A DNA stretch of 64,000 nucleotides, from contig JAZLAI010000017.1 of NCBI GenBank assembly GCA_045613105.1, forward strand, positions 43,497 through 107,496, in the 5' to 3' direction. Source of the DNA: Bacteroidales bacterium (lineage in GTDB: Bacteria > Bacteroidota > Bacteroidia > Bacteroidales > F082). Numbering within the stretch: position 1 is the first letter of the stretch; every line of letters begins with the position of its first letter. The translations under genes and the position numbers were made by a program. The notes beneath the pieces were generated by a model. It worked only from the letters and a program-made list of their open reading frames with translations. It did no database searches and was not told the DNA's origin. Below are positions 1-64,000 of this stretch, piece after piece.

Positions 1-391
1 CATCATGGAAATAATCTTTTTTCAAACGCAAAGATAGCTGTTTTATTTTCTTTTCTATCTCTTCGTACGATAAAATTATTGTAGCGGTATAAACAAGAGC
101 GAAGTCGAAAGTGATTTTATTTTCTTCGCATTTAACGATTATTTGTGATTTGTTTTTACGCCATGCTTCGCGGACGAGACGTTTCACCTTGTTACGTTTG
201 ACGGCGTGATGAAATCTCTTTTTAGAGACAGAGACGAGGAAACGAGGAATAGAAGGCTCATCTTCTTCCGAAGGATGCGCATAAACAACAACTCGGAAAG
301 GATAAAAGTTAAATCCTTTACCCTTCCCGAATAATTGATTGATAGCCTTATTCTTATATAAACGCTGTTCTTTCGGAAGTCCTTCGTTCAT
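1..391 (-). CDS. rnpA: Ribonuclease P protein component (3' end runs off window start)
   Basis: Absent from the ORF track because it is open at the window edge. Reverse complement from the ATG at 391-389 reads MNEGLPKEQRLYKNKAINQLFGKGKGFNFYPFRVVVYAH...SVSKKRFHHAVKRNKVKRLVREAWRKNK. This is the basic RNase P protein motif (AVxRNxxKRxxRE). Confidence 0.75.
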   Translation of the reverse strand, partial: MNEGLPKEQRLYKNKAINQLFGKGKGFNFYPFRVVVYAHPSEEDEPSIPRFLVSVSKKRFHHAVKRNKVKRLVREAWRKNKSQIIVKCEENKITFDFALVYTATIILSYEEIEKKIKQLSLRLKKDYFHD

Positions 392-396
392 CAGAA

Positions 397-1161
397 TTAT
401 TTTTTCTTAGCTTTTTTCACTTCGTTATTGATAAACTCTTCTATCGCCATGTTCATTGATGGACATGTTGGAGTAGGAGCGCTGAAATTCAATGTGAATC
501 CAGCATCGGTGATAGCCTTGCATGTTGACTGTCCGAAGCCACCTATCGCGATATTTTCGTTCTGTACGAAATCAGGGAAGTTTTCCTTAAGAGAGTCGAT
601 ACCGGCAGGGCTGAAGAACACCAACATATCATATTTGCTGATGTCAACATGTGACAAATCGGCTGATACTGTACGGAAAATAACAGCCTTTGTGTATTCG
701 AGCTTAGCCTCTTTCAACATACCGTCATGATCTTCTGTCACCAAATTTGAACTTGGCAAGAAGAACTTCTCTTCTTTATGTTTTTTCATGACATCCACGA
801 GATCAGCGAAAGTCTGCTTTCCGTAGAATATCTTTCTTTTTCTGTATTGGATATAACGTTGAAGATACAATGCTGTTGATTCTGACACACAGAAATACTT
901 CATATCTTCAGGGATGGTGTAACGCATTTCTTTAGCAATGCGGAAAAAATGGTCTATAGTGTTGCGACTTGTCAGAATTATTGCAGTAAAATCGTTAAGT
1001 TTTACTTTCTCTTGTCTCAATTCGCTTGCTGAAACATCTTCTAACTTGATGAATTTTTCAAAATCTATAGTAACGTTGTGCTTTTTAATGATAGTTTCGT
1101 AAGGTGTTTTGGCCACATCAGCAGGTTTAGGCTGCGACAAAAGGATTGATTTAATCTTCAT
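397..1161 (-). CDS. Uroporphyrinogen-III synthase family protein (HemD-like)
   Basis: 254 aa. N-terminus MKIKSILLSQPKP and the segments ...IILTSRNTIDHFF...MKYFCVSESTALYLQRYIQYRKRKIF match the Bacteroidales HemD-like family as I recall it. It sits in the conserved position next to rnpA. Confidence 0.65.
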   Translation of the reverse strand: MKIKSILLSQPKPADVAKTPYETIIKKHNVTIDFEKFIKLEDVSASELRQEKVKLNDFTAIILTSRNTIDHFFRIAKEMRYTIPEDMKYFCVSESTALYLQRYIQYRKRKIFYGKQTFADLVDVMKKHKEEKFFLPSSNLVTEDHDGMLKEAKLEYTKAVIFRTVSADLSHVDISKYDMLVFFSPAGIDSLKENFPDFVQNENIAIGGFGQSTCKAITDAGFTLNFSAPTPTCPSMNMAIEEFINNEVKKAKKK

Positions 1162-1238
1162 CTATAAACTTTTTTATCTTTTTATTAATCACACAAATTT
1201 TACTAAATTTCACCAACAGTAAATTGATTTTCAATATT

Positions 1239-2027
1239 TTACACAATCATAAAAATCATTTTCGCTATCACTAAAACCGGTAAAATTTCGACGGTGCAAA
1301 GATACAAAAAAATATTTACAAAATTTAACTTTGAGAACATTCGCACCTCAATTAATAATTTAATAAATCTAATGAAGAATAATATCGTCAATACAATCAA
1401 AATCACAACGAATAAAAACCTGTATGGATAGAAAAGCAGCACCATCATCAAAGGTATGAGCATAAGGTTTGCCATTGCCATCGTAGAGACATGCAGGCTG
1501 ACATGAAACACGAGCAGGCTTTCTGTCTTAAAAAGCCATGAATAGAACAAAGTGAACAGATAATTCAAGACGAACACCGCTGCCACAGCCGTCACGACAT
1601 TGACGAAGAAATTAAAGTTATCGTGCAAGATGTCATTTCCGCCTAAGAAAAGATATATCTTTTGTATCAGCATGGAAAGAAGCAAGGCAAAAGAAATTAT
1701 TATTGAGATGGAAACGATGTTAAGAAACGTATTGTTTTCCCTTATCATTTTCTCACCTCCGCCTTGAAATGACATCATCATGATCGACGAGAAACGTTGA
1801 GGCGCGAAGAACTTGTTCATCACAAGCAATATCATCACCATAAACAACACCATGAAATTCCATCCTGCACTCACGAAAGCGACCTCCCTGTCTATCGGGC
1901 CTGCATACGGACTGTGTTTCTCGGTCACGAAGCTGAAATTTTCATATAATCCATGCCCAATGCTATCGTGAGAGATAGCATCACTTATCGAATCAGATAC
2001 GTTATAAAATCCTATAGTGTCGTTCAT
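1239..2027 (-). CDS. Multi-pass membrane protein, DUF4271-like
   Basis: 262 aa and very hydrophobic, with about 6 TM segments. The neighbourhood with the hemD-like gene and rnpA is typical for DUF4271 in Bacteroidales. Confidence 0.55.
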   Translation of the reverse strand: MNDTIGFYNVSDSISDAISHDSIGHGLYENFSFVTEKHSPYAGPIDREVAFVSAGWNFMVLFMVMILLVMNKFFAPQRFSSIMMMSFQGGGEKMIRENNTFLNIVSISIIISFALLLSMLIQKIYLFLGGNDILHDNFNFFVNVVTAVAAVFVLNYLFTLFYSWLFKTESLLVFHVSLHVSTMAMANLMLIPLMMVLLFYPYRFLFVVILIVLTILFFIRFIKLLIEVRMFSKLNFVNIFLYLCTVEILPVLVIAKMIFMIV

Positions 2028-2113
2028 AAAATATTATTCGCTGCAAATTTACGGTTTTGTTTTTTTCTTAACAAATATTTAGATTTTTTTTTGATAATTT
2101 AGAAATAGATTCT

Positions 2114-2121
2114 TACCTTTG
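2114..2121 (+). promoter_or_regulatory. Bacteroidota -7 promoter box TAnnTTTG (TACCTTTG) for pta-ackA, with TTTG at 2090-2093 as a -33 element
   Basis: Exact match to TAnnTTTG 39 nt upstream of the pta ATG. A TTTG lies 20 nt upstream of it. Confidence 0.55.
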
Positions 2122-2159
2122 TACGCTAGAAGTAAAGTTTAACAACAAATCATAATATC

Positions 2160-3167
2160 ATGGATCTCATAGAACAAATTAAACAAAACGCACGCGAAAA
2201 CAAACAACGCATCGTGCTTCCTGAAGGTGATGAAGCAAGAACATTAAAAGCTGCCGACCAACTCATCGCTGACGGCATCGCTGATGTCATTCTCATCGGA
2301 CCTGCACAGACAATCAAAGACATGGCTGCTGAGTTTGAATTAAAGAACATCGACAAAGCCACCATCGTTGATCCAAAGAACAATCCTGACAGAGATAAAT
2401 ATGCGAACTTACTCTTTGAAATCCGCAAGAGCAAAGGCATGACTATAGAACAAGCACAAGAATTGGCAGAAAACTTCATGTATCTTGGCGTTCTTATGCT
2501 CAAAGCCGGCGACGCTGACGGTCTGGTCAGTGGTGCTCGCAGCACTACAGGCGACATGCTCCGTCCTGCATTGCAGATCATCAAGACAGCTCCTGGCGTT
2601 TCATGCGTATCTGGCGCATTCATCATGTTCTTGCCTAACGACAAATACGGAACAGACGGCAAGATCGTTTGTGCCGACTGTGCAGTGACACCTGTCCCAA
2701 CAGCAGAACAGTTAGCAGAAATAGCAGTATGTACTGCCGACACTGCAAAGAACATCGCCAAGATAGACCCTAAAGTGGCTATGTTAAGCTTCTCAACAAA
2801 AGGCTCTGCAAAACACGAAGACGTCGATAAAGTTATCGAAGCAACAAGATTGGCTAAAGAAATGCGTCCTGACTTATGCATCGACGGTGAATTACAAGCT
2901 GACGCAGCCATCGTTCCTTCTGTTGGCGCAAGTAAAGCCCCTAACAGCGAAGTGGCTGGCAAAGCAAACACATTGGTATTCCCAAGATTGGAAGTCGGTA
3001 ACATCGCCTACAAACTCGTTCAACGTCTCGCTGGCGCAGAAGCAGTAGGTCCTGTACTCCAAGGATTCGCAAAACCTTGCAACGACTTAAGCCGCGGTTG
3101 TTCAATAGACGACATCTATAAACTCGTCGCCATCACATGTAACCAGGCAATCGCACAAAAACAATAA
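2160..3167 (+). CDS. pta: Phosphate acetyltransferase
   Basis: 335 aa. Contains RIVLPEGDEARTLKAA..., ...ADGLVSGA..., ...VFPRLEVGNIAYKLVQRL... Immediately followed by ackA. Confidence 0.92.
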   Translation: MDLIEQIKQNARENKQRIVLPEGDEARTLKAADQLIADGIADVILIGPAQTIKDMAAEFELKNIDKATIVDPKNNPDRDKYANLLFEIRKSKGMTIEQAQELAENFMYLGVLMLKAGDADGLVSGARSTTGDMLRPALQIIKTAPGVSCVSGAFIMFLPNDKYGTDGKIVCADCAVTPVPTAEQLAEIAVCTADTAKNIAKIDPKVAMLSFSTKGSAKHEDVDKVIEATRLAKEMRPDLCIDGELQADAAIVPSVGASKAPNSEVAGKANTLVFPRLEVGNIAYKLVQRLAGAEAVGPVLQGFAKPCNDLSRGCSIDDIYKLVAITCNQAIAQKQ

Positions 3168-3266
3168 TACTTGAGCTATGAGTTATGGGCAATGAGAAAC
3201 AAAAACGATTCATTGCCCATAGCTCACAGCAACATTACTAATCAAATTTTAAGCAATTATAAAAAA

Positions 3267-4472
3267 ATGAAAATTTTAGTTTTAAACTGTGGCAGCTCAT
3301 CTATCAAATATCAACTTTTCGATATCGATGATAATGGCCACAACGTTTTGGCAAAAGGTCTCCTCGAGCGTATCGGCCTCGAAATGGGAGAATTCACTCA
3401 TAAATGGAATGGCGAAAAACATTACGAACAACTTCCTATTCCAAACCACACTGTAGGTATCAGCATCGTTCTTAACGCATTGCTCGACGAAAACCACGGC
3501 GTCATCAAATCATTAGACGAAATCGGTGCTGTCGGTCATCGTTTGGTTCACGGCGGTGAAAAATTCACCAAGAGCGTCCTCATCGACGACAGCGTCATGG
3601 AACTCATGGAAGAACTCATCGACCTCGCTCCTCTCCACAACCCAGCATGTATGGCAGGTGTGAAAGCTGTTACAGAATTGCTTCCTAACGTAAAACAAGG
3701 CGGCTGCTTCGACACAGCATTCCATTCAACAATGAAACCAGAGGCTTACCTCTACCCTATCCCTTACGAATATTACGACAAATACCGTGTACGTCGTTAC
3801 GGTTTCCACGGAACAAGCCACAAATTCGTTGCAGAAAACGCAGCTAAATTCGTCGGCAAAGACTGGAACGACCAGAAGATCATCACATGCCACTTAGGCA
3901 GCGGCGCTTCTATAGCAGCAGTAGAAAACGGCAAATCAGTTGACACATCAATGGGCTTCACTCCTGTTGAAGGTCTTATGATGGGCAGCCGCACTGGCGA
4001 CCTCGACCTCGGTGTTTTCATGTATATAGCTGAAAAAGAAGGCTACGACCTCAAACAAATGAACACTCTCGTCAACAAGAAATCTGGTCTCATCGGTATC
4101 ACTGGCGACAAACAAGACATGCGTGACGTTAGAGCTGGCAAAGAAGCAGGCGACGAACGTGCTACATACGCTTTCGACATGTTCAAACATCGCGTCAAGA
4201 AATATATCGGTGCTTACGCAGCTGTTATGAACGGCGTTGACATCATAGTCATGACTGGCGGTATCGGAGAAAACGCTTGGTTCATGAGAGGTCCTATATT
4301 GGAAAATATGGAATATCTCGGTGTCAAGATCGACATGGAAGCCAACAACGCAACAATGGGCGAAGCACGCATCATCTCAACACCTGACTCAAAGGTAACA
4401 GTCGTAGTATTCCCAACAGATGAAGAATACATGATTGCAAAAGATACATACGACATCGTAAAAAGTCTTTGA
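3267..4472 (+). CDS. ackA: Acetate kinase
   Basis: MKILVLNCGSSSIKYQLF... and ...RRYGFHGTSH... are canonical. The ORF-track start at 3171 adds 32 non-conserved residues, so the ATG at 3267 is preferred. Confidence 0.92.
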   Translation: MKILVLNCGSSSIKYQLFDIDDNGHNVLAKGLLERIGLEMGEFTHKWNGEKHYEQLPIPNHTVGISIVLNALLDENHGVIKSLDEIGAVGHRLVHGGEKFTKSVLIDDSVMELMEELIDLAPLHNPACMAGVKAVTELLPNVKQGGCFDTAFHSTMKPEAYLYPIPYEYYDKYRVRRYGFHGTSHKFVAENAAKFVGKDWNDQKIITCHLGSGASIAAVENGKSVDTSMGFTPVEGLMMGSRTGDLDLGVFMYIAEKEGYDLKQMNTLVNKKSGLIGITGDKQDMRDVRAGKEAGDERATYAFDMFKHRVKKYIGAYAAVMNGVDIIVMTGGIGENAWFMRGPILENMEYLGVKIDMEANNATMGEARIISTPDSKVTVVVFPTDEEYMIAKDTYDIVKSL

Positions 4473-4501
4473 TAAAGACTAAAGACAAAAGTCTAAAGTC
4501 C
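4462..4501. repeat. Heptad-periodic array (aaagtct/ttgataa/agactaa/agacaaa/agtctaa/agtcc) spanning the ackA stop codon
   Basis: AAAG(A/T)C words recur every 7 nt. TAA triplets fall in alternating frames. Confidence 0.6.
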
Positions 4502-4504
4502 ACA

Positions 4505-4535
4505 AGAGCTCCTATAATCTAGGAGCTCTTTTTTA
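4505..4535. terminator. Intrinsic terminator between convergent ackA and the hydrolase gene
   Basis: Perfect 9-bp stem agagctcct / aggagctct with a 7-nt loop, followed by TTTTTT. Confidence 0.8.
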
Positions 4536-4560
4536 TTTCCTAAAAACCACTACTAAAAAA

Positions 4561-4590
4561 CTTTAGTCCTTAGTCTTTTGTCTTTTGTCA
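4561..4590. repeat. Heptad-periodic array, inverted copy of the 4462-4501 array
   Basis: ctttagt/ccttagt/cttttgt/cttttgt. The reverse complement (gacaaaagacaaaagactaaggactaaag) resembles the array on the other side of the terminator. Confidence 0.6.
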
Positions 4591-5664
4591 ACTAACAGTC
4601 ACCACTTCTATAGGCTGTGAGTTAGGCTCATCCAATCTTTGATATTGATATTTAACTTTAGCGAAATCGATTTCCTTAAGGTCTATCATTCTGATATTGT
4701 TATTATCGAAAGTCTTATAATAAACCACCTTGTTTGTAAGGTCGATCACCGAAATCCATTGCGTTGCGCTTGGCAAGTTAGGTATCTCGTTTTTAGGGAA
4801 GTTCATTCCTATCGGAATGTCGAAGTTGTTCAATATATGAAAGCATTGGAGCATTGTCTCACGAGCTGTTGCCAACATTGGAGCTGTACTTTTGAAGAAA
4901 GCCACTCTCACGAAACGTGAAGGAGGAGTGAAGTCGCCAGGGAGTCCAAGAAATCCGTTGCCATGACCTATTGGGTTAACCATAAAGTCACTCATTTTAT
5001 GAGCTGCAGGATTTACAGGAGTAAGGTTAATGTAATTGCTCAAGTTGTTAAGATGCCACTGAAATCCAGGAGCATTTGTAATGACACCTATAGGGTTGTC
5101 ATAGATATGAACGATACCTTTTTCGATCTCGATGACGATTTGCTTACCAGAGCTGTCACCCACTCTCCAGTGTATAGCCTCTTCAGAGCCATCGCCTCCC
5201 ATGAGTGAGACTACACGCACCTTATTAATATTAGCTTCTACTTCAGCCACAGATGCGAATTGCGACAACAACCACGACACCAACTGAAGGTCAGCAATTG
5301 TTGTAGAGTTATACTTCTCATCATACAGCTGATAGCTTCCATAATTAGGGAAATAGAAAAGTCCTGCCGACAAGCCTGCTTCATTGACACCTTCAGCGAT
5401 GAATTCCTTTTCATGGACTGCAAGTCCCACATAACCATACTTTGCTTTAAATGTCATTCCATTATTTCCTTTTGGCGTGAATGACGTCTGACTGAAATTT
5501 CTAGGAACAACGACATACATACTATTAAGATTAGTACCTGCCCACTCTATTGTTCGTGCTTGGATATAAGATCCGTCAGCGGCAAACATGGAGATTCCGG
5601 TACATGCCTCCGCCTTAAACTGCCAGGCGAAGAACAGACATGCAATGATGAATAGCTTTTTCAT
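4588..5664 (-). CDS. Choloylglycine hydrolase / linear amide C-N hydrolase family (Ntn hydrolase, bile-salt-hydrolase-like), secreted
   Basis: 358 aa. A signal peptide ends ...KAEA and is followed by CTGI, placing the nucleophile Cys at the mature N-terminus. Family-typical segments: RTIEW, NEAGLS. Confidence 0.75.
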   Translation of the reverse strand: MKKLFIIACLFFAWQFKAEACTGISMFAADGSYIQARTIEWAGTNLNSMYVVVPRNFSQTSFTPKGNNGMTFKAKYGYVGLAVHEKEFIAEGVNEAGLSAGLFYFPNYGSYQLYDEKYNSTTIADLQLVSWLLSQFASVAEVEANINKVRVVSLMGGDGSEEAIHWRVGDSSGKQIVIEIEKGIVHIYDNPIGVITNAPGFQWHLNNLSNYINLTPVNPAAHKMSDFMVNPIGHGNGFLGLPGDFTPPSRFVRVAFFKSTAPMLATARETMLQCFHILNNFDIPIGMNFPKNEIPNLPSATQWISVIDLTNKVVYYKTFDNNNIRMIDLKEIDFAKVKYQYQRLDEPNSQPIEVVTVS

Positions 5665-5732
5665 AATCTTTATATTGTTTTTATTAGTGTGATATTAACA
5701 ACGAAGATTATAAAATGTTTCTATCATGCAAT

Positions 5733-5763
5733 AAAAAAAGCCGCCACTTCAATGTGACGGCTT
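5733..5763 (-). terminator. Intrinsic terminator of the 5786-7678 gene
   Basis: On the minus strand: aagccgtcacattgaagtggcggctt followed by a T-run. Confidence 0.65.
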
Positions 5764-5785
5764 CTACATATATTCTTTATTGTTT

Positions 5786-7678
5786 TTATTTCACGATCAA
5801 TTTTTCAATAACTTTATTGTTATCATTTTGAATCATGATGAAATAAACACCCTTATTAATATCTTCAACATTGATTGTTGCTACATTGTCAGACATTTCA
5901 ACTGATTTGACGCAACGGCCTGTCATGTCGATGATATTTACTTGAGCGTTGCTCATTGTTGTTTCAACATATACTGCTGATGTTGCTGGGTTAGGATAGA
6001 TATTGAAGTTAGCGTTTTCAATTTCAGCGTAACCGATTGATTCAGGTGTTGTGACATAATCTAATGTATTTGTCCATTCACCAGCTTCATTTTTAGCTGT
6101 TGCTATAACGACATATTCTGTTTTAGGTGTAAGACCGTCGAATAATATTTCTTCAGCTTCTGTGTAAGGTACGTTATCAGCTTGCATTGCTTCTGCCAAT
6201 GTTTCTTCACCTACTTGGTCAAACATCTCTTTTGAGATGATGCCTACGTGATATTCTACTGTATATTCATTAGGTGTGAAAGTTGCTGTTACATTGTTAG
6301 CATCAACAGCTTCTGCAACTATTTCAACGCCTGCTGGTTCAACTATATCTTCACCTTCAACGCTTGTGTTGATACGAGAAATTATCATTTGTGTATCAAC
6401 GTTACCATCGTAAATGTAACCGCCAGCGACGAGTTGACCATTTCTTTGCAAAGCTACTTCACGCAAATAAACTTCTGGATAATCGAGGCTATATGGGAGA
6501 TAACCTGTTCCTGCGAAGTCTTCATTAAGTTGACCGTCTGCTGTCAAGTTGAAAGCATAAATACGCATTGCTGTGAGAGTTTGGTCATACCATAATTCAG
6601 ATGTGATAGCACCAAAGATTTGTCCGTCTGGAGCAATTGTAATACTATAACAGTCATTAGCACCATTTTCGAGTGGTTCGAGTCTTGCGTAACCATCTTC
6701 ACCGAATGAAGTGTCGATGTCGCCATCTTTTGTAATACGAGTTACGTAAGTTTCATATCTTAAATAAGGTTCGTTATCCAACCATGAGTGACCAGCGCAG
6801 AGGTAGTTACCTTCGTTGTCAACTTGGATATCTAAAAGTTGTTCAGCACCTTCACCAACGTTGAGTTCAACATAACCGTTTGTACCGAAGTTTGTGTCTA
6901 ATGAACCATTGTTTTTAACTTTGTATAAAGTAGCGCGTGTGCAGCCCCAGATACTGTCGAGTCTTGTACCACCAACAACGATTTTGTTGTTTTCTACACA
7001 TTCAACTGTGTAAGCATATGAACTGAAAGATTGGTGAGGAGCTATTTTAAGAGTACCGTTTGCACCGAATGAAGGGTCTGTTAAACCAGCAGTGTTATAA
7101 CGTCTAACGAACAATGTATCTGTTTGATTTTGAGTATAACCTGAAACAATGCATCTGCCGTGTTCGTCAATTGCAATACCTGTGTAGTTGATACCATTGC
7201 CGCCTTCACTGATAGCATAGCCGTTTGTTCCATAGTTAACATTTTCGAAACCGTTTTCATCTAAACAAAGAACGAAACCTTTGCTGTCGCCATTGCTTGA
7301 GTCATAGATGTGACCTGCGACATACAACATTCCGTCAGGACCAAATTTAGCGTCGTATGCTTCATTTTTGTAAACCATAGGATCTGCTTTGTAATAAGAG
7401 ATACCGCCGTTAGCTCCCCATGTTGGGTCGAGAGTACCGTCAGGATTTTGACGTGATACGAATACAGCGTAGTTAGTTCCTTCTGTTTGGCCTTCACCTA
7501 CAGTGATGATTTTGCCGTCATCTTGTACAAGAACAGCCTTGATGAAGTCGAATCTTTGAGAAGGATTGAAAGTAGCAATACCATTGGTACCAAATGATTC
7601 ATCTAAAGTACCTGGATCTTGAGAGTAACCGCAAATAGCGAACATGCACAAAAGTGCTAATGTAAATAATTTTTTCAT
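5786..7678 (-). CDS. T9SS-secreted protein with delta-60-type beta-propeller repeats, an FN3-like region and a Por/T9SS C-terminal sorting domain
   Basis: Signal peptide present. The motif DGxLDxSFGxNG recurs at least 6 times (GTLDESFGTNG, GTLDPTWGANG, LTDPSFGANG, SLDTNFGTNG, DIDTSFGEDG, QLNEDFAGTG). C-terminus is FNIYPNPATSAVYVE...GVYFIMI...KLIVK. Confidence 0.8.
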   Translation of the reverse strand: MKKLFTLALLCMFAICGYSQDPGTLDESFGTNGIATFNPSQRFDFIKAVLVQDDGKIITVGEGQTEGTNYAVFVSRQNPDGTLDPTWGANGGISYYKADPMVYKNEAYDAKFGPDGMLYVAGHIYDSSNGDSKGFVLCLDENGFENVNYGTNGYAISEGGNGINYTGIAIDEHGRCIVSGYTQNQTDTLFVRRYNTAGLTDPSFGANGTLKIAPHQSFSSYAYTVECVENNKIVVGGTRLDSIWGCTRATLYKVKNNGSLDTNFGTNGYVELNVGEGAEQLLDIQVDNEGNYLCAGHSWLDNEPYLRYETYVTRITKDGDIDTSFGEDGYARLEPLENGANDCYSITIAPDGQIFGAITSELWYDQTLTAMRIYAFNLTADGQLNEDFAGTGYLPYSLDYPEVYLREVALQRNGQLVAGGYIYDGNVDTQMIISRINTSVEGEDIVEPAGVEIVAEAVDANNVTATFTPNEYTVEYHVGIISKEMFDQVGEETLAEAMQADNVPYTEAEEILFDGLTPKTEYVVIATAKNEAGEWTNTLDYVTTPESIGYAEIENANFNIYPNPATSAVYVETTMSNAQVNIIDMTGRCVKSVEMSDNVATINVEDINKGVYFIMIQNDNNKVIEKLIVK

Positions 7679-7722
7679 CTTTTTTAAATATTAATTAAAC
7701 ATTATTTCTGTAAAAATTGTCA

Positions 7723-7730
7723 CAAAAATA
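7723..7730 (-). promoter_or_regulatory. -7 box TATTTTTG for the 5786-7678 gene
   Basis: The minus strand reads TATTTTTG 45 nt upstream of the ATG. Confidence 0.45.
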
Positions 7731-7890
7731 CTAAAAAAAATTCAATTAAACAACCATAAGTTTTAGTTTACACCAATATTTTTCATATTTCAAAACGATA
7801 AAAATAATGCAGCTAGAAAACATCAATATTCACAAGCAAAAACAATAAAAAAATCTTTTCCATTTTAGGCATTCGCCTTATGTCTTTTAT

Positions 7891-7898
7891 TATATTTG
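7891..7898 (+). promoter_or_regulatory. -7 box TATATTTG for the small membrane gene and queA
   Basis: Exact TAnnTTTG 19 nt upstream of the ATG at 7917. Confidence 0.5.
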
Positions 7899-7916
7899 CA
7901 AAATAAAAAAACAATT

Positions 7917-8078
7917 ATGTCATTATTTAGAGTCATTTTATCAATAATATTCCCACCATTAGCTGTGTTAGACTATGGTTGCGGTTCAATACTAATCGTT
8001 TTTTTATTAACATGCTGCGGATGGATTCCTGGCGTGATTGCTGCTTTGGTTATATTAAACAGAAACATTAAAGAATGA
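7917..8078 (+). CDS. YqaE/Pmp3 (UPF0057) family small membrane proteolipid
   Basis: 53 aa counted from the ATG: MSLFRVILSIIFPPLAVLDYGCG...GWIPGVIAAL. Two TM helices and the family-typical PPLAV and IPG motifs. The track start at 7896 is a TTG. Confidence 0.7.
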   Translation: MSLFRVILSIIFPPLAVLDYGCGSILIVFLLTCCGWIPGVIAALVILNRNIKE

Positions 8079-9310
8079 TCAAACAAGTCCAAAATATCTC
8101 CATCGAGGAATACAACTACCCTCTTCCTGACGAACGTATTGCAAAATATCCTTTGAGCGAACGCGACGCTTCAAAGCTTCTGGTATTAAATCATAATGAA
8201 ATAACAGATTCGCATTTTAAAAACATCGGCGACTTTCTCCCAAAGGACTCATTACTTATTTTCAATGAGACAAAAGTCGTCAGAGCCAGATTGCAATTCA
8301 CGAAAGACAGCGGAGCTGCCATAGAGATATTCTGCCTGGAACCAATCACTGGCAACGGCGACTATCAGCTCGCCTTCAGCAGTCAGTCTCCTTCAAGATG
8401 GAAATGTCTGGTCGGAAATTCACGACGCTGGAAAAACGGCTCAGTCTTGAGCCTTAAAGTAAAAGAATCATCGAAGCATCAGGACATCACATTATATGCC
8501 GAGCGCGTAGAGAAAAACGACAATTATTCCGTCGTACAGTTTTCATGGGAGCCATCACATCTAAGCTTTGCCGAGATACTGGAAGCCGCAGGCGAGATAC
8601 CGCTGCCTCCATATCTGCATCGTGAAGCAGAGGCATCCGACAGAGAACGTTATCAGACCGTCTTTGCAAAATACGAAGGCTCCGTAGCTGCCCCTACAGC
8701 AGGGCTGCATTTTACCACAGAACTCATCAGCGAACTAAAAGCCAATGGTATATCCTTCGACGAAGTGACATTACATGTAGGCGCAGGCACCTTCCGCCCT
8801 GTCTCTTCAGAAAAAATAGGCGAGCACGAAATGCATTCTGAGACAATAGCAGTGAAAAAATCATGCATAGAAAACCTGAGAGAAAATTGCAACAAGACCA
8901 TAATACCTGTCGGAACGACAAGCATGAGAACATTGGAGTCTATCTATTGGATTGGACTCATGTTAATAGAAGAAGGCATGGAAGAACGCCAGCTTCATCT
9001 TAACCAATGGTTTCCATATAAGGAAAGGGAAAGCCTGCCTACTGCAGAAGAATCGTTGTCGGCCATTTTAAGATATATGGAGACACACGGCATGAACGAG
9101 CTTCATGCCAGCACTGCCTTGATGATTGCGCCTTCTTGTAAGATCAACATTGCAAAAGCACTCATCACCAATTTCCACCAGCCTAAAAGCACCTTGCTGT
9201 TATTGGTGTCAGCGCTGATAGGAGAAAAATGGAAAGAGGTATATCAACACGCACTTGACAACGATTTCAGATTTCTAAGTTACGGTGACAGCTGTCTTTT
9301 TATCAATTGA
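8075..9310 (+). CDS. queA: S-adenosylmethionine:tRNA ribosyltransferase-isomerase
   Basis: Contains YNYPLPDERIAKYPL, LPPYL, RYQTVFA, APTAGLHFT, LHVGAGTFRPV, GTTSMRTLES, TNFHQPKSTLL. Its start overlaps the upstream stop (ATGA). Confidence 0.9.
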   Translation: MIKQVQNISIEEYNYPLPDERIAKYPLSERDASKLLVLNHNEITDSHFKNIGDFLPKDSLLIFNETKVVRARLQFTKDSGAAIEIFCLEPITGNGDYQLAFSSQSPSRWKCLVGNSRRWKNGSVLSLKVKESSKHQDITLYAERVEKNDNYSVVQFSWEPSHLSFAEILEAAGEIPLPPYLHREAEASDRERYQTVFAKYEGSVAAPTAGLHFTTELISELKANGISFDEVTLHVGAGTFRPVSSEKIGEHEMHSETIAVKKSCIENLRENCNKTIIPVGTTSMRTLESIYWIGLMLIEEGMEERQLHLNQWFPYKERESLPTAEESLSAILRYMETHGMNELHASTALMIAPSCKINIAKALITNFHQPKSTLLLLVSALIGEKWKEVYQHALDNDFRFLSYGDSCLFIN

Positions 9311-10037
9311 CAATCGTAACCACTTCCGGTTCCGTCACCACCAATCTAAAGCCAACGCCATGCACTGTTAAGATTTTAACATTAGGGTCAGCTTTAAGAT
9401 ATTTACGAAGGCGGGCTATGAACACATCCATAGACCTTCCGATGAAATAGTCGTTGTTACCCCATATCATCTTCAAGACCTTCTTACGAGTCACGAGGTC
9501 GTTTTTATTATCGTATAGCACCTTAAGCAAAGCAGCCTCTTTCCTTGTCAATGGCTGTTCATGTCCATCCAAGACAAGAAGCATGTTTTTAGCATCAAAG
9601 ATAAAACGACCTATATTGATCTTGGACTCACCCAAGGTATATGAGAAAGGTGAGTTCTTCTCCACCCTTCTCAACACTGCTTTTATTCTCAACAGAAGTT
9701 CCTCATTGCTAAACGGTTTTGTCAGATAATCATCGACACCATATTCAAAATCATTCAACATGTTAAGGAACAATCCTTTTGACACCAGAAAAATTATCGG
9801 CATGTCAGGATTAAGCATCCTTATCTGAGCAGCAAGAGCAAATCCGTCCATACCGCTCATTTCGACATCAAGGATACATACATCAACGTCAAACTTCTTG
9901 AAAAGATCAAGACCTTCAACACTTTTACGAGTAGCATATACCTTATAATCAACAGCTTTAAGATTCTCACTTATATTATTTCGCAAGTCAACATCGTCTT
10001 CGACGAGCAAAATTGAAGTCTTATTAAGAGTTTTCAT
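9303..10037 (-). CDS. OmpR/PhoB-type response regulator (receiver plus winged-helix); no kinase adjacent
   Basis: ILLVEDDVDL, ILDVEMSGMDG, and the C-terminal trans_reg_C pattern LTRKEAALLKVL...VHGVGFRL. Confidence 0.85.
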   Translation of the reverse strand: MKTLNKTSILLVEDDVDLRNNISENLKAVDYKVYATRKSVEGLDLFKKFDVDVCILDVEMSGMDGFALAAQIRMLNPDMPIIFLVSKGLFLNMLNDFEYGVDDYLTKPFSNEELLLRIKAVLRRVEKNSPFSYTLGESKINIGRFIFDAKNMLLVLDGHEQPLTRKEAALLKVLYDNKNDLVTRKKVLKMIWGNNDYFIGRSMDVFIARLRKYLKADPNVKILTVHGVGFRLVVTEPEVVTIVN

Positions 10038-10103
10038 AATTTGTTGTTTTGTTGGTATAAACTAACAAAAGTTAAAATTGTTTAACGCATCCTTTAGTTT
10101 TTG

Positions 10104-11078
10104 TTATTTATTTCTTGTATATAAATAATCCGCGTAATCTCTCAGCGTTCTCTTTCTATCTTCTGGCAAGTCTATTTCTTCAAGATTCTTCAAAGAAGCC
10201 TCATAATATTTTGTCATAAGGTCAGCAACCACACCTTTGACGTTATATTTTTCGTAAATATCAAGAACAGTCTGCATCTTTCGTTCGTCGCGTCCTTTAG
10301 GCATCTTGAAAAGTTGATTCAAGGTATTTCTATCTTCTTCTGATGCAAGTTCCAAAGCCTTGAGATAGAGATATGTCTTTTTATTATCAGCGATATCGCC
10401 GCCAATCATCTTACCAAAAACACTGACATCGCCATAGCAATCGAAGATATCGTCTTGGAGTTGAAATGCCATACCTATATTAATACCGAAATCATAGACT
10501 GCCTTTTGGCTTTCTGCATCGGCCTTTGCCACTATAGCACCGATTTTCAAAACTGAAGCTAGAAGGACTGCTGTCTTCAAGCGAATCATCTCAAGATAAG
10601 CATCCAAGGTAACGTCATCCTGCGTTTCAAAATTCAGGTCAAACTGTTGACCTTCGCACACCTCCAAAGCCACTTTACACAATTCAGCGAAGACATCATA
10701 AGAATAATCTTTCTTTGTTGCCAACACATATTGGAATGCCTTGATCAACATTGTGTCGCCAGAGAGAAGTGCAATGTCGGAACTCCATTTATGATAAACA
10801 GTCTCCATACCTCTGCGCAAAGGAGCCTGATCCATAATATCGTCATGAACCAAGGTGAAGTTATGGAAAATCTCGGCAGCCACCGCTGGAACCATACAAT
10901 CGTCTATATCACCGCCAAACATATCGCAAGAAAGAAGACACAATGTAGGACGCATCCTCTTTCCACCCTGACGCATTATATATTCGATAGGCGCATAAAG
11001 CTCATGTGGATTACCATCGAAATTCTGATTGTCAATATAGTTATTTATTAACTCCTGTATTTTTTCAACTTTTAACAT
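10104..11078 (-). CDS. Polyprenyl diphosphate synthase (trans-isoprenyl diphosphate synthase family)
   Basis: 324 aa with both Asp-rich motifs: LVHDDIMD and QLQDDIFD. Confidence 0.85.
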   Translation of the reverse strand: MLKVEKIQELINNYIDNQNFDGNPHELYAPIEYIMRQGGKRMRPTLCLLSCDMFGGDIDDCMVPAVAAEIFHNFTLVHDDIMDQAPLRRGMETVYHKWSSDIALLSGDTMLIKAFQYVLATKKDYSYDVFAELCKVALEVCEGQQFDLNFETQDDVTLDAYLEMIRLKTAVLLASVLKIGAIVAKADAESQKAVYDFGINIGMAFQLQDDIFDCYGDVSVFGKMIGGDIADNKKTYLYLKALELASEEDRNTLNQLFKMPKGRDERKMQTVLDIYEKYNVKGVVADLMTKYYEASLKNLEEIDLPEDRKRTLRDYADYLYTRNK

Positions 11079-11208
11079 AAGATATTATTTTAATTTCATT
11101 AACTTGACAAAGATATTTTTTAGGATTCAAAAATACGATTTTTAACATAACAATTCATAAAAAAAATGGTGCGAAATTTGTAATATTTTTACAAAAAATT
11201 CATCAATA

Positions 11209-12261
11209 ATGAAAGCCCTGAAATCAATTATCATCTGCCTATCCATCTTATTATGTTACAATGTAGAAGCTCAAGAAACAGCAGTTTCCGAGTATGATCA
11301 GACAATAGATAAATTAATACCAAAAGCCAAGAAAAACAAGTTAAGCGAAAAGCAACTTCTTACTCTGACCAATTCATATCATCAAGCCAACCAGAACGAC
11401 CATCAAAGGATCATGGAACTGAAGAAATCTGGACAGCCAGACATCTGGATTGAAATATATTATAAGGCCAACAATATCAACAGCCGACAAAATAAAATAA
11501 CGACTTTACCTGACAACATCAAAACGTCAATGAATTTCAAGGCCTTAAACCTAGACTCCGAAATCACCAATTCAAGGGAAAAAGCCGAGCTATACATATA
11601 TGCCAAAACCATTCATCTGCTAAAAGACATTAACGAGGAAAACCTAAAAGAAGCCCAATGGCTTGTCGATCAGCTACGTAAAATAAATCCTCAAAGCAAC
11701 AACATTGAGGAACTAATGATAAAACTCGCTGTCCTACCTTCTAAACATATATACCTCGGATTGATATTGCCGCAACAAGATTCCGACTTTCCAAATGACT
11801 TCAAACAAACAGCATTAAACTTCGACAACAAGAACATTTACGGAATACCGTTCGACACATCTCATGACAATGACACCGATTACGACCTTTTTATTTTAGT
11901 CAATATAGACAAGAAAAGCATATCACCAGAACGTATTGATGCCGTCACTTTTGAAGAAAGGAATAATGGCAAGGTCGCAAAGATAACAGACAAAACCATG
12001 AGCAAAAGTGCCAATATAAGTGGCACAATAGCATTTATTGACGTCAAAAAAGAAGTCATTTTGATCAATACTCCTTTTGATATCGGTTCAACATTCGTAT
12101 ATCATTATGCAGAAATGAGTGGCGACAAGGAAGCATGTTCAGAACAGACACTACAACTATTAAAATCACAAACCATTGATTTTCCATCAGATAACACACT
12201 TTTAAAAGACACTGCAAGGAAGCTGAATCAGATCTTGAAAAATCATTATCAAAAAAATTAA
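11209..12261 (+). CDS. Hypothetical secreted protein
   Basis: 350 aa with a signal peptide (MKALKSIIICLSILLCYNVEAQ). No family recognised. Confidence 0.5.
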   Translation: MKALKSIIICLSILLCYNVEAQETAVSEYDQTIDKLIPKAKKNKLSEKQLLTLTNSYHQANQNDHQRIMELKKSGQPDIWIEIYYKANNINSRQNKITTLPDNIKTSMNFKALNLDSEITNSREKAELYIYAKTIHLLKDINEENLKEAQWLVDQLRKINPQSNNIEELMIKLAVLPSKHIYLGLILPQQDSDFPNDFKQTALNFDNKNIYGIPFDTSHDNDTDYDLFILVNIDKKSISPERIDAVTFEERNNGKVAKITDKTMSKSANISGTIAFIDVKKEVILINTPFDIGSTFVYHYAEMSGDKEACSEQTLQLLKSQTIDFPSDNTLLKDTARKLNQILKNHYQKN

Positions 12262-12301
12262 AAAAAATTAAAAAAATATTTGTCAGTTTAAAAAAAAGTT
12301 G

Positions 12302-12309
12302 TACCTTTG
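12302..12309 (+). promoter_or_regulatory. -7 box TACCTTTG with -33 TTTG (12279-12282) driving tRNA-Thr
   Basis: TAnnTTTG 27 nt upstream of the tRNA 5' end, with a 19-nt spacer to the TTTG. Confidence 0.55.
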
Positions 12310-12335
12310 CACTCGCAAAACAAAAGGTATTGCAC

Positions 12336-12407
12336 GCCGGCGTAGCTCAGCGGTAGAGCACGTGATTTGTAATCTCGGGGTCGGGGGTCCAAATCCCTCC
12401 GCCGGCT
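12336..12407 (+). tRNA. tRNA-Thr (anticodon TGT)
   Basis: Acceptor stem GCCGGCG/CGCCGGC, D arm GCTC-AGCGGTA-GAGC, anticodon loop TT-TGT-AA, T arm GGGGG-TCCAAAT-CCCTC. No encoded CCA. Confidence 0.85.
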
Positions 12408-12416
12408 CAAATGAAA

Positions 12417-12445
12417 AGCTTGTCTAGTCAGACAGGCTTTTTTTG
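12417..12445 (+). terminator. Intrinsic terminator after tRNA-Thr
   Basis: agcttgtct / agacaggct stem (one G-U pair) with a 4-nt loop, followed by TTTTTTT. Confidence 0.7.
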
Positions 12446-12485
12446 TTTAACAAGAATTACTTCAAGCACAATACAACTTAACGAC

Positions 12486-13664
12486 ATGGCATATCTCATC
12501 AATATCAAGCCACATTACCTTATACTTGACGGACTGCGCGGAGCCGCAGCACTTATGGTTCTATGGTATCACGTTTTTGAAGGTTTCGCTTTTGCTAGCG
12601 GAACAGCTATTGAAACCTTCAACCACGGCCATCTCGGAGTCGATTTCTTCTTCATGCTCTCAGGCTTCGTGATAAGCTATGCTTATGATGATAGATGGAA
12701 GTCACAAAGTCACAAAGCAAACTGCCTTAGCATAGGCGCTTTCTTCAAGCGTCGTCTGATAAGGTTGCAGCCTATGGTGGTGATGGGTGCTCTCATCGGT
12801 TTGATTACGTATCTCATCCAAGGAGGTGTGAGATGGGACGGCACTCAGATGTCTTTCCACTGGATAATGATAGCGTTTTTACTCGCCATATTCCTCATAC
12901 CAGCCTATCCTGGAGCTGCATACGACGTACGCGGCAATGGAGAGATGTATCCTCTCAACGGTCCTAGCTGGTCACTCTTCTTTGAATATATAGGTAATAT
13001 CTTATACGCTCTCTTTATCAGAAAATTATCTAATAAGAAACTCGCAGCTTTGGTCGTTGCAACAGGATTATTATGGATTGCTTTCGTAGTATTCGACATC
13101 TCCGGATACGATATGATTGGCATTGGTTGGACCTTAGACTCCGTCAATTTCTTCGGTGGTCTGCTGAGAATGATGTTCCCTTTCACTCTCGGAATGCTTA
13201 TGGCTCGTAATTTTAATGTCAAAAGTCAAAAGTCAAAAGTCGAAGGTTTTTGTTTTAAATCGTTCATAACGAAAAATATTTTCTGGATTGCGATAGTCGT
13301 GATGTTTGTTCTTTTCTCTATGCCTTATATTTCAAAGACAGGAGACATCAGCATCAACGGAATATATGAGCTGGCTTGTATTATATTTGTTTTTCCTTTC
13401 ATCGTTTGGTTTGGAGCATCGGGAAATATCACAAACAAACTCTCGACGAAGATATGCAAGTTCCTCGGAGACATCTCTTATCCTTTATATATTGTACATT
13501 ATCCAGTGATGTATCTTTTCTATTCATGGCTCATCGATAATAAGTTATACACACTCGGCGAGACGTGGCAAATTGTGGTGCTCGTCATGGCGACAAACAT
13601 CGCTTTGGCATACGCCTGCCTTAAACTTTACGATGAACCGATTAGAAAATTCTTCAATCGCTGA
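12486..13664 (+). CDS. Acyltransferase family 3 membrane protein (OafA/YrhL-like O-acyltransferase)
   Basis: LDGLRGAAALMVLWYHVFE..., ...GVDFFFMLSGFVISY..., about 10 TM segments. The ATG at 12486 is preferred because the track start at 12411 overlaps the tRNA terminator. Confidence 0.75.
   Translation: MAYLINIKPHYLILDGLRGAAALMVLWYHVFEGFAFASGTAIETFNHGHLGVDFFFMLSGFVISYAYDDRWKSQSHKANCLSIGAFFKRRLIRLQPMVVMGALIGLITYLIQGGVRWDGTQMSFHWIMIAFLLAIFLIPAYPGAAYDVRGNGEMYPLNGPSWSLFFEYIGNILYALFIRKLSNKKLAALVVATGLLWIAFVVFDISGYDMIGIGWTLDSVNFFGGLLRMMFPFTLGMLMARNFNVKSQKSKVEGFCFKSFITKNIFWIAIVVMFVLFSMPYISKTGDISINGIYELACIIFVFPFIVWFGASGNITNKLSTKICKFLGDISYPLYIVHYPVMYLFYSWLIDNKLYTLGETWQIVVLVMATNIALAYACLKLYDEPIRKFFNR
13214..13241. 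repeat. Perfect (AAAAGTC)x3 heptanucleotide tandem repeat (13221-13241) plus a degenerate flanking unit, inside the acyltransferase ORF
   Basis: taatgtc aaaagtc aaaagtc aaaagtc gaaggtt. Encodes NVKSQKSKVEG. Confidence 0.9.
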
Positions 13665-13687
13665 TACGCAGAGGCTTTTGAGGATAA

Positions 13688-13730
13688 ATAAAAAAGGCAA
13701 TGTCTCTCAAATGGACATTACCTTTTGTTT
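13688..13730. terminator. Bidirectional intrinsic terminator between convergent genes
   Basis: aaaaggcaatgtc / gacattacctttt stem (one mismatch), with an A-run upstream and a T-run downstream. Confidence 0.65.
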
Positions 13731-13750
13731 TATCTAAGGATCTTGTTACC

Positions 13751-16700
13751 TTAATAAATAACCACTTTCTGTGTATTTACTCCGTCTTCATTTATCAAAC
13801 GTACTATATAGGCGGTCTTGTTGAATTTGCTTAAATCAATTCTGTCATTGATATTTACCATGTCTTTTTTATAAACCACACGACCCATGACATCGATGAT
13901 CTGTAAAGAGCCTTCTGCTGTCACTACAAGCTCTTCACCAGATTGATATACAAATTGGCTGTCAGCTGTTGGCTGTTGGCTGTTGGTTAATATTAATACG
14001 AAACGACTGTGGTCACCATTATTTGTCGCTGCAAATTTATAATCGTCAAGAAGCAGATTCGTCTCTATTCCTGTAAAACGATCGAACAAGACAACACAAT
14101 CGAAATCACCTTCAAATTCAGCACTGATTGTATAGCGGCCCATTTTCTTTGACTCAAAGTTGACCGACACCTCTTCAGTATCCTTATTGCAATAATAAAC
14201 ACCGTAACGTTTTCCATCACAAGGAACATAAACGTTTGCAATGTTTTTATTGATATTAGTGATTTTAGGGAAGTCATTACAATCATCACCTGATAAATTT
14301 ATCACCACATTATCTTTGCCGTTATCATCAGAGACAATGACATTGATAAACTTAACTTCCTCATTTACAGTTTCACCTCTTTTTGTCAGATTTCCATTAT
14401 ACGACAAACTCGCGTCTTCAGAGAGCGCTTTCACAAAGAAACCATCACCAACCTTGATTGTTCCTGTTGACAAATAATCATAACCGCCATTTTCATTTAC
14501 AACAGCATAACCGCCTGCCAATCCGCTCGCGCTGACCTTACTCCAATCCATATCGAATGTGAATGGATTACCGAGAAGATGGAAGTTAGCCAGATCTTTA
14601 TAATCATCATATACAATATCAAATTCGCAAGACTTCTCATGTCTGACAATTCCCTTGAACGCTGCCACATCTTCACTTTCGAAAGATGCAAGATAACCTA
14701 TGCCTTGCAGAAACTCCGTCTCAAATTCACCATTCACATCAGCACCATCTTTATGATTCAGCCACTCCAAATCATTATTTCCCACATACCTATACAAGTC
14801 ATAATTGAAAGATGTAGGGACATAGCTTTCAATTTTAGCGTTTTTCATAGGAGACGATATAAACTGCCAGCCATTTATATTCTCATAGCTCCACTCGTCG
14901 GGAGCAATAATATTCATATTGAATGTCGCCGCAACATTATCATTATTCAGAAATACTTGTGCGCCATCGTTGATGATAAAAGCGTCAGCATCTGTATTTG
15001 TAAAATCACCAATAACTGTGAGTTTTGTACCGCTGTTAAGTGTCAATGATTTTCCTTCATTGATAGTCAATGAATTCACTTCAATATCATCGCTTGCTAT
15101 TGTAGCATTAGCATTGATGATTACAAGATTGTCGTTTCCTGTAGGAAGTTGTTTTGTGGCCCAGTTATCAGTATCTGACCAAAGACCGTCTTGGATGAAG
15201 ACATTGTAATTTTTGTAAATGTTTTCAGACCATTCAATTCTTGATTCCATGCTATTTTCTATAGCGATGCTTACTTCGTCAACGCCTGTACAATAACCAT
15301 ATCCTGCAACATTTACAAATGCGATATAGAATTGTTGTCCAACATAATCGCTCAAATCTACTTCTTGCTCTCTCCATTCTTGAACATCAGTTTTTTCGCT
15401 TGACCATAATTCAGTCCAACCGCTATTGTAAGAAGTTGTACTTATCATAACTTTCAGAGTGTTGATATCGTTTTCCCAAGCTGGAGTGATGTATCTAAAT
15501 GACAACTTCACATCCTTGCCATTATATTGGGTGTAGTCCATTGGACGTGTTACCAAATATGATAAATAAGATGAATTCTCATAGACAGATGCAATAAAAG
15601 CTGCTTTTCCTGAAAATGCTCCGTATGTCTTATAATCAGTGGTTATACGAGAATCTATTTTCCAACTATATTTATTATTACTACCTTCTCTATAAATGTA
15701 CCAATAATTATTATTTGTTTGATAATCACTTGTATAACTTGTCACCTCAAGATTTGTGAAGTCTTGTGTGTAAATTATTTCATTTTGTACATGCAAATTA
15801 GAAACGCCATATTGATAAATACCGTCTTCTAAAGAATTCCAGTTGTCGGTGTATGAAGTTCCACTTACGTTTGTAGCAACACTTGTTTCTGTACCAGCCA
15901 AATAATCTTTTCTATAAATGTTAGAGCCTTTGCTATCTGTTGCATTAGTCCAAGTGATGTTTCCGTTATTTGCTATAACATCTGTTGGTGATGGAGCTTC
16001 TGGATTGTCACCTGTTTGTACGCGTGTAACCAAAGATTGTTCAGATTCTAAATCACCGCGTTTTGATGTTATGGTATAAGCATATACTGTACCGTATTCT
16101 AAACCTGCATCTGTATATGAAGTTGATGTTGTATTATCGAGGTATGCTCCATCGCGATAAACATTGTAGCTTGTTGCATTGTTTGTAGCGTCCCAAGTCA
16201 AGTTGACATTAGTTCCGTTTGCTGTTGCATTAACTACAGGAGCTACGAATTCGTTAGAAACATTTACATCAATATTAAAAGTACGGCTGTAGCCTCCGTT
16301 TGTTGCTGTAACAGTGAAAGTGACAACATGGTTATCTTCTACTAATGGGTCGATGTTTACTACGAAAGTAGCTGATGCTGTTGCGCCAGCTGCCATTGCG
16401 CTATATGTCTTGCTGCCTTGAACGATAGTTGTATAATTGTCGTTTTCTGAGATTGTTACGCTTGTTGTTCCAGAAGTTGAAGAACTACCGTTGTTAATCA
16501 ATGTGAGTTCAAGATTAATGTTTGAACCAGCGTTTAAAGTGCTTGTGAAAGCGTAAGGGTTGATGACAACTGGGTCGTTGAAGTTAACTGCTTGAACAGC
16601 TGCGAGAGCGTCGATGAGACCTGCACCTGTGCTATTGCTTTTTGTAGCTGTGAGTTCTACTGCTGTGGTCTCAATGATTCTACATAAGTCAGCTGGGGTG

Positions 16701-18049
16701 AGTTCAGGGTTTTTCTCGAGCATAAGAGCCATAACACCAGCAACGCAAGGAGCGGCTTGTGAAGTACCAGACTTGCCCCAATAAGTATTGGTAGCATCAT
16801 GTCTGATTGAATATACGTTTTCACCTGGTGCTGCGATGTCAGGGCGGATAAGACCGATGCCGGGATTGTATGGATAGTCGTTATATCCTGATATGCTTTG
16901 CCATGTTACAGGACCTTTTGATGAACTTGGTGAAACTACGTTATATTCATTTACAGCGCCAACGCTGATAACGCTTGTCAAACCGCCTGCATTACCTTGT
17001 TGGTCAGGGTGAATCCATGGTGGAGGACAGTCGCCTGGAGTACGTACGTTGTCAGGTGCAGGGTTGGTGCTACTGTTACCGTCATTACCAGCTGCTACTG
17101 CTGCAGCGATACCAGTTTGTAATAAGCTTGTGAAAGTCTGACGGAACAATGCTCTGTTTTCATCTGGGTTTTCTCTACCTATAGAAAGACTTATGACGTC
17201 TGCACCTAAATCTGCTGCTATTTGAACACCTTCTACCAAGTTGGCTGCTGTACATCTGCCGCCACCGACTATTTTGATGGTCATGAGTTTTGCATCAGGA
17301 GCAACACCAGTCTTTTTGCCAGAAGTACCGTCGCCGCAAACAATGCCAGCACAGTGTGAACCGTGACCATTGCTGCCTTCATCTGAAGGTAATGAATTTG
17401 GTGAGTGTACGTTATATCCGTATTTTCCGTTTTCGTTCCATAAATGGTCTTTGATGTCGTCATGGTTGAGATTGGTACCAGAGTCGAGAACTGCAACTAC
17501 GACGTCTTTACCTGTATAACCTAATTCCCATACTTTGTCAGCTTTAATCTGTGTTAAATGAGGATAGATGTCTGATGTTGCTGCTACAGCGCGAGAGTCG
17601 GTTTCAGAAACCGTATTGCTGACAATATCCATGTCTGAATTGTATGTTATCAAAGCTACATCTGGATGTGATGCTAACTTGTAAATTACATCGGCTTTTG
17701 CCTTACAGTTGATGAAGTTGGCAATCCAGTATGATTTAATGTCGATGACACTATTGCTTCTTTCTTCAGCATTGATGACAGACATGACGTCTCTTTGTGA
17801 TTTCTCAGCGAATTTCTTCAATTCGTTGATGACGATTTCACGACGTACTTCCTTGCCGTCGCTTTTGCAATTCAAGACTGCGAAATCATCGCTCGTCATC
17901 TGTGACTTAAACATGATGTTGACGTCGATGTAATCGTCGCTTCTATGATTTAAAAGTGTTTGAAGTTCCGGTTCAATAATATTATTTTGGGAAAATCCCC
18001 AACATGATGCCATCAAACATAATAAAAGGATAAAAATATTTTTTCTCAT
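13751..18049 (-). CDS. Large secreted S8 (subtilisin-family) serine peptidase with propeptide, FN3-like repeats, a MAM/choice-of-anchor-J-like domain and a T9SS C-terminal domain
   Basis: 1432 aa. Catalytic motifs VAVLDSGT, HGSHCAG, SGTSQAAPCVAG. C-terminus ...LQIIDVMGRVVYKK...AYIVRLINEDGVNTQKVVIY. Confidence 0.88.
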   Translation of the reverse strand: MRKNIFILLLCLMASCWGFSQNNIIEPELQTLLNHRSDDYIDVNIMFKSQMTSDDFAVLNCKSDGKEVRREIVINELKKFAEKSQRDVMSVINAEERSNSVIDIKSYWIANFINCKAKADVIYKLASHPDVALITYNSDMDIVSNTVSETDSRAVAATSDIYPHLTQIKADKVWELGYTGKDVVVAVLDSGTNLNHDDIKDHLWNENGKYGYNVHSPNSLPSDEGSNGHGSHCAGIVCGDGTSGKKTGVAPDAKLMTIKIVGGGRCTAANLVEGVQIAADLGADVISLSIGRENPDENRALFRQTFTSLLQTGIAAAVAAGNDGNSSTNPAPDNVRTPGDCPPPWIHPDQQGNAGGLTSVISVGAVNEYNVVSPSSSKGPVTWQSISGYNDYPYNPGIGLIRPDIAAPGENVYSIRHDATNTYWGKSGTSQAAPCVAGVMALMLEKNPELTPADLCRIIETTAVELTATKSNSTGAGLIDALAAVQAVNFNDPVVINPYAFTSTLNAGSNINLELTLINNGSSSTSGTTSVTISENDNYTTIVQGSKTYSAMAAGATASATFVVNIDPLVEDNHVVTFTVTATNGGYSRTFNIDVNVSNEFVAPVVNATANGTNVNLTWDATNNATSYNVYRDGAYLDNTTSTSYTDAGLEYGTVYAYTITSKRGDLESEQSLVTRVQTGDNPEAPSPTDVIANNGNITWTNATDSKGSNIYRKDYLAGTETSVATNVSGTSYTDNWNSLEDGIYQYGVSNLHVQNEIIYTQDFTNLEVTSYTSDYQTNNNYWYIYREGSNNKYSWKIDSRITTDYKTYGAFSGKAAFIASVYENSSYLSYLVTRPMDYTQYNGKDVKLSFRYITPAWENDINTLKVMISTTSYNSGWTELWSSEKTDVQEWREQEVDLSDYVGQQFYIAFVNVAGYGYCTGVDEVSIAIENSMESRIEWSENIYKNYNVFIQDGLWSDTDNWATKQLPTGNDNLVIINANATIASDDIEVNSLTINEGKSLTLNSGTKLTVIGDFTNTDADAFIINDGAQVFLNNDNVAATFNMNIIAPDEWSYENINGWQFISSPMKNAKIESYVPTSFNYDLYRYVGNNDLEWLNHKDGADVNGEFETEFLQGIGYLASFESEDVAAFKGIVRHEKSCEFDIVYDDYKDLANFHLLGNPFTFDMDWSKVSASGLAGGYAVVNENGGYDYLSTGTIKVGDGFFVKALSEDASLSYNGNLTKRGETVNEEVKFINVIVSDDNGKDNVVINLSGDDCNDFPKITNINKNIANVYVPCDGKRYGVYYCNKDTEEVSVNFESKKMGRYTISAEFEGDFDCVVLFDRFTGIETNLLLDDYKFAATNNGDHSRFVLILTNSQQPTADSQFVYQSGEELVVTAEGSLQIIDVMGRVVYKKDMVNINDRIDLSKFNKTAYIVRLINEDGVNTQKVVIY
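13957..13986. repeat. Heptad array with perfect (GCTGTTG)x3 at 13965-13985, inside the S8 peptidase ORF
   Basis: ggctgtc agctgtt ggctgtt ggctgtt gg. Encodes TNSQQPTADSQ just upstream of the T9SS CTD. Confidence 0.9.
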
Positions 18050-18101
18050 ATAATTTAATAATACAAATGCATTAATCTATCTTTGTTTAAAAAAATCTTT
18101 A

Positions 18102-18109
18102 CAAAGATA
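18102..18109 (-). promoter_or_regulatory. -7 box TATCTTTG for the large S8 peptidase gene
   Basis: The minus strand reads TATCTTTG 53 nt upstream of the ATG at 18049. Confidence 0.45.
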
Positions 18110-18154
18110 ACAAAAATTACTCAATGTTTATAAAGCCGTAAAAACACCATCATA

Positions 18155-21100
18155 TCACTCAGACACTCTCACTCTCAAGCCTTCCGAATAAGCCGAAAAC
18201 TCTGGAGAATACATACATTGTATCAAAGCGTAACCATTGCTGAAGTCACCTTCTTTTGTCACGAACATCGAATAACTTACCTGATGTTTGCCTTTCGGTA
18301 GTCTGTCGAAATAGAATCCCATGAAGGTGTCGCTGTTGCTTTGATAATATAACATTCCGTCTTGGTATCTGTATCTTGACATTTGTTCGACTGGCTCGAG
18401 GCAAGCAGCTCTCATGTCTTTCAAAAAGACGAACTCCATATCTTGGGAACTTTCGATATTCAGATTTACGACAATCTTGTCCCCGACTTTAATGTCTTCT
18501 TTTTCAATAGGAACAAGATAAGTGCCTTCTTCATTGATTCGCTCGACATATATATTTCTCTCTACATTCAACGGCGATTCGTGCTTTCTCACTTCATCAA
18601 GAGAGACGAAATACTGGCGGAATAATCCTCCCCAAATGAGATTGTCGGTCTCGTTATTGACTTTGAAATCTTTAAAATCCTTCATCTCTTCAGAATTCCA
18701 GAAATATTGATTCATATAATCAGAAGAATTATTATCGTTTTTAATATCAATAACTAATTCATCATTGTGAATTTGTATTTCGGAGACGCAGCAATGTGTG
18801 TTGGCTTTTATAGGAGACATTGATGCGTCTCTACTTGTAGTCTTATCAAAAACCAAAGCATAAACAGCGTCAACCGTCGATTGAGCATTTTCCCACATAT
18901 TGGTACGTTTGTTATTTAATAACCATACCTTCATGTCGTTGAGAAGTTCCTCATCAGGATTTATTTCCTTGAATGCTTCCATAATAACAACATGTTCGCT
19001 GACTTTAGAACTCCAATACATACCAAGAGTCTCGTTCTTTTTAGCTCTTTCTTTCAGTGATTTCATTATCAGCTGAGCGATGTTTTTATCACCATTGCGA
19101 TATAATATCAAGGCTATTTTTGCTTGCGTGCCGAAATTGAAGCCCTGCCAGTTTTCTTTCAATTGTTTGATAAAGAAGTCTTTGGCGTTCTTGTATTTTA
19201 AATCTTCATTGAAGTTGAAGAAACTCAATGCATATAATTCATTGATGTTTAAATAAGAGATGTTCTTATAATCTTTGTATAAGTCATAATCTTTTATTAT
19301 GCCTTTGCATAAATAGTCGATGGCGTTTTTGGTGATGATGTCGGAATATTCCTGCTGACTTGGTGTCAAGGAATTTATTACATCCATCTTATAAAGACGA
19401 CCGAAACCGCCTAATATATATTGAGTTATAAACGTGCTTTCAGGCATATTAGGGAACCACGACCATCCGCCATTGACGCTTTGTTTCTCTTTGATGAGTT
19501 TTAAAGTCTCATCGGTTTTATTGCGTAATGTGTTAAGGTCGAATAAGTTGGCAATCATCGCTTTTTGTTCTGCTTCAGATTTTGCTTCCATCACCCAAGG
19601 TGTCTCTTGTAACATGATGGCTTTCAGATTCTCGTCTTTCTGAAGTGCCGATATCAATGCATCAGGTGTCTCTAATTCCCATTTCATGATATAATCCAAT
19701 AAGTTAGGAATGTTATTCGCGATATATGAGGCGAGACTGTTAGCATAGAAAATGTTGAATGCAGCATCGGCATATTGTCCTGTTTCTTGTGCAAGATAAG
19801 GCAACGACTGTATCGCGTACCAAACAGGATTTGCGCAGATATTCAATGTCAATCCATAGTTTCTTTCGTTCTCATTTTGGAAATCGAAGTCGAATGTCTT
19901 TTCAGAATTTTCTCTTACTATCAAAGGATAAGTCTCTGTCATGAAGACCTCATTGCTTAAAACAGGAAGAATGTGTTGCTCTGCATCAGAGAATTCCTCT
20001 GACGAAACGCTGAAACGCATCGCTAACATATTGGTATTGTTATTAACTGCTACCTTCCATCTCACAGATTTACTATTTCCAGCAGCAATCTCATCGATGG
20101 CAATTTCCTGTTCAGAGAGAATCAAATCCAAAGGTTTCATCGTCAAAGCGTCAAAAATCTCCAATTTAGCATTTGCAGACTTAGTAACCATATCTTCCCC
20201 TGAATTCCTAATCACATTCGCTACTACCCAAAGAGTATCGTTTTCATAAACGAAGCGTGGCATATCACTCATGATCATAAGAGGTTTTGATGTTGTGAAA
20301 GTCTTGTTCAAAGTGCCGACTTTCAAGTCTTTGGTATAAGCGAGCATCATAAGGTTCCAGCGAGTCAAGGCGTCTGGCATGGTGAAAGAGAACCTCAGAC
20401 TTCCATCATCGTTTGTAATTAAGTTAGGATAGAAGAACGCCGTCTCGTTGAAGTTTTCTCTTATACTCATTTCTTGATTTTCTGTACTTTGCATTTCTTC
20501 TTGCTGAGAATTATCTATTACATCTTCATCAGCTACTCTAAATAACTCAACTGCCTCTTCGTCTTCATTTGTATTAACACCGCCTACTTTTACAGCTATT
20601 GCATTTCTTACGCGAGAAGGCATCAGCATCACATCTCGTGCTGAAAAAGTATATCTCGCGATAGGTATCAAATCAATGTCCGACAATAAATAGTAAACAA
20701 ACAATTCGTAAGTCTTAGGATATTGATTAAATGTAAAGCAATAGAAATCGTCGAAACCTCCGTCGCTTCGCGGTGATGTCGATGTCTTGATGCTAGGTTT
20801 TGTGTTGAAATACCAATGATTTTCGGCGAATACATCCAAAGAAGCGTCGTACATTCCTGCTAGAAGATTGGCGACAACGCCTTTGTCCTTATAATCCTTG
20901 ATGGTGAGATTCCATGTTTCTTCACTGCTAGGAAGCAAGTCGTCTCTTACAACATCCAATTTTATGTCTAAATCGAGGTTGTCGTAAGGCACTGCGATAT
21001 AATGTTCTACAATATTTATAGTGTTGTCTTTAACAAAGAATGCTTGGAACGAAATATTTCCTCTGTCTTCTTCTTTGACTTTGTAATTGATTTTTATGAC

Positions 21101-23914
21101 TTTATCACTTATTGTCTTACGTTCGTAATATCTGACCTCATCACCATGTTTTATCATGACATAAACATTGACATCTTTGGCAGAACTTCCTAAATAAAAA
21201 TTAACATTGTCATTAGGTTGTGCTGACGCTTTGTCATAGTAAGAAATACACATTGTATTATAAGGCATTTTGTTGCTCTTAAAATCTATGACAGTCAGTT
21301 CGATAGATGTCATCGCCTTTTCATTGTCGGCAGAAATCAATTCAACGACATATCTTCCTTTATCTATAAGTTTTTTAACATTTGGGAATAATTTAGACTC
21401 TCCTTTGACATTGACGGTATCTTCATATATCAAATGTCTGTTGTCCGTTGTCTGTTGACTGTCGTCTTTAACTTCATAAATCTTTCTGATGATTTTTGCT
21501 TCGACAGGATTTTCTTTAAGATTTTTAACATTGAAACTGATATGTTTCAAACTATCTATGCTGACGTTTTTATATTCTTTATTAACATCAATAATCAAAT
21601 CAATGTCTGATGCTTTTATAGTGTAGGTTTTAGTCTGGCTTTCGCCTTGTGCGTTGGTAGCGTTTACTGTTATAAGATATTCATAAACAGGGAGTCTGTC
21701 TTTAAAATTCTTATCAGGAAGCAATTCGAAATTGATATTGAAGTTGCCATTCGCATCGGTTGTTCCATCTCCGAAAGCAATCTGTTTTTGGTTGTTGCCA
21801 TAATTGGCGAACCACCATAAACGATATGGGAAATAAGCACGTCTTGCGATTGTATAATTATAATTAACATTATCGAGACCGAATCCGGCGTATGCTTTCA
21901 CTGAACCGTTAAGTTCTACTTCTTCATTGAGTTTGTATGATTTGTCAGGAGCGTTGAATGTTATTTCAAAAGTAGGACGTTTATATTCTTCAACTTTTAC
22001 GTAGATGCTTCCAGTGACATTGCTTATCTTGAAAAATCCGTTAGATAAATTATCAGGGATGACGAAACTTCCATCGAAAGAACCGAATTCGTTTGTTGTA
22101 AATGTATGTGTACTAATATCTTCGCCGTTTGAATCTTTAATGTGAATTACAGTTTCTGCATTAACGACTAATTCATTTATCTCAGAATTTTTATTAACAA
22201 TCACACCTTTATAATAGACAGTCTGTCCCGGACGATAAATTGCTCTGTCTGTAAAGAATATCGTTTCTTGTATTAATCTTCCTGAATTTTCATTCTTATA
22301 ATTATAGAAATGAGAATCGGAGAGAAGCATGTCGTTGTCTTTGAATAAGTTGATATGAAATGCGTTCTGACTTGTATTAGGAACTTTAACGATTCCGTTT
22401 TCGTCTGTCGTCAAATCTTTGATAGTTGTATTGACATATTTGTTCTTGTTATAATTGTAAGAACGTTTAAAAATATTGACATTTACGTCTTTTACAGGAA
22501 GACCGCTTTCTCTGTCAAGTACATAGACTACGAAATCGTTGTTTTCTTTTGTGGTGACAAAACTAAGTCTGCTGACTTGGAAAGAATGAAAAGCTGGCAG
22601 ATTATCTATTTTATTTGAGAATTTATCATCGTTGGAAACTAGTATGTAATAAATCCCGCATTCCAACTTTGGCAGAGTGATATTTATGGAATGCGATTGA
22701 TAATCATTCTTTTCTGGGATGTCGATTTCGTTTTCAACTATATGTTTTTTCTTTAATATTGTCTTTACAACATCCATCTCTGATTTATCATCTAATTTAT
22801 CCAACTCATTTTGACTTAGTCTATAAATTCTATAATGAGGATTTGTTAAATTACTGTAAGAAATGTTAGCTATGATGTCATGATTTGGAAGATGCACGCT
22901 CGACATCTTTAATTGCAGATTTTTTCTTAAAATATTGGAACGTATTGTTTCACATTGTAATGCACCGACACTATTAGGAAATAATTTTATTGCTTCATCG
23001 CAAATCTCAAGTACAACATCCAGGTTTTTGCTTTCGACATTCTGTTGACTGTTGACTATTGACTCTTGTCTATCAAAAATCGCTTCAGCTTGTAACGCCA
23101 TCACGGATGTGACGAGAGGATTGTCGAGGTTTTCGTTCTTAATTTTTATTAAGGAATTTATATAAGATTCATAATCGTCATTGGTTTCATATTCATATTT
23201 CAATTTATGAATCTCATTATATATCGCAGCGTCATTATAATTGTTCTTTTTGTCAAAATCGATAATATCTTGGTATAAATCTATGCAATTTAATGACTTG
23301 CGGATTTGGTGGTTTATGATTTTATGCACTACATAATCATAAAGAGTAGGTTCTATGGTGTAATCGAATTTGGTTTTGGTATCGTCAATCGCCAAAATAT
23401 CTTGATATGATTTTGATGCGGTGTTTTGAAGGCTTGCGATATCGGAAAGAGCGTTTTCATAATATTTGTCGATAACTCTTTCAAAAGTTTTTTTGTCCCA
23501 GAATTCCATGTCCAACTCATCACCATTGATCGTAATCTGTTGATTGTTGATTTTATAGAAATTACTGTTGTAATAACTCTCGTAAAGAGAAGCTATTGCT
23601 ACATTAAAAATCGACTTTTCAGGTTCTAGGAGTTTTCCGATATTTTCCTCAGCGAATTGTATTGAGGTCTCTATCGGATTTTCATCTTTCAGATTTATTA
23701 TTTTAAATCTATACAGATAAGATTTCAGAAGTTCTTTCTGATTGTTTTCGTCAAGGGCTTTTTGTTCAATTTTATCAAGAAACATTTCCGCCGTTTCAGG
23801 AAGTCGGTCTTCTAAATTTTTATTAACATCTTTCCATAAATCGATATAGGACTGAGCGTTGAGATTGCTGAAGAGAGATAACGACAATATTATCAATAAA
23901 AAATTGGTCTTCAT
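18155..23914 (-). CDS. Alpha-2-macroglobulin family protein (bacterial A2M, MG-domain array), thioester-less
   Basis: About 1919 aa from the ATG at 23914 (MKTNFLLIILSLSLFSNLNAQ signal). Repeated MG-like beta domains, a TED-like region ...LPYLAQETGQYADAAFNIFYAN..., and a C-terminal ...FLKDMRAACLEPVEQ... module. No CxEQ motif anywhere in the protein. Confidence 0.8.
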   Translation of the reverse strand: MKTNFLLIILSLSLFSNLNAQSYIDLWKDVNKNLEDRLPETAEMFLDKIEQKALDENNQKELLKSYLYRFKIINLKDENPIETSIQFAEENIGKLLEPEKSIFNVAIASLYESYYNSNFYKINNQQITINGDELDMEFWDKKTFERVIDKYYENALSDIASLQNTASKSYQDILAIDDTKTKFDYTIEPTLYDYVVHKIINHQIRKSLNCIDLYQDIIDFDKKNNYNDAAIYNEIHKLKYEYETNDDYESYINSLIKIKNENLDNPLVTSVMALQAEAIFDRQESIVNSQQNVESKNLDVVLEICDEAIKLFPNSVGALQCETIRSNILRKNLQLKMSSVHLPNHDIIANISYSNLTNPHYRIYRLSQNELDKLDDKSEMDVVKTILKKKHIVENEIDIPEKNDYQSHSINITLPKLECGIYYILVSNDDKFSNKIDNLPAFHSFQVSRLSFVTTKENNDFVVYVLDRESGLPVKDVNVNIFKRSYNYNKNKYVNTTIKDLTTDENGIVKVPNTSQNAFHINLFKDNDMLLSDSHFYNYKNENSGRLIQETIFFTDRAIYRPGQTVYYKGVIVNKNSEINELVVNAETVIHIKDSNGEDISTHTFTTNEFGSFDGSFVIPDNLSNGFFKISNVTGSIYVKVEEYKRPTFEITFNAPDKSYKLNEEVELNGSVKAYAGFGLDNVNYNYTIARRAYFPYRLWWFANYGNNQKQIAFGDGTTDANGNFNINFELLPDKNFKDRLPVYEYLITVNATNAQGESQTKTYTIKASDIDLIIDVNKEYKNVSIDSLKHISFNVKNLKENPVEAKIIRKIYEVKDDSQQTTDNRHLIYEDTVNVKGESKLFPNVKKLIDKGRYVVELISADNEKAMTSIELTVIDFKSNKMPYNTMCISYYDKASAQPNDNVNFYLGSSAKDVNVYVMIKHGDEVRYYERKTISDKVIKINYKVKEEDRGNISFQAFFVKDNTINIVEHYIAVPYDNLDLDIKLDVVRDDLLPSSEETWNLTIKDYKDKGVVANLLAGMYDASLDVFAENHWYFNTKPSIKTSTSPRSDGGFDDFYCFTFNQYPKTYELFVYYLLSDIDLIPIARYTFSARDVMLMPSRVRNAIAVKVGGVNTNEDEEAVELFRVADEDVIDNSQQEEMQSTENQEMSIRENFNETAFFYPNLITNDDGSLRFSFTMPDALTRWNLMMLAYTKDLKVGTLNKTFTTSKPLMIMSDMPRFVYENDTLWVVANVIRNSGEDMVTKSANAKLEIFDALTMKPLDLILSEQEIAIDEIAAGNSKSVRWKVAVNNNTNMLAMRFSVSSEEFSDAEQHILPVLSNEVFMTETYPLIVRENSEKTFDFDFQNENERNYGLTLNICANPVWYAIQSLPYLAQETGQYADAAFNIFYANSLASYIANNIPNLLDYIMKWELETPDALISALQKDENLKAIMLQETPWVMEAKSEAEQKAMIANLFDLNTLRNKTDETLKLIKEKQSVNGGWSWFPNMPESTFITQYILGGFGRLYKMDVINSLTPSQQEYSDIITKNAIDYLCKGIIKDYDLYKDYKNISYLNINELYALSFFNFNEDLKYKNAKDFFIKQLKENWQGFNFGTQAKIALILYRNGDKNIAQLIMKSLKERAKKNETLGMYWSSKVSEHVVIMEAFKEINPDEELLNDMKVWLLNNKRTNMWENAQSTVDAVYALVFDKTTSRDASMSPIKANTHCCVSEIQIHNDELVIDIKNDNNSSDYMNQYFWNSEEMKDFKDFKVNNETDNLIWGGLFRQYFVSLDEVRKHESPLNVERNIYVERINEEGTYLVPIEKEDIKVGDKIVVNLNIESSQDMEFVFLKDMRAACLEPVEQMSRYRYQDGMLYYQSNSDTFMGFYFDRLPKGKHQVSYSMFVTKEGDFSNGYALIQCMYSPEFSAYSEGLRVRVSE
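18783..18831. repeat. Palindromic element (GAGACGCAGCAAT...ATTGATGCGTCTC) embedded in-frame in the A2M ORF
   Basis: Shares a 13-mer left arm and a 16/17 right arm, in the same order and with similar spacing, with the intergenic element at 26414-26465. Encodes RDASMSPIKANTHCCVS. Confidence 0.75.
21436..21470. repeat. Heptad array gtctgtt/gtccgtt/gtctgtt/gactgtc/gtcttta inside the A2M ORF
   Basis: Five 7-nt units. Encodes KDDSQQTTDNRH. Confidence 0.8.
23038..23072. repeat. Heptad array cattctg/ttgactg/ttgacta/ttgactc/ttgtcta inside the A2M ORF
   Basis: Five 7-nt units. Encodes RQESIVNSQQNVE. Confidence 0.8.
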
Positions 23915-23973
23915 ATCTGATAGGATTTTATTGTTAAAAAATATCAAAAATGAGACCAATTAATTATTGTATG

Positions 23974-24010
23974 ATAAAAAAGAGACGCATCATTTTGATA
24001 CGTCTCTTTC
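23974..24010 (-). terminator. Hairpin terminator of the S46 peptidase gene; short member of the GAGACG palindromic element family
   Basis: The minus strand reads aaagagacg-tatcaaaatgatg-cgtctcttt followed by ttt. It shares the 13-mer ttgatacgtctct with 26454-26466. Confidence 0.7.
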
Positions 24011-24077
24011 ATATTTTCAATTTTCCATTATTCAAGACGTCACGAGTGACATCTCTACATTTGGCAATTTATTTCAA

Positions 24078-26300
24078 TTATTCAGCAACAACTTCTTCAA
24101 CTACTTCTGTTTGAGGTTCGCTCTTGACGATTGTTAATTCGTCGATGAGGTTTGTTGCGCCGGCAAATTTGTCGATTACGAACAATACGTAACGTGCGTC
24201 AACATTGATTGTACGTTGTAATGTTGGTTCGAAGTTGATGTCGCCGCTCATAGCTTCCCAGTTGCCGTCGAATGCGAGGCCGATGAGTTCGCCTTTAGCG
24301 TTCATGATTGGGCTACCTGAGTTACCGCCAGTGATGTCGTTTGTTGAAAGGAAGCAAACGATTAACTCACCGTTTTCGTCAGCATATTGACCGAAGTCTT
24401 TAGCAGCGATGAGGTCGAGGAGTCTTTGTGGAACATCGAATTCATAGTCGCCTGGAACATATTTTTCGAGGATACCGTTAGCTGTACATACATAGTCATA
24501 ATGAACAGCGTCAGCTGGTTGGTAATCTTGAACTGAACCGTAGCTCATGCGTAATGATGAGTTAGCATCTGGATAGAGGCTCTTTTCTGGTTGTGCCTCT
24601 GCGTAGAATTCGCGTAAGCCTTTAACGAACAAGTGGTTGTTTTCGTCGATGACTTTCATTGCTGAGCGGTAAGGAGCGAGGCTGCCCATCATGTGGGTGT
24701 ACATTGTGTTCAAAACTACGTAAGCCAAGTCTTTTTCAACTTTCTTTGCGTTAGGTTTTTCGATGAAAGCCTTGATTGATTCAGCTGTTGCGAAGATTGA
24801 GTTTTCCAAGATATCGTTAGCTAAAGCGACTACATCACCTTTATATTTCTTATCAACTAAGTTGTAGAAGTCAGGATTTGCTTCAGCATCGAAAGTGTTG
24901 TAATATAATTTCAACATTTCAACCAAAGTCTTATCTTCTAATGCTTTGTATGTTTCTGCGAAATAAGCGTCAGCGTCGATAGCTTTGAGAGCTTCTTCAG
25001 CTGCTGCGATAGCTTCTTTATCTTTACCTTGAGCTGCTGCTACATATTGAGCGAATTCTGCTGCGATAGCGATTGCGCCTGTTTGTGTAACAAAGTTAGG
25101 ATAATAGATAGATGGTGTAAATTCAGCTGCCAATGCATAGTTTTCTTCTAATGTGTTCAATACGTTGCCATATTCTTCAACGCGTGCTGGGTTAGCGTTA
25201 ACCCATTCTGTGAATTGAGCTTCGAGTTCAGCTTTTCTTTCAGCTACTTTGTTTTTGCGGAGCATCAACATTTGGCCTTCAAAGTTTTTCCATGTGTTAG
25301 CGAGACCAGCTTTATCGTCAGCGTACATGATATTGACAGAAGCGTCTTTTTGCATAAATTCGTCCATAACATCTGTTTGGAGTTTGAAGATGTCGTGGAT
25401 TGTTGGGTAGAATGATTCAACGTTATAGTCGATACCGAAAGATGTCATGTAACGTTCTGTTGTTCCAGGGAAACCCCAAATCATTGTGAAGTCATCTTTT
25501 TCGATTCCGTCTAAGCTGACAGGAAGATGATGTTTAGGATTTAATGGTTGGTTTTCTGCAGAATAAGCTGCTGGTTCGCCATCAGCGCCGGCATAAACGC
25601 GGAAGATTGAGAAGTCGCCGGTGTGACGTGGCCACATCCAGTTGTCGGTGTCGCCGCCGAACTTACCGATTGAAGAAGGAGGAGTACCTACGAGACGAAC
25701 GTCTGTATATACTTTATAAACGAACATATAATATTCGTTGCCTTCAAAGAAACCTTTGATGATTGGGTTATATTTGCCTCCTTCTGAAGCTGCTGTTTCA
25801 AGTTCTTTAGCTTTAGCAGCGATAGCGGCATTACGTTCATCCCAATTCATTGTATCGTTCAAGACAGCGAAAATTTGTTCTGTAACGTCTTCCATGCGTA
25901 CCAAGAAAGAAGCAGAGATACCTTCTGCTGGAAGTTCTTCGCTGAAGTCTTTCGCCCAGAAACCGTCTGTTAAATAATCGTGTTCAACAGTACTGAGTTT
26001 TTGGATTGAGTTATAACCGCAGTGATGGTTGGTGAACATAAGGCCTTTGCCTGAAACGATTTCACCTGTGCAGAAGAAACCGCGTGGTGTTGCGCCTTCT
26101 GACAAACCAACGATAGCGTCTTTTAAGCTGCTGTTGTTGATGCTGTAGAGTTCTTCAGGAGTAAGTTGAAGACCCATTTTTTCCATGTCAACATAATTCA
26201 AACGCTCGACGAACATAGGAAGCCACATTCCTTCGTCAGCATGCACTTTGCCCACTAATGAGAAAATAGCGAGGGCTACTAATAAGAAAGTTTTTTTCAT
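24078..26300 (-). CDS. S46 family dipeptidyl-peptidase (DPP7/DPP11-like)
   Basis: 740 aa. Signal peptide followed by DEGMWLP. Catalytic motifs FTNHHCG and TGGNSGSP. Confidence 0.9.
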   Translation of the reverse strand: MKKTFLLVALAIFSLVGKVHADEGMWLPMFVERLNYVDMEKMGLQLTPEELYSINNSSLKDAIVGLSEGATPRGFFCTGEIVSGKGLMFTNHHCGYNSIQKLSTVEHDYLTDGFWAKDFSEELPAEGISASFLVRMEDVTEQIFAVLNDTMNWDERNAAIAAKAKELETAASEGGKYNPIIKGFFEGNEYYMFVYKVYTDVRLVGTPPSSIGKFGGDTDNWMWPRHTGDFSIFRVYAGADGEPAAYSAENQPLNPKHHLPVSLDGIEKDDFTMIWGFPGTTERYMTSFGIDYNVESFYPTIHDIFKLQTDVMDEFMQKDASVNIMYADDKAGLANTWKNFEGQMLMLRKNKVAERKAELEAQFTEWVNANPARVEEYGNVLNTLEENYALAAEFTPSIYYPNFVTQTGAIAIAAEFAQYVAAAQGKDKEAIAAAEEALKAIDADAYFAETYKALEDKTLVEMLKLYYNTFDAEANPDFYNLVDKKYKGDVVALANDILENSIFATAESIKAFIEKPNAKKVEKDLAYVVLNTMYTHMMGSLAPYRSAMKVIDENNHLFVKGLREFYAEAQPEKSLYPDANSSLRMSYGSVQDYQPADAVHYDYVCTANGILEKYVPGDYEFDVPQRLLDLIAAKDFGQYADENGELIVCFLSTNDITGGNSGSPIMNAKGELIGLAFDGNWEAMSGDINFEPTLQRTINVDARYVLFVIDKFAGATNLIDELTIVKSEPQTEVVEEVVAE

Positions 26301-26323
26301 TTTTTTGATATTAATTTAAATTG

Positions 26324-26461
26324 TTAATTGTTCATTATTGTTGAGAGACGCAGCAATTACATATTGTTTATTTTTATGGTGTAATTGATACGTTAATTGT
26401 TCATTATTATTGAGAGACGCAGCAATTACATATTGTTTATTTTTATGGTGTAATTGATACG
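26324..26461. repeat. Tandem direct duplication, 2 x 69 bp, each copy carrying the palindromic element
   Basis: 26324-26392 and 26393-26461 differ at one position (g/a). The unit is ttaattgttcattatt[g/a]ttgagagacgcagcaattacatattgtttatttttatggtgtaattgatacg. Confidence 0.9.
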
Positions 26462-26465
26462 TCTC
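26414..26465. repeat. Complete palindromic element: GAGACG-cag-CAATTACA ... TGTAATTG-ata-CGTCTC
   Basis: 6-bp outer and 8-bp inner inverted repeats. The upstream tandem copy (26345-26392) lacks the closing TCTC. Confidence 0.8.
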
Positions 26466-26476
26466 TACAATGTTAT

Positions 26477-28123
26477 TTATTTTCTGCTGTTGTCGATCAA
26501 AAGTTCTGGTGACATTTCATAATAGATGTCTGTAGGTATTCCCATTCCGTTGACTTTGTCGAGGTCAGCTTGTAATGTTGGTTTGATGACACCGTCAGTA
26601 GCGATCCATTCTTTTACAAATTCGTAGTTGCCGTCGCCTTGAGCTTTGAGGATTTCACCGCCGAGTTTAGCAACAGCTACCTTCATGTTGTCGAAATTGA
26701 TTGCATATAAACCTTCTTCGTTACGAGTGAATGCTCCTTCTTTTTCCAAGAAGTTGAAGGTTAACATATTAGCTTTACCGTGTGCGCTTGAAGCACCGAA
26801 ACGTACTGAACGGAAGATACCTGCCATGAAAGTAGTGTAGTTTTCTTCCAATGTTGAGTTAGTATATTCACCCATTTCAGCAAGTTTTGTAACCAAATAA
26901 AGTCCGAGGATATCAGCTTTAGCTTCTTCAATACCAGAATATTGTTCTTTAAGAGCGTGACGTACAGTGCCTTTACCATCGAGTGTGTTTTTTATACCCA
27001 TACCGTGAGCTACTTCGTGGAACATAACGTTAGCGAAGAAAGCTTCGAATTTTATATTCTCGCGTGATTCTGGTGTCATGAGTACGTCTGAAATAGGAAC
27101 GAGGATGTTGTCGAACTTAGCTTTCATAGCGTTCTTGAGTTGTAATTTACGAGTTCCTTTTTGAAGCTGAACTTGTTCATCGTTAGGCAAGTTGATAGCT
27201 ATTGTCTTGCCAGCCATGTTACAGTCGCCGCCGTAGAATACAGCATCATAGACTGCAAGGTCAGCGTCAGCGCCTGGCTTTTCTTGCTTATATTCTTCAG
27301 CTACTGGGAGTTGTGTTTGTAATAATGGGAGAAGTTCTGCGTAACGAGCAAGTTGGCTGCTCCATGCGTGATCTTTAATCAAGATGAAAGCCTCGTGAGC
27401 TGCCTTGTAGCCATAGAGAGCGTCAACATAATTTTCGATTGGACCGACAACGAAATCGACGTTGTTGTTACGTACATCCATCCAAGCCATGTCGCTTTCA
27501 AAATAATCGTCTGTTAAAACAGCTTTAGCTCTGAGACGCAAGTAGTCAGCAAATTCTTTGTCACCTGCGAGGTCGGCAGCTTTGTTTAACAATTCAGCAA
27601 CCTTATTGATTTGTTCAGCGTAAGCATCATGGAACCATACAGATTGTAACTGACCGTTTTCGTCGCGTTTGATCAAAGTGTAGAGACTTGTCTTGTCAGG
27701 GTTGTCCCATGCTTCAAATTCTTCTTTTGTCATGTCAGCCGGATAGAAACCTGCACCTGCTGGCATTGCGCCGTATTCAGGAAGGAAAGAAGCGAGGTTA
27801 TCGAAGTGGTTCCAAGGACCATAGTTAATTTCTGCGAAGAGACGAGCGTCAGGATCTTGGATTGAGTTCAAGAAAGCTTCTTTGTCGCCACCGAAGTTCT
27901 GTGTCCAGAAAATATCATCCATGATATTACCGATTTCATAGAGATAGCCCAACATTTGTTTCTCATTGTCTGACAAATGAGTGATGTCGGATGTTAATTG
28001 AACCTTAGCATATTGCTTTGTAAGGTCAGCATAGTTAGTCTTGGCTTCTTGTTTTTCAGGATTAGCGCAGCTGATTGTAGCTGCTCCTAATGTCAAAATC
28101 ATTACTAAGTTTTTAATTTTCAT
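26477..28123 (-). CDS. Zn-dependent hydrolase lipoprotein, M49/DPP3-family-like
   Basis: 548 aa. Lipobox LGAATISC. Metal motifs FHEVAHGMG and EEAKADILG. Confidence 0.5.
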   Translation of the reverse strand: MKIKNLVMILTLGAATISCANPEKQEAKTNYADLTKQYAKVQLTSDITHLSDNEKQMLGYLYEIGNIMDDIFWTQNFGGDKEAFLNSIQDPDARLFAEINYGPWNHFDNLASFLPEYGAMPAGAGFYPADMTKEEFEAWDNPDKTSLYTLIKRDENGQLQSVWFHDAYAEQINKVAELLNKAADLAGDKEFADYLRLRAKAVLTDDYFESDMAWMDVRNNNVDFVVGPIENYVDALYGYKAAHEAFILIKDHAWSSQLARYAELLPLLQTQLPVAEEYKQEKPGADADLAVYDAVFYGGDCNMAGKTIAINLPNDEQVQLQKGTRKLQLKNAMKAKFDNILVPISDVLMTPESRENIKFEAFFANVMFHEVAHGMGIKNTLDGKGTVRHALKEQYSGIEEAKADILGLYLVTKLAEMGEYTNSTLEENYTTFMAGIFRSVRFGASSAHGKANMLTFNFLEKEGAFTRNEEGLYAINFDNMKVAVAKLGGEILKAQGDGNYEFVKEWIATDGVIKPTLQADLDKVNGMGIPTDIYYEMSPELLIDNSRK

Positions 28124-28151
28124 TTTTGTTATTTATTTTGTGTTAATATTT

Positions 28152-28166
28152 TTTTAAACTAAGGCT
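28152..28166. repeat. 15-mer ttttaaactaaggct, repeated at 33168-33182
   Basis: Exact 15-nt match on the same strand in two intergenic spacers, each followed by CAAC/GTTG heptad-like sequence. Confidence 0.7.
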
Positions 28167-28178
28167 GTTGAACTTTGA

Positions 28179-28898
28179 TTAATTCTTGATTAGATCAACG
28201 ACCATAATGATATCGTTCCATGTCTGGACAAAATATTGTCTGACAGCTTCAAAGATATTCATAGGATCAGACATTCCGCCACTTACAGAATATATTATCA
28301 AAGATATATTGAAAAGCAGGAATGTTATTATGTAAAGATATGAAAGAAACACTCCGCACAACTGGATGTCGCTTTGGTCGCGACGAGTATCTTTTTTCCA
28401 GCATAAGATATAAAACATCAAGGAGAATCCTATAATGACATCTACGATAGGGAGACATTCATTCTTTATCATGAGACGAAACAGGAGGAGGAGGAATGTA
28501 AGATAAGGCAGCATATAAGGAGCCAATGTTGACATGATGCTTATATAACCATTTTTCCTTGAGCTGCTGACGAATCCGAGAGTGTTGTCGCCGTATGTAA
28601 GAGAGTCAGACGATTTTGCATTGAACTGATAAATCTTTCTTCTCAAGAAAAGAGCACCTACCAGCATGTGTGCGCCTTCATGCGACATTGTCTGCATAAT
28701 ATCTATATTCTTTCTGAACACAAACCTATGCATGACAAGATATACAACAAAACCGACTCCAACCCATAAATAACCCGAATAAAGATCATTCATCGTTGCA
28801 TTCACTGCATAAACTATTGTCCGATAGAATTCAAAAGCGGCTATAACAATGCTGATAACCAAAAGAAAAATGGTTATAAACTTACGGAATTTACTCAT
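28179..28898 (-). CDS. Integral membrane putative metallopeptidase (M50B-like, HExxH)
   Basis: 239 aa with about 6 TM segments, an SHEGAHML motif at a membrane boundary and a later DQSDI motif. Confidence 0.45.
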   Translation of the reverse strand: MSKFRKFITIFLLVISIVIAAFEFYRTIVYAVNATMNDLYSGYLWVGVGFVVYLVMHRFVFRKNIDIMQTMSHEGAHMLVGALFLRRKIYQFNAKSSDSLTYGDNTLGFVSSSRKNGYISIMSTLAPYMLPYLTFLLLLFRLMIKNECLPIVDVIIGFSLMFYILCWKKDTRRDQSDIQLCGVFLSYLYIITFLLFNISLIIYSVSGGMSDPMNIFEAVRQYFVQTWNDIIMVVDLIKN

Positions 28899-28978
28899 AA
28901 CTAATAGTTTAAAGTTTAAGGTTAAAAAACTTTTTCTCGGCTGTAAAGTTAAGAAAAAATATACAAGGTATTACATCT

Positions 28979-30103
28979 TTATAAAAATAAATCAGCAGCT
29001 ATTCCGTCGGCGAAAAGCATGCCTTCATCAGTGAGGATGTAATTATTATTTTTTATTAACATTATTCCCGAATCAAGGTGTTTCTTAACGTTTTTTAAGA
29101 AATGAACAGCATATCTGTCTCCATAATCCGCCTCCATTTTCCCGACATTGCATCCCCACGAAGTTCGCAGACTCGTCATGACATATTCATTAAATTTATC
29201 GTCTGTCGTAAGCATTTCCTTCTCGAAATAATCATCAGCATTTCCTGCTAGTTGAATGTATTTCGTGAGATTAGAGATATTCCACTGACGCGAATTTCCG
29301 TCGTAAGAATGAGCGGAAGGCCCTAATCCTAGATACTTCTCATCCATCCAATAAATACTGTTATGCTGTGAGCGGGATCCTTCTTTGGCGAAGTTGGAAA
29401 TCTCGTAATGTTCGAAGCCGTTTTCTTTTGTTCTCTCAACTAGAATTTCATAATGACGTATTGTTTCTTCCTCACTAACAGATTGCAAATCTCCTTTTTC
29501 AATACGCTGACCTAGGATAGTTTTAGGCTCTACCGTCAAGGCATATGCTGAGAGATGCGATATTCCTGTAGAAAAGAAAATGTCGAGATTTTCATTCCAT
29601 TTCTTTTCTGTCAATGTCGGGACACCATAGATAAGGTCAAGTGTCAGTTTTTCAAAACCTACTTCATGTAATTCCTCCAAAACCTTCAGCGCATGTCTTG
29701 AATCGTGCCGTCTGTCCAGATATTTCAAGTCATCATCATGAAAGCTTTGGATACCAACACTGATTCTATTTATACCCAACGACTTAAGACCCAGCATCTT
29801 TTCTTTGTCGATAGTATCTGGATTCACTTCAAGAGTTATTTCAGGATTGGAAACGATGTCATAATTTTTATTAAGAATATTTATTATCTCTTCAATATTC
29901 TTGACGGAAAGCAGTGATGGTGTCCCGCCTCCGAAATATATTGTCCTCACCGTCTCGTTTCCGAGATATGACTTGCGGGCGACGATTTCCTTCTTCAAAG
30001 CTTCAACATAATGTGAGATTTTACTTTCCGAAGCCAAGGAAAAGAAATTACAATATGCGCATTTGCTTTTGCAAAAAGGAGTGTGAATATATATTCCTGC
30101 CAT
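28979..30103 (-). CDS. hemW: Radical SAM family heme chaperone / oxygen-independent coproporphyrinogen oxidase-like (HemW/HemN-like)
   Basis: MAGIYIHTPFCKSKCAYCNF (CxxxCxxC), GGGTPS, HemN_C-like tail. The ATG at 30103 is preferred; the longer track ORF reads through a heptad array. Confidence 0.8.
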   Translation of the reverse strand: MAGIYIHTPFCKSKCAYCNFFSLASESKISHYVEALKKEIVARKSYLGNETVRTIYFGGGTPSLLSVKNIEEIINILNKNYDIVSNPEITLEVNPDTIDKEKMLGLKSLGINRISVGIQSFHDDDLKYLDRRHDSRHALKVLEELHEVGFEKLTLDLIYGVPTLTEKKWNENLDIFFSTGISHLSAYALTVEPKTILGQRIEKGDLQSVSEEETIRHYEILVERTKENGFEHYEISNFAKEGSRSQHNSIYWMDEKYLGLGPSAHSYDGNSRQWNISNLTKYIQLAGNADDYFEKEMLTTDDKFNEYVMTSLRTSWGCNVGKMEADYGDRYAVHFLKNVKKHLDSGIMLIKNNNYILTDEGMLFADGIAADLFL

Positions 30104-30115
30104 AGTTAATGAAAC

Positions 30116-30164
30116 TGTCAACGGGCAACAGACAACAGACGTTGAAGTCTGAGTTTGTTGAAAG
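30116..30164. repeat. Heptad array tgtcaac/gggcaac/agacaac/agacgtt/gaagtct/gagtttg/ttgaaag in the hemW 5' leader
   Basis: The minus strand reads gtctgtt gtctgtt gcccgtt gacagtt, 23/28 identical to the A2M intragenic array at 21436-21463. Contains the hairpin cagac-gttgaa-gtctg. Confidence 0.8.
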
Positions 30165-30255
30165 TGATTTCTGAAATGCAAAATTAAAATAATTCTTGAT
30201 GCTTTTAATAAAGAAAAAAATCTTATTTTCGTAAACTATTTATAAAGATAAAAAC

Positions 30256-30984
30256 ATGAGTATATACAATAGATTATCAGACACTTCAAAAAAGAAATTT
30301 GCAGTTCTGATAGACCCTGACAAACCTACTGACGAACAAATCATCAAGATAGTCGAGCAATCGATGGAAGCAGATGTGGACTTTTTCTTTGTCGGAGGCA
30401 GTCTTTTAACTACCGACAGTCTTGACCATTGCATAAAGCTTATCAAGAAACACTGCGACATCCCTGTTCTAATATTCCCTGGCAACTCATTGCAGATCAG
30501 CAAATGGTGCGACGGATTCTTGTTATTATCACTCATATCCGGACGTAATTCCGAGATGCTTATCGGCCGCCACGTCATCGCAGCTCCATATCTCAAGCTC
30601 TACGGCAATGAAATCATCCCGACAGGTTATATGCTCATAGACGGCGGCTGCCCTACATCGGTCTCATATATGAGCAACACCACTCCTATACCGCACGACA
30701 AGGCCGACATCGCGATGTGCACAGCATTGGCAGGCGAGATGCTAGGACTTAAAGTCATCTATATGGATGCAGGATCAGGTGCCACAATGCCAATATCTAA
30801 CGAGATGATCGACAAAGTGAAAAGAACTATCAGCATCCCTCTTATCGTTGGCGGCGGCATCAAAACTCCAGAGAAAGCAGCAGAGATGGCAAAGGCAGGA
30901 GCCGACATCATCGTCGTGGGCAACGCCTTGGAAAAAGGAATAGAGAAACTGCAGAAATTCTCCGACGCAATACACAATTCATAA
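30256..30984 (+). CDS. Geranylgeranylglyceryl phosphate synthase family protein (PcrB/GGGPS-like)
   Basis: 242 aa. Contains FAVLIDPDK, FFFVGGS, IIPTGYMLI, IYMDAGSGA, LIVGGGIKTPEKA, IIVVGNALEK. Collinear with B. subtilis PcrB as I recall it. Confidence 0.8.
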   Translation: MSIYNRLSDTSKKKFAVLIDPDKPTDEQIIKIVEQSMEADVDFFFVGGSLLTTDSLDHCIKLIKKHCDIPVLIFPGNSLQISKWCDGFLLLSLISGRNSEMLIGRHVIAAPYLKLYGNEIIPTGYMLIDGGCPTSVSYMSNTTPIPHDKADIAMCTALAGEMLGLKVIYMDAGSGATMPISNEMIDKVKRTISIPLIVGGGIKTPEKAAEMAKAGADIIVVGNALEKGIEKLQKFSDAIHNS

Positions 30985-31013
30985 TGAACAAATCACAATT
31001 AAATAATAATACC

Positions 31014-33164
31014 ATGAGAAAGACTTTTTTATTAATCGCATTGTTTTGCTTAACAGCAAACTCCATTTTCGCTCAAGAAAAGAAAATGCTCACCCCTAAC
31101 GATGCAGCTTACATGAACCGCAGCATCTATCCAACAGGAAAGAACGTAAAATGGTTGCCTAACATCGACAAATACATCTTCACCGAAGGCAACAATCTTA
31201 TGATTCAAGATGTCAATGCCAAAGAAGCCAGTGTATTCCTAACACTCGACCAAGTCAACTTCTATTTGAATCAAGCTGAAATGGATAGCGTAAAACGTCT
31301 TCCTAATCTCACATGGATCGACAACCAACAAGCATATTACTACAGCTTCAACAAAGAGAACAACTGTATAGACCTCAACCTCCTCGACATCAAAGCTAAG
31401 AACATCAAAAAAATAACTTCTGTCCCATCAAATGCAGAAAACCAAACTGTCACGACACCTTCTTTAAAAGTCGCTTACACCATCGACAACAATTTATATT
31501 TCGCTGACGGCGACAAACAGGTTCAAGTCACCGACAACCCTGAAAACGTCGTTGCAGGACAATCTGTTCACCGCAATGAGTTTGCCATCGATGGCGGTAT
31601 CTTCTGGTCAAATGACGGCAACAAACTCGCTTATTACAACATGGATGAAAGCATGGTGACCGATTATCCATTAGTTGACATCACAGAACGTGTAGCCACT
31701 GCTAAACCTATAAAATATCCTATGGCAGGAATGAAAAGCCACGAAGTGAAATTACATGTCTATGACATAGCCTCTGGCAACGACTTGGTCGTCAAGACAG
31801 GTGAACCTGCAGAACAATATCTTACTGCGATAACATGGAATCCAGACAATGAGAAGATCTATATCGGTGTGTTAAACCGCGGTCAAAATCATCTTCAATT
31901 TAATGAATACAGCGCATTGGATGGTGAATATCTACAGACTATCTTTGAAGACAAAGACGAACAATATGTTGAACCTGTAGGTCCAGCTCATTTCATGCCT
32001 AACAGCAATACAGAGTTCTTATGGCTCGCCCAACGCGACGGATTCTATCATATCTGGAAACACAACACAACAACAAAAGAAGCAAAACAAATCACAAAAG
32101 GCGACTTCGTCATCACTGCTTTTGAAGGCTTCGACAAAAACGGAAACAACATATATTACACTTCAACAGAAGTAAGTCCTTTGGAACGTCATTACTACAA
32201 ACACAACATCAAGAGCGGCAAGAAAGTGAAGATCACTAAAGAACACGGAACTCACGGTGTTATGCCAAGTGCTTCTGGAAAATATTTCATCGATTCATAC
32301 TCAAGCACCGATGTCGCAAGAAACATTGACATCATGGATGCAAACGGCAAATACATCAAACGTTTACATGAAGCAGTAGATCCATTGCAAGATTACAATA
32401 TCGGAACAATAGAACTCGGCACATTGGAAGCAGAAGACGGTCAGACATTGTACACACGTATGATCAAGCCTTACAACTTCGATGAAAGCAAGAAATATCC
32501 TGTCATCATCTACGTTTATGGCGGTCCCCATGCTCAATTGATCACCGACGAATGGACAGCAGGAGCTGGCTTATATTTACATTATCTCTCACAAGAAGGT
32601 TTTATCGTATTCACCTTGGACAACAGAGGTTCTGCCGACAGAGGCGAAGCTTTTGAACAAGTAATACACCGCCAATGCGGACAAGCAGAAATGCGTGACC
32701 AGAAAGTAGGTATCGACTATCTTAAGTCTCTTCCATACGTCGATGCTGACCGTATCGGAACTGACGGATGGAGCTACGGCGGATTCATGAGCACCAACAT
32801 GAAGATCAACTATCCAGAAGACGTAAAGGTTTCTACAGCAGGAGGACCTGTCATGGATTGGAAATATTATGAAATAATGTACGGAGAACGTTACATGGAT
32901 ACTCCAGAAGAAAATCCAGAAGGCTACGAACTAACAAGCCTCGAAAACAAGACAGACAAACTCGAAGGCAAACTGATGATTATCCACTGCACAACAGACC
33001 CTGTCGTTCTCTGGCAACACTCATTGGTATTCGTTGAAAACTGTATCCATAACGGAAAACAATTGGATTACTTCGTATATCCAGGTCACGACCATAACGT
33101 TTACGGACCAGACAGAGCTCATTTGGTAACAAAAATAACCGAATATTTCAAAGCTAATCTGTAA
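31014..33164 (+). CDS. Dipeptidyl-peptidase IV (S9B prolyl oligopeptidase family)
   Basis: MRKTFLLIALFCLTANSIFAQ signal, DPPIV N-terminal propeller, nucleophile GWSYGGFM, TTDPVV, GHDHNV. An alternative start at 30984 overlaps the upstream stop (TAATG). Confidence 0.88.
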   Translation: MRKTFLLIALFCLTANSIFAQEKKMLTPNDAAYMNRSIYPTGKNVKWLPNIDKYIFTEGNNLMIQDVNAKEASVFLTLDQVNFYLNQAEMDSVKRLPNLTWIDNQQAYYYSFNKENNCIDLNLLDIKAKNIKKITSVPSNAENQTVTTPSLKVAYTIDNNLYFADGDKQVQVTDNPENVVAGQSVHRNEFAIDGGIFWSNDGNKLAYYNMDESMVTDYPLVDITERVATAKPIKYPMAGMKSHEVKLHVYDIASGNDLVVKTGEPAEQYLTAITWNPDNEKIYIGVLNRGQNHLQFNEYSALDGEYLQTIFEDKDEQYVEPVGPAHFMPNSNTEFLWLAQRDGFYHIWKHNTTTKEAKQITKGDFVITAFEGFDKNGNNIYYTSTEVSPLERHYYKHNIKSGKKVKITKEHGTHGVMPSASGKYFIDSYSSTDVARNIDIMDANGKYIKRLHEAVDPLQDYNIGTIELGTLEAEDGQTLYTRMIKPYNFDESKKYPVIIYVYGGPHAQLITDEWTAGAGLYLHYLSQEGFIVFTLDNRGSADRGEAFEQVIHRQCGQAEMRDQKVGIDYLKSLPYVDADRIGTDGWSYGGFMSTNMKINYPEDVKVSTAGGPVMDWKYYEIMYGERYMDTPEENPEGYELTSLENKTDKLEGKLMIIHCTTDPVVLWQHSLVFVENCIHNGKQLDYFVYPGHDHNVYGPDRAHLVTKITEYFKANL

Positions 33165-33182
33165 GAATTTTAAACTAAGGCT

Positions 33183-33217
33183 CAACGGTCAACAGTCATA
33201 AGTTAAGAGTCATAAAT
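33183..33217. repeat. Heptad array caacggt/caacagt/cataagt/taagagt/cataaat after the DPP4 stop
   Basis: 7-nt periodicity and several TAA triplets. Preceded by the shared 15-mer at 33168-33182. Confidence 0.7.
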
Positions 33218-33268
33218 ACGTCAACGACAACTTGTTATTTTTTAAGTGTCGTTGACGTATTTTTTTTT
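33216..33268 (+). terminator. Intrinsic terminator of the DPP4 gene
   Basis: Perfect 14-bp stem atacgtcaacgaca / tgtcgttgacgtat with a 17-nt loop, then TTTTTTTT. Confidence 0.8.
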
Positions 33269-33366
33269 GCAATATTACAAGGTATAATAGACAAAATACA
33301 GGACGGGGCCATTATTTTTGGCAATTATTATTTTTAAAAAAACTTTGATTTCTTAAAAAAAGTCCA

Positions 33367-33374
33367 TATATTTG
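33367..33374 (+). promoter_or_regulatory. Candidate -7 box TATATTTG for the 33486 gene
   Basis: Exact TAnnTTTG, but 112 nt upstream of the ATG, which implies a long leader. Confidence 0.35.
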
Positions 33375-33485
33375 TTGACACTTATTGATGTGAATCATGA
33401 AACAAAATGGGCTCTCTTAATCCCATCCACATTTTTTTAGAATTTTAGATTTTCTAAATATATTATTAACTAAATTTTTTGCACT

Positions 33486-36443
33486 ATGAGACGAATTTTA
33501 CTCTCATTTGCGCTTGTTGCAATGGCATTAGGCGTAAACGCTCAAGTCGGCGTCAAGACTGTTACCACAGCTAATGGTACAACCACAAAAGCTTCTAGCG
33601 AAGTTGTTCAACAACAGAATACTCGTTCAATTATTTCCGATGCTGAAGTAGTATGGCATCACAACGAAGAATATGGTATCGGTGGTAATGTTTTTATCTC
33701 AGAACAAGATTTGAATGCTGTCATTAATTGGGAAACCAATGATGCCAGAGTAGAGTCATATAGTGAAAATGGCATTGCAGAATGGACAGTGGCAACAACT
33801 GCAGAATGGCCTTTCTTGGCAGCAAACAAAGCTGGTAATCTATATGCCGTTGTCAATGACGGTGCTGTGACATTGTTAGATAACACTGGTTCAACAGTAG
33901 CAACTATTAACGCAGGCGGCCCTGTAGGCGCAGTTGCTATTAATAAAGAAGGTACAGCTATTTATCTTTCTTACGGCACTGGTTCTTATGAAAATAATAA
34001 TATGGTTGCTATCATAGCACGTTACACTAGCGATGGCGTAATGGAATGGGCAACAGAAGCAAAGGTTGGTAGCGATATTGCTGACCTCAGCATCGCTGAC
34101 GACAACTCAAGATTGATCGCTGCTGACAGAGGCAACAGTGAAATCTATGTCTTAGACCCAGAAAGCGGCGACATCCTCCAAGATGGCATATACTATTATA
34201 ATAATAGTGCTAAACAACCTCCTGTCGTAAATGCTGACGCCACTTATCTCGCATGGTGCGACATGGATGGCAAAGGCCACCTCTGCAAATGGGACGGCGA
34301 AAAATATGTTGAACAATGGAACGCAAATCTTAAGATGGACGGCCAAAGCAGCTGCTGGGGCTACTCAAACGCCATCACTCCTGACGGTTCATTAGTATTG
34401 TTCGGCACATTAGGATTCGTAAGCAACGGCTACGACGGATGTGTCTTCTTGTTCAACAACTATTCAAACACTCCTGTATGGGTTGCAACAACAGGCGGTC
34501 CTGTCAATAATATCGACATCACTGCCGATGGTTCTCTCATTGCTGTAGCAACCGACGGTCCAATGAACCACTCAACAGGCGACATCTTGATCTTCCGTCG
34601 TCAAAGCGTTGAACCTTTCTTGTCAGTCAATAGCCCAGGTTCAATGTGTTACATCGACATCACCGATGATGGAGCATACTGCGTTGGCGCTGGTAAAGGC
34701 GTTCACTCATACGAAATGGGTTGGGGAGGTAATGCTTATATGATCAAATCTACTCCTTCATACGTAGGCTCTATCGCTGCATCAATCACATTGAACGGCG
34801 TAACAGACTTCAGCGATGCTGTCGTTACTGTTGAAGGCATCGATGATTATTATGCTTATACTAATGGCGAAGGTCTTGCCGACGTTAAATATATCCCAGA
34901 AGGAACATACAATGTAACAGTTTCTAAGATTGGTTTCAATCCTCAAACAATCAGCAACGTACAAATTGCAGCAGGTCAAGCTACAAATCTCGAAGCAACA
35001 TTGGAACCTGTTGGCGCTCCTATCAAAAATCTCTATGCAACACAAGGTTCTGAAGCGGCTGTAAACCTCCGCTGGGATGCATTCGAAGACTCATTCGAAG
35101 GATATAACATCTATCGTAAAGATGACATCAATGCCCCTTATGCTGAACCATTGGCAACAATAGGAACAGATGCTTCAACATACGTTGACGAAACAGCAAT
35201 CCCTACAAAGACATATTACTATGCAGTAACAGCTTTATTGGCAGGCAACCTCGAAACTCCATTGTCAAACAACGCTTATGGCTATGCTTCAACAGCATAC
35301 ATCACAGAAGTTATAGAAGTTTATAACGGCACAGCTCCTACCATTGATGGTATATTATCTGCTGACGAATGGGCAGACGCTTTCAAAGCCGACATCTCCG
35401 ACTTCTCAGGAATCAGCGAAGGTATCGACCCAATCGGAACAGTTTACCTCTATTTAAAGACAGACGGCAACAAATTATACATGGCAATAGTGGACTATGC
35501 CGATACAGAACTCACAGAAAATGACTGTCTGGCATTATACTTCGACGATAACAACGACCACGTTTATCCACAAGATGGTGACAACTCAGAAGGCAACTAC
35601 TGGTTCAAATATTCTGGCGGAACAGGCATCATGCAATATCGTCCTATCTATGCAAGCGGCAGCGTCGGCGATGTGATACAAATCAACGACGCAGAAGTTG
35701 CATTCTCAGATGCAGCAGGTCACGTCACCGGTGAGTTTGTTCTAGAATTCGGCAATGAAGACCATCAGATCAAATTAGGTAACGAAGATGCTAGTAGCGT
35801 TTATTTGTTCTACAGATCAAGCGGATCTGAATATCACGCATATTGGCCATACAACAATATTGACACATTCAATCCTATCGCTTACGACACATTCAAGTTC
35901 TTCACAAATGATGAGGCACCAGAAGCAGCTAAAAACCTCCGCGTCGATGAGGACATCTTAGGATGGCGTAACTATGTTCCCGTAAGATGGGATATGCCTG
36001 AAATGAACGACTTCAAATACTTCCTCGTTCATGTCAACTCTCCTGATGTAGCTTATACAGTATATGGCCCTGAAGTAATAATAGACGTTGAAAGCAATAC
36101 CGACTACTCTGTGTTCGTAACAACAGTAGATAACTACGGACATGTATCAGACCCTTCAGAGACATTAACATTCCATGTCGGAAACATCAACGTAACTGAA
36201 ATAACATCTTCAAACATCAAATTATATCCTAACCCTGCATCATCTGTAATTCACATCGAATCAGAGATGACAGGCGAAGCATCAGCAACAATCATGGATA
36301 TGACAGGCCGACTCGTAAAACGAGTCAACATCAGCGATATGCAAAACGCTTCAATAAATATAGAAGACTTACAACAAGGATTATACTTCTTCATGATTCA
36401 ACAAGACAATATTATCATTGTAAGAAAAGTCACAGTTATATAA
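33486..36443 (+). CDS. T9SS-secreted multidomain protein (beta-propeller, CarboxypepD_reg-like, FN3, CBM9/DOMON-like, T9SS CTD)
   Basis: 985 aa with a signal peptide. FN3-like ...NLRWDAFEDSFEGYNIYRK...YYYAVTA. C-terminus IKLYPNPASSVIHIES...GLYFFMIQQDNIIIVRKVTVI. Confidence 0.75.
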   Translation: MRRILLSFALVAMALGVNAQVGVKTVTTANGTTTKASSEVVQQQNTRSIISDAEVVWHHNEEYGIGGNVFISEQDLNAVINWETNDARVESYSENGIAEWTVATTAEWPFLAANKAGNLYAVVNDGAVTLLDNTGSTVATINAGGPVGAVAINKEGTAIYLSYGTGSYENNNMVAIIARYTSDGVMEWATEAKVGSDIADLSIADDNSRLIAADRGNSEIYVLDPESGDILQDGIYYYNNSAKQPPVVNADATYLAWCDMDGKGHLCKWDGEKYVEQWNANLKMDGQSSCWGYSNAITPDGSLVLFGTLGFVSNGYDGCVFLFNNYSNTPVWVATTGGPVNNIDITADGSLIAVATDGPMNHSTGDILIFRRQSVEPFLSVNSPGSMCYIDITDDGAYCVGAGKGVHSYEMGWGGNAYMIKSTPSYVGSIAASITLNGVTDFSDAVVTVEGIDDYYAYTNGEGLADVKYIPEGTYNVTVSKIGFNPQTISNVQIAAGQATNLEATLEPVGAPIKNLYATQGSEAAVNLRWDAFEDSFEGYNIYRKDDINAPYAEPLATIGTDASTYVDETAIPTKTYYYAVTALLAGNLETPLSNNAYGYASTAYITEVIEVYNGTAPTIDGILSADEWADAFKADISDFSGISEGIDPIGTVYLYLKTDGNKLYMAIVDYADTELTENDCLALYFDDNNDHVYPQDGDNSEGNYWFKYSGGTGIMQYRPIYASGSVGDVIQINDAEVAFSDAAGHVTGEFVLEFGNEDHQIKLGNEDASSVYLFYRSSGSEYHAYWPYNNIDTFNPIAYDTFKFFTNDEAPEAAKNLRVDEDILGWRNYVPVRWDMPEMNDFKYFLVHVNSPDVAYTVYGPEVIIDVESNTDYSVFVTTVDNYGHVSDPSETLTFHVGNINVTEITSSNIKLYPNPASSVIHIESEMTGEASATIMDMTGRLVKRVNISDMQNASINIEDLQQGLYFFMIQQDNIIIVRKVTVI

Positions 36444-36473
36444 TTGTAACAATGTGCTTGTTTTATATTTCAA

Positions 36474-36506
36474 TCTGTCCGGCTATCATTGCCGGACAGA
36501 TTTTTT
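36474..36506 (+). terminator. Intrinsic terminator
   Basis: tctgtccggc / gccggacaga 10-bp stem with a 7-nt loop, then TTTTTT. Confidence 0.8.
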
Positions 36507-36522
36507 ATATCTGTTTTTTTAT

Positions 36523-36530
36523 TAAATTTG
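36523..36530 (+). promoter_or_regulatory. -7 box TAAATTTG for the second S8 peptidase gene
   Basis: Exact TAnnTTTG 25 nt upstream of the ATG at 36555. Confidence 0.5.
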
Positions 36531-36554
36531 CGCAATTATTATAAATCACAAACT

Positions 36555-38840
36555 ATGAAAAAACACATCACTTTACTACTAACATTATTGTTTTCCATGT
36601 TCACACACGCGCAAAACCTCGACGTGATAGAAACAGAATTACAGGAAATCATAAACCAGAAATCTCACGAACTGATAGATGTCAACATTTTTTTCAAGGC
36701 CCAGCCTGACGTAAAAGACATCAAGAGAAACATGAAATCCACTTTTACCAAGACCGAACAAAGAGAATATGTCGTCGAAGCGTTAATGACTTTCGCTAAA
36801 AACAGCCAATCTGACGTGATGTCGATCATACGTGCGGAAGAAAAAAGCGGCAGCGTCACAAAGATAAGAGAACACTGGCTCATCAATGTCGTCAACTGCA
36901 ACATCAGCCGCGACCTTATTTACAGACTGTCAACACATCCTGACATCGCAGCCATTGCATACAACAAAGACGAGTTCCTCCTATGGAATCAAGAAGCACG
37001 CGACATCAGAATGTCAAAGCCACAAGATACCGACACAAGAGGTATGACACAAAACATCACACATGTCAACGCTGATGACGTATGGGAGTTAGGCTACACA
37101 GGCAAAGACGTCCTTGTCGGTGTCATCGACACTGGTGTCAACATACACCACATCGACCTTATCAATAACCTATGGGACGGCGGCGAGGAATATCCGAACC
37201 ACGGATACAACACATACGAAAACAACCATGACGTTGAAGACGGCTTCGGTCACGGCACACACTGCGCCGGCACCATCTGCGGTGATGGAACCTCAGGCAC
37301 ACAGACAGGCCTAGCACCTGACGCCACTATAATATGTGTCAAAGTTATGGACAACGCAGGCTATGGCAACGCCAGCAGCATCTGTGCAGGAATGGAGTTC
37401 GCATTAGAACACGGAGCTGACGTGCTCAGCATGTCGTTGGGAATACCTAACGCATCGGTATCAGCAAAAGAGATGTTACGTACAGCATGTGTCAACACCT
37501 TGCAGATTGGTGTGGCTGCAGCAGTAGCTGTTGGCAATGAAGGCCAACTTCAAATATCATTCCCAGCACCTAACAACGTGAGAGTACCTGGAGGCTGTCC
37601 TCCTCCATGGATTCATCCAGACCAGGAAATAAATGCAGGTGACTTGTCATGCTGCATCGCTGTCGGTGCCGTCGATTTCAATAACTTGACAGCTCCTTTC
37701 TCATCACGCGGACCCGTCACATGGCAAAACACTTTTTATGGAGACTACCCATACCAACCTGAAATAGGACTAATCCGCCCTGACATATGCGCCCCTGGCG
37801 TAGGAATATTATCTTGTGACCCTTACAACAACACCTACCATGTCACCATGGATGGAACATCACAGGCAACACCTTGCGTGACAGGTGTAATTTGTCTTAT
37901 GTTAGATAAAAACCCAGACCTACTTCCAGAAGAGATATGCCGCGTCTTGGAAACAACAGCGACAAAATTAGACGACAACAAAAACAATGAAAGAGGATCT
38001 GGACTCGTCAATGCTTTGGCAGCTATAGAAAACATTGAAGGCAACAACGAAGAGGAAGAGACATGCGAACCAACATCAGAGCTCACAGCCACCACAATAG
38101 ATGAATATTCCATCGCATTGTCATGGAACACCGTAGCAACAGCAAAGAGCTACGACATCTATCGTAACGACGAACTTGTCCAAAACGTGACAATGACATC
38201 GTATAACGACACCGAACTGAATCCAGCCACAGATTATTGCTATACCGTCGTCAGTGTTTGTGAAAACAGCAGCTCTGATCATTCTGAGCAGGCTTGTGCT
38301 ACAACAAACGAGCTGATACTTCCATGCGACGCACCAACAAACCTTAATGCTGTCGTTGAAGAAGCCATCGCCGACTTCGACTATCATTTCAAAGTAAGCT
38401 TGACATGGAACGAGGTTGAAAACGCAGAGTCTTATATCATATATGAAAACGACATCGAGATTGACGAAGTGACAACACCTTCATACATATACGGATGTGA
38501 CGAAGAGAAAACCGTAGAGTTTGCTGTCATGACAAAATGTGAGTCAAATGAATCAGAAATGTCTGAACATATATCTGTCGAGATAAAATATACAGACATC
38601 AAAGAATATGAAAAACAATTCGAGATATATCCAAACCCTGTAAGAGACGAGTTGATAATCGACACAGATGAAACGATAAATGAAATAACCATATATAATA
38701 TAATAGGTATCACAGTTTATCATAAGAACGGTATTCTCGACAACAATATAGATATCAGAGACTTTAATGATGGTGTTTATTTCGTCAAGATAAAAACAGA
38801 AAAAGGCGAAATCACAAAGAGAATCGTAAAGTCATTATAA
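36555..38840 (+). CDS. Secreted S8 (subtilisin-family) serine peptidase with FN3-like repeats and a T9SS CTD; paralog of 13751-18049
   Basis: MKKHITLLLTLLFSMFTHAQ signal. Catalytic motifs VGVIDTGV, HGTHCAG, DGTSQATPCVTG. Shares PGGCPPPWIHPDQ and the propeptide layout with the larger paralog. C-terminus FEIYPNPVRDELII...GVYFVKIKTEKGEITKRIVKSL. Confidence 0.88.
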   Translation: MKKHITLLLTLLFSMFTHAQNLDVIETELQEIINQKSHELIDVNIFFKAQPDVKDIKRNMKSTFTKTEQREYVVEALMTFAKNSQSDVMSIIRAEEKSGSVTKIREHWLINVVNCNISRDLIYRLSTHPDIAAIAYNKDEFLLWNQEARDIRMSKPQDTDTRGMTQNITHVNADDVWELGYTGKDVLVGVIDTGVNIHHIDLINNLWDGGEEYPNHGYNTYENNHDVEDGFGHGTHCAGTICGDGTSGTQTGLAPDATIICVKVMDNAGYGNASSICAGMEFALEHGADVLSMSLGIPNASVSAKEMLRTACVNTLQIGVAAAVAVGNEGQLQISFPAPNNVRVPGGCPPPWIHPDQEINAGDLSCCIAVGAVDFNNLTAPFSSRGPVTWQNTFYGDYPYQPEIGLIRPDICAPGVGILSCDPYNNTYHVTMDGTSQATPCVTGVICLMLDKNPDLLPEEICRVLETTATKLDDNKNNERGSGLVNALAAIENIEGNNEEEETCEPTSELTATTIDEYSIALSWNTVATAKSYDIYRNDELVQNVTMTSYNDTELNPATDYCYTVVSVCENSSSDHSEQACATTNELILPCDAPTNLNAVVEEAIADFDYHFKVSLTWNEVENAESYIIYENDIEIDEVTTPSYIYGCDEEKTVEFAVMTKCESNESEMSEHISVEIKYTDIKEYEKQFEIYPNPVRDELIIDTDETINEITIYNIIGITVYHKNGILDNNIDIRDFNDGVYFVKIKTEKGEITKRIVKSL

Positions 38841-38863
38841 GAAAACAGATAACATAAGAAATG

Positions 38864-38903
38864 AGAGCCCCCAAGTTTTTCCAAACTTGGGGGCTCTTTT
38901 TAT
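38864..38903. terminator. Bidirectional intrinsic terminator (S8 peptidase / leuS)
   Basis: Perfect 15-bp stem agagcccccaagttt / aaacttgggggctct with a 4-nt loop and a flanking T-run. Confidence 0.85.
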
Positions 38904-38929
38904 AATAAGTCTTGTTTCAAACTTTATGT

Positions 38930-41900
38930 TTATCCTACTACGATATTGATAATCTTCTTAGGAACAACGATGATTTTCTTGATGCTCTTGTCTGCCACCC
39001 ATTTTATAGCCTCTGGTGTTTCAACGACTATCTTCTCTATTTCAGCAGGGCTTAAAGTAACAGGCAATTCGAGATCGAAACGTTTTTTACCGTTGATAGA
39101 GACAGGATATGTGAAGCTGTTTTCCACCACATAGCTCTCGTTGAACTCAGGGAACTTCTGTATCACCACGCTGTCGTCGTGACCCATCTGGTGCCACAGT
39201 TCTTCTGCGAGGTGAGGTGCATAAGGAGAAATCATGACTGCAAGAGGTTCGAGTATCTCACGTTTGTTACACTTAAGGTCTGTCAACTCGTTGACACAAA
39301 TCATGAAAGCTGAAACGACAGTATTGAAAGAGATACGTTCAATATCATCTTCTTCTTTCTTGATAAGCTTATGCAATGATTTCAACTCTTCTTTTGTTGC
39401 AGGCTCATCGCTGAAGCTGAACTCATTATTCTCATCAGTATATAATCTCCAGAACTTACGGATGAAACGATAGACACCTTCTATACCTTGAGTATCCCAT
39501 GGCTTGGACTGTTCAAGAGGTCCGAGGAACATTTCATAAAGTCGTAATGTATCAGCGCCATATTTATCGACCAAGTCGTCAGGATTTTGAACGTTATATT
39601 TAGATTTAGACATTTTCTCGACTTCCCATCCACATACATAGATTGGATTACCATCCTTGTCTTTTTCAAAGATAAACATAGCGTTGCTGAGGTCATCACG
39701 CCATTTCTTGAACTCTTCTGTATCGAGGATATCATTATGAACCATATTGATATCGACACGTATAGGATCGCTATATTCTTCTCTGCCTTCAACGTTCTTC
39801 GACACGAACAAACGAGGAGCTTCCAGTTGTTCAATATCTTCGAAAGCAGGAACGTCCTTACCATTGATAAGGTCTTTAATTTTTTGTATTACTTCAGAAA
39901 AGTCTTCGTCGATAAGCACCTGACGGATAGGGATGAGTAACAACTTACAACCCAGAACGTCAGCGATATGTTCGTAGGCATCAGCCACTTTTTCAAGTGA
40001 TGACACTTTCTTTATTTCAATTATTATATTCTTTTCTTGGCAGTAGAAGTCGAATTTACGACGTCCCATCTTATAGTCTCTAACGAATTTTACTCCGAGC
40101 TGTCCGTCTTTGATAACCTGCCATGTCTTGTACTCAGCCATCTTTTCAAAGTTGACACGATAGACGAAGTTTGTTCTACCTTGAATCATACCTTGGTTGA
40201 TCATCTTTTGGAACGGCTCGTCCTTACATGTCGCACCTATATCGAACAAGAACTTATTCCAGAAACGGCTGTAGATAAGGTGACCTGTTCCGTGTTCAGC
40301 ACCTCCGATATATAAATCGACCTGTTGCCAGTATTCGTTAGCTTCTTTGCTGATGAACTCGTCATTATTTTGAGGATCCATATAACGCAGGTAATAGCCG
40401 CTTGAGCCAGCGAAACCAGGCATGGTATTAGTCTCAAGAGGATACCCTTCTTCTGTTGTCCAGTTCTTGGCGCGTGCCAATGGAGGTTCGCCGTTTTCTG
40501 TCGGTTTGTATGCGTCGATAGGAGGAAGTTCGAGAGGCAGTTTGCTTTCATCCAATGCGTATGGCATTCCGTCTTTGTAATAGATAGGGAATGGTTCGCC
40601 CCAATAACGTTGACGGCTGAAGATAGCGTCGCGGAGACGATAGTTGGTTTTGCCTTTACCGATACCCATTTCTTCCACCTTATTAATCATTGTAGCTATA
40701 GCTTCTTTCACTGTAAGGCCGTTAAGGAAGTCGGAGTTCACCATCACGCCTTCTTTAGCGTCGAACGACTCTTCCCACAGAGAAGCATCTGTTGGTTCTT
40801 CGCCAGCTTTAGCGACCACCTGAGTGATAGGAAGGTTGAAATGACGTGCGAATGCAAAGTCGCGGCTGTCGTGAGCAGGCACAGCCATGATAGCTCCAGT
40901 TCCGTAGCCCATGAGTACATAGTCAGCCACCCAGATAGGTATTCTTGCTCCGGTGAATGGGTTGATGCCGTATGCTCCGGTGAATACGCCAGACACTTTC
41001 TTTACTTCAGCCATACGCTCACGTTCCGAGCGGTTCTTAGCCCATGTTACATATTCCTCTACAGCGTCACGCTGTTCGTCGGTGACGAGGCTGTTTATCA
41101 TTTCATGTTCTGGAGCCAGCACCATGAAACTTGCGCCGAAGAGTGTGTCGGCACGTGTAGTGAAGACTTCTATATTAATATCTTTATCAGCTATGTCGAA
41201 GAAAAGCGATGCGCCCATCGACTTGCCTATCCAGTTGCGTTGCACTTCCTTGATAGACTCGCTCCATTCTATTGTCTCAAGACCTTCGAGGAGACGTTCA
41301 GCATAGGCTGTGATACGGAGAAGCCATTGTTTCATGGTCTTACGTACCACAGGATGACCGCCACGTACAGAGAGTCCGTCGGCTACTTCGTCATTAGCAA
41401 GTACTGTGCCGAGTTCAGGACACCAGTTGACCATAGTGTCGGCGAGATAAGCGAGACGATAATTCATCAAAGTCTCTTGTTGCTCTTTCTCGCTCATGGC
41501 ATTCCACTGTTCTGCTGTGAAAGAAAGCGGCTTGCTGCATGCAGCGTCCAATCCTTGAGAGCCCTGTGTCTCGAATCTTTTAACCAAATCAGCTATAGGC
41601 TGAGCCTTTTTCGACTGGTTACAATAATATGAATTGAAAAGCTGGATGAAGGTCCACTGAGTCCATTTGTAATAATTAGGGTCGCTGGTACGCACTTCGC
41701 GATCCCAGTCATAACAGAAACCAATTTTATCCATCTGTTCGCGATAACGATTGATGTTTTTCTCTGTTGTTATTGCAGGATGAGTACCTGTCTGGATAGC
41801 ATATTGTTCTGCTGGGAGTCCGTATGCGTCATAACCCATAGGGTGAAGGACGTTAAAACCTTTCAGGCGTTTGTAACGAGCATAGATGTCTGATGCTATA

Positions 41901-42064
41901 TAACCGAGAGGGTGACCTACGTGAAGACCTGCTCCTGATGGATATGGGAACATATCCAGAATATAAAACTTTGGCTTATTCTTGTCAATATCAACTTTGT
42001 AGATATTATTGTCGCGCCAATATTCTTGCCATTTCTTTTCTACTTCATTAAAATTGTAATCCAT
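38930..42064 (-). CDS. leuS: Leucine--tRNA ligase, unusually long (1044 aa)
   Basis: HIGH motif ([10 protein letters not shown]), CP1 editing domain, KMSKS ([10 protein letters not shown]), anticodon-binding and C-terminal domains. Confidence 0.93.
39860..40129 (-). other. DUF559/Vsr-like endonuclease-fold module inserted in LeuS (aa ~646-735)
   Basis: [41 protein letters not shown]...[14 protein letters not shown]...[10 protein letters not shown] compared with the DUF559 pattern LWxxLRxxxLGxKFRRQxxIGxYIxDFxCxExKLxIExDGxxH...GxxVLRFxNxEV. Confidence 0.65.
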
Positions 42065-42088
42065 AACTATATTGTTTAGATAAGGTTA

Positions 42089-42096
42089 CAAAAATA
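42089..42096 (-). promoter_or_regulatory. -7 box TATTTTTG for leuS
   Basis: Minus-strand TATTTTTG 25 nt upstream of the ATG at 42064. Confidence 0.5.
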
Positions 42097-42128
42097 CGGA
42101 TTTTTTTAAAACATCAAAGGCATAACAT

Positions 42129-42164
42129 AAAAAAACTCAGAACCTCCAAACAGAGATTCTGAGT
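42129..42164 (-). terminator. Intrinsic terminator of the phosphofructokinase gene
   Basis: The minus strand reads actcagaa-tctctgtttggagg-ttctgagt followed by TTTTTT. Confidence 0.7.
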
Positions 42165-42198
42165 CTTTATTGTCGCGACATTAGATGTCGTCACCATA

Positions 42199-43416
42199 TT
42201 ACCATTTAAGGATTTTCTTGAAGTCGTAATCTTCTGGGTTTGCCACATATTTTTTAGCAGCTTCATAGTCGGCAGGAGTGATATATTGCAAGCAGTCGCG
42301 GAAGACGAGTTTTGCCTTCTCACCGTTCATGTTGACGAGACGAGGTTTAACCTTACCGTTTTCATCTTCAACATCTTTAAGGTATAAAGGTTTAACTTCA
42401 CCTTTGTTATCGGCTGTTACCATAGCACCTGAAACGCCTTCATCGAACAATTGTTTGACACCATATCCCAAAATACTGCAGTAGAACAAGTCGAATGCAC
42501 CTGGATCGACGCAGCGCACTTCATAGCCTATTTCCACAGGACGGCTCTTGATGCCGAGTCCCAGATCTTTGATACGTTGTTGTAATAATGTATTGAAGAT
42601 ATGAGCCTTACTTACGTTACCAAGTTCAGGATGACCATGATCGTCGTAAGTGAAGTTGACGCCAGAGTTGTTTATCTCTTCATCTGTCATGAAATGGAAC
42701 ACGCCTTCGCTGATGATAGCCACGCCGTAACCTATGCCCAATATCTTACGTTTTATCATCGCGCTGATGACGAGTTTAAGGATATTGTCGAAAGTCACTT
42801 CTGTGTTATAGAACATCTCTGGTATGATGATCATAGGATAGTGACAAGCGGCACCCATACCGAAAGCGAGGTGACCAGCTTCGCGTCCCATTGCAGAAAC
42901 GAGGAACCAGTTACCGCTAGTACGTGCATCTTCATAAACTGTCTGAGAGATTCTCACGCCAGCTTCTTTAGCAGAATAATATCCGAATGTAGGTGTGCCT
43001 TCTGGAAGAGGAAGGTCGTTGTCGATAGTCTTAGGAACGTGAATGTTCTGAATCTTTACATTATTAGCAGCCAAGAATTTAGATATACGATTAGCTGTTG
43101 AAGCAGTATCGTCGCCACCGATAGTAACAAGAAGTTTCACATTGTTTTTAACAAAGAAATCCACGTTAAATTCTTCGTCTTTAGGTTTATAACGACTCAT
43201 CTGCAAGGCTGAGCCACCCATTCTCTGGATAAGGTCGGCATAAACGAAATCCATATCGACGAACTTAGGATTTTCTTTGAAGAGATTTTTATAACCTTCG
43301 TGAAGACCGATAACGCGATAGCCGTCTTTCAAGAAAGTTTTAGCAACAGTGCTGATTACAGTATTGATACCAGGAGCAGGACCGCCACCGGCAAGAATAA
43401 CTATTGAAGGATTCAT
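42199..43416 (-). CDS. Phosphofructokinase family protein with PPi-dependent signature residues
   Basis: 405 aa. Contains ILAGGGPAPGINTV, TIGGDDTAST and HVPKTIDNDL. Asp and Lys occupy the two positions that are Gly in ATP-dependent PfkA. Confidence 0.8.
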   Translation of the reverse strand: MNPSIVILAGGGPAPGINTVISTVAKTFLKDGYRVIGLHEGYKNLFKENPKFVDMDFVYADLIQRMGGSALQMSRYKPKDEEFNVDFFVKNNVKLLVTIGGDDTASTANRISKFLAANNVKIQNIHVPKTIDNDLPLPEGTPTFGYYSAKEAGVRISQTVYEDARTSGNWFLVSAMGREAGHLAFGMGAACHYPMIIIPEMFYNTEVTFDNILKLVISAMIKRKILGIGYGVAIISEGVFHFMTDEEINNSGVNFTYDDHGHPELGNVSKAHIFNTLLQQRIKDLGLGIKSRPVEIGYEVRCVDPGAFDLFYCSILGYGVKQLFDEGVSGAMVTADNKGEVKPLYLKDVEDENGKVKPRLVNMNGEKAKLVFRDCLQYITPADYEAAKKYVANPEDYDFKKILKW

Positions 43417-43455
43417 AACAAATATTTTTAAATTTTAATCTATTGTCTTGTTGTG

Positions 43456-43463
43456 CAAAGATA
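43456..43463 (-). promoter_or_regulatory. -7 box TATCTTTG for the phosphofructokinase gene
   Basis: Minus-strand TATCTTTG 40 nt upstream of the ATG at 43416. Confidence 0.45.
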
Positions 43464-43530
43464 AATTAATATCACAAATACAGAACATAAAAAACATTAA
43501 AAAAAATATTGATTTTAGAGCAAAAAATTG

Positions 43531-43538
43531 TAACTTTG
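43531..43538 (+). promoter_or_regulatory. -7 box TAACTTTG for ruvA-sprA
   Basis: Exact TAnnTTTG 53 nt upstream of the ATG at 43591. Confidence 0.45.
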
Positions 43539-43590
43539 TCGTTTGATTATCATCAATTCATTTTTAAGAAAAATTGACGTTGAATTAAGT

Positions 43591-44175
43591 ATGTACAGTT
43601 TCATTTCCGGCAAGGTAGCAGAAAAAAATCCTGCATATATAATTATTGACAATCAAGGTATTGGATATTTAATTAATATAACATTAAATACATTTACCGC
43701 CATTGGAGAACAGTCGGAAGTAAAGTTGTATGTGCATCTCGCCATCCGTGAAGACGCTCATGTCTTGTACGGTTTTTACACCGAAGAAGAGCGTTCTCTG
43801 TTCCTACAGCTCATAACAGTGTCGGGAGTAGGCTGCAACACAGCCCGTCTCATACTGTCATCGCTTACGGTAAGAGAGACGATAGAAGCCATTTCATGTA
43901 ACAATACCAAAGCCATACAAAGCGTGAAAGGCATAGGTGCCAAAACCGCACAGAGAATAATCGTCGATCTCCACGACAAGGTGACAAAACTTAACATTTC
44001 CGATGGAGAAAAAACTCCATTAGGATACAATACATTGAAAGAAGAAGCGTTATCTGCTCTGATGGTCTTGGGCTTCAGCAGAACAAGCATTGAGAAAATC
44101 TTGGACAGACTCATGTCGCAGATGGAAAACCCTAATGTCGAACAACTGATAAAAGAAGCTCTCAGATTATTATAA
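43591..44175 (+). CDS. ruvA: Holliday junction branch migration complex subunit RuvA
   Basis: MYSFISGKVAEKNPAYIIIDNQGIGYLINI..., HhH motifs (VSGVGCNTARLILS, VKGIGAKTAQRII), C-terminal domain III. The track start at 43543 is a TTG extension. Confidence 0.9.
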   Translation: MYSFISGKVAEKNPAYIIIDNQGIGYLINITLNTFTAIGEQSEVKLYVHLAIREDAHVLYGFYTEEERSLFLQLITVSGVGCNTARLILSSLTVRETIEAISCNNTKAIQSVKGIGAKTAQRIIVDLHDKVTKLNISDGEKTPLGYNTLKEEALSALMVLGFSRTSIEKILDRLMSQMENPNVEQLIKEALRLL

Positions 44176-44191
44176 GTCATTGTTATTCATT

Positions 44192-47100
44192 ATGAGAAAA
44201 TCATCACTTAAAAATATCAAACACATCTTCACGCTCTTATTATTATTGAGCATAATATTGCCATCATATAAAACACAGGCTCAAAGTTCCGATACGTTAC
44301 AGCTCATATATCCTATACCTCAAGACGACGGTGACCCTACCAACCGCGACAAGAACCAGTCGGGATTTTATCTTAAAGACCCTGACAACATAACACGCGA
44401 AATCGTATATGACCCTGTCACAGGACAATACACTTTCTTCAGCAAAATCGGTGACTTCATGTATCGCGACCCTCAATCGATGAGCCAAGAGATGTATATC
44501 AAATACCAGAATGACAAGTCTATCAACGAATATTGGAAAGAACGCCGTGAAAGCGCAAGCACTGGAGGCGATAAAGGCAACCAGCTCATCCCAACAATAT
44601 ATGTCGGAGGAAAGGCTTTCGACAAGATCTTCGGCAGCAATACCATCGACATCAAGTTACAAGGTTCTGCTGATGTCACTTTCGGTATCAAGAACCAACG
44701 CCGTAACGACCCTTCAAAACCTGTAAGCCAACAAAGGAACACCAACTTCGACTTCGACCCTACCATGCAGCTCAGCGCATCAGCCAAGATAGGCGAGAAA
44801 ATCGAATTCAAACTTAACTATAACACCAAAAGCCAATTCACCTTCGACAACAAATTCAGCTTGAAATATGAAGGCGATGAAGACGACATCATCCAACTCA
44901 TAGAAGCCGGTAACGTCAGCATGCCTCTCAAAAGCTCCCTGATTACTGGCACCCAGTCGCTGTTCGGTATCAAGACAAAATTACAGTTCGGAAAGACAAC
45001 AGTGACTTCCGTCATATCATACCAAGAAAGTGAAACTCAGAACATCACCGTCAGCGGTGGCTCCCTGTCGAACGAATATGAGATAGAATGTCTCGACTAC
45101 GAAGAGAACCGACACTTCTTCCTCAGCCAATATTTCAGGGAGAACTACGAAAGAGCCTTGGCAGACTTGCCTTTAGTGACTTCCGACATCAACATCAACA
45201 AGATTGAAGTATGGGTCACCAACACCACATCCAATTACGAGAACTGTCGTAACATCGTTGCCTTCACCGACTTGGGCGAAGGTAAAGAACAATGGATCTA
45301 CAACGACAGCAAAGTGCATCCTGCCGGCATCATCGGTGCACAATATCCAGACGATACCGTCAACAGCTTGCTCTACAATATGGACTATAACTCATTGAGA
45401 TCTCTAAACTCAGTGACTTCATATCTTACAGGACAAGGATACACATCAGGAAAAGACTTCGAGAAACTACAGAAAGCAAGAAAGCTTACATCTTCGGAAT
45501 ACGTGCTCAACAGCAAGTTAGGTTTCATCACTTTGAACATAAGCCTTAATGCCAACCAGACACTTGCCGTAGCATATCAATATACAGTCATCGGTCAGGA
45601 CAAGGTTTATCAAGTCGGTGAATTTTCAGACCAAAGCATCTCCGACCCTAACCTATTGGTGACAAAATTATTGAAGAGCACGACCATCAACACCAAGATG
45701 CCTATGTGGGATCTTATGATGAAAAACGTCTATAACATGAGAGCTTATCAGGTAAGCCCGAACGATTTCGTCATGAACATTTTATATTTAGGTAATGAAA
45801 ACGGTGTTGCTACAGGATATTTCGCCGATGCAGAAGGCGACCTCAAAGGAAAGTCGTTATTACATCTGATGAACGTCGATAACCTCAACTCACAACAAAA
45901 TCCTATTGACGGAGGCGACGGTATGTTCGACTTCATCAACGGAGCAACCACAACTGGAGGTACCATCAACTCTTCTACAGGTAGAATCTATTTCCCTGTC
46001 CTTGAACCATTCGGCAGCCATATCAGAAAGATATTCGCCGACAATCCGGTGCTCGCCGACAAATACGCATTCGACTCGTTATATACACTCACCAAGACAT
46101 CAGCAGAACAATACACAGATAAAAACAAATTCAGACTGGAAGGTCACTACACCTCATCATCAGGTAGCGAAATCAACCTTAACGCCCTGAACGTATCTCC
46201 AGGATCTGTCACTGTGACAGCAGGAGGAACACCGCTGACAGAAAACGTCGATTATACCGTCGATTATACTTTAGGACGTGTCACCATCCTAAATGAAGCA
46301 TTACTCAACTCAGGAGCTAACATCAACATATCACTCGAAAACAACACAGCTATGTCAACCATGAAGAAATCATTCATGGGAGCAAGAGTGGAACATGAGA
46401 TAAATCCAGACTTCCTCATCGGAGGAACGATCTTACATCTCAGCGAGAGAGCATATACCACAAAAGTCAACTATAATGACGAGCCTTTGTCAAACACCAT
46501 ATACGGATTTGACTTCAACTATCAGACCGATTCACAACTTCTGACCGACCTCATCGACAAGCTGCCATTCATAGAAACAAAACAAAAGTCGAGAATAACA
46601 GTCTATGGTGAGTTCGCCCATTTCATACAAAGCATCAACAAGGAAAACGGACAGAGAGGCATTTCATATATAGACGACTTTGAAGGTGCCAAATCGACGA
46701 TAGACCTCCGACAATATAGCTCATGGCATCTGGCAAGTACGCCTCAATATCAACACGAGCTGTTCCCTGAAGCCTATTCTACAATGGGACTGGACTACGG
46801 AAAGAATCGTTCAAAGCTGGCATGGTACACCATAGACCACTCAGTATTCTATTATCGTAGCTCCACCAACTTACCTCCAAACATCAACAACGATGAATTG
46901 TCTGACCATAGAGTAAGACAGGTGCTTGAGACCGAAATATTCCCTAACAGAGACATCCAGGCAGGAACAATGACCAACGTATCTGTATTGAACTTGGCTT
47001 ATTATCCTAACCTCAGAGGACCTTACAACTACGACACCGAACATATCAACAGCGACGGTACTTTCGACAATCCGGAAGACAGATGGGGTGGTATCATGAG

Positions 47101-50100
47101 AGCTATAGAGTCGTCAGACTTCAACGCCACCAACGTAGAATACATCGAGTTCTGGATGATGGACCCATATTTCGAAGACGGTGAAAACAGTCAGGACAAG
47201 ACCAACATCGGTAAGTTATATTTCAACTTAGGCGACATCTCGGAAGACATCTTGCGTGACGGAAGAAAGTCATACGAAAACGGTCTTCCTACAACAGAAG
47301 AAATCGTCAACGTTGACGAGACACCATGGGGACGTGTGCCATCATTACAAGCCTTGGTGAACGCCTTCGACTCAGACCCTAATTCTAGACAATATCAAGA
47401 CGTCGGTTACGATGGTCTTTCCAATGCTGACGAAGCCTCATTCTTTGATACTTTCATGAACATAATGAAAGCTAAATTAGGAGAAGATTCAGACGCATAC
47501 AAACAATTAGCTAACGACCCTTCATCAGACGACTACCACCATTTCAGAGGAAGCGACTACGACGACGATCCATTATATGAAAGCATCTTGGAACGTTACA
47601 AGAAATACAATGGCAGTGAAGGCAACTCACCATCAGAGACACAATATCCTGAAAGCTATTCTACAAGCTACACTTCACTCCCTAACGTAGAAGACATCAA
47701 CAACGACAACACTCTGAGTGAATCCGAGAACTATTACCAATATGTCATCGACCTTGATCCTAGAAAGATGGACAAAGCAGGTCAGAACAGAATCTCCGAC
47801 ATCAGAGAAACCACAGTCACTACAATCAACGGCGAGAATAAAACCATCAAATGGTATCAGTTCCGTATCCCTATCAGAGAGCCTGACAAGATCGTCGGTA
47901 ACATAGAAGGATTCTCATCAATACGTTTCATGAGAATGTTCCTTAAAGGCTTCAAGAGCGACATCGTCATCCGTTTCGCCACTTTAGACCTTGTCAGAGG
48001 CGAGTGGAGAACATACACACAAGCTATACAGGCTCCAGGCGAATACATGCCAGGCGACCAGACTAACCACACACTCTTTGAACAGTCTGCCGTCAACTTG
48101 GAAGAAAACAGCAGCCGCCAACCTATACCATACGTACTGCCTCCAGGAATATATCAGGAAGTATATACAGGAACATTATCCACAGTACTTCAAAACGAAC
48201 AGGCATTACAACTCTCTGTAGAGAACCTCGTCGATGGCGATGCCAGAGCTGTATATAAATCAACAAGCTTTGACTTCAGATATTACGAAAAGCTACAGAT
48301 GTATATCCATGCCGAGAAGATGTATGAATATGACGACATGGAATATGGAGACCTCACCGTATTCTTACGCTTCGGCTCCGACTTGACCGACAACTACTAT
48401 GAATATGAGGTGCCACTCAAATTTACAGACTGGTACACATCCTCAAACAGAGACAAAGAGATATGGCCAGAAGAAAACAATATAGAAATAAACTTCGACA
48501 AACTCGTTGAAGTAAAGAATAATCGTAACAAGTCATTAGGAAACGGCAATGTTCAAACCAACAGAGTATATTCAGAACTCGACGGCAAGAACAAGGTCAA
48601 AGTCATGGGTAATCCTACCATCAGTGAAGTCAGAAGCATGATGATAGGTATCAGAAATCCTAAGAAACATGGAGATGTCGGACATGACAAGAGTGCCATT
48701 ATATGGATCAACGAGTTACGTCTCACCGATTTGAAGAACGACGGAGGCTGGGCAGCCACAGGACGTGTTGAAGCTACATTGGCAGACTTAGGCCGTGTGA
48801 CAGCAGCAGGTTCATACAACTCTGCCGGCTACGGAGCATTAGAGACCAAGCCTACCGAGTCTAACATGGAAGCCAACAGCTTCTACAGCGTATCTACCGA
48901 CATCGACCTCGGCAAGTTCATGGCTCCTGAAAAGACAGGTATCACCGTACCTATCCACTACGATGTCAACCAGACAACAGTGACACCTGAATATAATCCT
49001 TTCGACCCGGATGTTAAATTCAAGAGTGCGCTTGAGATTATCGAAGATCAGGCAGGAAAAGACTCTCTCAGTGACGCAGCAAGAGATGTTGTGAAACAAA
49101 CCAACTTCAACATCACCAACCTCAGAAAGAACCGTGTCGGAACCAAGAAACCACGTTTCTGGGATATTGAGAACTTCAATGCCACATACGCATATACAAA
49201 ACAAGAACAAAAGAGCAGCGACATAGAATATGCCATCGACAAGAGCTATAGAGGCGGTCTCGGATATTCATATTCAACAAACGCAAAACCTGTACAGCCT
49301 TTCGCAAAAGCTAAATGGGCCGCACCTAAGTATATGCAGATTATAAAAGATATCAACTTCTACTATATGCCTAAGAGCTTCTCCTTCTCAACAGAAATGT
49401 TCAGACAATATCAGGAACAAAAGCTGAGAAACAAGAGTACAGGCGACATCATCATCAGACCAACCTATGCCAAGAGCTGGGATTGGAACCGTAATTACGA
49501 CTTCCGCTACGACATCACAAAAGGATTGAACTTCACATATAACGCAAGTGCCAATGCCTACATCTATGAACCTGCAGGCAATCCTGAGAGAGAGACAGCT
49601 GAATGGGGAGCAAACAGAGATACCATCAAAGATGAGATATTCGGCTTAGGATCTATGTCAAGATTCAACCAGACATCGAAACTCAACTATACTATACCTA
49701 TTAATAAACTACCTCTACTCGACTGGGTAACATCTAGCGCAAGTTATACTGGCACCTATCGCTGGACTGCATCATCACGTTCAACTCAAGATATCATGGG
49801 TAACGTAAATGAAAACGAGTCATCACTGCAAATCAACGGCAATGCCGACTTCACCAAGTTATATAATAAGGTGCCTTATTTCAAAAAGATAACAACACCT
49901 AAACGTCAAAGTGGAAAAGGCAGCAACAACAGCAGACAAGCTAGAATGGAAGATACCAAAAACACTGTCGATACTACAGGCAGCGCACCTAAGAAAAACT
50001 ATGCAAAACTGATAGGTGACAATGCCGTAAGAGTGCTGTTAAGTGTCAAGAAGGCATCGTTCTCATTCTCTCAGTCTAGCGGTGTCTCATTGCCAGGCTA

Positions 50101-51382
50101 TATGTATGAACCAGATTACTTTGGAATCAACTCCATGACAGGAGCTCCTGGTTTCGGATTCGTCATCGGCAACGGTAAAGATGTCCTCAATAATGCCATA
50201 AACAACAACTGGCTGACGACAGACACCACATTCAACCAAGCCTATTCTGAAAGATTCAACGAAAGTTATAACTATAAGGTTGTACTCGAACCGTTCCAAG
50301 ACCTTAAAATAGATGTCTCCGGAACAAGAAGCTATGTAGAGAACTTCTCTCAATATTTCAGAGCTGACGCTGAAGGTGTCTTTGGATTCTATACTCCTAG
50401 CAACGGTGGCAATTACAACATCTCACACATGATGCTATCCACATCATTCAAAGATGGCGATGTCTTGTTTGACAACTTATTATCATACCGTCAAGATATT
50501 GCGATGCGTCTCGCAAATGAAAACCAAGCATGGCTTGACTTAGGCTCACCTATGGTTTACGACTCTATAGGCAATGGAATGTATCCTTTAGGCTATGGAG
50601 CTAACTCACAAGACGTTCTGACATATTCATTCCTCGCAGCATATTCAGGATATGGTGCCGATGAAGTAGAGTTGAGTCTGTTCAGAAAAATAGCACTGCC
50701 TAACTGGTCTGTCAATTTCACAGGACTGACAAAGATTGCAGCCTTGAAAAAGATCTTCAAGACTATCAACATCACACACTCATATAGATCTAACTATTCT
50801 ATATCATCATGGGCAACAAACCTCAACTATGACGAAAACAACCAGATGCTCTTATATGATGGCACAAACCTCAGAGTGCCACAATACGACATGGCACAGG
50901 TCGTCGTCTCAGAACAATACGCACCTTTGATCGGTCTCAAACTCACTTTCAACAACAGTCTCTCGCCATCGTTAGACTTCAAGAAGAGCAGAACAGTCAC
51001 CATCAGTTTCATCAACAATCAGTTGACAGAAGCCGAAGGTCAGGAAATCATCATCGGTTGTGGATATACATTCAAAGACTTAGGAATAGTTCTATCGTCA
51101 GCAGGAGGCAGCAGCCGTACATCGAACGACCTCACCATGAAGCTCGACATCGGCTTCAGAAGAGACAAGACCATCTTGAGAAGTATCGACGAAAACTACA
51201 GCCAGATTTCTGCCGGTCAAAATAAAGTCAACATTTATCTGACAGCCGACTATGATTTCAGCAACAGATTAGGCATGCAGGCATTCTTCAGACATGACAT
51301 GACAGATCCATTTATCGCCAATTCGTTCAAGACTAGCAACACCTTTGCTGGCGTGACATTGAGATTTAGTCTGACACAATAA
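44192..51382 (+). CDS. sprA: T9SS translocon / cell surface protein SprA (Sov)
   Basis: About 2396 aa. Signal peptide, giant beta-barrel-type composition, C-terminal ...FAGVTLRFSLTQ. The ruvA-sprA-gcvH synteny is conserved in Bacteroidota. Confidence 0.88.
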   Translation: MRKSSLKNIKHIFTLLLLLSIILPSYKTQAQSSDTLQLIYPIPQDDGDPTNRDKNQSGFYLKDPDNITREIVYDPVTGQYTFFSKIGDFMYRDPQSMSQEMYIKYQNDKSINEYWKERRESASTGGDKGNQLIPTIYVGGKAFDKIFGSNTIDIKLQGSADVTFGIKNQRRNDPSKPVSQQRNTNFDFDPTMQLSASAKIGEKIEFKLNYNTKSQFTFDNKFSLKYEGDEDDIIQLIEAGNVSMPLKSSLITGTQSLFGIKTKLQFGKTTVTSVISYQESETQNITVSGGSLSNEYEIECLDYEENRHFFLSQYFRENYERALADLPLVTSDININKIEVWVTNTTSNYENCRNIVAFTDLGEGKEQWIYNDSKVHPAGIIGAQYPDDTVNSLLYNMDYNSLRSLNSVTSYLTGQGYTSGKDFEKLQKARKLTSSEYVLNSKLGFITLNISLNANQTLAVAYQYTVIGQDKVYQVGEFSDQSISDPNLLVTKLLKSTTINTKMPMWDLMMKNVYNMRAYQVSPNDFVMNILYLGNENGVATGYFADAEGDLKGKSLLHLMNVDNLNSQQNPIDGGDGMFDFINGATTTGGTINSSTGRIYFPVLEPFGSHIRKIFADNPVLADKYAFDSLYTLTKTSAEQYTDKNKFRLEGHYTSSSGSEINLNALNVSPGSVTVTAGGTPLTENVDYTVDYTLGRVTILNEALLNSGANINISLENNTAMSTMKKSFMGARVEHEINPDFLIGGTILHLSERAYTTKVNYNDEPLSNTIYGFDFNYQTDSQLLTDLIDKLPFIETKQKSRITVYGEFAHFIQSINKENGQRGISYIDDFEGAKSTIDLRQYSSWHLASTPQYQHELFPEAYSTMGLDYGKNRSKLAWYTIDHSVFYYRSSTNLPPNINNDELSDHRVRQVLETEIFPNRDIQAGTMTNVSVLNLAYYPNLRGPYNYDTEHINSDGTFDNPEDRWGGIMRAIESSDFNATNVEYIEFWMMDPYFEDGENSQDKTNIGKLYFNLGDISEDILRDGRKSYENGLPTTEEIVNVDETPWGRVPSLQALVNAFDSDPNSRQYQDVGYDGLSNADEASFFDTFMNIMKAKLGEDSDAYKQLANDPSSDDYHHFRGSDYDDDPLYESILERYKKYNGSEGNSPSETQYPESYSTSYTSLPNVEDINNDNTLSESENYYQYVIDLDPRKMDKAGQNRISDIRETTVTTINGENKTIKWYQFRIPIREPDKIVGNIEGFSSIRFMRMFLKGFKSDIVIRFATLDLVRGEWRTYTQAIQAPGEYMPGDQTNHTLFEQSAVNLEENSSRQPIPYVLPPGIYQEVYTGTLSTVLQNEQALQLSVENLVDGDARAVYKSTSFDFRYYEKLQMYIHAEKMYEYDDMEYGDLTVFLRFGSDLTDNYYEYEVPLKFTDWYTSSNRDKEIWPEENNIEINFDKLVEVKNNRNKSLGNGNVQTNRVYSELDGKNKVKVMGNPTISEVRSMMIGIRNPKKHGDVGHDKSAIIWINELRLTDLKNDGGWAATGRVEATLADLGRVTAAGSYNSAGYGALETKPTESNMEANSFYSVSTDIDLGKFMAPEKTGITVPIHYDVNQTTVTPEYNPFDPDVKFKSALEIIEDQAGKDSLSDAARDVVKQTNFNITNLRKNRVGTKKPRFWDIENFNATYAYTKQEQKSSDIEYAIDKSYRGGLGYSYSTNAKPVQPFAKAKWAAPKYMQIIKDINFYYMPKSFSFSTEMFRQYQEQKLRNKSTGDIIIRPTYAKSWDWNRNYDFRYDITKGLNFTYNASANAYIYEPAGNPERETAEWGANRDTIKDEIFGLGSMSRFNQTSKLNYTIPINKLPLLDWVTSSASYTGTYRWTASSRSTQDIMGNVNENESSLQINGNADFTKLYNKVPYFKKITTPKRQSGKGSNNSRQARMEDTKNTVDTTGSAPKKNYAKLIGDNAVRVLLSVKKASFSFSQSSGVSLPGYMYEPDYFGINSMTGAPGFGFVIGNGKDVLNNAINNNWLTTDTTFNQAYSERFNESYNYKVVLEPFQDLKIDVSGTRSYVENFSQYFRADAEGVFGFYTPSNGGNYNISHMMLSTSFKDGDVLFDNLLSYRQDIAMRLANENQAWLDLGSPMVYDSIGNGMYPLGYGANSQDVLTYSFLAAYSGYGADEVELSLFRKIALPNWSVNFTGLTKIAALKKIFKTINITHSYRSNYSISSWATNLNYDENNQMLLYDGTNLRVPQYDMAQVVVSEQYAPLIGLKLTFNNSLSPSLDFKKSRTVTISFINNQLTEAEGQEIIIGCGYTFKDLGIVLSSAGGSSRTSNDLTMKLDIGFRRDKTILRSIDENYSQISAGQNKVNIYLTADYDFSNRLGMQAFFRHDMTDPFIANSFKTSNTFAGVTLRFSLTQ

Positions 51383-51422
51383 ATTTTTTTCTCATAAGTG
51401 AGAATTATATAGATAAAAATTG

Positions 51423-51430
51423 TATTTTTG
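51423..51430 (+). promoter_or_regulatory. -7 box TATTTTTG for gcvH
   Basis: Exact TAnnTTTG 44 nt upstream of the ATG at 51474. Confidence 0.45.
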
Positions 51431-51473
51431 ACACATTAAAAAAAGTATTTATTAAATTTAAAAAATAAACAAA

Positions 51474-51851
51474 ATGAACATCCCAGCAGAATTAAAGTAT
51501 TCAAAGGATCACGAATGGATCCGCTTAGAAGGTGAAACAGCTTACGTAGGTATCACAGACTTCGCACAACACGAATTAGGTGACATCGTATTCGTTGACA
51601 TCGACACAGTTGATGAAACACTTGAAGCAGACGAAACATTCGGTACAATTGAAGCTGTAAAAACATCTTCAGAATTGTTAATGCCAGTAGCAGGTACAGT
51701 TATTGAGTTCAACGAAGCTCTCGCTGACGCTCCTGAAACAGTAAACAACGACCCTTATGGCGAAGGCTGGATCATCAAGGTTCAAGTTGCTAACCCAGCA
51801 GAACTTGATGGTTTATTAGATGCTGAAGCATACAAAGAATTAATCGGCTAA
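51474..51851 (+). CDS. gcvH: Glycine cleavage system protein H
   Basis: 125 aa. [12 protein letters not shown]...[18 protein letters not shown]...[10 protein letters not shown] (lipoyl-Lys) ...DPYGEGWI. Confidence 0.92.
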
Positions 51852-51858
51852 TAACAAT

Positions 51859-51949
51859 AGCTATCAGTCTTCAGCTGCCAGCTATCAGATCGACAACATG
51901 CTGAACGCTGACAACTGACAGCAAGCAAACGAAAGCTGTGAAACGACTG
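51859..51949. repeat. About 13 consecutive heptad units (agctatc/agtcttc/agctgcc/agctatc/agatcga/caacatg/ctgaacg/ctgacaa/ctgacag/caagcaa/acgaaag/ctgtgaa/acgactg)
   Basis: 7-nt periodicity of AG.. and then CTGA.. words across the gcvH-vanZ spacer, running into the predicted VanZ start. Confidence 0.65.
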
Positions 51950-52339
51950 TCGGAAGGATTATATCCAGGTCTCATCTTTTCCATTATAATAATGGTGCTG
52001 ATGGGCATACCAGGGAAATGCTTTCCAACAGTCGTTTGCTTTTGGGACTGGCTGGGTCCTGACAAAATCGTTCATTTCATACTGTTCGGACTGCTGGCAT
52101 TCCTATTATTATGGGGTTACAGAAAAAAAACAGTTTCGGAAAACACTTTATGCCTAAAGAAAAGATTTATCCTGACACTTATTATTTCAATAGCCTACGG
52201 AGGTCTTACAGAAATACTCCAAAAACACGTCTTCATCAATAGATACGGCAGCTTATACGACTTCATAGCCGACGCAATAGGTTGTGTCATAGGAGTTCTC
52301 GCATTTAATTTTTATCTTAAATTTTTTTTAAAAAAATAA
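51938..52339 (+). CDS. VanZ family membrane protein
   Basis: 133 aa with 4 TM segments and DKIVHFILFGLLAF... The GTG start is uncertain. Confidence 0.6.
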   Translation: MKRLSEGLYPGLIFSIIIMVLMGIPGKCFPTVVCFWDWLGPDKIVHFILFGLLAFLLLWGYRKKTVSENTLCLKKRFILTLIISIAYGGLTEILQKHVFINRYGSLYDFIADAIGCVIGVLAFNFYLKFFLKK

Positions 52340-52372
52340 AAAAATCAGAGAACAATATCTAAGGAAATTTAT

Positions 52373-52380
52373 TAACTTTG
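52373..52380 (+). promoter_or_regulatory. -7 box TAACTTTG for the TonB-like gene
   Basis: Exact TAnnTTTG 47 nt upstream of the ATG at 52427. Confidence 0.45.
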
Positions 52381-52426
52381 TGGCGAAATAAAATTCTCGA
52401 GTTTTAACTAGAAAAAGAAATAAAAA

Positions 52427-53113
52427 ATGGAAATTAAAAAATCACCCAAAGCAGATCTTGAAAGCAAGAAATCGACTTTCATTTTGATAGGTCTGGTTGT
52501 GTCATTATTCGTCATCTGGCGCGTATTTGAATACAAAAGTTATGATAAACAAACTTTTGATGATTTGCAAAGAACAGTAGAAGTTATGGAAGAAGAAATG
52601 GTTGAAATCACAAAACAAGAGCAACCAAAAGTTCAACCTCCACAACCAAAACCACAAGTAACACAAATCCAAGTCGTTGAAGACGACGTCGAAGTAGAAG
52701 ACGACATCGACATCAATGCTGAAGTTGACCAAGATGAAGTACTCGAAGAATACGACTTCACCCCACCAGAGATTGAAGAAGAAGAAATCGTAGAAGCAGA
52801 AATCTTCAAAATCGTAGAAGAAATGCCTGAGTTCCCAGGTGGTGCTGCAAAGATGATGGAATATGTCCAAAAAAATATTAAATACCCAATGATGGCTCGT
52901 GAATCAGACATCCAAGGTAGAGTATTCGTCAACTTCGTCGTTGAACCAGACGGTTCAATCACTAACGTAACAGTAATGCGTGGTATCGGCGGCGGTTGCG
53001 ACGAAGAGGCTGTAAGAGTTGTTCAAAACATGCCTAAATGGAAACCTGGTAAACAACGTGGTAGCGCAGTTAGAGTAAACTATACTATACCTATCATCTT
53101 CAAATTGCAATAG
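52427..53113 (+). CDS. Energy transducer TonB family protein
   Basis: N-terminal TM anchor, acidic/Pro-rich linker (QPKVQPPQPKPQ, EEEE runs), C-terminal TonB domain EEMPEFPGG...GRVFVNFVVEPDGSITNV...KWKPGKQRG. Confidence 0.85.
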   Translation: MEIKKSPKADLESKKSTFILIGLVVSLFVIWRVFEYKSYDKQTFDDLQRTVEVMEEEMVEITKQEQPKVQPPQPKPQVTQIQVVEDDVEVEDDIDINAEVDQDEVLEEYDFTPPEIEEEEIVEAEIFKIVEEMPEFPGGAAKMMEYVQKNIKYPMMARESDIQGRVFVNFVVEPDGSITNVTVMRGIGGGCDEEAVRVVQNMPKWKPGKQRGSAVRVNYTIPIIFKLQ

Positions 53114-53141
53114 TTTAATCAAATATAAATCATTGATTAAA

Positions 53142-53170
53142 AGCTGCCTCTCAAAAGGCAGCTTTTTTTT
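53142..53170 (+). terminator. Intrinsic terminator after the TonB-like gene
   Basis: agctgcct / aggcagct stem with a 6-nt loop, then TTTTTTT. Confidence 0.8.
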
Positions 53171-53214
53171 AAATATTAGGTTTTTAATTTCTCTCTATTT
53201 GTAGAAAAAAATAG

Positions 53215-53222
53215 TAACTTTG
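53215..53222 (+). promoter_or_regulatory. -7 box TAACTTTG only 5 nt upstream of the ATG at 53228 (near-leaderless transcript predicted)
   Basis: Exact TAnnTTTG immediately before the start codon. Confidence 0.45.
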
Positions 53223-53227
53223 CAGAC

Positions 53228-54205
53228 ATGAGCGAGCAGATAAATAAAAAGAAATATTCATTACGTTTTGGCAACAGAGACCTGCCGTCTTTCCTTGTCA
53301 CCAAAGAAAATATCAGAAAACTTATTTTCTTCACCACAACATATTCCTTGATATTTATCAATATATTTCGTCCTTTCAACTCTGAATCGTGGATTCCTGG
53401 AATCAACGACTTCAACTACTTCCTCTACTCATCACTGATGGTGCTCATCGGACTGACTCTTATCTCCATAAGCCGCGTCATAATGTATTTCTTCGTAAAG
53501 AAAATCTCAATCGGTTATTTTGAATACCTTATATGGATATTCGCTGAAATTACAATATTGGCAGGATTCTATGTCTTCATCGCTCATAAGGTAGGATTCA
53601 TTTCCAATTTCATAAATGAAAATCCAACACTTTCATACTGGGAAGCTATCTTTGACATCTTGAGAAAAGCCATCGCCAACACCACTTGGATGCTTCTCAT
53701 ACCTTATATCATATCTTTTCTTTATCTCTTTAACGAACATCTAGTAAGAATCGTCATCAAAGAAAAAGATAAAGAAATCGACACACTTCTCGAAAAGATT
53801 AACAAACTTGAAAATAACACTAATCTCATTAACGACAACAAGACATCTGCAATACAATTCAAAGACGAAAAAAACGAATTGCGTTTCACATTATTATCGG
53901 AAAAGATAATATATATCGAATCCTCTGACAACTACTGCATGATAAAATATTTCAACAACGGAGAACTCTCAGATTTCCTATTGAGAAACTCCTTGAAGAA
54001 ATTGTCGGAAGAGCTGAAAGACACTCCTATCCAACGCTGCCACCGTTCATATATGATAAATTTTGAACACGTCGCATCACTGAGGAAAGACAATAGCGAG
54101 ATAACACTTGAACTAGACATCAAAGGAATAAAAGAAATACCCGTTTCAAAATCATACAACGAGAAAATAATGGAATTGTTTGTTAAGTTCTCGAAACAGA
54201 AATAA
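53228..54205 (+). CDS. Membrane-anchored LytTR-domain DNA-binding protein (one-component regulator)
   Basis: 325 aa with 4-5 TM segments, a coiled-coil linker and a C-terminal LytTR pattern (IIYIESSDNYCMIKY...RCHRSYMINFEHV). Confidence 0.75.
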   Translation: MSEQINKKKYSLRFGNRDLPSFLVTKENIRKLIFFTTTYSLIFINIFRPFNSESWIPGINDFNYFLYSSLMVLIGLTLISISRVIMYFFVKKISIGYFEYLIWIFAEITILAGFYVFIAHKVGFISNFINENPTLSYWEAIFDILRKAIANTTWMLLIPYIISFLYLFNEHLVRIVIKEKDKEIDTLLEKINKLENNTNLINDNKTSAIQFKDEKNELRFTLLSEKIIYIESSDNYCMIKYFNNGELSDFLLRNSLKKLSEELKDTPIQRCHRSYMINFEHVASLRKDNSEITLELDIKGIKEIPVSKSYNEKIMELFVKFSKQK

Positions 54206-54214
54206 CTCCATATC

Positions 54215-56203
54215 ATGAAAGCAAGTCGTTATATAATCATATTATTTTTATTATTATGCGGATATAACGCATTTCCTCAACTCAATCACAAACATTTCAT
54301 CCTGATGGGACGCATCGACCTGTCGGAAGAAAACTACACTGAAGCCATACACAACTTCAACATGGCAATCATCGCCAAGCCAAACGACTTTGAGGGATAC
54401 TTCCTGAGAGGCATTGCCAAATATAGCCTCAACGACTTCACAGGTGCCGTCAAAGATTTCACCAAGACACTGGAAATACATCCTTTATATGTAAGGGCCT
54501 ACCATTACAGAGGCATATCCAACGACCATCTAGGCAATTACGCAGATGCGAAAAAAGATTATAACAGAGCAATAAAACTCGACCCTTACGATCCAGAACT
54601 ACATATTGCATTGGGCTCCACCAAACTACATCTCAACGAATTTGAAGACGCGATAGCCAGTTTCGATACCGCTATCATAATAAAACCCAGTAATGCCGAT
54701 GCCTACATCAACAGAGGCGTAGCCAAAAGATTCCTCAACAGACTCGATGATGCCGTAGAAGATCTTAACAAAGCCGTCTATTACGATTTCTTCAACATCG
54801 AAGCTCTGGTAAGAAGAGGTATCATACAGATGGAGAGAGAGCAATACAATGATGCATTGCTCGACTTCAATAATGCCTTGAAAATGGACAGCGACAACCC
54901 TATAATCTACTTCCATAGAGGAACCGTGCATCTCAATGTCGGCGACACCATAGCAGCACTGAAAGACTATGAACGCGTCAACAATCTGGATGAACGTAAC
55001 GCCTTGACTTATTTCAACAGAGCTCTGATATACGGACAAATGAAAGAAAACGATATAGCATTGGCACTCTTTGACAAAGTGATAGAGATAAATCCAAATA
55101 ATATATACGGATATTTCAACAGAGGCATACTTTATTATAAGATCCATGAACTCGATAACGCGGAAAACGACTTCACCAAGGTGATAGAACTCTTCCCTGA
55201 TTTCATCGACGCATGGGTAAACAGATCGGTGATACGACATGAAAAAGGTGATATAGAAGGAGCTGAAGCCGACAGATATAAATCCAAAGAAATCATTGAC
55301 TTCATAAGCAACAACGACAAAAACATCGATTCTCTATATAATGTATATTCCAGCGCGATTGACTACGATAAAATCATAGCCTTTGATTCCGATTTCACCA
55401 ACGGCGACAAAGGCGGAAAGCTGGCACAGTTCTCCGCTGTCAACATCAAACCTTTCGGCAATTACATCATAAGCCTGACAGAGTTTGATGCCAAAAACAA
55501 GAAGAAACAAGACCAACGATATTTCATTGATGCAACATTAAGTCATGTAAACGAAAACAAAGATCTCAAAGGATTGAATCTGGCATACATACTACAAGAC
55601 TTCTTCGACGAAAACCACCAATCGTTGATCAACGACTCTGTGATTCAAAACATCAATGATGAAAATCTGAAGACTTTCCTGTATGCTCTAGCTGATTATG
55701 AGATACACAATTATCAACATGCGGAAGACAAGTTCCGTTCATTGGCAAACGACAATGTATATGAGATATATTCCGGAATCAACATAGCAGCTATACAAAA
55801 AGACAAAGCCGAGCTTATATTGGCAAACCACAACTATAGCGACCCTATAAACATTGTCCAGAAGAAGACAACGGAGAAGAAAAGCATACGACAAGAAGAG
55901 AAACCCGATTACACTCATGCGGCAAACACATTGACAGACTTGTCGGAACGCAACAGCAGCAATGCATTTATATGGTATAATCTAGGCAACGTACACCTGC
56001 AGATGCAAGAGTTCCATAAAGCCATCGACGACTATAGCGAAGCGATAAGATATGAAGCCAATCTGGCGGAAGCCTATTATAACAGAGGGCTCACCTTATT
56101 ATTTCTTGGCGAGAAAGAGCTAGCAGTAAGCGATTTGAGCAAAGCAGGCGAGCTTGGTGTAAAGGAAGCTTATGCTGTCATGAAAAGATTCATCAATAAT
56201 TGA
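54215..56203 (+). CDS. Tetratricopeptide (TPR) repeat protein, secreted or periplasmic
   Basis: 662 aa. Signal peptide, about 10 N-terminal TPR units (AxxxFxxAIxxxPxxxxAYxxRG pattern) and 2-3 C-terminal TPRs. Confidence 0.75.
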   Translation: MKASRYIIILFLLLCGYNAFPQLNHKHFILMGRIDLSEENYTEAIHNFNMAIIAKPNDFEGYFLRGIAKYSLNDFTGAVKDFTKTLEIHPLYVRAYHYRGISNDHLGNYADAKKDYNRAIKLDPYDPELHIALGSTKLHLNEFEDAIASFDTAIIIKPSNADAYINRGVAKRFLNRLDDAVEDLNKAVYYDFFNIEALVRRGIIQMEREQYNDALLDFNNALKMDSDNPIIYFHRGTVHLNVGDTIAALKDYERVNNLDERNALTYFNRALIYGQMKENDIALALFDKVIEINPNNIYGYFNRGILYYKIHELDNAENDFTKVIELFPDFIDAWVNRSVIRHEKGDIEGAEADRYKSKEIIDFISNNDKNIDSLYNVYSSAIDYDKIIAFDSDFTNGDKGGKLAQFSAVNIKPFGNYIISLTEFDAKNKKKQDQRYFIDATLSHVNENKDLKGLNLAYILQDFFDENHQSLINDSVIQNINDENLKTFLYALADYEIHNYQHAEDKFRSLANDNVYEIYSGINIAAIQKDKAELILANHNYSDPINIVQKKTTEKKSIRQEEKPDYTHAANTLTDLSERNSSNAFIWYNLGNVHLQMQEFHKAIDDYSEAIRYEANLAEAYYNRGLTLLFLGEKELAVSDLSKAGELGVKEAYAVMKRFINN

Positions 56204-56259
56204 TTTATCTATTATTATTTTTATTTATCTTTACGACACAATTCAAAAGAACAAACATC

Positions 56260-56682
56260 ATGAGAAAAAAGAAGTTATTGATCATTGTATTAATTGTAAT
56301 CGCTGTGTGTATAGTAGCTTTCATAATATGGAAGAAGAGCCAGCCAAAAGAATACACCCCAGAAATATTGGAACCTGAAATATTTGAAGACGAAGTCTAT
56401 GACATCGATATGTTTGTCGGATTATGGCAGTCAGGATCTGTATTTTACAGATACAATGCTGACGGAAGCGGTGTGACATGGGATACTGCCGATGACGTGA
56501 CAGAACATGAAGGAAGCAAATTCACATGGGAAGTCAAGAAGAAAAGATTCATCCATTACCACAGAATGGAAATTAGTGATGCCATAATTCCAAAGACTTA
56601 CAACATCACTAATTTAGACCTTATGAATCTGGAATATAAAGATGATTATAACAATATCAATTCTTTCACCAAGATAGAATAG
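56260..56682 (+). CDS. Small membrane-anchored protein, lipocalin-like fold suspected
   Basis: MRKKKLLIIVLIVIAVCIVAFIIW anchor, then GLWQSGSVFYRYNADGSGVTWD...FTWEV. The track start at 56200 is a non-ATG extension. Confidence 0.45.
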   Translation: MRKKKLLIIVLIVIAVCIVAFIIWKKSQPKEYTPEILEPEIFEDEVYDIDMFVGLWQSGSVFYRYNADGSGVTWDTADDVTEHEGSKFTWEVKKKRFIHYHRMEISDAIIPKTYNITNLDLMNLEYKDDYNNINSFTKIE

Positions 56683-56683
56683 G

Positions 56684-58309
56684 TTACATCTTTATAATTT
56701 TAGGCATCATATCTTTAAACTGCGGCATTGTCATACCTATAGAAGCATTGATATAGGTAGGGTCGCATACATAATATTTCTTTCCTCCGTAAGAGAACAT
56801 ATCGCCGAAGACATTGGTATCGTCACCGAAACACACTGCTGTTGCGAGATGACCTTCATATTGCAATCCAACGACTTTAGCATCAGTATATGTCGTGACA
56901 AGCCAAGCGAACAAAGCCGAACGGTCTTCACAGTCGCTATAAGGATATGCAATAACTTCTTCAGGATAGAAATATTTTTCGTAACCGAACTGCTGATCAT
57001 CTGTTTTATAGTCGAAGGCAGTTTGAACGAAGTTCAGGATGATGTCGATAAACTGTACAGGGGTATATTGTTGTTTCAGCTCATTAAGTTTAGCGTTAAA
57101 TATCTGCTGAGCCTCGATAGCTATAGGCGATGCGAAATAAATAGGGAAGATAGTCATTGGTATGTCATCCATATAAGCTACATGAGCACTATTGTATGGA
57201 AGTTCTATTGATGAATTTATCTTGTTAAAACTCAGTTCTCTTACCATATCACAGCTGCCCATATTAAGAGTATTGTTGAAATCCAATCCAATCTGTTTCA
57301 TGTCTTTTTCCTGTTCACAGTAGTCATATGTATAGATACTTTCTTTTGCTCTGCCACCGCCATAGATGGTATAATATTTCAGATTTTTTCCATCAGACTC
57401 TTTAAAACGGAAGAATGAATACGAATATACTTCTTTGCTATTGTCGATGGCAGCCAACAACGTCAATTTATTTGAATCTTTGCCTCTTGCCGTCTTGACC
57501 TTGAATCCGCCCTCATTTCTGAGCATGTAGAAGTTAAACAAGACTCTGTTATCGACATCTGCCAATATCTCTTCCGAAAGGGTACGCAAGATACAAAAAT
57601 AGCCCCATTCATTAAGGCCCATCTGATTAACATATTCATCAATTTGTCTCCACAAATTTGCAGTCTCCTCAGAAAGCTTGGCCATTTTCTTGAAATAATC
57701 AGCCACGTCCGACTCCTTGTTTCCGTTGTGTTTTACACGCAACGCATCATCAACATCAAAAAACAATTTCTTTCCATAGAAATTAACAGACACATTCCGA
57801 CCCTCATTTATGTCGTGTCTGACAAAAGACTCCGTATCAGCGACGGTGGCAACTTCTTTGACACCAGAGCTTGTCACGGTTTTCTTCAACACATAATTAT
57901 TGTTACGAGGTACATAGCCGCTAACAGAATTAACGCTCTCTATTTTCATCACTGAAGGCAGCTCTTCCATTTCTTTATATTTGACATCATCGGATTCTAT
58001 TTCTGTCAATCCTGACGCTGAAGTTTCAGGAGCTTCCTTCAACTTAGGCAATGTCATTGAAAGTTCCTGGACTTTAAACTCTTCAAACAAAGCCCATTCT
58101 TTAGCCACAAAGTCAGCAAATTCTGCATTTGCCTTTGCCTTAAAATCGACATATTCCTCATTGATTTTTTGAGCCCTGTCATTATAATCCTGCATAAACT
58201 CCGACTGGGCCTGCTTCATAGATTCCAAGTACTTCTTATATTCATCATCCTGAGCAAATAAAGACAAAGCCATCAATGATGACAACACAAGTAGATATAA
58301 CTTTTTCAT
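56684..58309 (-). CDS. Secreted protein with a C-terminal transglutaminase-like Cys-His-Asp core
   Basis: 541 aa. Signal peptide, N-terminal coiled-coil region, C-terminal YPYSDCEDRSALFAWLV...GHLATAV...YYVCDPT. Confidence 0.55.
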   Translation of the reverse strand: MKKLYLLVLSSLMALSLFAQDDEYKKYLESMKQAQSEFMQDYNDRAQKINEEYVDFKAKANAEFADFVAKEWALFEEFKVQELSMTLPKLKEAPETSASGLTEIESDDVKYKEMEELPSVMKIESVNSVSGYVPRNNNYVLKKTVTSSGVKEVATVADTESFVRHDINEGRNVSVNFYGKKLFFDVDDALRVKHNGNKESDVADYFKKMAKLSEETANLWRQIDEYVNQMGLNEWGYFCILRTLSEEILADVDNRVLFNFYMLRNEGGFKVKTARGKDSNKLTLLAAIDNSKEVYSYSFFRFKESDGKNLKYYTIYGGGRAKESIYTYDYCEQEKDMKQIGLDFNNTLNMGSCDMVRELSFNKINSSIELPYNSAHVAYMDDIPMTIFPIYFASPIAIEAQQIFNAKLNELKQQYTPVQFIDIILNFVQTAFDYKTDDQQFGYEKYFYPEEVIAYPYSDCEDRSALFAWLVTTYTDAKVVGLQYEGHLATAVCFGDDTNVFGDMFSYGGKKYYVCDPTYINASIGMTMPQFKDMMPKIIKM

Positions 58310-58325
58310 AGGATTTATTTTTTTA

Positions 58326-58333
58326 CAAATATA
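58326..58333 (-). promoter_or_regulatory. -7 box TATATTTG for the 56684-58309 gene
   Basis: Minus-strand TATATTTG 17 nt upstream of the ATG at 58309. Confidence 0.45.
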
Positions 58334-58367
58334 TATAAAAAAAACAAAATAATCAAGGTTTTAATCA

Positions 58368-59549
58368 TCAAATTGTCACCTTGTTTAATATATCCGTCAA
58401 GGCAGCTATCGCTATGCCGTAATTCGTTATCGGTATATCCTGAGCCTTTGCCTTTCTCACTCTCGACAAGACATGACGGCGAGTAAACATACATGCGCCA
58501 CAATGTATTATGATGTCGTACTGGCTCAGATCTTCAGGAAAGTCGTTGCCCGACACTATATCTATCTGCAGATTTTCACCGAATTTCTTACGCAACATAC
58601 GCGGCAGTTTCACCCTGCCTATATCTTCATTCTGAGGGATATGGGAGCAAGCCTCGGCTATCAGCACTTTCCCGTTCTCTGGCAGTGCCATCAAAGCCTC
58701 GGCTCCTTGGCGGAACGTGTCGATGTCGCCTTTATGACGAGCCATCAATACGGAGAAGGATGTCAGTCTTGTCTCTTTCGGTGTAAGCGGCTGTACTTGT
58801 GCAAACACCTGAGAGTCTGTTATTATCAAGGAAGGAGGAGTCTTGAGATTCTCCAGCATCTGAGGCAGTTCTTCAGGAGCGCAGCACAATGCCAATGCGT
58901 GCTTGTCGAGGAGGTTACGCAATGTTACAACCTGAGGCTGTATAAGTCTTCCTTTTGGAGCCGATGCGTCTTGCGGCATCACCAGTACTACGACATCGCC
59001 GGCCTTTACCAGAGAATACGTTATGTCGTCGAGGTTGTCATCGTTACTATATAGCGATGCCATCTTAGCCAGCAAAGCATCTATACCTGTTTCATTCAAT
59101 GCTGAGACAGGCAGGATCTCCTGCCCCATCATCTCAGTCCATGAATCAATGTCTGAGTCAATATCACATTTCGTCATGACAAATATTGTAGGTATCTCTG
59201 CTTTTTTGAAGAAGTCGCGCCATTCCGTCTCATAAGAAACATCGTCAGGTTTGCCTGTCACCAGTATCAGCGCCATATCTACCTGCTGTGAAGCACGGCG
59301 TGTACGTTCGTTACGCATGATACCCAGTTCGCCAACATCGTCGAAACCGGCAGTGTCGCCAATGACAGCGGCGCCGATGCCTGGCAGTTCTATGTTTTTC
59401 CATACGGTATCGGTAGTAGTACCAGCGACATCAGAGACGATAGAGACATCTTGTCGTGCAAGAGCATTAAGCAAAGTGGATTTACCTACATTACGCTTGC
59501 CGAATATTCCTATATGATAACGGTTTGAACGAGCTGTTGTTTCTTTCAT
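58368..59549 (-). CDS. hydF: [FeFe]-hydrogenase maturation GTPase HydF
   Basis: GKRNVGKST P-loop, DTAG, TKCD, and the C-terminal cluster motif EACSH...IIHCGACM. Confidence 0.88.
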   Translation of the reverse strand: MKETTARSNRYHIGIFGKRNVGKSTLLNALARQDVSIVSDVAGTTTDTVWKNIELPGIGAAVIGDTAGFDDVGELGIMRNERTRRASQQVDMALILVTGKPDDVSYETEWRDFFKKAEIPTIFVMTKCDIDSDIDSWTEMMGQEILPVSALNETGIDALLAKMASLYSNDDNLDDITYSLVKAGDVVVLVMPQDASAPKGRLIQPQVVTLRNLLDKHALALCCAPEELPQMLENLKTPPSLIITDSQVFAQVQPLTPKETRLTSFSVLMARHKGDIDTFRQGAEALMALPENGKVLIAEACSHIPQNEDIGRVKLPRMLRKKFGENLQIDIVSGNDFPEDLSQYDIIIHCGACMFTRRHVLSRVRKAKAQDIPITNYGIAIAALTDILNKVTI

Positions 59550-59554
59550 AACCT

Positions 59555-59600
59555 TGAACCATTAAACTTTCAACCAATGAACCATTGAGCTTTAAACCTA
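59555..59600. repeat. Imperfect 23-nt tandem repeat (tgaaccattaaactttcaaccaa / tgaaccattgagctttaaaccta) in the hydG-hydF spacer
   Basis: 19/23 identity between two directly adjacent units. AAC words recur about every 7 nt through 59621. Confidence 0.75.
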
Positions 59601-59621
59601 AAACTCATAGTTCGTAACCAA

Positions 59622-61040
59622 TTAAAATCTGAAATCTCTCTCACCTCTGTCGATAGCCTCAAGATATTTCGCTGCTGTAGCACGAGCTTTCTCGTTAGGC
59701 ACTGTCTCGAGCAGACGTTGTATCATTGCCTTAGCCTTCTCCTTGACTTCCGGTGAGGCATAGTCGTTAGTGTATTCTTTCAATGTTATCAAGGCATTAG
59801 GCAGACAGCAGTTGGCTATCTGTCCGCTCTTGAGCAGCGACATGAAACGGTCGCCTGTCCTTCCTTCGCGGTAACATGCCGTGCAGAAGCTTGGTATATG
59901 GTCAAGGTCGAGGAGCCATCCCACCACCTCATCGAGTGTACGATGGTCGGCGACGTCAAACTGAGCAGAGTTCTCGCTTTCAGTCTCTGGGACCACATAT
60001 CCGCCGACGCTTGTGCGCGAGCCTCCGCTGATCTGCGAGATACCGAGTTCCAAGAGGCGAGCGCGGCTCTTCTCGCTCTCGCGTGTCGAGATGATCATGC
60101 CAGTATATGGAACTGCTATTCTTATGATAGCGACTATTCTGTAGAAGATGTCGTCAGGAACTGCATTCTTAAAGTCAGCAGTGTCGATGTCGTCTGCCAT
60201 GCAGAGACGAGGCACGCTGATAGTATGAGGACCTACGCCGTAGGTAGCTTCAAGGTGTTCTGCATGCATGAGCAATCCGACGAAGTCGTAACGGTAAGTC
60301 TCCAATCCGAACAAGACACCGATACCCACATCATCGATGCCGCCTTGCATAGCGCGATCCATAGCCTCTGTATGATATGCGTAGTTGCTCTTTGGTCCTG
60401 TAGGATGAAGAGCCTCATAGTTTTCTTTGTTATATGTCTCTTGGAAAAGGATATAAGTACCGATGCCAGCATCGCGAAGCTTCTGGTAATTCTCTACTGT
60501 TGTAGCTGCAATATTCACGTTAACACGGCGTATAGCTCCGTTCTTATGTTTGATGCTGTATATTGTCTTGATGCTTTCCAGGATATATTCGATAGGATTC
60601 TCGACAGGATGTTCGCCAGCTTCGAGGGCAAGACGTTTATGACCCATATCTTGCAAGGCGATGACTTCCTGGCGAATCTCTTCCTGAGTCAGTTTCTTAC
60701 GACGTATGTTTTTATTTTTAAGATGATAAGGACAATACACGCATCCGTTCACGCAATAGTTGGATAGATAAAGCGGAGCGAACATCACTATTCTGTTTCC
60801 ATAGAAACGATGTTTTATCTCGCGGGCTATGTCATATATCTCGTTGATGATATCTTGGTCGTTGCATTCCAAGAGAAGAGCTGCTTCTCTATGGGTGATG
60901 CCCTTACATTCGCGGGCTTTCTGAAGGATAGATTTAATAAGATCTATGTTATCGCTGTTTTCGCGGGCATATGCCATTGTTTCGCGAATCTCGGAATCAT
61001 TGATAAATTCCTCTGCTATCTGAGATTTTATATTATACAT
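59622..61040 (-). CDS. hydG: [FeFe]-hydrogenase maturase HydG (radical SAM tyrosine lyase)
   Basis: 472 aa. CVNGCVYC radical SAM motif and the C-terminal CTACYREGRTGDRF...NCC cluster motif. Confidence 0.9.
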   Translation of the reverse strand: MYNIKSQIAEEFINDSEIRETMAYARENSDNIDLIKSILQKARECKGITHREAALLLECNDQDIINEIYDIAREIKHRFYGNRIVMFAPLYLSNYCVNGCVYCPYHLKNKNIRRKKLTQEEIRQEVIALQDMGHKRLALEAGEHPVENPIEYILESIKTIYSIKHKNGAIRRVNVNIAATTVENYQKLRDAGIGTYILFQETYNKENYEALHPTGPKSNYAYHTEAMDRAMQGGIDDVGIGVLFGLETYRYDFVGLLMHAEHLEATYGVGPHTISVPRLCMADDIDTADFKNAVPDDIFYRIVAIIRIAVPYTGMIISTRESEKSRARLLELGISQISGGSRTSVGGYVVPETESENSAQFDVADHRTLDEVVGWLLDLDHIPSFCTACYREGRTGDRFMSLLKSGQIANCCLPNALITLKEYTNDYASPEVKEKAKAMIQRLLETVPNEKARATAAKYLEAIDRGERDFRF

Positions 61041-61058
61041 TTTATGTTGTTATTTTTG

Positions 61059-62123
61059 TTATTCTTTTTTAAAATCGCCACGGGCATAGTCGATATGATA
61101 GCCTATGGCATTAAGTCTGTCTTCCAATTGTTGCATCTGTTGTGCCGATTCGGCGCCAGTGCTTTTCTTGTTATCGTATATAGAATATTTCTTGCGTTGT
61201 TCGAGAGGCGACACGTTAGGCATCACCACGTTAGCTCCGGCCAACACAGCACGTTCCATTCCGTTGCTGCACAAAGAAGCCAACGCTGTAGTAGCAGGGA
61301 GCAGCACTGTAGGGAAACGCAGCCTAAGTAGAGAGAGCATCAGAATAGTCTTGTCAGCGCTGCCTGGATTCTGTTTCTCGAAAGGAGTATCGGTGGCAGG
61401 TATAAAAGGACCTATGCCTATCATCTGAGGCTGCAGCTCTTCCAGAAAACGTATGTCTTCATATAAATGTTCATCGGTCTGGCCTGGGCTTCCTATCATC
61501 ATTCCGCTGCCGGTCTGAAAGCCGAGGCGTTTCAAGGTAAAGAGACACTCACGACGGTTCTCAGAGCTCATCATAGAAGGATGCAGCATCGAATAATGCT
61601 CATCGTTGCGAGTCTCATGACGCAGCAGAAATCTGTCGGCACCGGCATCTTTGAAAGCGGCATATGCCTCTGCGCTACGCTCGCCCACTGATAAGGTGAT
61701 AGCCTTGTCGGGATAAGCGGCACGTATCGACTTCACCACATCAACGATCCACTCATCGGTCTGACGCGGGTCTTCCCCACCCTGCATGACGAAAGTGTTG
61801 AAGCCTAGAGCATCTGCTTCCTTACAACAGGTCATGATCTCTTCTTTGGTGAGACGATAACGCTGCGCGTTGGTATTGGAAGCACGGATGCCACAATAAT
61901 AACAGTTGTTACGACAATAGGAACTTATTTCGAGAAGAGCTCTCACAAAGACACCTTTACCATAATGTGTCACAGCTACTTCTTGAGCTTTAGAGCGAAG
62001 ATATTCTCGCTCTTCCGCATCTAACGAAGAAAGTAAAACCATCCACTCTTCGCGGCTAAGTTTATCTCCCGAAGCAAGACGATCTATGATTTCGCGATGA
62101 TGATAATTTTCTTTTTCGTACAT
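61059..62123 (-). CDS. hydE: [FeFe]-hydrogenase maturase HydE (radical SAM)
   Basis: CRNNCYYCGIR motif with BioB-like architecture, directly upstream of hydG-hydF. The ATG at 62123 is preferred over the TTG at 62150. Confidence 0.85.
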   Translation of the reverse strand: MYEKENYHHREIIDRLASGDKLSREEWMVLLSSLDAEEREYLRSKAQEVAVTHYGKGVFVRALLEISSYCRNNCYYCGIRASNTNAQRYRLTKEEIMTCCKEADALGFNTFVMQGGEDPRQTDEWIVDVVKSIRAAYPDKAITLSVGERSAEAYAAFKDAGADRFLLRHETRNDEHYSMLHPSMMSSENRRECLFTLKRLGFQTGSGMMIGSPGQTDEHLYEDIRFLEELQPQMIGIGPFIPATDTPFEKQNPGSADKTILMLSLLRLRFPTVLLPATTALASLCSNGMERAVLAGANVVMPNVSPLEQRKKYSIYDNKKSTGAESAQQMQQLEDRLNAIGYHIDYARGDFKKE

Positions 62124-62127
62124 GTTA

Positions 62128-62135
62128 CAAAAATA
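62128..62135 (-). promoter_or_regulatory. -7 box TATTTTTG 4 nt upstream of the hydE ATG (near-leaderless)
   Basis: The minus strand reads TATTTTTGTAACATG. Confidence 0.45.
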
Positions 62136-62195
62136 CAAAATAAAAATCAATCTGTGTTGATTTTTATAAAATTTATAACGTAAAAAAAGTACAAA

Positions 62196-62960
62196 TTAAA
62201 ACGAATACCAAGCCTTGAACTCCGACACTTTTGCTTTGCTTACTATGATTTTCTCTTCTGTAGGAATCGTCAGATTAAGGGATATTTTGTTACCGAACCA
62301 TATCGATACATCTTTGATGGCTTCATGAGCCACTATATATTGACGATTGGCCCTGAAGAATTTCCTAGGATTCAACTGATTCATCATCTCATCCAGATTC
62401 TGATTCATATAATAGACCTTGCCGGAATATGTAACAGCCTTGATGAGCTTCAGATCTATATAGATATAGGCGATGTCTTTTGAGGCTAGCGGAAGCAACT
62501 TATCTCGCTCCGGTATCAGAAAATATTCTTTATAATTATTAAATTTCTCTGTATCTGTAAAGAAATGACTGACAAGTTTCTTATAATCCGAGCTGCTATT
62601 TTCACCTTTGAGATTTCTGTATTTATTCAAGGCTCTCTGCAAGTCGTCTTTGTCAATAGGCTTCAAAAGATAATCGATGCTGTTGACTTCAAAAGCCTTA
62701 AGCGCATATTCGTCGTATGCCGTTGTGAAGATTATCGGACATCTGACATCTGTCTTCTCAAAGATGGAAAATGACGAGCCATCTGCAAGATGAATGTCAA
62801 CGAACAACAAATCGGGATGCTGGTTATCTTCGAGCCATTCCACACTGTCTTCCACGGTCTGCAACACTGCCAACACTTCTATATCTTCATCCAACTGGCT
62901 GATAAGATTTTTTAACAAATCGGCAGCTATCTTCTCATCTTCTATAATAACGGCTTTCAT
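62196..62960 (-). CDS. LytR/AlgR-family response regulator (receiver plus LytTR)
   Basis: MKAVIIEDE..., FVDIHLADGSS, and the C-terminal LytTR pattern (IAYIYIDLKLIKAV...FFRANRQYIVAHEAI). Confidence 0.88.
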   Translation of the reverse strand: MKAVIIEDEKIAADLLKNLISQLDEDIEVLAVLQTVEDSVEWLEDNQHPDLLFVDIHLADGSSFSIFEKTDVRCPIIFTTAYDEYALKAFEVNSIDYLLKPIDKDDLQRALNKYRNLKGENSSSDYKKLVSHFFTDTEKFNNYKEYFLIPERDKLLPLASKDIAYIYIDLKLIKAVTYSGKVYYMNQNLDEMMNQLNPRKFFRANRQYIVAHEAIKDVSIWFGNKISLNLTIPTEEKIIVSKAKVSEFKAWYSF

Positions 62961-62963
62961 CTC

Positions 62964-64000
62964 TTAACAAAAATTTAATTTTATCACAACGCAAAATTCG
63001 ACATTATTATTGAGAATTTCAATATCCGTATTCCATTTTAACCTATAGCGTTCAGAAAGATTGGCAAGACCAATTCCATTGCCTTTGCTTGCATCTATCT
63101 TTGGCTGTATCTTATTACGGACGATGATCTTACGATTCTCATAGTCGGAACTGACATTGATAGCAAGCGGCATCTTGTCACTGATGACATTATGTTTTAT
63201 CGCGTTTTCTATTAGTACTTGCAGACTCAACGGAATAATCTTATCACGCAACATTCTCTCATCTATATCAAAATTTATTTTAAGATTATCTCCGTAACGT
63301 ATCTCCATAAGTTTGCAATAGGAATTGGCAAGACGTATCTCTTCTTCCAAAGTAACGTCTTCCTGATTTTGAAGAGAATATCTGAGTACTTTGGAGAGCT
63401 CCTGCACATAGTCCTTAGCCTTTTCCTTGTCAATCTCTATCAACGACTGTAGTGTATTTAGCGAATTGAAAAGAAAATGAGGATTCATCTGATTCTTCAA
63501 AATCTCATAACGTGTCACCAGATTTTCAGTTATAAGTGTCTCATTCTCGACAGCCATCCTGCGGCTTTTATAGTTAGACACCAAAAGCTGCCATGTAAAA
63601 ATCACAACCATTGTGACAAAGAAATCATTCATCAAACCATTTCTGTAGATATGGACTTTTCTGTTGATTGGAATCTGATGGTCTGCATGACCTAAAACAT
63701 AAGGATGCAATGCCGTGAAGATAAAACTCAACACCACTGTAATAGCCAAAGAGCCTACTATAATCATCAGGATACTTTTCCTGTTATTCTTCACGTTTTT
63801 TTGTATGTACATATTGTACATGAAAAGCACTAAAGCGAGCAGGAACGTTGACAGAACATTAAGCAGAAAACCATCAATATGAAAAGGAGGCCTCTTCTCA
63901 CCCATCTGCTGGAATATTATTCCTTCGCCGAACCGGAACGAGAGGAACATCACTAGGTGCATCAACACACTAATGGCTATAGACAGATATATAAGGAATT
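62964..64000 (-). CDS. LytS/YehU-type sensor histidine kinase (N-terminus beyond window end)
   Basis: MNPHFLFNSLNTLQSLI (His_kinase PF06580 pattern) and HATPase motifs IENAIKHN, GNGIGLANL. The frame stays open upstream of the GTG at 63968 to position 64000. Confidence 0.85.
   Translation of the reverse strand, partial: FLIYLSIAISVLMHLVMFLSFRFGEGIIFQQMGEKRPPFHIDGFLLNVLSTFLLALVLFMYNMYIQKNVKNNRKSILMIIVGSLAITVVLSFIFTALHPYVLGHADHQIPINRKVHIYRNGLMNDFFVTMVVIFTWQLLVSNYKSRRMAVENETLITENLVTRYEILKNQMNPHFLFNSLNTLQSLIEIDKEKAKDYVQELSKVLRYSLQNQEDVTLEEEIRLANSYCKLMEIRYGDNLKINFDIDERMLRDKIIPLSLQVLIENAIKHNVISDKMPLAINVSSDYENRKIIVRNKIQPKIDASKGNGIGLANLSERYRLKWNTDIEILNNNVEFCVVIKLNFC

Follow-up and report, generated by a model that had tools for sequence, protein, structure and literature searches.

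An element within the A2M reading frame

A palindrome that recurs in intergenic spacers and also lies inside a protein-coding gene raises the questions of what kind of element it represents and how it came to be translated. The window, i.e., the entire 64-kb stretch of Bacteroidales DNA analysed here, contains such a case in an ORF of 1934 aa for an alpha-2-macroglobulin (A2M) family protein (18155..23959, minus strand), which was recognised by its Pfam domains MG2, A2M and bMG10. The protein probably starts at the ATG at 23914 and carries a signal peptide, and its thioester motif CxEQ is changed to YADA. The element, a REP copy designated as type B, comprises 52 bases (18783..18834, minus strand) and was defined by its sequence, translation and fold and by its absence from orthologs. 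It forms a hairpin, and its minus strand reads GTAG-AGACGCATCAATGT...ACATTGCTGCGTCTC; the GTAG head occupies 18834-18831 on this strand, and the copy therefore reaches 18834. The interrupted stem of 14–15 bp (GAGACGCA.CAATGT / ACATTG.TGCGTCTC) encloses a loop of 19 nt, and RNA folding yielded −18.1 kcal/mol, corresponding to a z-score of −5.0 against shuffled sequences. Inspection of the sequence 3' of the copy revealed no U-run. As proposed in a preliminary description of this locus, the element preserves the reading frame: it is translated as RDASMSPIKANTHCCVS, and the read-through peptide ...KTTSRDASMSPIKANTHCCVSEIQ... corresponds to aa 1709-1727 of the ORF.

Further copies in the window

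All three element sequences quoted in the preliminary description were found where it had placed them, and both arms of the A2M copy indeed recur, with the same arm asymmetry, in the intergenic copy at 26414-26468. We counted five copies at three loci of the window, all inside 8 kb of the 64 kb. The arm sequence GAGACGCAGCAAT occurs eight times in the window if up to two mismatches are allowed (1.67 expected; eight reached in none of 100 shuffles), and every one of these close matches is an element arm. The hairpin nature of the window elements was borne out by RNA folding, with z-scores of −5.0 to −7.9 and no shuffle equalling the fold. Because a generic scan of the window for GTAG hairpins stayed at shuffle level (20 observed vs. 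9–25 in shuffles, no enrichment), only sequence-related copies were counted. An Rfam gathering scan of the window returned one tRNA and nothing else, and no curated covariance model fits the REP copies.

The intergenic copy, type A, extends over 55 nt including its head (26414..26468, minus strand) and is documented by sequence, fold and orthologous copies. It lies 8 nt past the stop codon of an M49-like peptidase gene, and 57 nt are 100% identical to copies in the genomes of two other species; among its orthologs in the related loci L031 and L041, an A-T pair was exchanged for G-C in a compensatory manner. Self-comparison of the sequence revealed a 69-nt tandem duplication (26323-26391 and 26392-26460, 99% identical), which yields a second type-A copy at 26345-26395 with its head arm shortened to ACGTATCAAT. 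Only one unit of the 69-nt sequence is present in the syntenic loci L031 and L041.

Two shorter members are located behind an S46 peptidase gene. The first one, recognised by its fold, is a short hairpin (23982-24006; 23976..24007 with its flanks, minus strand; −19.9 kcal/mol, z = −7.9) with the sequence GAGACGTATCA-AAA-TGATGCGTCTC followed by T6, which retains the 11-nt basal stem of the REP with the same T.G asymmetry, lacks the GTAG head and shows GAAA upstream in its place. It probably represents a REP-derived intrinsic terminator of the S46 gene, and loop-deleted REPs were also seen at orthologous sites (L033 vs. L104). A simple terminator scan of the window flagged none of the REP elements, this hairpin included, likely because an A:T extension of the stem consumes part of the T-run, so the label "terminator" is drawn from the fold and the T-run. 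The second one is a degenerate, GTAG-headed short REP of type E (GTAGAGATGTCACTCGTGACGTCTT; 24034..24058, minus strand), which was assigned by sequence relation and lies 20 nt past the S46 stop codon. The copies outside of A2M would serve the S46 and M49 peptidase genes as 3'-end hairpins or terminators, or be decaying into such structures.

A dispersed repeat family in related genomes

Scanning one genome per species, we obtained at least 120 stretches with family members, mainly from MAGs of gut Bacteroidales, Ca. Limimorpha and its relatives among them. Further copies, as called for in the preliminary description, were found: among the matches listed, there are more than 100 multi-copy, dispersed repeats in genomes of dozens of other species, with several contigs per MAG carrying copies. 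The head arm of the family is GAGACGTATCAAT and the tail arm, as reverse complement, is GAGACGCAGCAAT, and the arms are asymmetric in the way seen in the window; GTAG is present on one side only in 108 of the 131 Bacteroidales-type copies listed. A typical copy is positioned 5–40 nt past a stop codon with the GTAG strand in sense orientation. Among the listed matches, a co-directional gene precedes 76 copies at a median gap of 29.5 nt, and 21 copies have an opposite-strand gene on that side. Only about 2 of the 108 oriented copies among these matches are intragenic (about 98% are extragenic), so coding insertions are rare events. L069 has a further in-frame family member in a ThiE-like gene, and L011 has one in the gene of a histidine kinase, in agreement with the earlier proposal of a palindromic family that occupies spacers and, rarely, coding sequences in-frame in an RPE-like manner.

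The stem is subject to covariation: in an alignment of 30 copies, 99% of the cells were paired and five pairs were changed on both sides, which was equalled by none of 500 shuffles, and compensatory substitutions occur in the inner stem. The loops of 19–26 nt are conserved between species, and the subtypes share only a foot of 11–13 bp; the subtype of the A2M copy is also present in L033, L034 and L110. Clusters and tandem or inverted pairs of repeats occur in L025, L012, L053 and L060. The basal stem GTAGAGACG(T)A.CA was found again in Cyanobacteria and scattered phyla among the matches listed. A strict insertion target upstream of GTAG was ruled out for the copies outside the array-associated subset described below, which exhibit a weak AAT preference at most.

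Association with a RAYT transposase in related genomes

The 64-kb window contains no RAYT gene. In the related stretch L025, the gene product of positions 4145-4720 matched the NCBIfam model REP_Tyr_transpos with E = 1.1e-10 and 41.6 bits, which is under the curated cut-off of 80, and the match to Pfam Y1_Tnp was weak. This gene sits amid a swarm of family repeats and has its stop codon inside one of them. Inverted REP copies flank the RAYT gene in L025 and L037, and L095 carries repeats solely downstream of a RAYT fragment. We found more than 1090 homologs, some of them labelled RayT by JGI. The motif MPNH[IV]HLI of the RAYT is invariant. A search of the PDB with a single RAYT sequence produced no match; with a profile of 24 sequences, the top PDB match was TnpA-REP of E. 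coli (4ER8), whose HUH motif and catalytic Tyr115 align with the HUH motif and Y167 (xYIKNN) of the RAYT. The motifs NH[IV]H, WQ and YIxNN and a length of about 190 aa point to subclass 2.4 (PMC6006769). For the source genome itself, the presence of a RAYT and the copy number of the repeat are extrapolations from these relatives.

These features identify the element as a GTAG-tagged REP of the type associated with RAYT subclass 2.4/group 4, which adds another case to an established class of repeats. Subclass 2.4, which is reported to be abundant in Bacteroidetes and Cyanobacteria and to have REPs in-frame in genes (Quentin et al. 2018, PMC6006769), is equivalent to group 4 of Bertels et al. 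2017 (PMC5581495). The family shares with this class the GTAG foot 5' of an imperfect hairpin, the multiple, mostly extragenic copies behind genes, and the RAYT gene with the above motifs between inverted copies in relatives, and the basal stem in Cyanobacteria and scattered phyla fits the reported host range. It differs by its long conserved loops and subtypes, by one copy in a non-transposase gene (A2M) and by octamer arrays that abut about 15% of the copies listed. GTAG REPs were previously recorded in Proteobacteria, Cyanobacteria, Chloroflexi and the PVC group, with Bacteroidetes not listed (Di Nocera et al. 2013). A catalogue of intragenic REPs is given in PMC3733652, the supplements of which contain no GAGACG family and no macroglobulin entry. 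The preliminary suggestion that no equivalent had been described for Bacteroidota was too strong, as subclass 2.4 RAYTs are reported in Bacteroidetes in PMC6006769.

Rickettsia palindromic elements (RPEs), to which the element had been likened, provide an analogy only. Two of them, RPE-4 and RPE-6, belong to the CGTC-tagged REPs (PMC3733652). Both kinds of element are palindromic and occur in spacers and in-frame in genes, RPEs being tolerated in surface loops, whereas the tag (GTAG vs. CGTC) and the host phylum differ, no sequence relation is evident, and intragenic copies are exceptional in the family studied here (about 2% of the matches listed). Moreover, the classical RPE-1 is about 100–150 bp long, compared to about 50 nt for the family elements. 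With IS200/IS605 elements, the family has in common a related fold and motifs of the transposase (PDB matches 2F4F, 2EC2 and 2XM3), putative hairpin recognition on single-stranded DNA and, in A2M, insertion without target-site duplication, but its repeats carry no gene. It resembles BIMEs and REPINs in the clusters and tandem or inverted pairs of relatives and in the 69-nt tandem duplication of the window; however, most copies are singletons with no regular doublet spacing established. A DDE-derived MITE was rejected because of the missing target-site duplication and the anatomy of a single hairpin with a one-sided tag. Judged by anatomy alone, an integron attC site (no R/L box pattern), a DNA-inversion site (spacer too short) and a DGR target (no template repeat) were likewise discarded.

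A2M orthologs and octamer arrays

We collected ortholog DNA of A2M via exact-protein look-ups, and a metagenome scan gave two loci, one of which ends before the site. The hairpin is absent from seven ortholog sequences of 62–86% identity. The REP is thus present in one of eight sampled A2M sequences, and L002 and L003, the two sequences with which that of the window forms a group (86% identity), are both without it. At the exact REP site, the orthologs contain an in-frame array of four octamer units (AAGACYAC...AAGT), translated as KTTRPQDYKTTS. Ortholog alignment and array comparison revealed that the window has one octamer unit and the array end (AAGACTAC-AAGT; 18833..18844, minus strand) immediately 5' of the REP, with an overlap into the GTAG head. 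The net length change relative to the nearest orthologs is +21 nt. A lineage-specific insertion of about 17 aa, as considered before, is therefore confirmed with respect to the absence of the hairpin elsewhere, but not as a clean insertion, since the element abuts an array and the net gain is 21 nt; since the flanking codons have changed too, base-exact boundaries cannot be assigned. The distant ortholog L127 contains a different heptamer array at this site. At a second site of A2M without any array, L002 and L003 carry a different REP in-frame, and the window represents the empty site. Neither of the two insertions is surrounded by a direct repeat (ACAAGT|...|CGAAAT and AATAATTTA|...|AAGTTTG).

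The association of arrays and REPs extends beyond A2M. Among the matches listed, the junction array-AAGT-AGAGACG occurs at about 16 intergenic copies, and an array adjoins about 15% of the family copies, the other 85% or so having no neighbouring array. Arrays without a REP are present at many sites. Modules combining the same REP subtype and array units as in A2M were found in L033, L034 and L110, and the intragenic ThiE-like case in L069 shows the same array-REP layout. Array-abutting REPs are not described in the RAYT/REP literature covered, and a search with the sequence strings returned primers only.

Proposed entry of the hairpin into the gene

In our best explanation overall, to which we assign a probability of roughly 0.85, the A2M palindrome is a GTAG-headed REP copy from a family of animal-gut Bacteroidales linked to a RAYT. 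RAYTs are normally single-copy and considered domesticated (PMC5581495), and REP dissemination mechanisms are characterised as poorly understood in PMC8266576. Binding and cleavage of the cognate REP by the RAYT and its role in the spread of the family are putative. The enzyme would recognise the GTAG foot and the hairpin on single-stranded DNA and seed new copies, one of which may have landed on the 3' side (AAGT|) of an octamer array that was older and already lay within the A2M frame. This event would have cost three array units and two codons, resulting in the net gain of 21 nt, and the frame would have stayed open, so that the hairpin is now translated into about 17 residues. An AF2 model of A2M matches the bacterial A2M structures 4U48 and 5A42, and the REP-encoded insert corresponds to model residues 309-327 within a segment of pLDDT < 50 (308-332). 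In the predicted structure, the insert adds a short floppy loop in a low-confidence linker. It may be tolerated because of its location in this flexible linker, which follows the last helix of the TED-like domain, and is most likely neutral for the protein.

The same REP may have arrived by homology instead, as a module of octamer array, REP and T-run copied via array-array recombination or template switching, with an illegitimate 3' join. We consider this route possible but clearly less probable. It would account for the exact coincidence of the junction (AAGT|AGAGACG) with the array end, a feature shared by the intergenic modules, for the shrinkage of the A2M array from four units to one coinciding with the REP, for the same layout of the other array-associated intragenic case in L069, and for the subtype and units shared with L033, L034 and L110. 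However, homology is missing on the 3' side (CGTCTC|CGAAAT), the array-free majority of listed copies indicates that the family can spread without arrays, and no array accompanies the REP which L002 and L003 carry at the second site of A2M.

It appears rather unlikely that array and REP entered A2M jointly in an ancestor of the clade and that the REP was later excised or deleted in every sampled lineage except that of the window, the ortholog arrays being its remnants. The linkage of arrays to REP heads is far above chance, enzymes of the IS200/IS605 type excise precisely, and the heptamer array of L127 indicates long-term turnover at the site. Still, a REP in only one of eight A2M sequences and its absence from L002 and L003 would require several independent losses, and solitary arrays exist at many sites.

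A hairpin kept for a function in the mRNA, either as a site for processing, stabilisation or pausing within the message or as an internal terminator leading to a truncated transcript, is quite improbable. The stability of the sense-strand hairpin (−18.1 kcal/mol), the strong bias of the family to sense orientation behind genes and the conserved T.G pair, a standard pair only on the GTAG strand, would agree with such a role; against it stand the missing U-run, the orthologs functioning without the hairpin, the translating ribosomes which would unwind it, and the rarity of intragenic copies. Finally, chance similarity or gene conversion limited to three neighbouring sites, as the location of every window copy within 8 kb might suggest, is refuted by the occurrence of over 100 copies spread across the genomes of dozens of further species, some of them non-orthologous and 100% identical to those of the window.

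Significance of the family

The novelty of the element is modest, as the RAYT-linked REP class is already known and no new kind of element is involved. The analysis puts on record a REP/RAYT system of animal-gut Bacteroidales that belong to an uncultured clade. The comparison of A2M sequences, in which two sites occur both filled and empty, provides evidence that REPs get into reading frames and stay there. For the biology of A2M itself, the insert is probably neutral. For genome annotation, a short insert that is confined to one lineage can be a translated repeat in proteins of Bacteroidales, and palindromes trailing genes in these genomes are family members rather than independent terminators.

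The recurrent array-AAGT-GTAG junction may bear on the site choice of REPs. On the opposite strand, the array units read GT[AGT]G-TCTT and are thus tag-like. We tentatively raise the idea, doubtful as it is, that the octamer arrays (RAGWCNMY)n-AAGT are preferred landing sites of RAYT/REP or by-products of cleavage and rejoining, and that arrays and REPs were repeatedly recruited in-frame as linker-coding sequence. If true, this would concern linkers in secreted and surface proteins of gut Bacteroidales, namely A2M at two sites, type-IX-secretion C-terminal domains and ThiE, and would represent the first sequence-defined target or footprint of a RAYT and a case of repeat-driven diversification of protein loops.

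The palindrome and its host gene

The alpha-2-macroglobulin (A2M) ORF of the window (18155..23959, minus strand, 1934 aa) contains MG2, A2M and bMG10 domains, and its last 534 residues, when modelled, matched the bacterial alpha-2-macroglobulin structures 4U48 and 5A42. The palindrome runs on the coding (minus) strand from 18834 to 18783, has the sequence GTAG-AGACGCATCAATGTCTCCTATAAAAGCCAACACACATTGCTGCGTCTC and is translated as RDASMSPIKANTHCCVS; that the frame stays open had been stated in the preliminary description. Judged by its sequence, it is a GTAG REP (repetitive extragenic palindrome) and thus a further case of a known class: the sequence-level features of such REPs were found in the A2M element itself, which carries a GTAG foot, forms a hairpin and belongs to a dispersed family whose hairpin is under constraint, and those of the associated HUH/Tyr transposase (RAYT) were found in relatives. 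The proposed likeness to Rickettsia palindromic elements (RPEs) is fair as a functional analogy, both being in-frame palindromes, but the A2M element is probably no member of an RPE family, since its tag is GTAG whereas RPE-4 and RPE-6 are CGTC REPs (PMC3733652). The supposed lack of an equivalent description for Bacteroidota was overstated, because RAYT subclass 2.4 in Bacteroidetes (PMC6006769) and intragenic REPs (PMC3733652) were already published.

The insert corresponds to residues 309–327 of an AlphaFold model (mean pLDDT 77.7), within a segment of pLDDT < 50 (308–332) that immediately follows the final helix of the helical TED-like domain and precedes the C-terminal beta domains. Because of this position, the model fits a tolerated linker insertion, and the copy is probably neutral. 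In place of the thioester motif CxEQ, the window A2M has YADA (aa 1396–1399, about 19763–19774) and its nearest relatives have YAEV, HADV, NADA or RAET, with CAEQ or CSEQ in remoter homologs; the A2M of this clade therefore appears from its sequence to be without a thioester. The gene belongs to a peptidase-related run at 13751–28898, all on the minus strand, which comprises an S8 subtilase with a T9SS sorting tail, A2M, an S46 dipeptidyl-peptidase, an M49-like peptidase and an M50B-like protein.

Related repeats in the window

The three palindromes quoted in the preliminary description were present as described, at 18783–18831, 26414–26468 and 23979–24009 (all minus strand), and the folds of all window copies were much stronger than those of shuffled controls. 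That description had included neither the GTAG head of the full copies nor the tandem duplication and the degenerate short relative given below. The 13-mer arm was enriched in the window (8 matches vs. 1.67 expected, a number reached in 0 of 100 shuffles). A tandem duplication of 69 nt (26323–26460, 99% identical), comprising spacer and REP, created a second, truncated intergenic copy, whereas the syntenic loci L031 and L041 of other genomes (flanks 88–91% identical) contain a single unit, the REP of L041 with a compensatory change from ATTACA/TGTAAT to ATTGCA/TGCAAT. The GTAG-less short hairpin at 23982–24006 is presumably a loop-deleted REP derivative and putative terminator, for which one orthologous site (L033 vs. 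L104) provides a comparison case; a degenerate short REP relative lies at 24034–24058. Another hairpin with a GTAG head, at 5737–5767 (minus strand; GTAGAAGCCGTCACATTGAAGTGGCGGCTTT), has a stem of unrelated sequence and may be either a different type of REP or simply a terminator; it came from a generic GTAG-hairpin scan of the window that performed no better than on shuffles.

A dispersed family with associated RAYTs

Searching one genome per species with a degenerate two-arm pattern yielded at least 120 matching stretches, with about 8 expected by chance according to our own estimate, so that the predicted dispersal was borne out; copy numbers are lower bounds. The matches listed derive mostly from animal-gut Bacteroidales MAGs (Ca. 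Limimorpha, RGIG ruminant MAGs, 'Lentimicrobiaceae SIG10x', horse, yak), with multiple contigs per genome. Subtypes share a foot of 11–13 bp and differ in their interiors: type A (53 nt; a 57-nt stretch with the intergenic window copy recurs at 100% identity in L115 and L058), type B (about 47 nt), which includes the A2M copy, the almost perfectly paired type C (37 nt), and additional long and short forms. Among the matches listed, GTAG occurs on one side only in 108 of 131 Bacteroidales-type copies, on both sides in 3 and on neither in 20. The arms of these copies are systematically unequal (head arm GAGACGTATCAAT, reverse complement of the tail arm GAGACGCAGCAAT), which leaves the GTAG strand with one T.G pair and one T/C mismatch; this asymmetry recurs in the window copies. 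Type-A-like copies (n = 30) are 99% paired, with both-side changes at 5 stem positions, matched by 0 of 500 shuffles. Orientation and position are biased: by ORF heuristics, a co-directional gene precedes the copy in 76 cases, at a median distance of 29.5 nt, vs. 21 cases in which the gene on this side lies on the opposite strand.

A second set of the classical short-loop form GTAGAGACGTAGCATGCTACGTCTCTAC was found in Nostoc, Calothrix, Actinomycetes, Acidobacteria, Chloroflexi and others. Its foot almost equals that of the Bacteroidales family. Repeats of the form GTAGAGACGTAGCA(T/A)TGCTACGTCTCTAC, often nested or tandem, occur in Cyanobacteria, Actinomycetes, Acidobacteria, Chloroflexi and a delta-proteobacterium (L010, L018, L035, L043, L048, L051, L064, L066, L072, L074, L080, L098, L108 and others); their foot, too, is nearly that of the Bacteroidales family, which suggests a single REP/RAYT lineage spread across phyla.

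No RAYT gene is present within the 64-kb window. RAYT association was observed in relatives: a RAYT-type ORF of 191 aa lies amid a swarm of family repeats in L025 (Ca. Limimorpha sp.), with one repeat 27 nt upstream, head toward the gene, and its stop codon inside the next (...HHTVETYQ-stop); further homologs adjoin repeats in L037 and L095. The L025 ORF matched NCBIfam REP_Tyr_transpos with E = 1.1e-10, under the curated cut-off, and Pfam Y1_Tnp weakly; it has > 1090 database homologs, several labelled 'REP element-mobilizing transposase RayT' by JGI. The top solved structure for a 24-sequence RAYT profile was E. coli TnpA-REP (4ER8, E = 1.8e-4), whose HUH motif and catalytic Tyr115 align with invariant or near-invariant columns. 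Length and the motifs NH[IV]H, WQ and YIxNN fit subclass 2.4 (Quentin et al. 2018, PMC6006769), which equals Bertels group 4 (PMC5581495). This subclass is reported to be common in Cyanobacteria and Bacteroidetes, with scattered members in other groups, and is noted for REPs inserted in-frame within transposase genes (PMC6006769). We equate with this phenomenon the variable inserts resembling translated REPs in the RAYT homologs P0232, P0161, P0167 and P0190 (alignment columns 125–200), such as VETCHGASLQ or the repeated DVARNVCTNGAEIRDL of P0232. By analogy to E. coli TnpA-REP and IS200/IS605, and with the conserved T.G being a standard pair on the GTAG strand, the RAYT would act on this strand as single-stranded DNA. 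The sense-strand bias may stem from targeting of the lagging-strand template or from selection for hairpins at RNA 3' ends.

Insertion into A2M and other reading frames

We compared the DNA of seven A2M orthologs (L001, L002, L003 and L128 with 84–86%, L124 and L126 with 62–66% and L127 with 67% aa identity), and the hairpin was absent from all of them, confirming the suspected lineage specificity. Instead, L002 and L003 read GAT, AAGACTAC AAGACCAC AGGACTAC AAGACCAC AAGT, GTGGAG at the site (array translated KTTRPQDYKTTS), L001 and L128 contain GAGACAAC/AAGACTAC/AAGACAAC-type units, L126 AAGTCAAC-type units, L124 a degenerate array and L127 a heptamer array. The window reads GAT, AAGACTAC AAGT, AGAGACG...CGTCTC, CGAAAT, i.e., a single array unit, the REP and realigning sequence (EIQIHNDEL vs. 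VEVMRHGNTEL), with a net difference of +21 nt at approximate boundaries. By parsimony, the window lineage more probably acquired the REP beside a pre-existing array; an ancestral array–REP composite in A2M that later lost its REP appears unlikely. In L003, the A2M ortholog is split into two ORFs (3325–8322, 1665 aa; 8351–9244, 297 aa); the break lies about 90 aa before the array site and may reflect a frameshift, a pseudogene or faulty assembly.

At another A2M position, L002 and L003 carry an antisense type-E REP (GTAGAGACGTCACCCCTGTGGCGTCT) in-frame, WKVAINN[LRRHRGDVSTS]LLAMRFSV, with 1.6 tandem copies in L002, and this site is empty in the window (WKVAVNNNTNMLAMRFSV); neither A2M insertion shows a target-site duplication. 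Further in-frame cases are a REP with heptamer/octamer units in a ThiE-like ORF (L069) and a REP doublet in a histidine kinase of 989 aa (L011). Intragenic copies make up about 2 of 108 oriented copies among the matches listed.

Octamer and heptamer arrays

Arrays of 3–5 tandem octamers (consensus RAGWCNMY, such as AAGACTAC AAGACCAC) ending in AAGT were observed in related Bacteroidales genomes (L004, L014, L033, L034, L052, L059, L060, L071, L077, L085, L095, L104, L110 and others; window 18833–18844). In other genomes, about 16 intergenic REP copies share the junction array-AAGT-AGAGACG, with the array adjoining the GTAG head; in these modules, an array beginning at the stop codon comes first and a T-run stands behind the hairpin. 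Other arrays precede a T-run with additional 7-mer repeats (AGGAATT/AGGAGTT) or are found immediately 5' of TAnnTTTG-type promoter boxes. Units are more alike within one array than between orthologous arrays, which suggests concerted turnover.

In-frame octamer arrays also occur at the same position of apparent type-IX-secretion C-terminal sorting domains in three different genomes (L034 about 7446, minus; L087 about 7685, plus; L110 about 1569, plus), e.g., ...VYDVYG-RQQDNKTTRQQG-SVVVDVTDLNSGVYFVKV. A heptamer-type array within the window A2M ORF (21433–21462; TGTCTGT TGTCCGT TGTCTGT TGACTGT, translated DSQQTTDNRH) has an inverted copy, 83% complementary, about 8.7 kb away at 30114–30143, close to the start of ORF 28979..30181. 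The L003 ortholog differs at this site and carries an extra 33-aa segment. No description of octamer or heptamer arrays, linked as they are to REP heads and present within reading frames, was found in the REP/RAYT literature examined or by a literature search on sequence strings.

Follow-up and report, generated by a model that had tools for sequence, protein, structure and literature searches.

Aminoacyl-tRNA synthetases are known to gather accessory domains. [quoted passage not shown] Its known variants (LS1 of E. coli, LS2 of T. thermophilus and the GKDG tetrapeptide of M. mobile) follow the second half of the Rossmann fold and precede the KMSKS loop. This region is variable, some species can do without it, and it affects both the aminoacylation/editing cycle and the binding of tRNA-Leu (PMC3643597, PMC6588880). 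The LS domain is near the tRNA (PMC6588880) and contributes to tRNA-Leu recognition, and a tetrapeptide can replace it (PMC3643597). The LeuRS described here is modified in the same place. Whereas the known variants alter the LS domain itself, in this case a foreign domain of unrelated fold is nested in the first hairpin and adds 115 residues.

The nested module resembles free-standing DUF559 proteins (e.g., NGO0050, PDB 3hrl) in whole-domain homology, fold, hydrophobic core, and in one Asp and one Glu. DUF559 proteins are about 110-180 aa long, basic, and carry RRQH, DGxxH, D..R and RFxN motifs, whereas the module is embedded, approximately neutral and without these motifs. With Vsr and the EDxHD enzymes (e.g., I-Bth0305I, 3r3p) it shares the fold and the equivalent of Vsr D51, but it has no general-base His, NUMOD region, or intron or intein setting, and no Zn site or DNA-intercalating residues were identified. 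The Vsr-like domain of FASTKD4, a RAP protein, also retains the Asp and has its His replaced, and it binds RNA without cleaving it (PMC11879112). RAP/FASTKD4 proteins are eukaryotic and organellar with a positively charged cavity, whereas the module is not basic overall and PF08373 (RAP) is absent among the Pfam matches of this LeuRS up to E 10. The likeness may indicate a possible way of working rather than family membership.

Two other kinds of modified enzyme are comparable. Inteins with nested homing endonucleases are likewise in-frame, nuclease-type insertions in essential conserved genes, but the module has no recognizable splicing domain or junction residues and is predicted to remain in the mature protein. 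NCBIfam NF040702 (IleRS with an N-acetyltransferase domain) is also a class Ia synthetase carrying a domain from an unrelated enzyme family, but differs in both the synthetase and the added domain. Literature searches found no published LeuRS containing DUF559 and no aminoacyl-tRNA synthetase with a restriction-endonuclease-like insertion, in keeping with the original prediction, which knew of no description of a nuclease-fold module in such an enzyme. No NCBIfam family model for a DUF559-containing LeuRS was found.

The host enzyme and its inserted domain

We identified leuS (1044 aa) at 38930..42064 in the window (the whole 64,000-nucleotide stretch of DNA that was analysed), based on the ORF listing, Pfam domains, TIGR00396 and alignment to the LeuRS structures of T. 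thermophilus and E. coli. This gene and all features below are on the minus strand. The whole protein scores 940.7 bits against NCBIfam TIGR00396 (leuS_bact), for which the equivalog cutoff is 548.4. Both class I signatures are present: HVGH (the HIGH motif) at aa 48-51, and the KMSKS catalytic loop at aa 817-821 (39602..39616), located by alignment to LeuRS structures. Also encoded are the CP1 editing domain (aa 276-463; PF13603, E 8e-65) and the anticodon-binding domain (aa 894-1004; PF08264, E 9e-18). Apart from the insert, the product is a bona fide, intact LeuRS. No genome is repeated among the 80 leuS loci returned, which fits a single-copy gene. The sole tRNA gene of the window encodes tRNA-Thr.

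The original prediction noted that this LeuRS is about 100 aa longer than usual and placed the excess in the LS region; both points hold. There are 115 extra residues, and ordinary Bacteroidota LeuRS are about 926-950 aa. The 187 aa that it counted between QGMIQG and KMSKS agree with the positions of these motifs (aa 624-629 and 817-821), which span 198 aa inclusive, compared with 82 aa inclusive in ordinary Bacteroidota LeuRS. The alignment with T. thermophilus LeuRS breaks at query residue 633 (Tth 583) and resumes at 813 (Tth 633).

Comparison of 80 genome loci and the module alignment (A1) delimit the insert as V637-R751 (115 aa; 39812..40156). It is in the first hairpin of the LS domain, 66 residues ahead of KMSKS. 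Residues 646-735, highlighted by the original prediction, do map to nt 39860-40129 with the letters quoted, but the full insert is slightly wider. The N-terminal junction is formed by aa 624-636 (40157..40195), which comprise the entry to the LS domain and its first beta-strand; this segment is conserved in all Bacteroidota LeuRS examined and, in alignments with solved LeuRS structures, coincides with the beginning of their LS region. A C-terminal linker (aa 735-751; 39812..39862) leads the chain back to the LS hairpin. The rest of the LS domain (L752-E816; 39617..39811) then begins with the second hairpin strand, LFVSK. Within the linker, G735 and F741 are invariant across all three lineages that carry or probably carry the module, and K736 and V738 are conserved inside the F082 lineage. 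The linker has low pLDDT when modelled by AlphaFold2 out of context, and is retained by alleles in which the module is partially deleted. At the same site, baseline Bacteroidota LeuRS have just 5-7 residues (80 genome loci compared). Thus, the module is not universal in Bacteroidota LeuRS, and the possibility of a universal segment of unrelated fold, raised by the original prediction itself, is ruled out.

In-frame inserts that bring a nuclease into an essential gene are typically inteins, and Vsr-like endonucleases are reported in association with inteins (PMC2677866). If the insert were a protein-splicing element, it would be removed from the mature LeuRS. However, the junctions (RVN/FEK and APR/LFV) have neither an N-terminal Cys or Ser nor a C-terminal His-Asn followed by Cys, Ser or Thr, as was recognized at the outset, and all related modules are alike in this respect. 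There are no Hint or other intein-type Pfam matches, and the DUF559 domain with its linker accounts for all 115 aa. The sequence effectively refutes an intein.

The DUF559-homologous core extends from K641 to P739 (39848..40144) and has the order alpha-beta3-alpha-beta-alpha-alpha, as defined with hhalign, AlphaFold2 and Foldseek. Pfam PF04480 matches the insert with 25.2-29.7 bits (gathering cutoff 20.6), and independently matches 13 of 19 related modules. Alignment of the module with free-standing DUF559 proteins using hhalign gives a probability of 99.2% (E 2.1e-19, 97 columns). In the AlphaFold2 model of the module, the core has pLDDT >90. With this model, Foldseek recovers the DUF559 structure 3hrl (NGO0050; TM (target) 0.81, rmsd 2.3 A, 94 columns, E 2e-5), with I-Bth0305I (3r3p) as the second-best PDB match (TM 0.64), and Vsr (1cw0) with TMq 0.50. 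Several Foldseek matches are proteins of the T. gondii mitoribosome large subunit, and the viral fold matches include phage homing endonucleases. We confirmed that the insert is a complete DUF559 domain with the Vsr-like PD-(D/E)xK nuclease fold. The original prediction was therefore correct in assigning a DUF559/Vsr-like module. Its remark that the first half is well kept is right as to homology, but the entire domain is present; it is the local Pfam match that ends, at profile position 67. In an AlphaFold2 model of aa 620-830 the module is confident, but the LS part has pLDDT <65 and the model gives neither docking nor orientation for the module.

PHROGs returned no match; the one PADLOC match, SduA (E 0.008), is marginal and of a generic PD-(D/E)xK type.

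Some database relatives are broken by frameshifts or N gaps (L001, L002 and P0006), as might be expected if the insert were an assembly or frameshift artefact of this contig, or a chance resemblance. In L002, an apparently split leuS with two unknown genes between its parts is an artefact of scaffold N gaps, and the fragmentation of L001 is due to frameshifts. The module is unbroken and in frame in 80 metagenome contigs and in the genomes of about 44 independent species, and the hhalign statistics place its resemblance to DUF559 well beyond chance. Artefact and chance are refuted.

Active-site residues

D672 (40049..40051) corresponds to Asp51 of Vsr, which binds Mg; the assignment comes from the DUF559 alignment and the published Vsr D51/H69 pairing (PMC11879112). 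D672 is invariant in all 38 unique genome-derived modules, which represent three lineages. E683 (40016..40018) is the conserved acidic residue of DUF559 and EDxHD proteins. This position is E in 31 and D in 2 modules of F082, and E in the other lineages. The DUF559 motif D-G-x-x-H is replaced by K685-K686-V687-S688-S689 (39998..40012), as originally predicted. At position 685 the modules have K, N or R: Asn accounts for 10 of the 33 F082 genome modules and 42 of the 55 unique metagenome modules, and Raineya has Arg. At position 689, the 38 genome-derived and 55 metagenome-derived unique modules have S, N, G, D, A, K or I, but no H. Hence, the Mg-binding Asp of Vsr and EDxHD enzymes is present, but their His general base (H69 in Vsr, H213 in I-Bth0305I) is not.

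The other polar motifs of the family have also been lost. Of KFRRQH, ExDGxxH, D..R and LRFxN, D672 and E683 alone remain; RRQH has changed to VRDY, DGxxH to KKxxS and LRFxN to LLIPI. Since the general-base His and most conserved polar residues are gone, the module is most likely a pseudo-nuclease. Constraints specific to the modules have appeared at N638, D653, K678, L690, K692, Q727, D731, G735, K736, V738 and F741. The modules are approximately neutral (mean net charge -0.1, range -7 to +4), and free-standing DUF559 proteins average +4.

We considered whether the module could still work as a nuclease or phosphodiesterase attached to LeuRS and moonlighting on RNA or DNA, with a re-modelled site consisting of D672, E683 and a Lys or Arg at 685 or 686. 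Conservation of the two acidic residues across three lineages is consistent with this, as is the fact that position 685 or 686 is always basic. Within F082, R668-R669 beside the site and D/E695 are conserved, and the window itself encodes D-x10-E-x-K (D672...E683-I-K685), which has the form of a canonical D...(D/E)xK signature. However, the Lys is not conserved among orthologues, most of which have Asn; it toggles with Asn among close relatives, unlike a catalytic Lys. We thus rejected a restored canonical "D...ExK" site. The His that is missing from every module is the residue that was mutated to inactivate I-Bth0305I (PMC3239194), the RRQH and RFxN residues of the family are gone, and FASTKD4, which likewise has kept the Asp and lost the His, did not behave as a nuclease (PMC11879112). 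An active enzyme is therefore very unlikely.

Distribution, age and loss

The distribution was mapped by DNA scans of genomes and metagenomes (the metagenome scan used a narrower alignment, A7). The module marks the F082/Candidatus Limimorpha lineage, where it occurs in about 39-40 species genomes. It is also found in a sister lineage and probably in Raineya, i.e., in at least one, and probably two, lineages beyond F082. The insertion site is the same in F082, S015 and probably Raineya, and their LeuRS cores are those of different orders. All 80 metagenome contigs with the module have it inside leuS, as do all genome matches, and the scans of genomes and metagenomes returned no close free-standing relative. 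A module-only profile (from A1) found nothing past threshold in a database of 5.8 billion proteins; when the flanks were included, the profile recovered five fragmentary LeuRS pieces only.

When the variable region is left out of the tree, module-bearing LeuRS group in a single clade. Module GC3 follows that of the host gene from 0.32 to 0.76 in 38 of 39 genome loci, where amelioration is complete, as it is in all 55 unique metagenome modules. In the window the module has GC 0.39 and GC3 0.40 (0.44 and 0.45 for the gene) and resembles the 3' part of leuS. We looked for signs of recent foreign acquisition of this module in GC and GC3 and for flanking repeats around it, and found neither. Divergence of the module is proportional to that of the LeuRS core with a slope of 3.3, so the module evolves about 3.3 times faster; across lineages, between F082 and S015, a module divergence of 1.45 was observed and 1.41 expected. 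Values of dN/dS are 0.006-0.14 for the module (0.03-0.05 for that of Raineya) and 0.03-0.05 for the rest of leuS, indicating strong purifying selection. Based on the match to host GC3, the divergence that tracks the LeuRS core and the low dN/dS, the module is ancient and long resident in leuS. The fixed domain insertion that was originally proposed is borne out by this pattern of vertical inheritance.

Within the clade there have been at least two losses of the module, which is dispensable. L049, without the module, is nested in the module-bearing clade, and L046, also without it, is sister to the module-bearing L032 (bootstrap 100% in both cases). Natural deletion alleles include L043, with the core removed, and L049; F082 genomes that lack the module include these two, L046 and L048. 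The L049 allele, from which the whole module is deleted, reads FVYRSKNDKNLFVSK. Such deletions parallel the tetrapeptide replacement of the LS domain. Given these deletions in some lineages of the clade, the module appears to be helpful rather than essential. Two partial-deletion alleles have derived residues in common, yet are apart in the core tree, a pattern that suggests allele exchange.

One locus, L039, is exceptional. The module alone has GC3 of 0.29, compared with 0.77 for the flanks. It is approximately 45-60% identical in nucleotide sequence to its relatives, whereas the flanks are 85-95% identical, and the breakpoints coincide with the module boundaries. The module looks to have been replaced as a cassette; L039 is a single MAG and could still be a chimera.

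A different explanation is that the module is a selfish in-frame cassette, formerly or occasionally mobile, that derives from a Vsr/EDxHD-type homing endonuclease and brings no benefit to the host. It would have entered an essential gene at a loop that accepts insertions and would persist by being tolerated, and purifying selection would do no more than keep it foldable and the LeuRS unpoisoned. The DUF559/Vsr fold family does include homing endonucleases (I-Bth0305I and those of phage; PMC3239194), and a cassette of this kind is consistent with the patchy distribution at an identical site, the repeated losses, L039 and the residues common to the two partial-deletion alleles. However, dN/dS is comparably low in the module and in the LeuRS core, GC3 is ameliorated nearly throughout, and divergence tracks the host across lineages, which argues against recent spread. 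The His is absent everywhere, most family-conserved polar residues have been lost, and DNA-targeting domains such as NUMOD are lacking. L039 is one genome, and its module type was not found in a scan of JGI metagenomes. On this evidence we regard a selfish cassette as fairly unlikely.

A further possibility is a new kind of mobile element, i.e., a Vsr/DUF559-derived leuS cassette without splicing machinery that can be exchanged between alleles; as a variant, the D672/E683 pocket would provide a second, nucleic-acid-directed activity. We consider this improbable. It stays in play because the L039 module looks swapped, and, if true, it would explain why one identical site is occupied across Bacteroidota orders and why loss has been repeated.

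Possible role and wider use

The reading that we prefer, with somewhat better than even confidence, is that the module is an exapted pseudo-nuclease, now an accessory of the LS domain. A complete DUF559 domain would have been captured in frame, long ago, where the first beta-hairpin of the LS domain turns, and then inherited vertically as part of LeuRS. Module and LeuRS would form one polypeptide from which nothing is spliced out. With loss of the general-base His and most of the conserved polar residues the domain would have become a pseudo-nuclease, and new conserved residues have arisen in its final helix as well as in the linker into the LS domain. As a non-catalytic accessory, it may modulate tRNA-Leu binding or the aminoacylation/editing cycle. 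The data show the identity, position and age of the module, the selection on it, the loss of its motif and its dispensability; we infer the non-catalytic, tRNA-related role because the LS domain adjoins the KMSKS loop and the tRNA.

Several observations count against an accessory role. The near-neutral charge is not what is expected of a general RNA-binding appendage, and a purely structural role leaves the strict conservation of D672 and E683 unexplained. The faster evolution of the module relative to the LeuRS core also weighs against it. Given the repeated loss, any benefit must depend on conditions, and simple vertical domestication would not lead one to expect the cassette-like replacement in L039.

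This LeuRS represents a natural case in which a nuclease-fold domain has become a probable pseudo-enzyme inside an essential translation enzyme, adjoining the KMSKS loop. A single family contains the insertion, its partial and complete deletion and one apparent cassette swap, making the role of the LS domain in tRNA-Leu handling directly testable. Raineya orbicola, a cultured isolate that probably has a related module, is an experimental entry point. The insert also serves as a clear molecular marker of F082/Candidatus Limimorpha, an uncultured lineage whose members are plentiful in samples from the rumen and gut.

In practice, annotation gives some free-standing DUF559 proteins the name "leucyl-tRNA synthetase", apparently via similarity to the fused enzymes. 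One of these, P0085 (labelled LeuRS by JGI), was considered as half of a split gene and rejected, as leuS is not adjacent; its label is a case of annotation transfer.

A DUF559-derived domain within leucyl-tRNA synthetase

The leuS ORF (nt 38930-42064, minus strand, from the ORF listing) encodes 1044 aa. Judged from its domains and motifs, the product is a bona fide, ordinary bacterial leucyl-tRNA synthetase (LeuRS). It scores 941 bits against NCBIfam TIGR00396 (cutoff 548), Pfam identifies the class I catalytic, CP1 editing and anticodon-binding domains, and HVGH and KMSKS occur at aa 48-51 and 817-821. The span from QGMIQG to KMSKS is 198 residues inclusive, with 187 between the motifs, the figure given in the original prediction. 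Alignment to T. thermophilus LeuRS (1h3n) breaks at query residue 633 (583 in T. thermophilus) and picks up at 813 (633). Thus, ~130 residues are surplus where the leucine-specific (LS) domain sits, the location first given for the insertion. Residues 646-735 (nt 39860-40129), previously singled out as DUF559/Vsr-like, read as quoted. Compared with T. thermophilus LeuRS, a second surplus segment of ~59 aa (nt 41459-41635, aa 144-202) directly precedes the ZN-1 region, in which CPEL stands in place of the CPxC zinc ligands. Other Bacteroidota LeuRS have this segment too; it is probably phylum-wide and the source of much of their surplus length.

Insert boundaries were set by comparison with other Bacteroidota LeuRS. 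Ordinary members have a tight β-hairpin at the site (FVYR-IKGSN-TFVS) and 82 residues from QGMIQG to KMSKS, which rules out that the segment is universal in Bacteroidota and of unrelated fold. In the window, 115 surplus residues (V637-R751, nt 39812-40156, minus strand) separate FVYR from LFVSK within the LS domain's first hairpin and end 66 residues before KMSKS. The module matches PF04480 at 25-30 bits (gathering threshold 20.6), although the local match covers profile positions 16-67 only. Searched exhaustively with phmmer, 1.84 billion representative proteins gave 45 matches, nearly all of them small free-standing DUF559 proteins that align over the entire module length. Compared as profiles, 19 LeuRS modules and 31 free-standing proteins match with 99.2% probability (E 2.1e-19, 97 columns). 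An AlphaFold2 model of aa 628-765, with a DUF559 alignment as input, has core pLDDT > 90, and its top Foldseek match is a DUF559 crystal structure (3hrl; TM 0.81, rmsd 2.3 Å, entire chain). Further matches are the catalytic domain of the homing endonuclease I-Bth0305I (3r3p), several T. gondii mitoribosome large-subunit proteins and then Vsr; among viral structures, the matches come from phage DUF559 proteins and from homing endonucleases. Thus, the insert comprises a complete DUF559 domain (K641-P739, minus strand) followed by a linker of ~17 residues (G735-R751) leading the chain back to the second hairpin strand, and the predicted family identity stands. An intein is effectively excluded, as intein-type junction residues are absent, as first reported, and Pfam detects no Hint domain; artefact or chance resemblance is likewise effectively excluded. 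Derived from DUF559, the module is translated, folded and not spliced out. It contains a 16-nt imperfect direct repeat (88%; nt 39981-39996 and 40134-40149, encoding LEKVAD and FEKMAE), probably chance or a common helix-capping motif.

Active-site residues and possible role

In Vsr/EDxHD enzymes, an Asp that binds Mg (D51 in Vsr), a His acting as general base (H69 in Vsr) and additional acidic residues are key (PMC3239194, PMC11879112), and the H213A mutation served to inactivate I-Bth0305I (PMC3239194). We tallied residue states over 38 unique genome-derived modules. D672, the counterpart of the Mg-binding Asp, is invariant, and E683 (conserved Glu in DUF559) is E in 31 and D in 2, and E in other lineages. 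Position K685 (conserved Asp) is K or N, and R in Raineya; K686 (conserved Gly) is K or R, and S in other lineages. At S689, the general-base position, we found S, N, G, D, K or I and never His. The D...E-x-K of the window resembles a textbook PD-(D/E)xK signature but is not conserved, since position 685 is Asn in 42 of 55 unique metagenome modules.

Fold-core residues common to modules and free-standing proteins are E644, W648, G657, F660, D672, F673, C675, E683, G705 and I729. The original prediction had the first half well kept; it is the whole domain that is retained. Nearly all other family-conserved polar residues are gone: KFRRQH became KFVRDY, DGxxH became KKxxS (the predicted replacement), LRFxN became LLIPI, and D..R is not kept. 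New constraints specific to modules (N638, D653, K678, L690, K692, Q727, D731, G735, K736, V738 and F741) cluster in the last helix and linker, and net charge is ~0, against ~+4 in free-standing relatives. By these residues the module is catalytically degenerate in the Vsr sense, in line with the suspected loss of catalysis. The residue and charge profile is that of a putative pseudo-enzyme kept for a new reason, although this does not account for the conservation of D672 and E683. The invariant Asp and Glu with adjoining basic residues hint at an active moonlighting nuclease, but K/N toggling at position 685 and the lost His make it quite improbable.

By homology and fold the insert belongs to DUF559 as a divergent member, yet it lacks the conserved motifs of that family and the catalytic residues of Vsr/EDxHD enzymes. 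Its closest likeness in possible working is to the RAP/FASTKD4 Vsr-like pseudo-nuclease RNA binders, although it is not a member of that family. FASTKD4 keeps the Asp, has lost the His and binds RNA without cleavage (PMC11879112), and the LS domain is close to tRNA in the different LeuRS conformations (PMC6588880) and has a part in recognising tRNA-Leu (PMC3643597). From these precedents we lean towards an accessory that would, in this lineage, tune how tRNA-Leu is handled or how mobile and stable the LS/KMSKS region is. The main weaknesses of this reading are the neutral module charge and the missing structural context.

Several free-standing relatives have two or three tandem DUF559 domains (P0007, 377 aa; P0016 and P0051-P0057, ~280-300 aa), and the first two repeats of P0007 are without the DGxxH motif.

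Distribution, inheritance and loss

Over the matched region, the window and JAZKYG010000148.1, a contig of a Bacteroidales MAG (L004), are 100% identical. Among GTDB species representatives, the module occurs in ~39 genomes of "bacterium F082"/Candidatus Limimorpha from gut, rumen and faeces (198-203 aa from QGMIQG to KMSKS). A similar insert is present in another Bacteroidales lineage whose LeuRS flanks differ (S015; L041, L042). Raineya orbicola and two MAGs of Cytophagales (L044, L045, L047) also have an insert, and there the QGMIQG to KMSKS span is 188 aa. With an HMM built from F082 modules, S015 modules score 80-85 bits and single-domain free-standing DUF559 proteins <=59 bits; thus, F082 and S015 modules are specifically related. 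The Raineya insert is far more diverged (16-18 bits), and hhalign gives it 60% against free-standing DUF559 but 90% (E 2e-6) once LeuRS modules join the profile. Its site, length, D...E pattern and similar linker point to a probable common origin with the F082/S015 modules. A metagenome scan added 113 contigs, and in all 80 retained the module is inside leuS. Neither phmmer over the 1.84 billion proteins nor a module-profile search of 5.8 billion proteins found a close free-standing relative.

In a neighbour-joining LeuRS tree with the entire variable region removed, F082/Limimorpha form one clade and Raineya falls within Cytophagales. In 38 of 39 genome loci, and in every one of the 55 unique metagenome modules, module GC3 tracks host-gene GC3 over 0.32-0.76 (mean difference -0.06). 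Divergence of the module rises in proportion to that of the LeuRS core (slope ~3.3); the F082-S015 comparison lies on the same line (1.45 observed, 1.41 expected), and the F082-Raineya module identity of 21% is within the saturated range predicted by the slope. Nei-Gojobori dN/dS is 0.006-0.14 for the module (0.03-0.05 in the Raineya group) and 0.03-0.05 for the rest of leuS; dS is high, so single ratios are rough, but all are far < 1. The GC comparison suggested with the original prediction is unremarkable in the window and deviant only in L039 (1 of 39 genome loci). We found no flanking repeats around the window module. Together, tree, GC3, co-divergence, dN/dS and composition indicate an old, vertically inherited module under purifying selection, consistent with the fixed insertion first proposed.

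The exception, L039 (JBGUHI010000037.1, Candidatus Limimorpha sp. ruminal_MAG_354), has leuS flanks 85-95% nucleotide-identical to relatives on both sides, whereas nt ~4085-4480, exactly the module, are only ~45-60% identical, with breakpoints at the module boundaries. GC is 0.34 and GC3 0.29, against a flank GC3 of 0.77. The pattern suggests that the module was swapped, in one piece, for that of a low-GC donor. Alleles so unlike in composition have few long k-mers in common, which makes a chimeric assembly the less probable reading; a scan of JGI metagenomes did not recover the variant. The apparent replacement is the chief support for a selfish or mobile cassette that gives the host no benefit; homing endonucleases among DUF559/Vsr members, the same insertion site in different orders, and repeated losses also speak for it. 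However, a cassette is unlikely given the very low dN/dS, complete amelioration outside L039, co-divergence with the host gene, and absence of the catalytic His and any DNA-targeting domain.

Four genomes nested in the module-bearing clade are without the module. L049, inside a module-bearing subclade (100% bootstrap), has a clean hairpin (FVYRSKNDKNLFVSK). L043/L048 and L046 keep only ~28 residues (VQKFKDYFAGKEIPF...) matching the last DUF559 helix and linker, and thus derive from the long form by an ~88-residue deletion; QGMIQG to KMSKS is 110 aa in L043 and L048 and 109 aa in L046. The core tree joins L046 to module-bearing L032 as its sister (100% bootstrap) and places L043/L048 elsewhere, and a grouping of all three has 0% support. 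By these placements the module is dispensable: it was lost at least twice and possibly three times. Derived residues (YFA, xSN) are common to the two short allele types, which nevertheless differ in 100%-supported position; they may be convergent deletions or, given these residues, one deletion allele spread by recombination. The losses fit the published replacement of the LS region by a tetrapeptide (PMC3643597), and M. mobile LeuRS (3ziu) is also without the LS region in the alignment.

Other Bacteroidota LeuRS, from Crocinitomicaceae, Taishania, Fluviicola, Brumimicrobium and some Cyclobacteriaceae (L050-L054, L056, L058, L061, L063-L066, L070, L080), carry apparently unrelated insertions of 40-85 aa both in the same hairpin and directly after it (QGM to KMSKS 125-166 aa). 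Thus, the LS region seems to be a general insertion hotspot in this phylum.

Database records and literature

A full-text literature search found no paper linking LeuRS with DUF559, Vsr-like domains or restriction-endonuclease-like insertions. NCBIfam has no model for DUF559-containing LeuRS, although it has one for IleRS with a GNAT domain. The fusion is implicitly in public databases (Raineya orbicola in RefSeq). We regard it as a lineage-specific domain insertion in an aminoacyl-tRNA synthetase, surprising to specialists and experimentally tractable; it overturns nothing unless the mobile-cassette or active-nuclease reading is true.

The closest database relatives of the window leuS, L001 (Logan SRR14141793) and L002 (an ENA scaffold), are split into 3-5 gene calls by frameshifts and N gaps, respectively. 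Because of such fragmentation, protein-level searches nearly missed all module-bearing LeuRS. P0006, a 180-aa, apparently frameshifted gene call, contains a module 45% identical to that of the window, probably from another divergent leuS. In contig locus L108 (Ga0265295_1000200), a module (FDFYS...LLIEVKKQQS) lies in a LeuRS whose flanks differ, possibly from a further module-bearing lineage. Two free-standing DUF559 proteins are named "leucyl-tRNA synthetase" by JGI: P0050 (180 aa) and P0085 (129 aa; L084 nt 5001-5390). As the P0085 gene lies away from leuS, these labels are apparently annotation transfer from DUF559-containing LeuRS.
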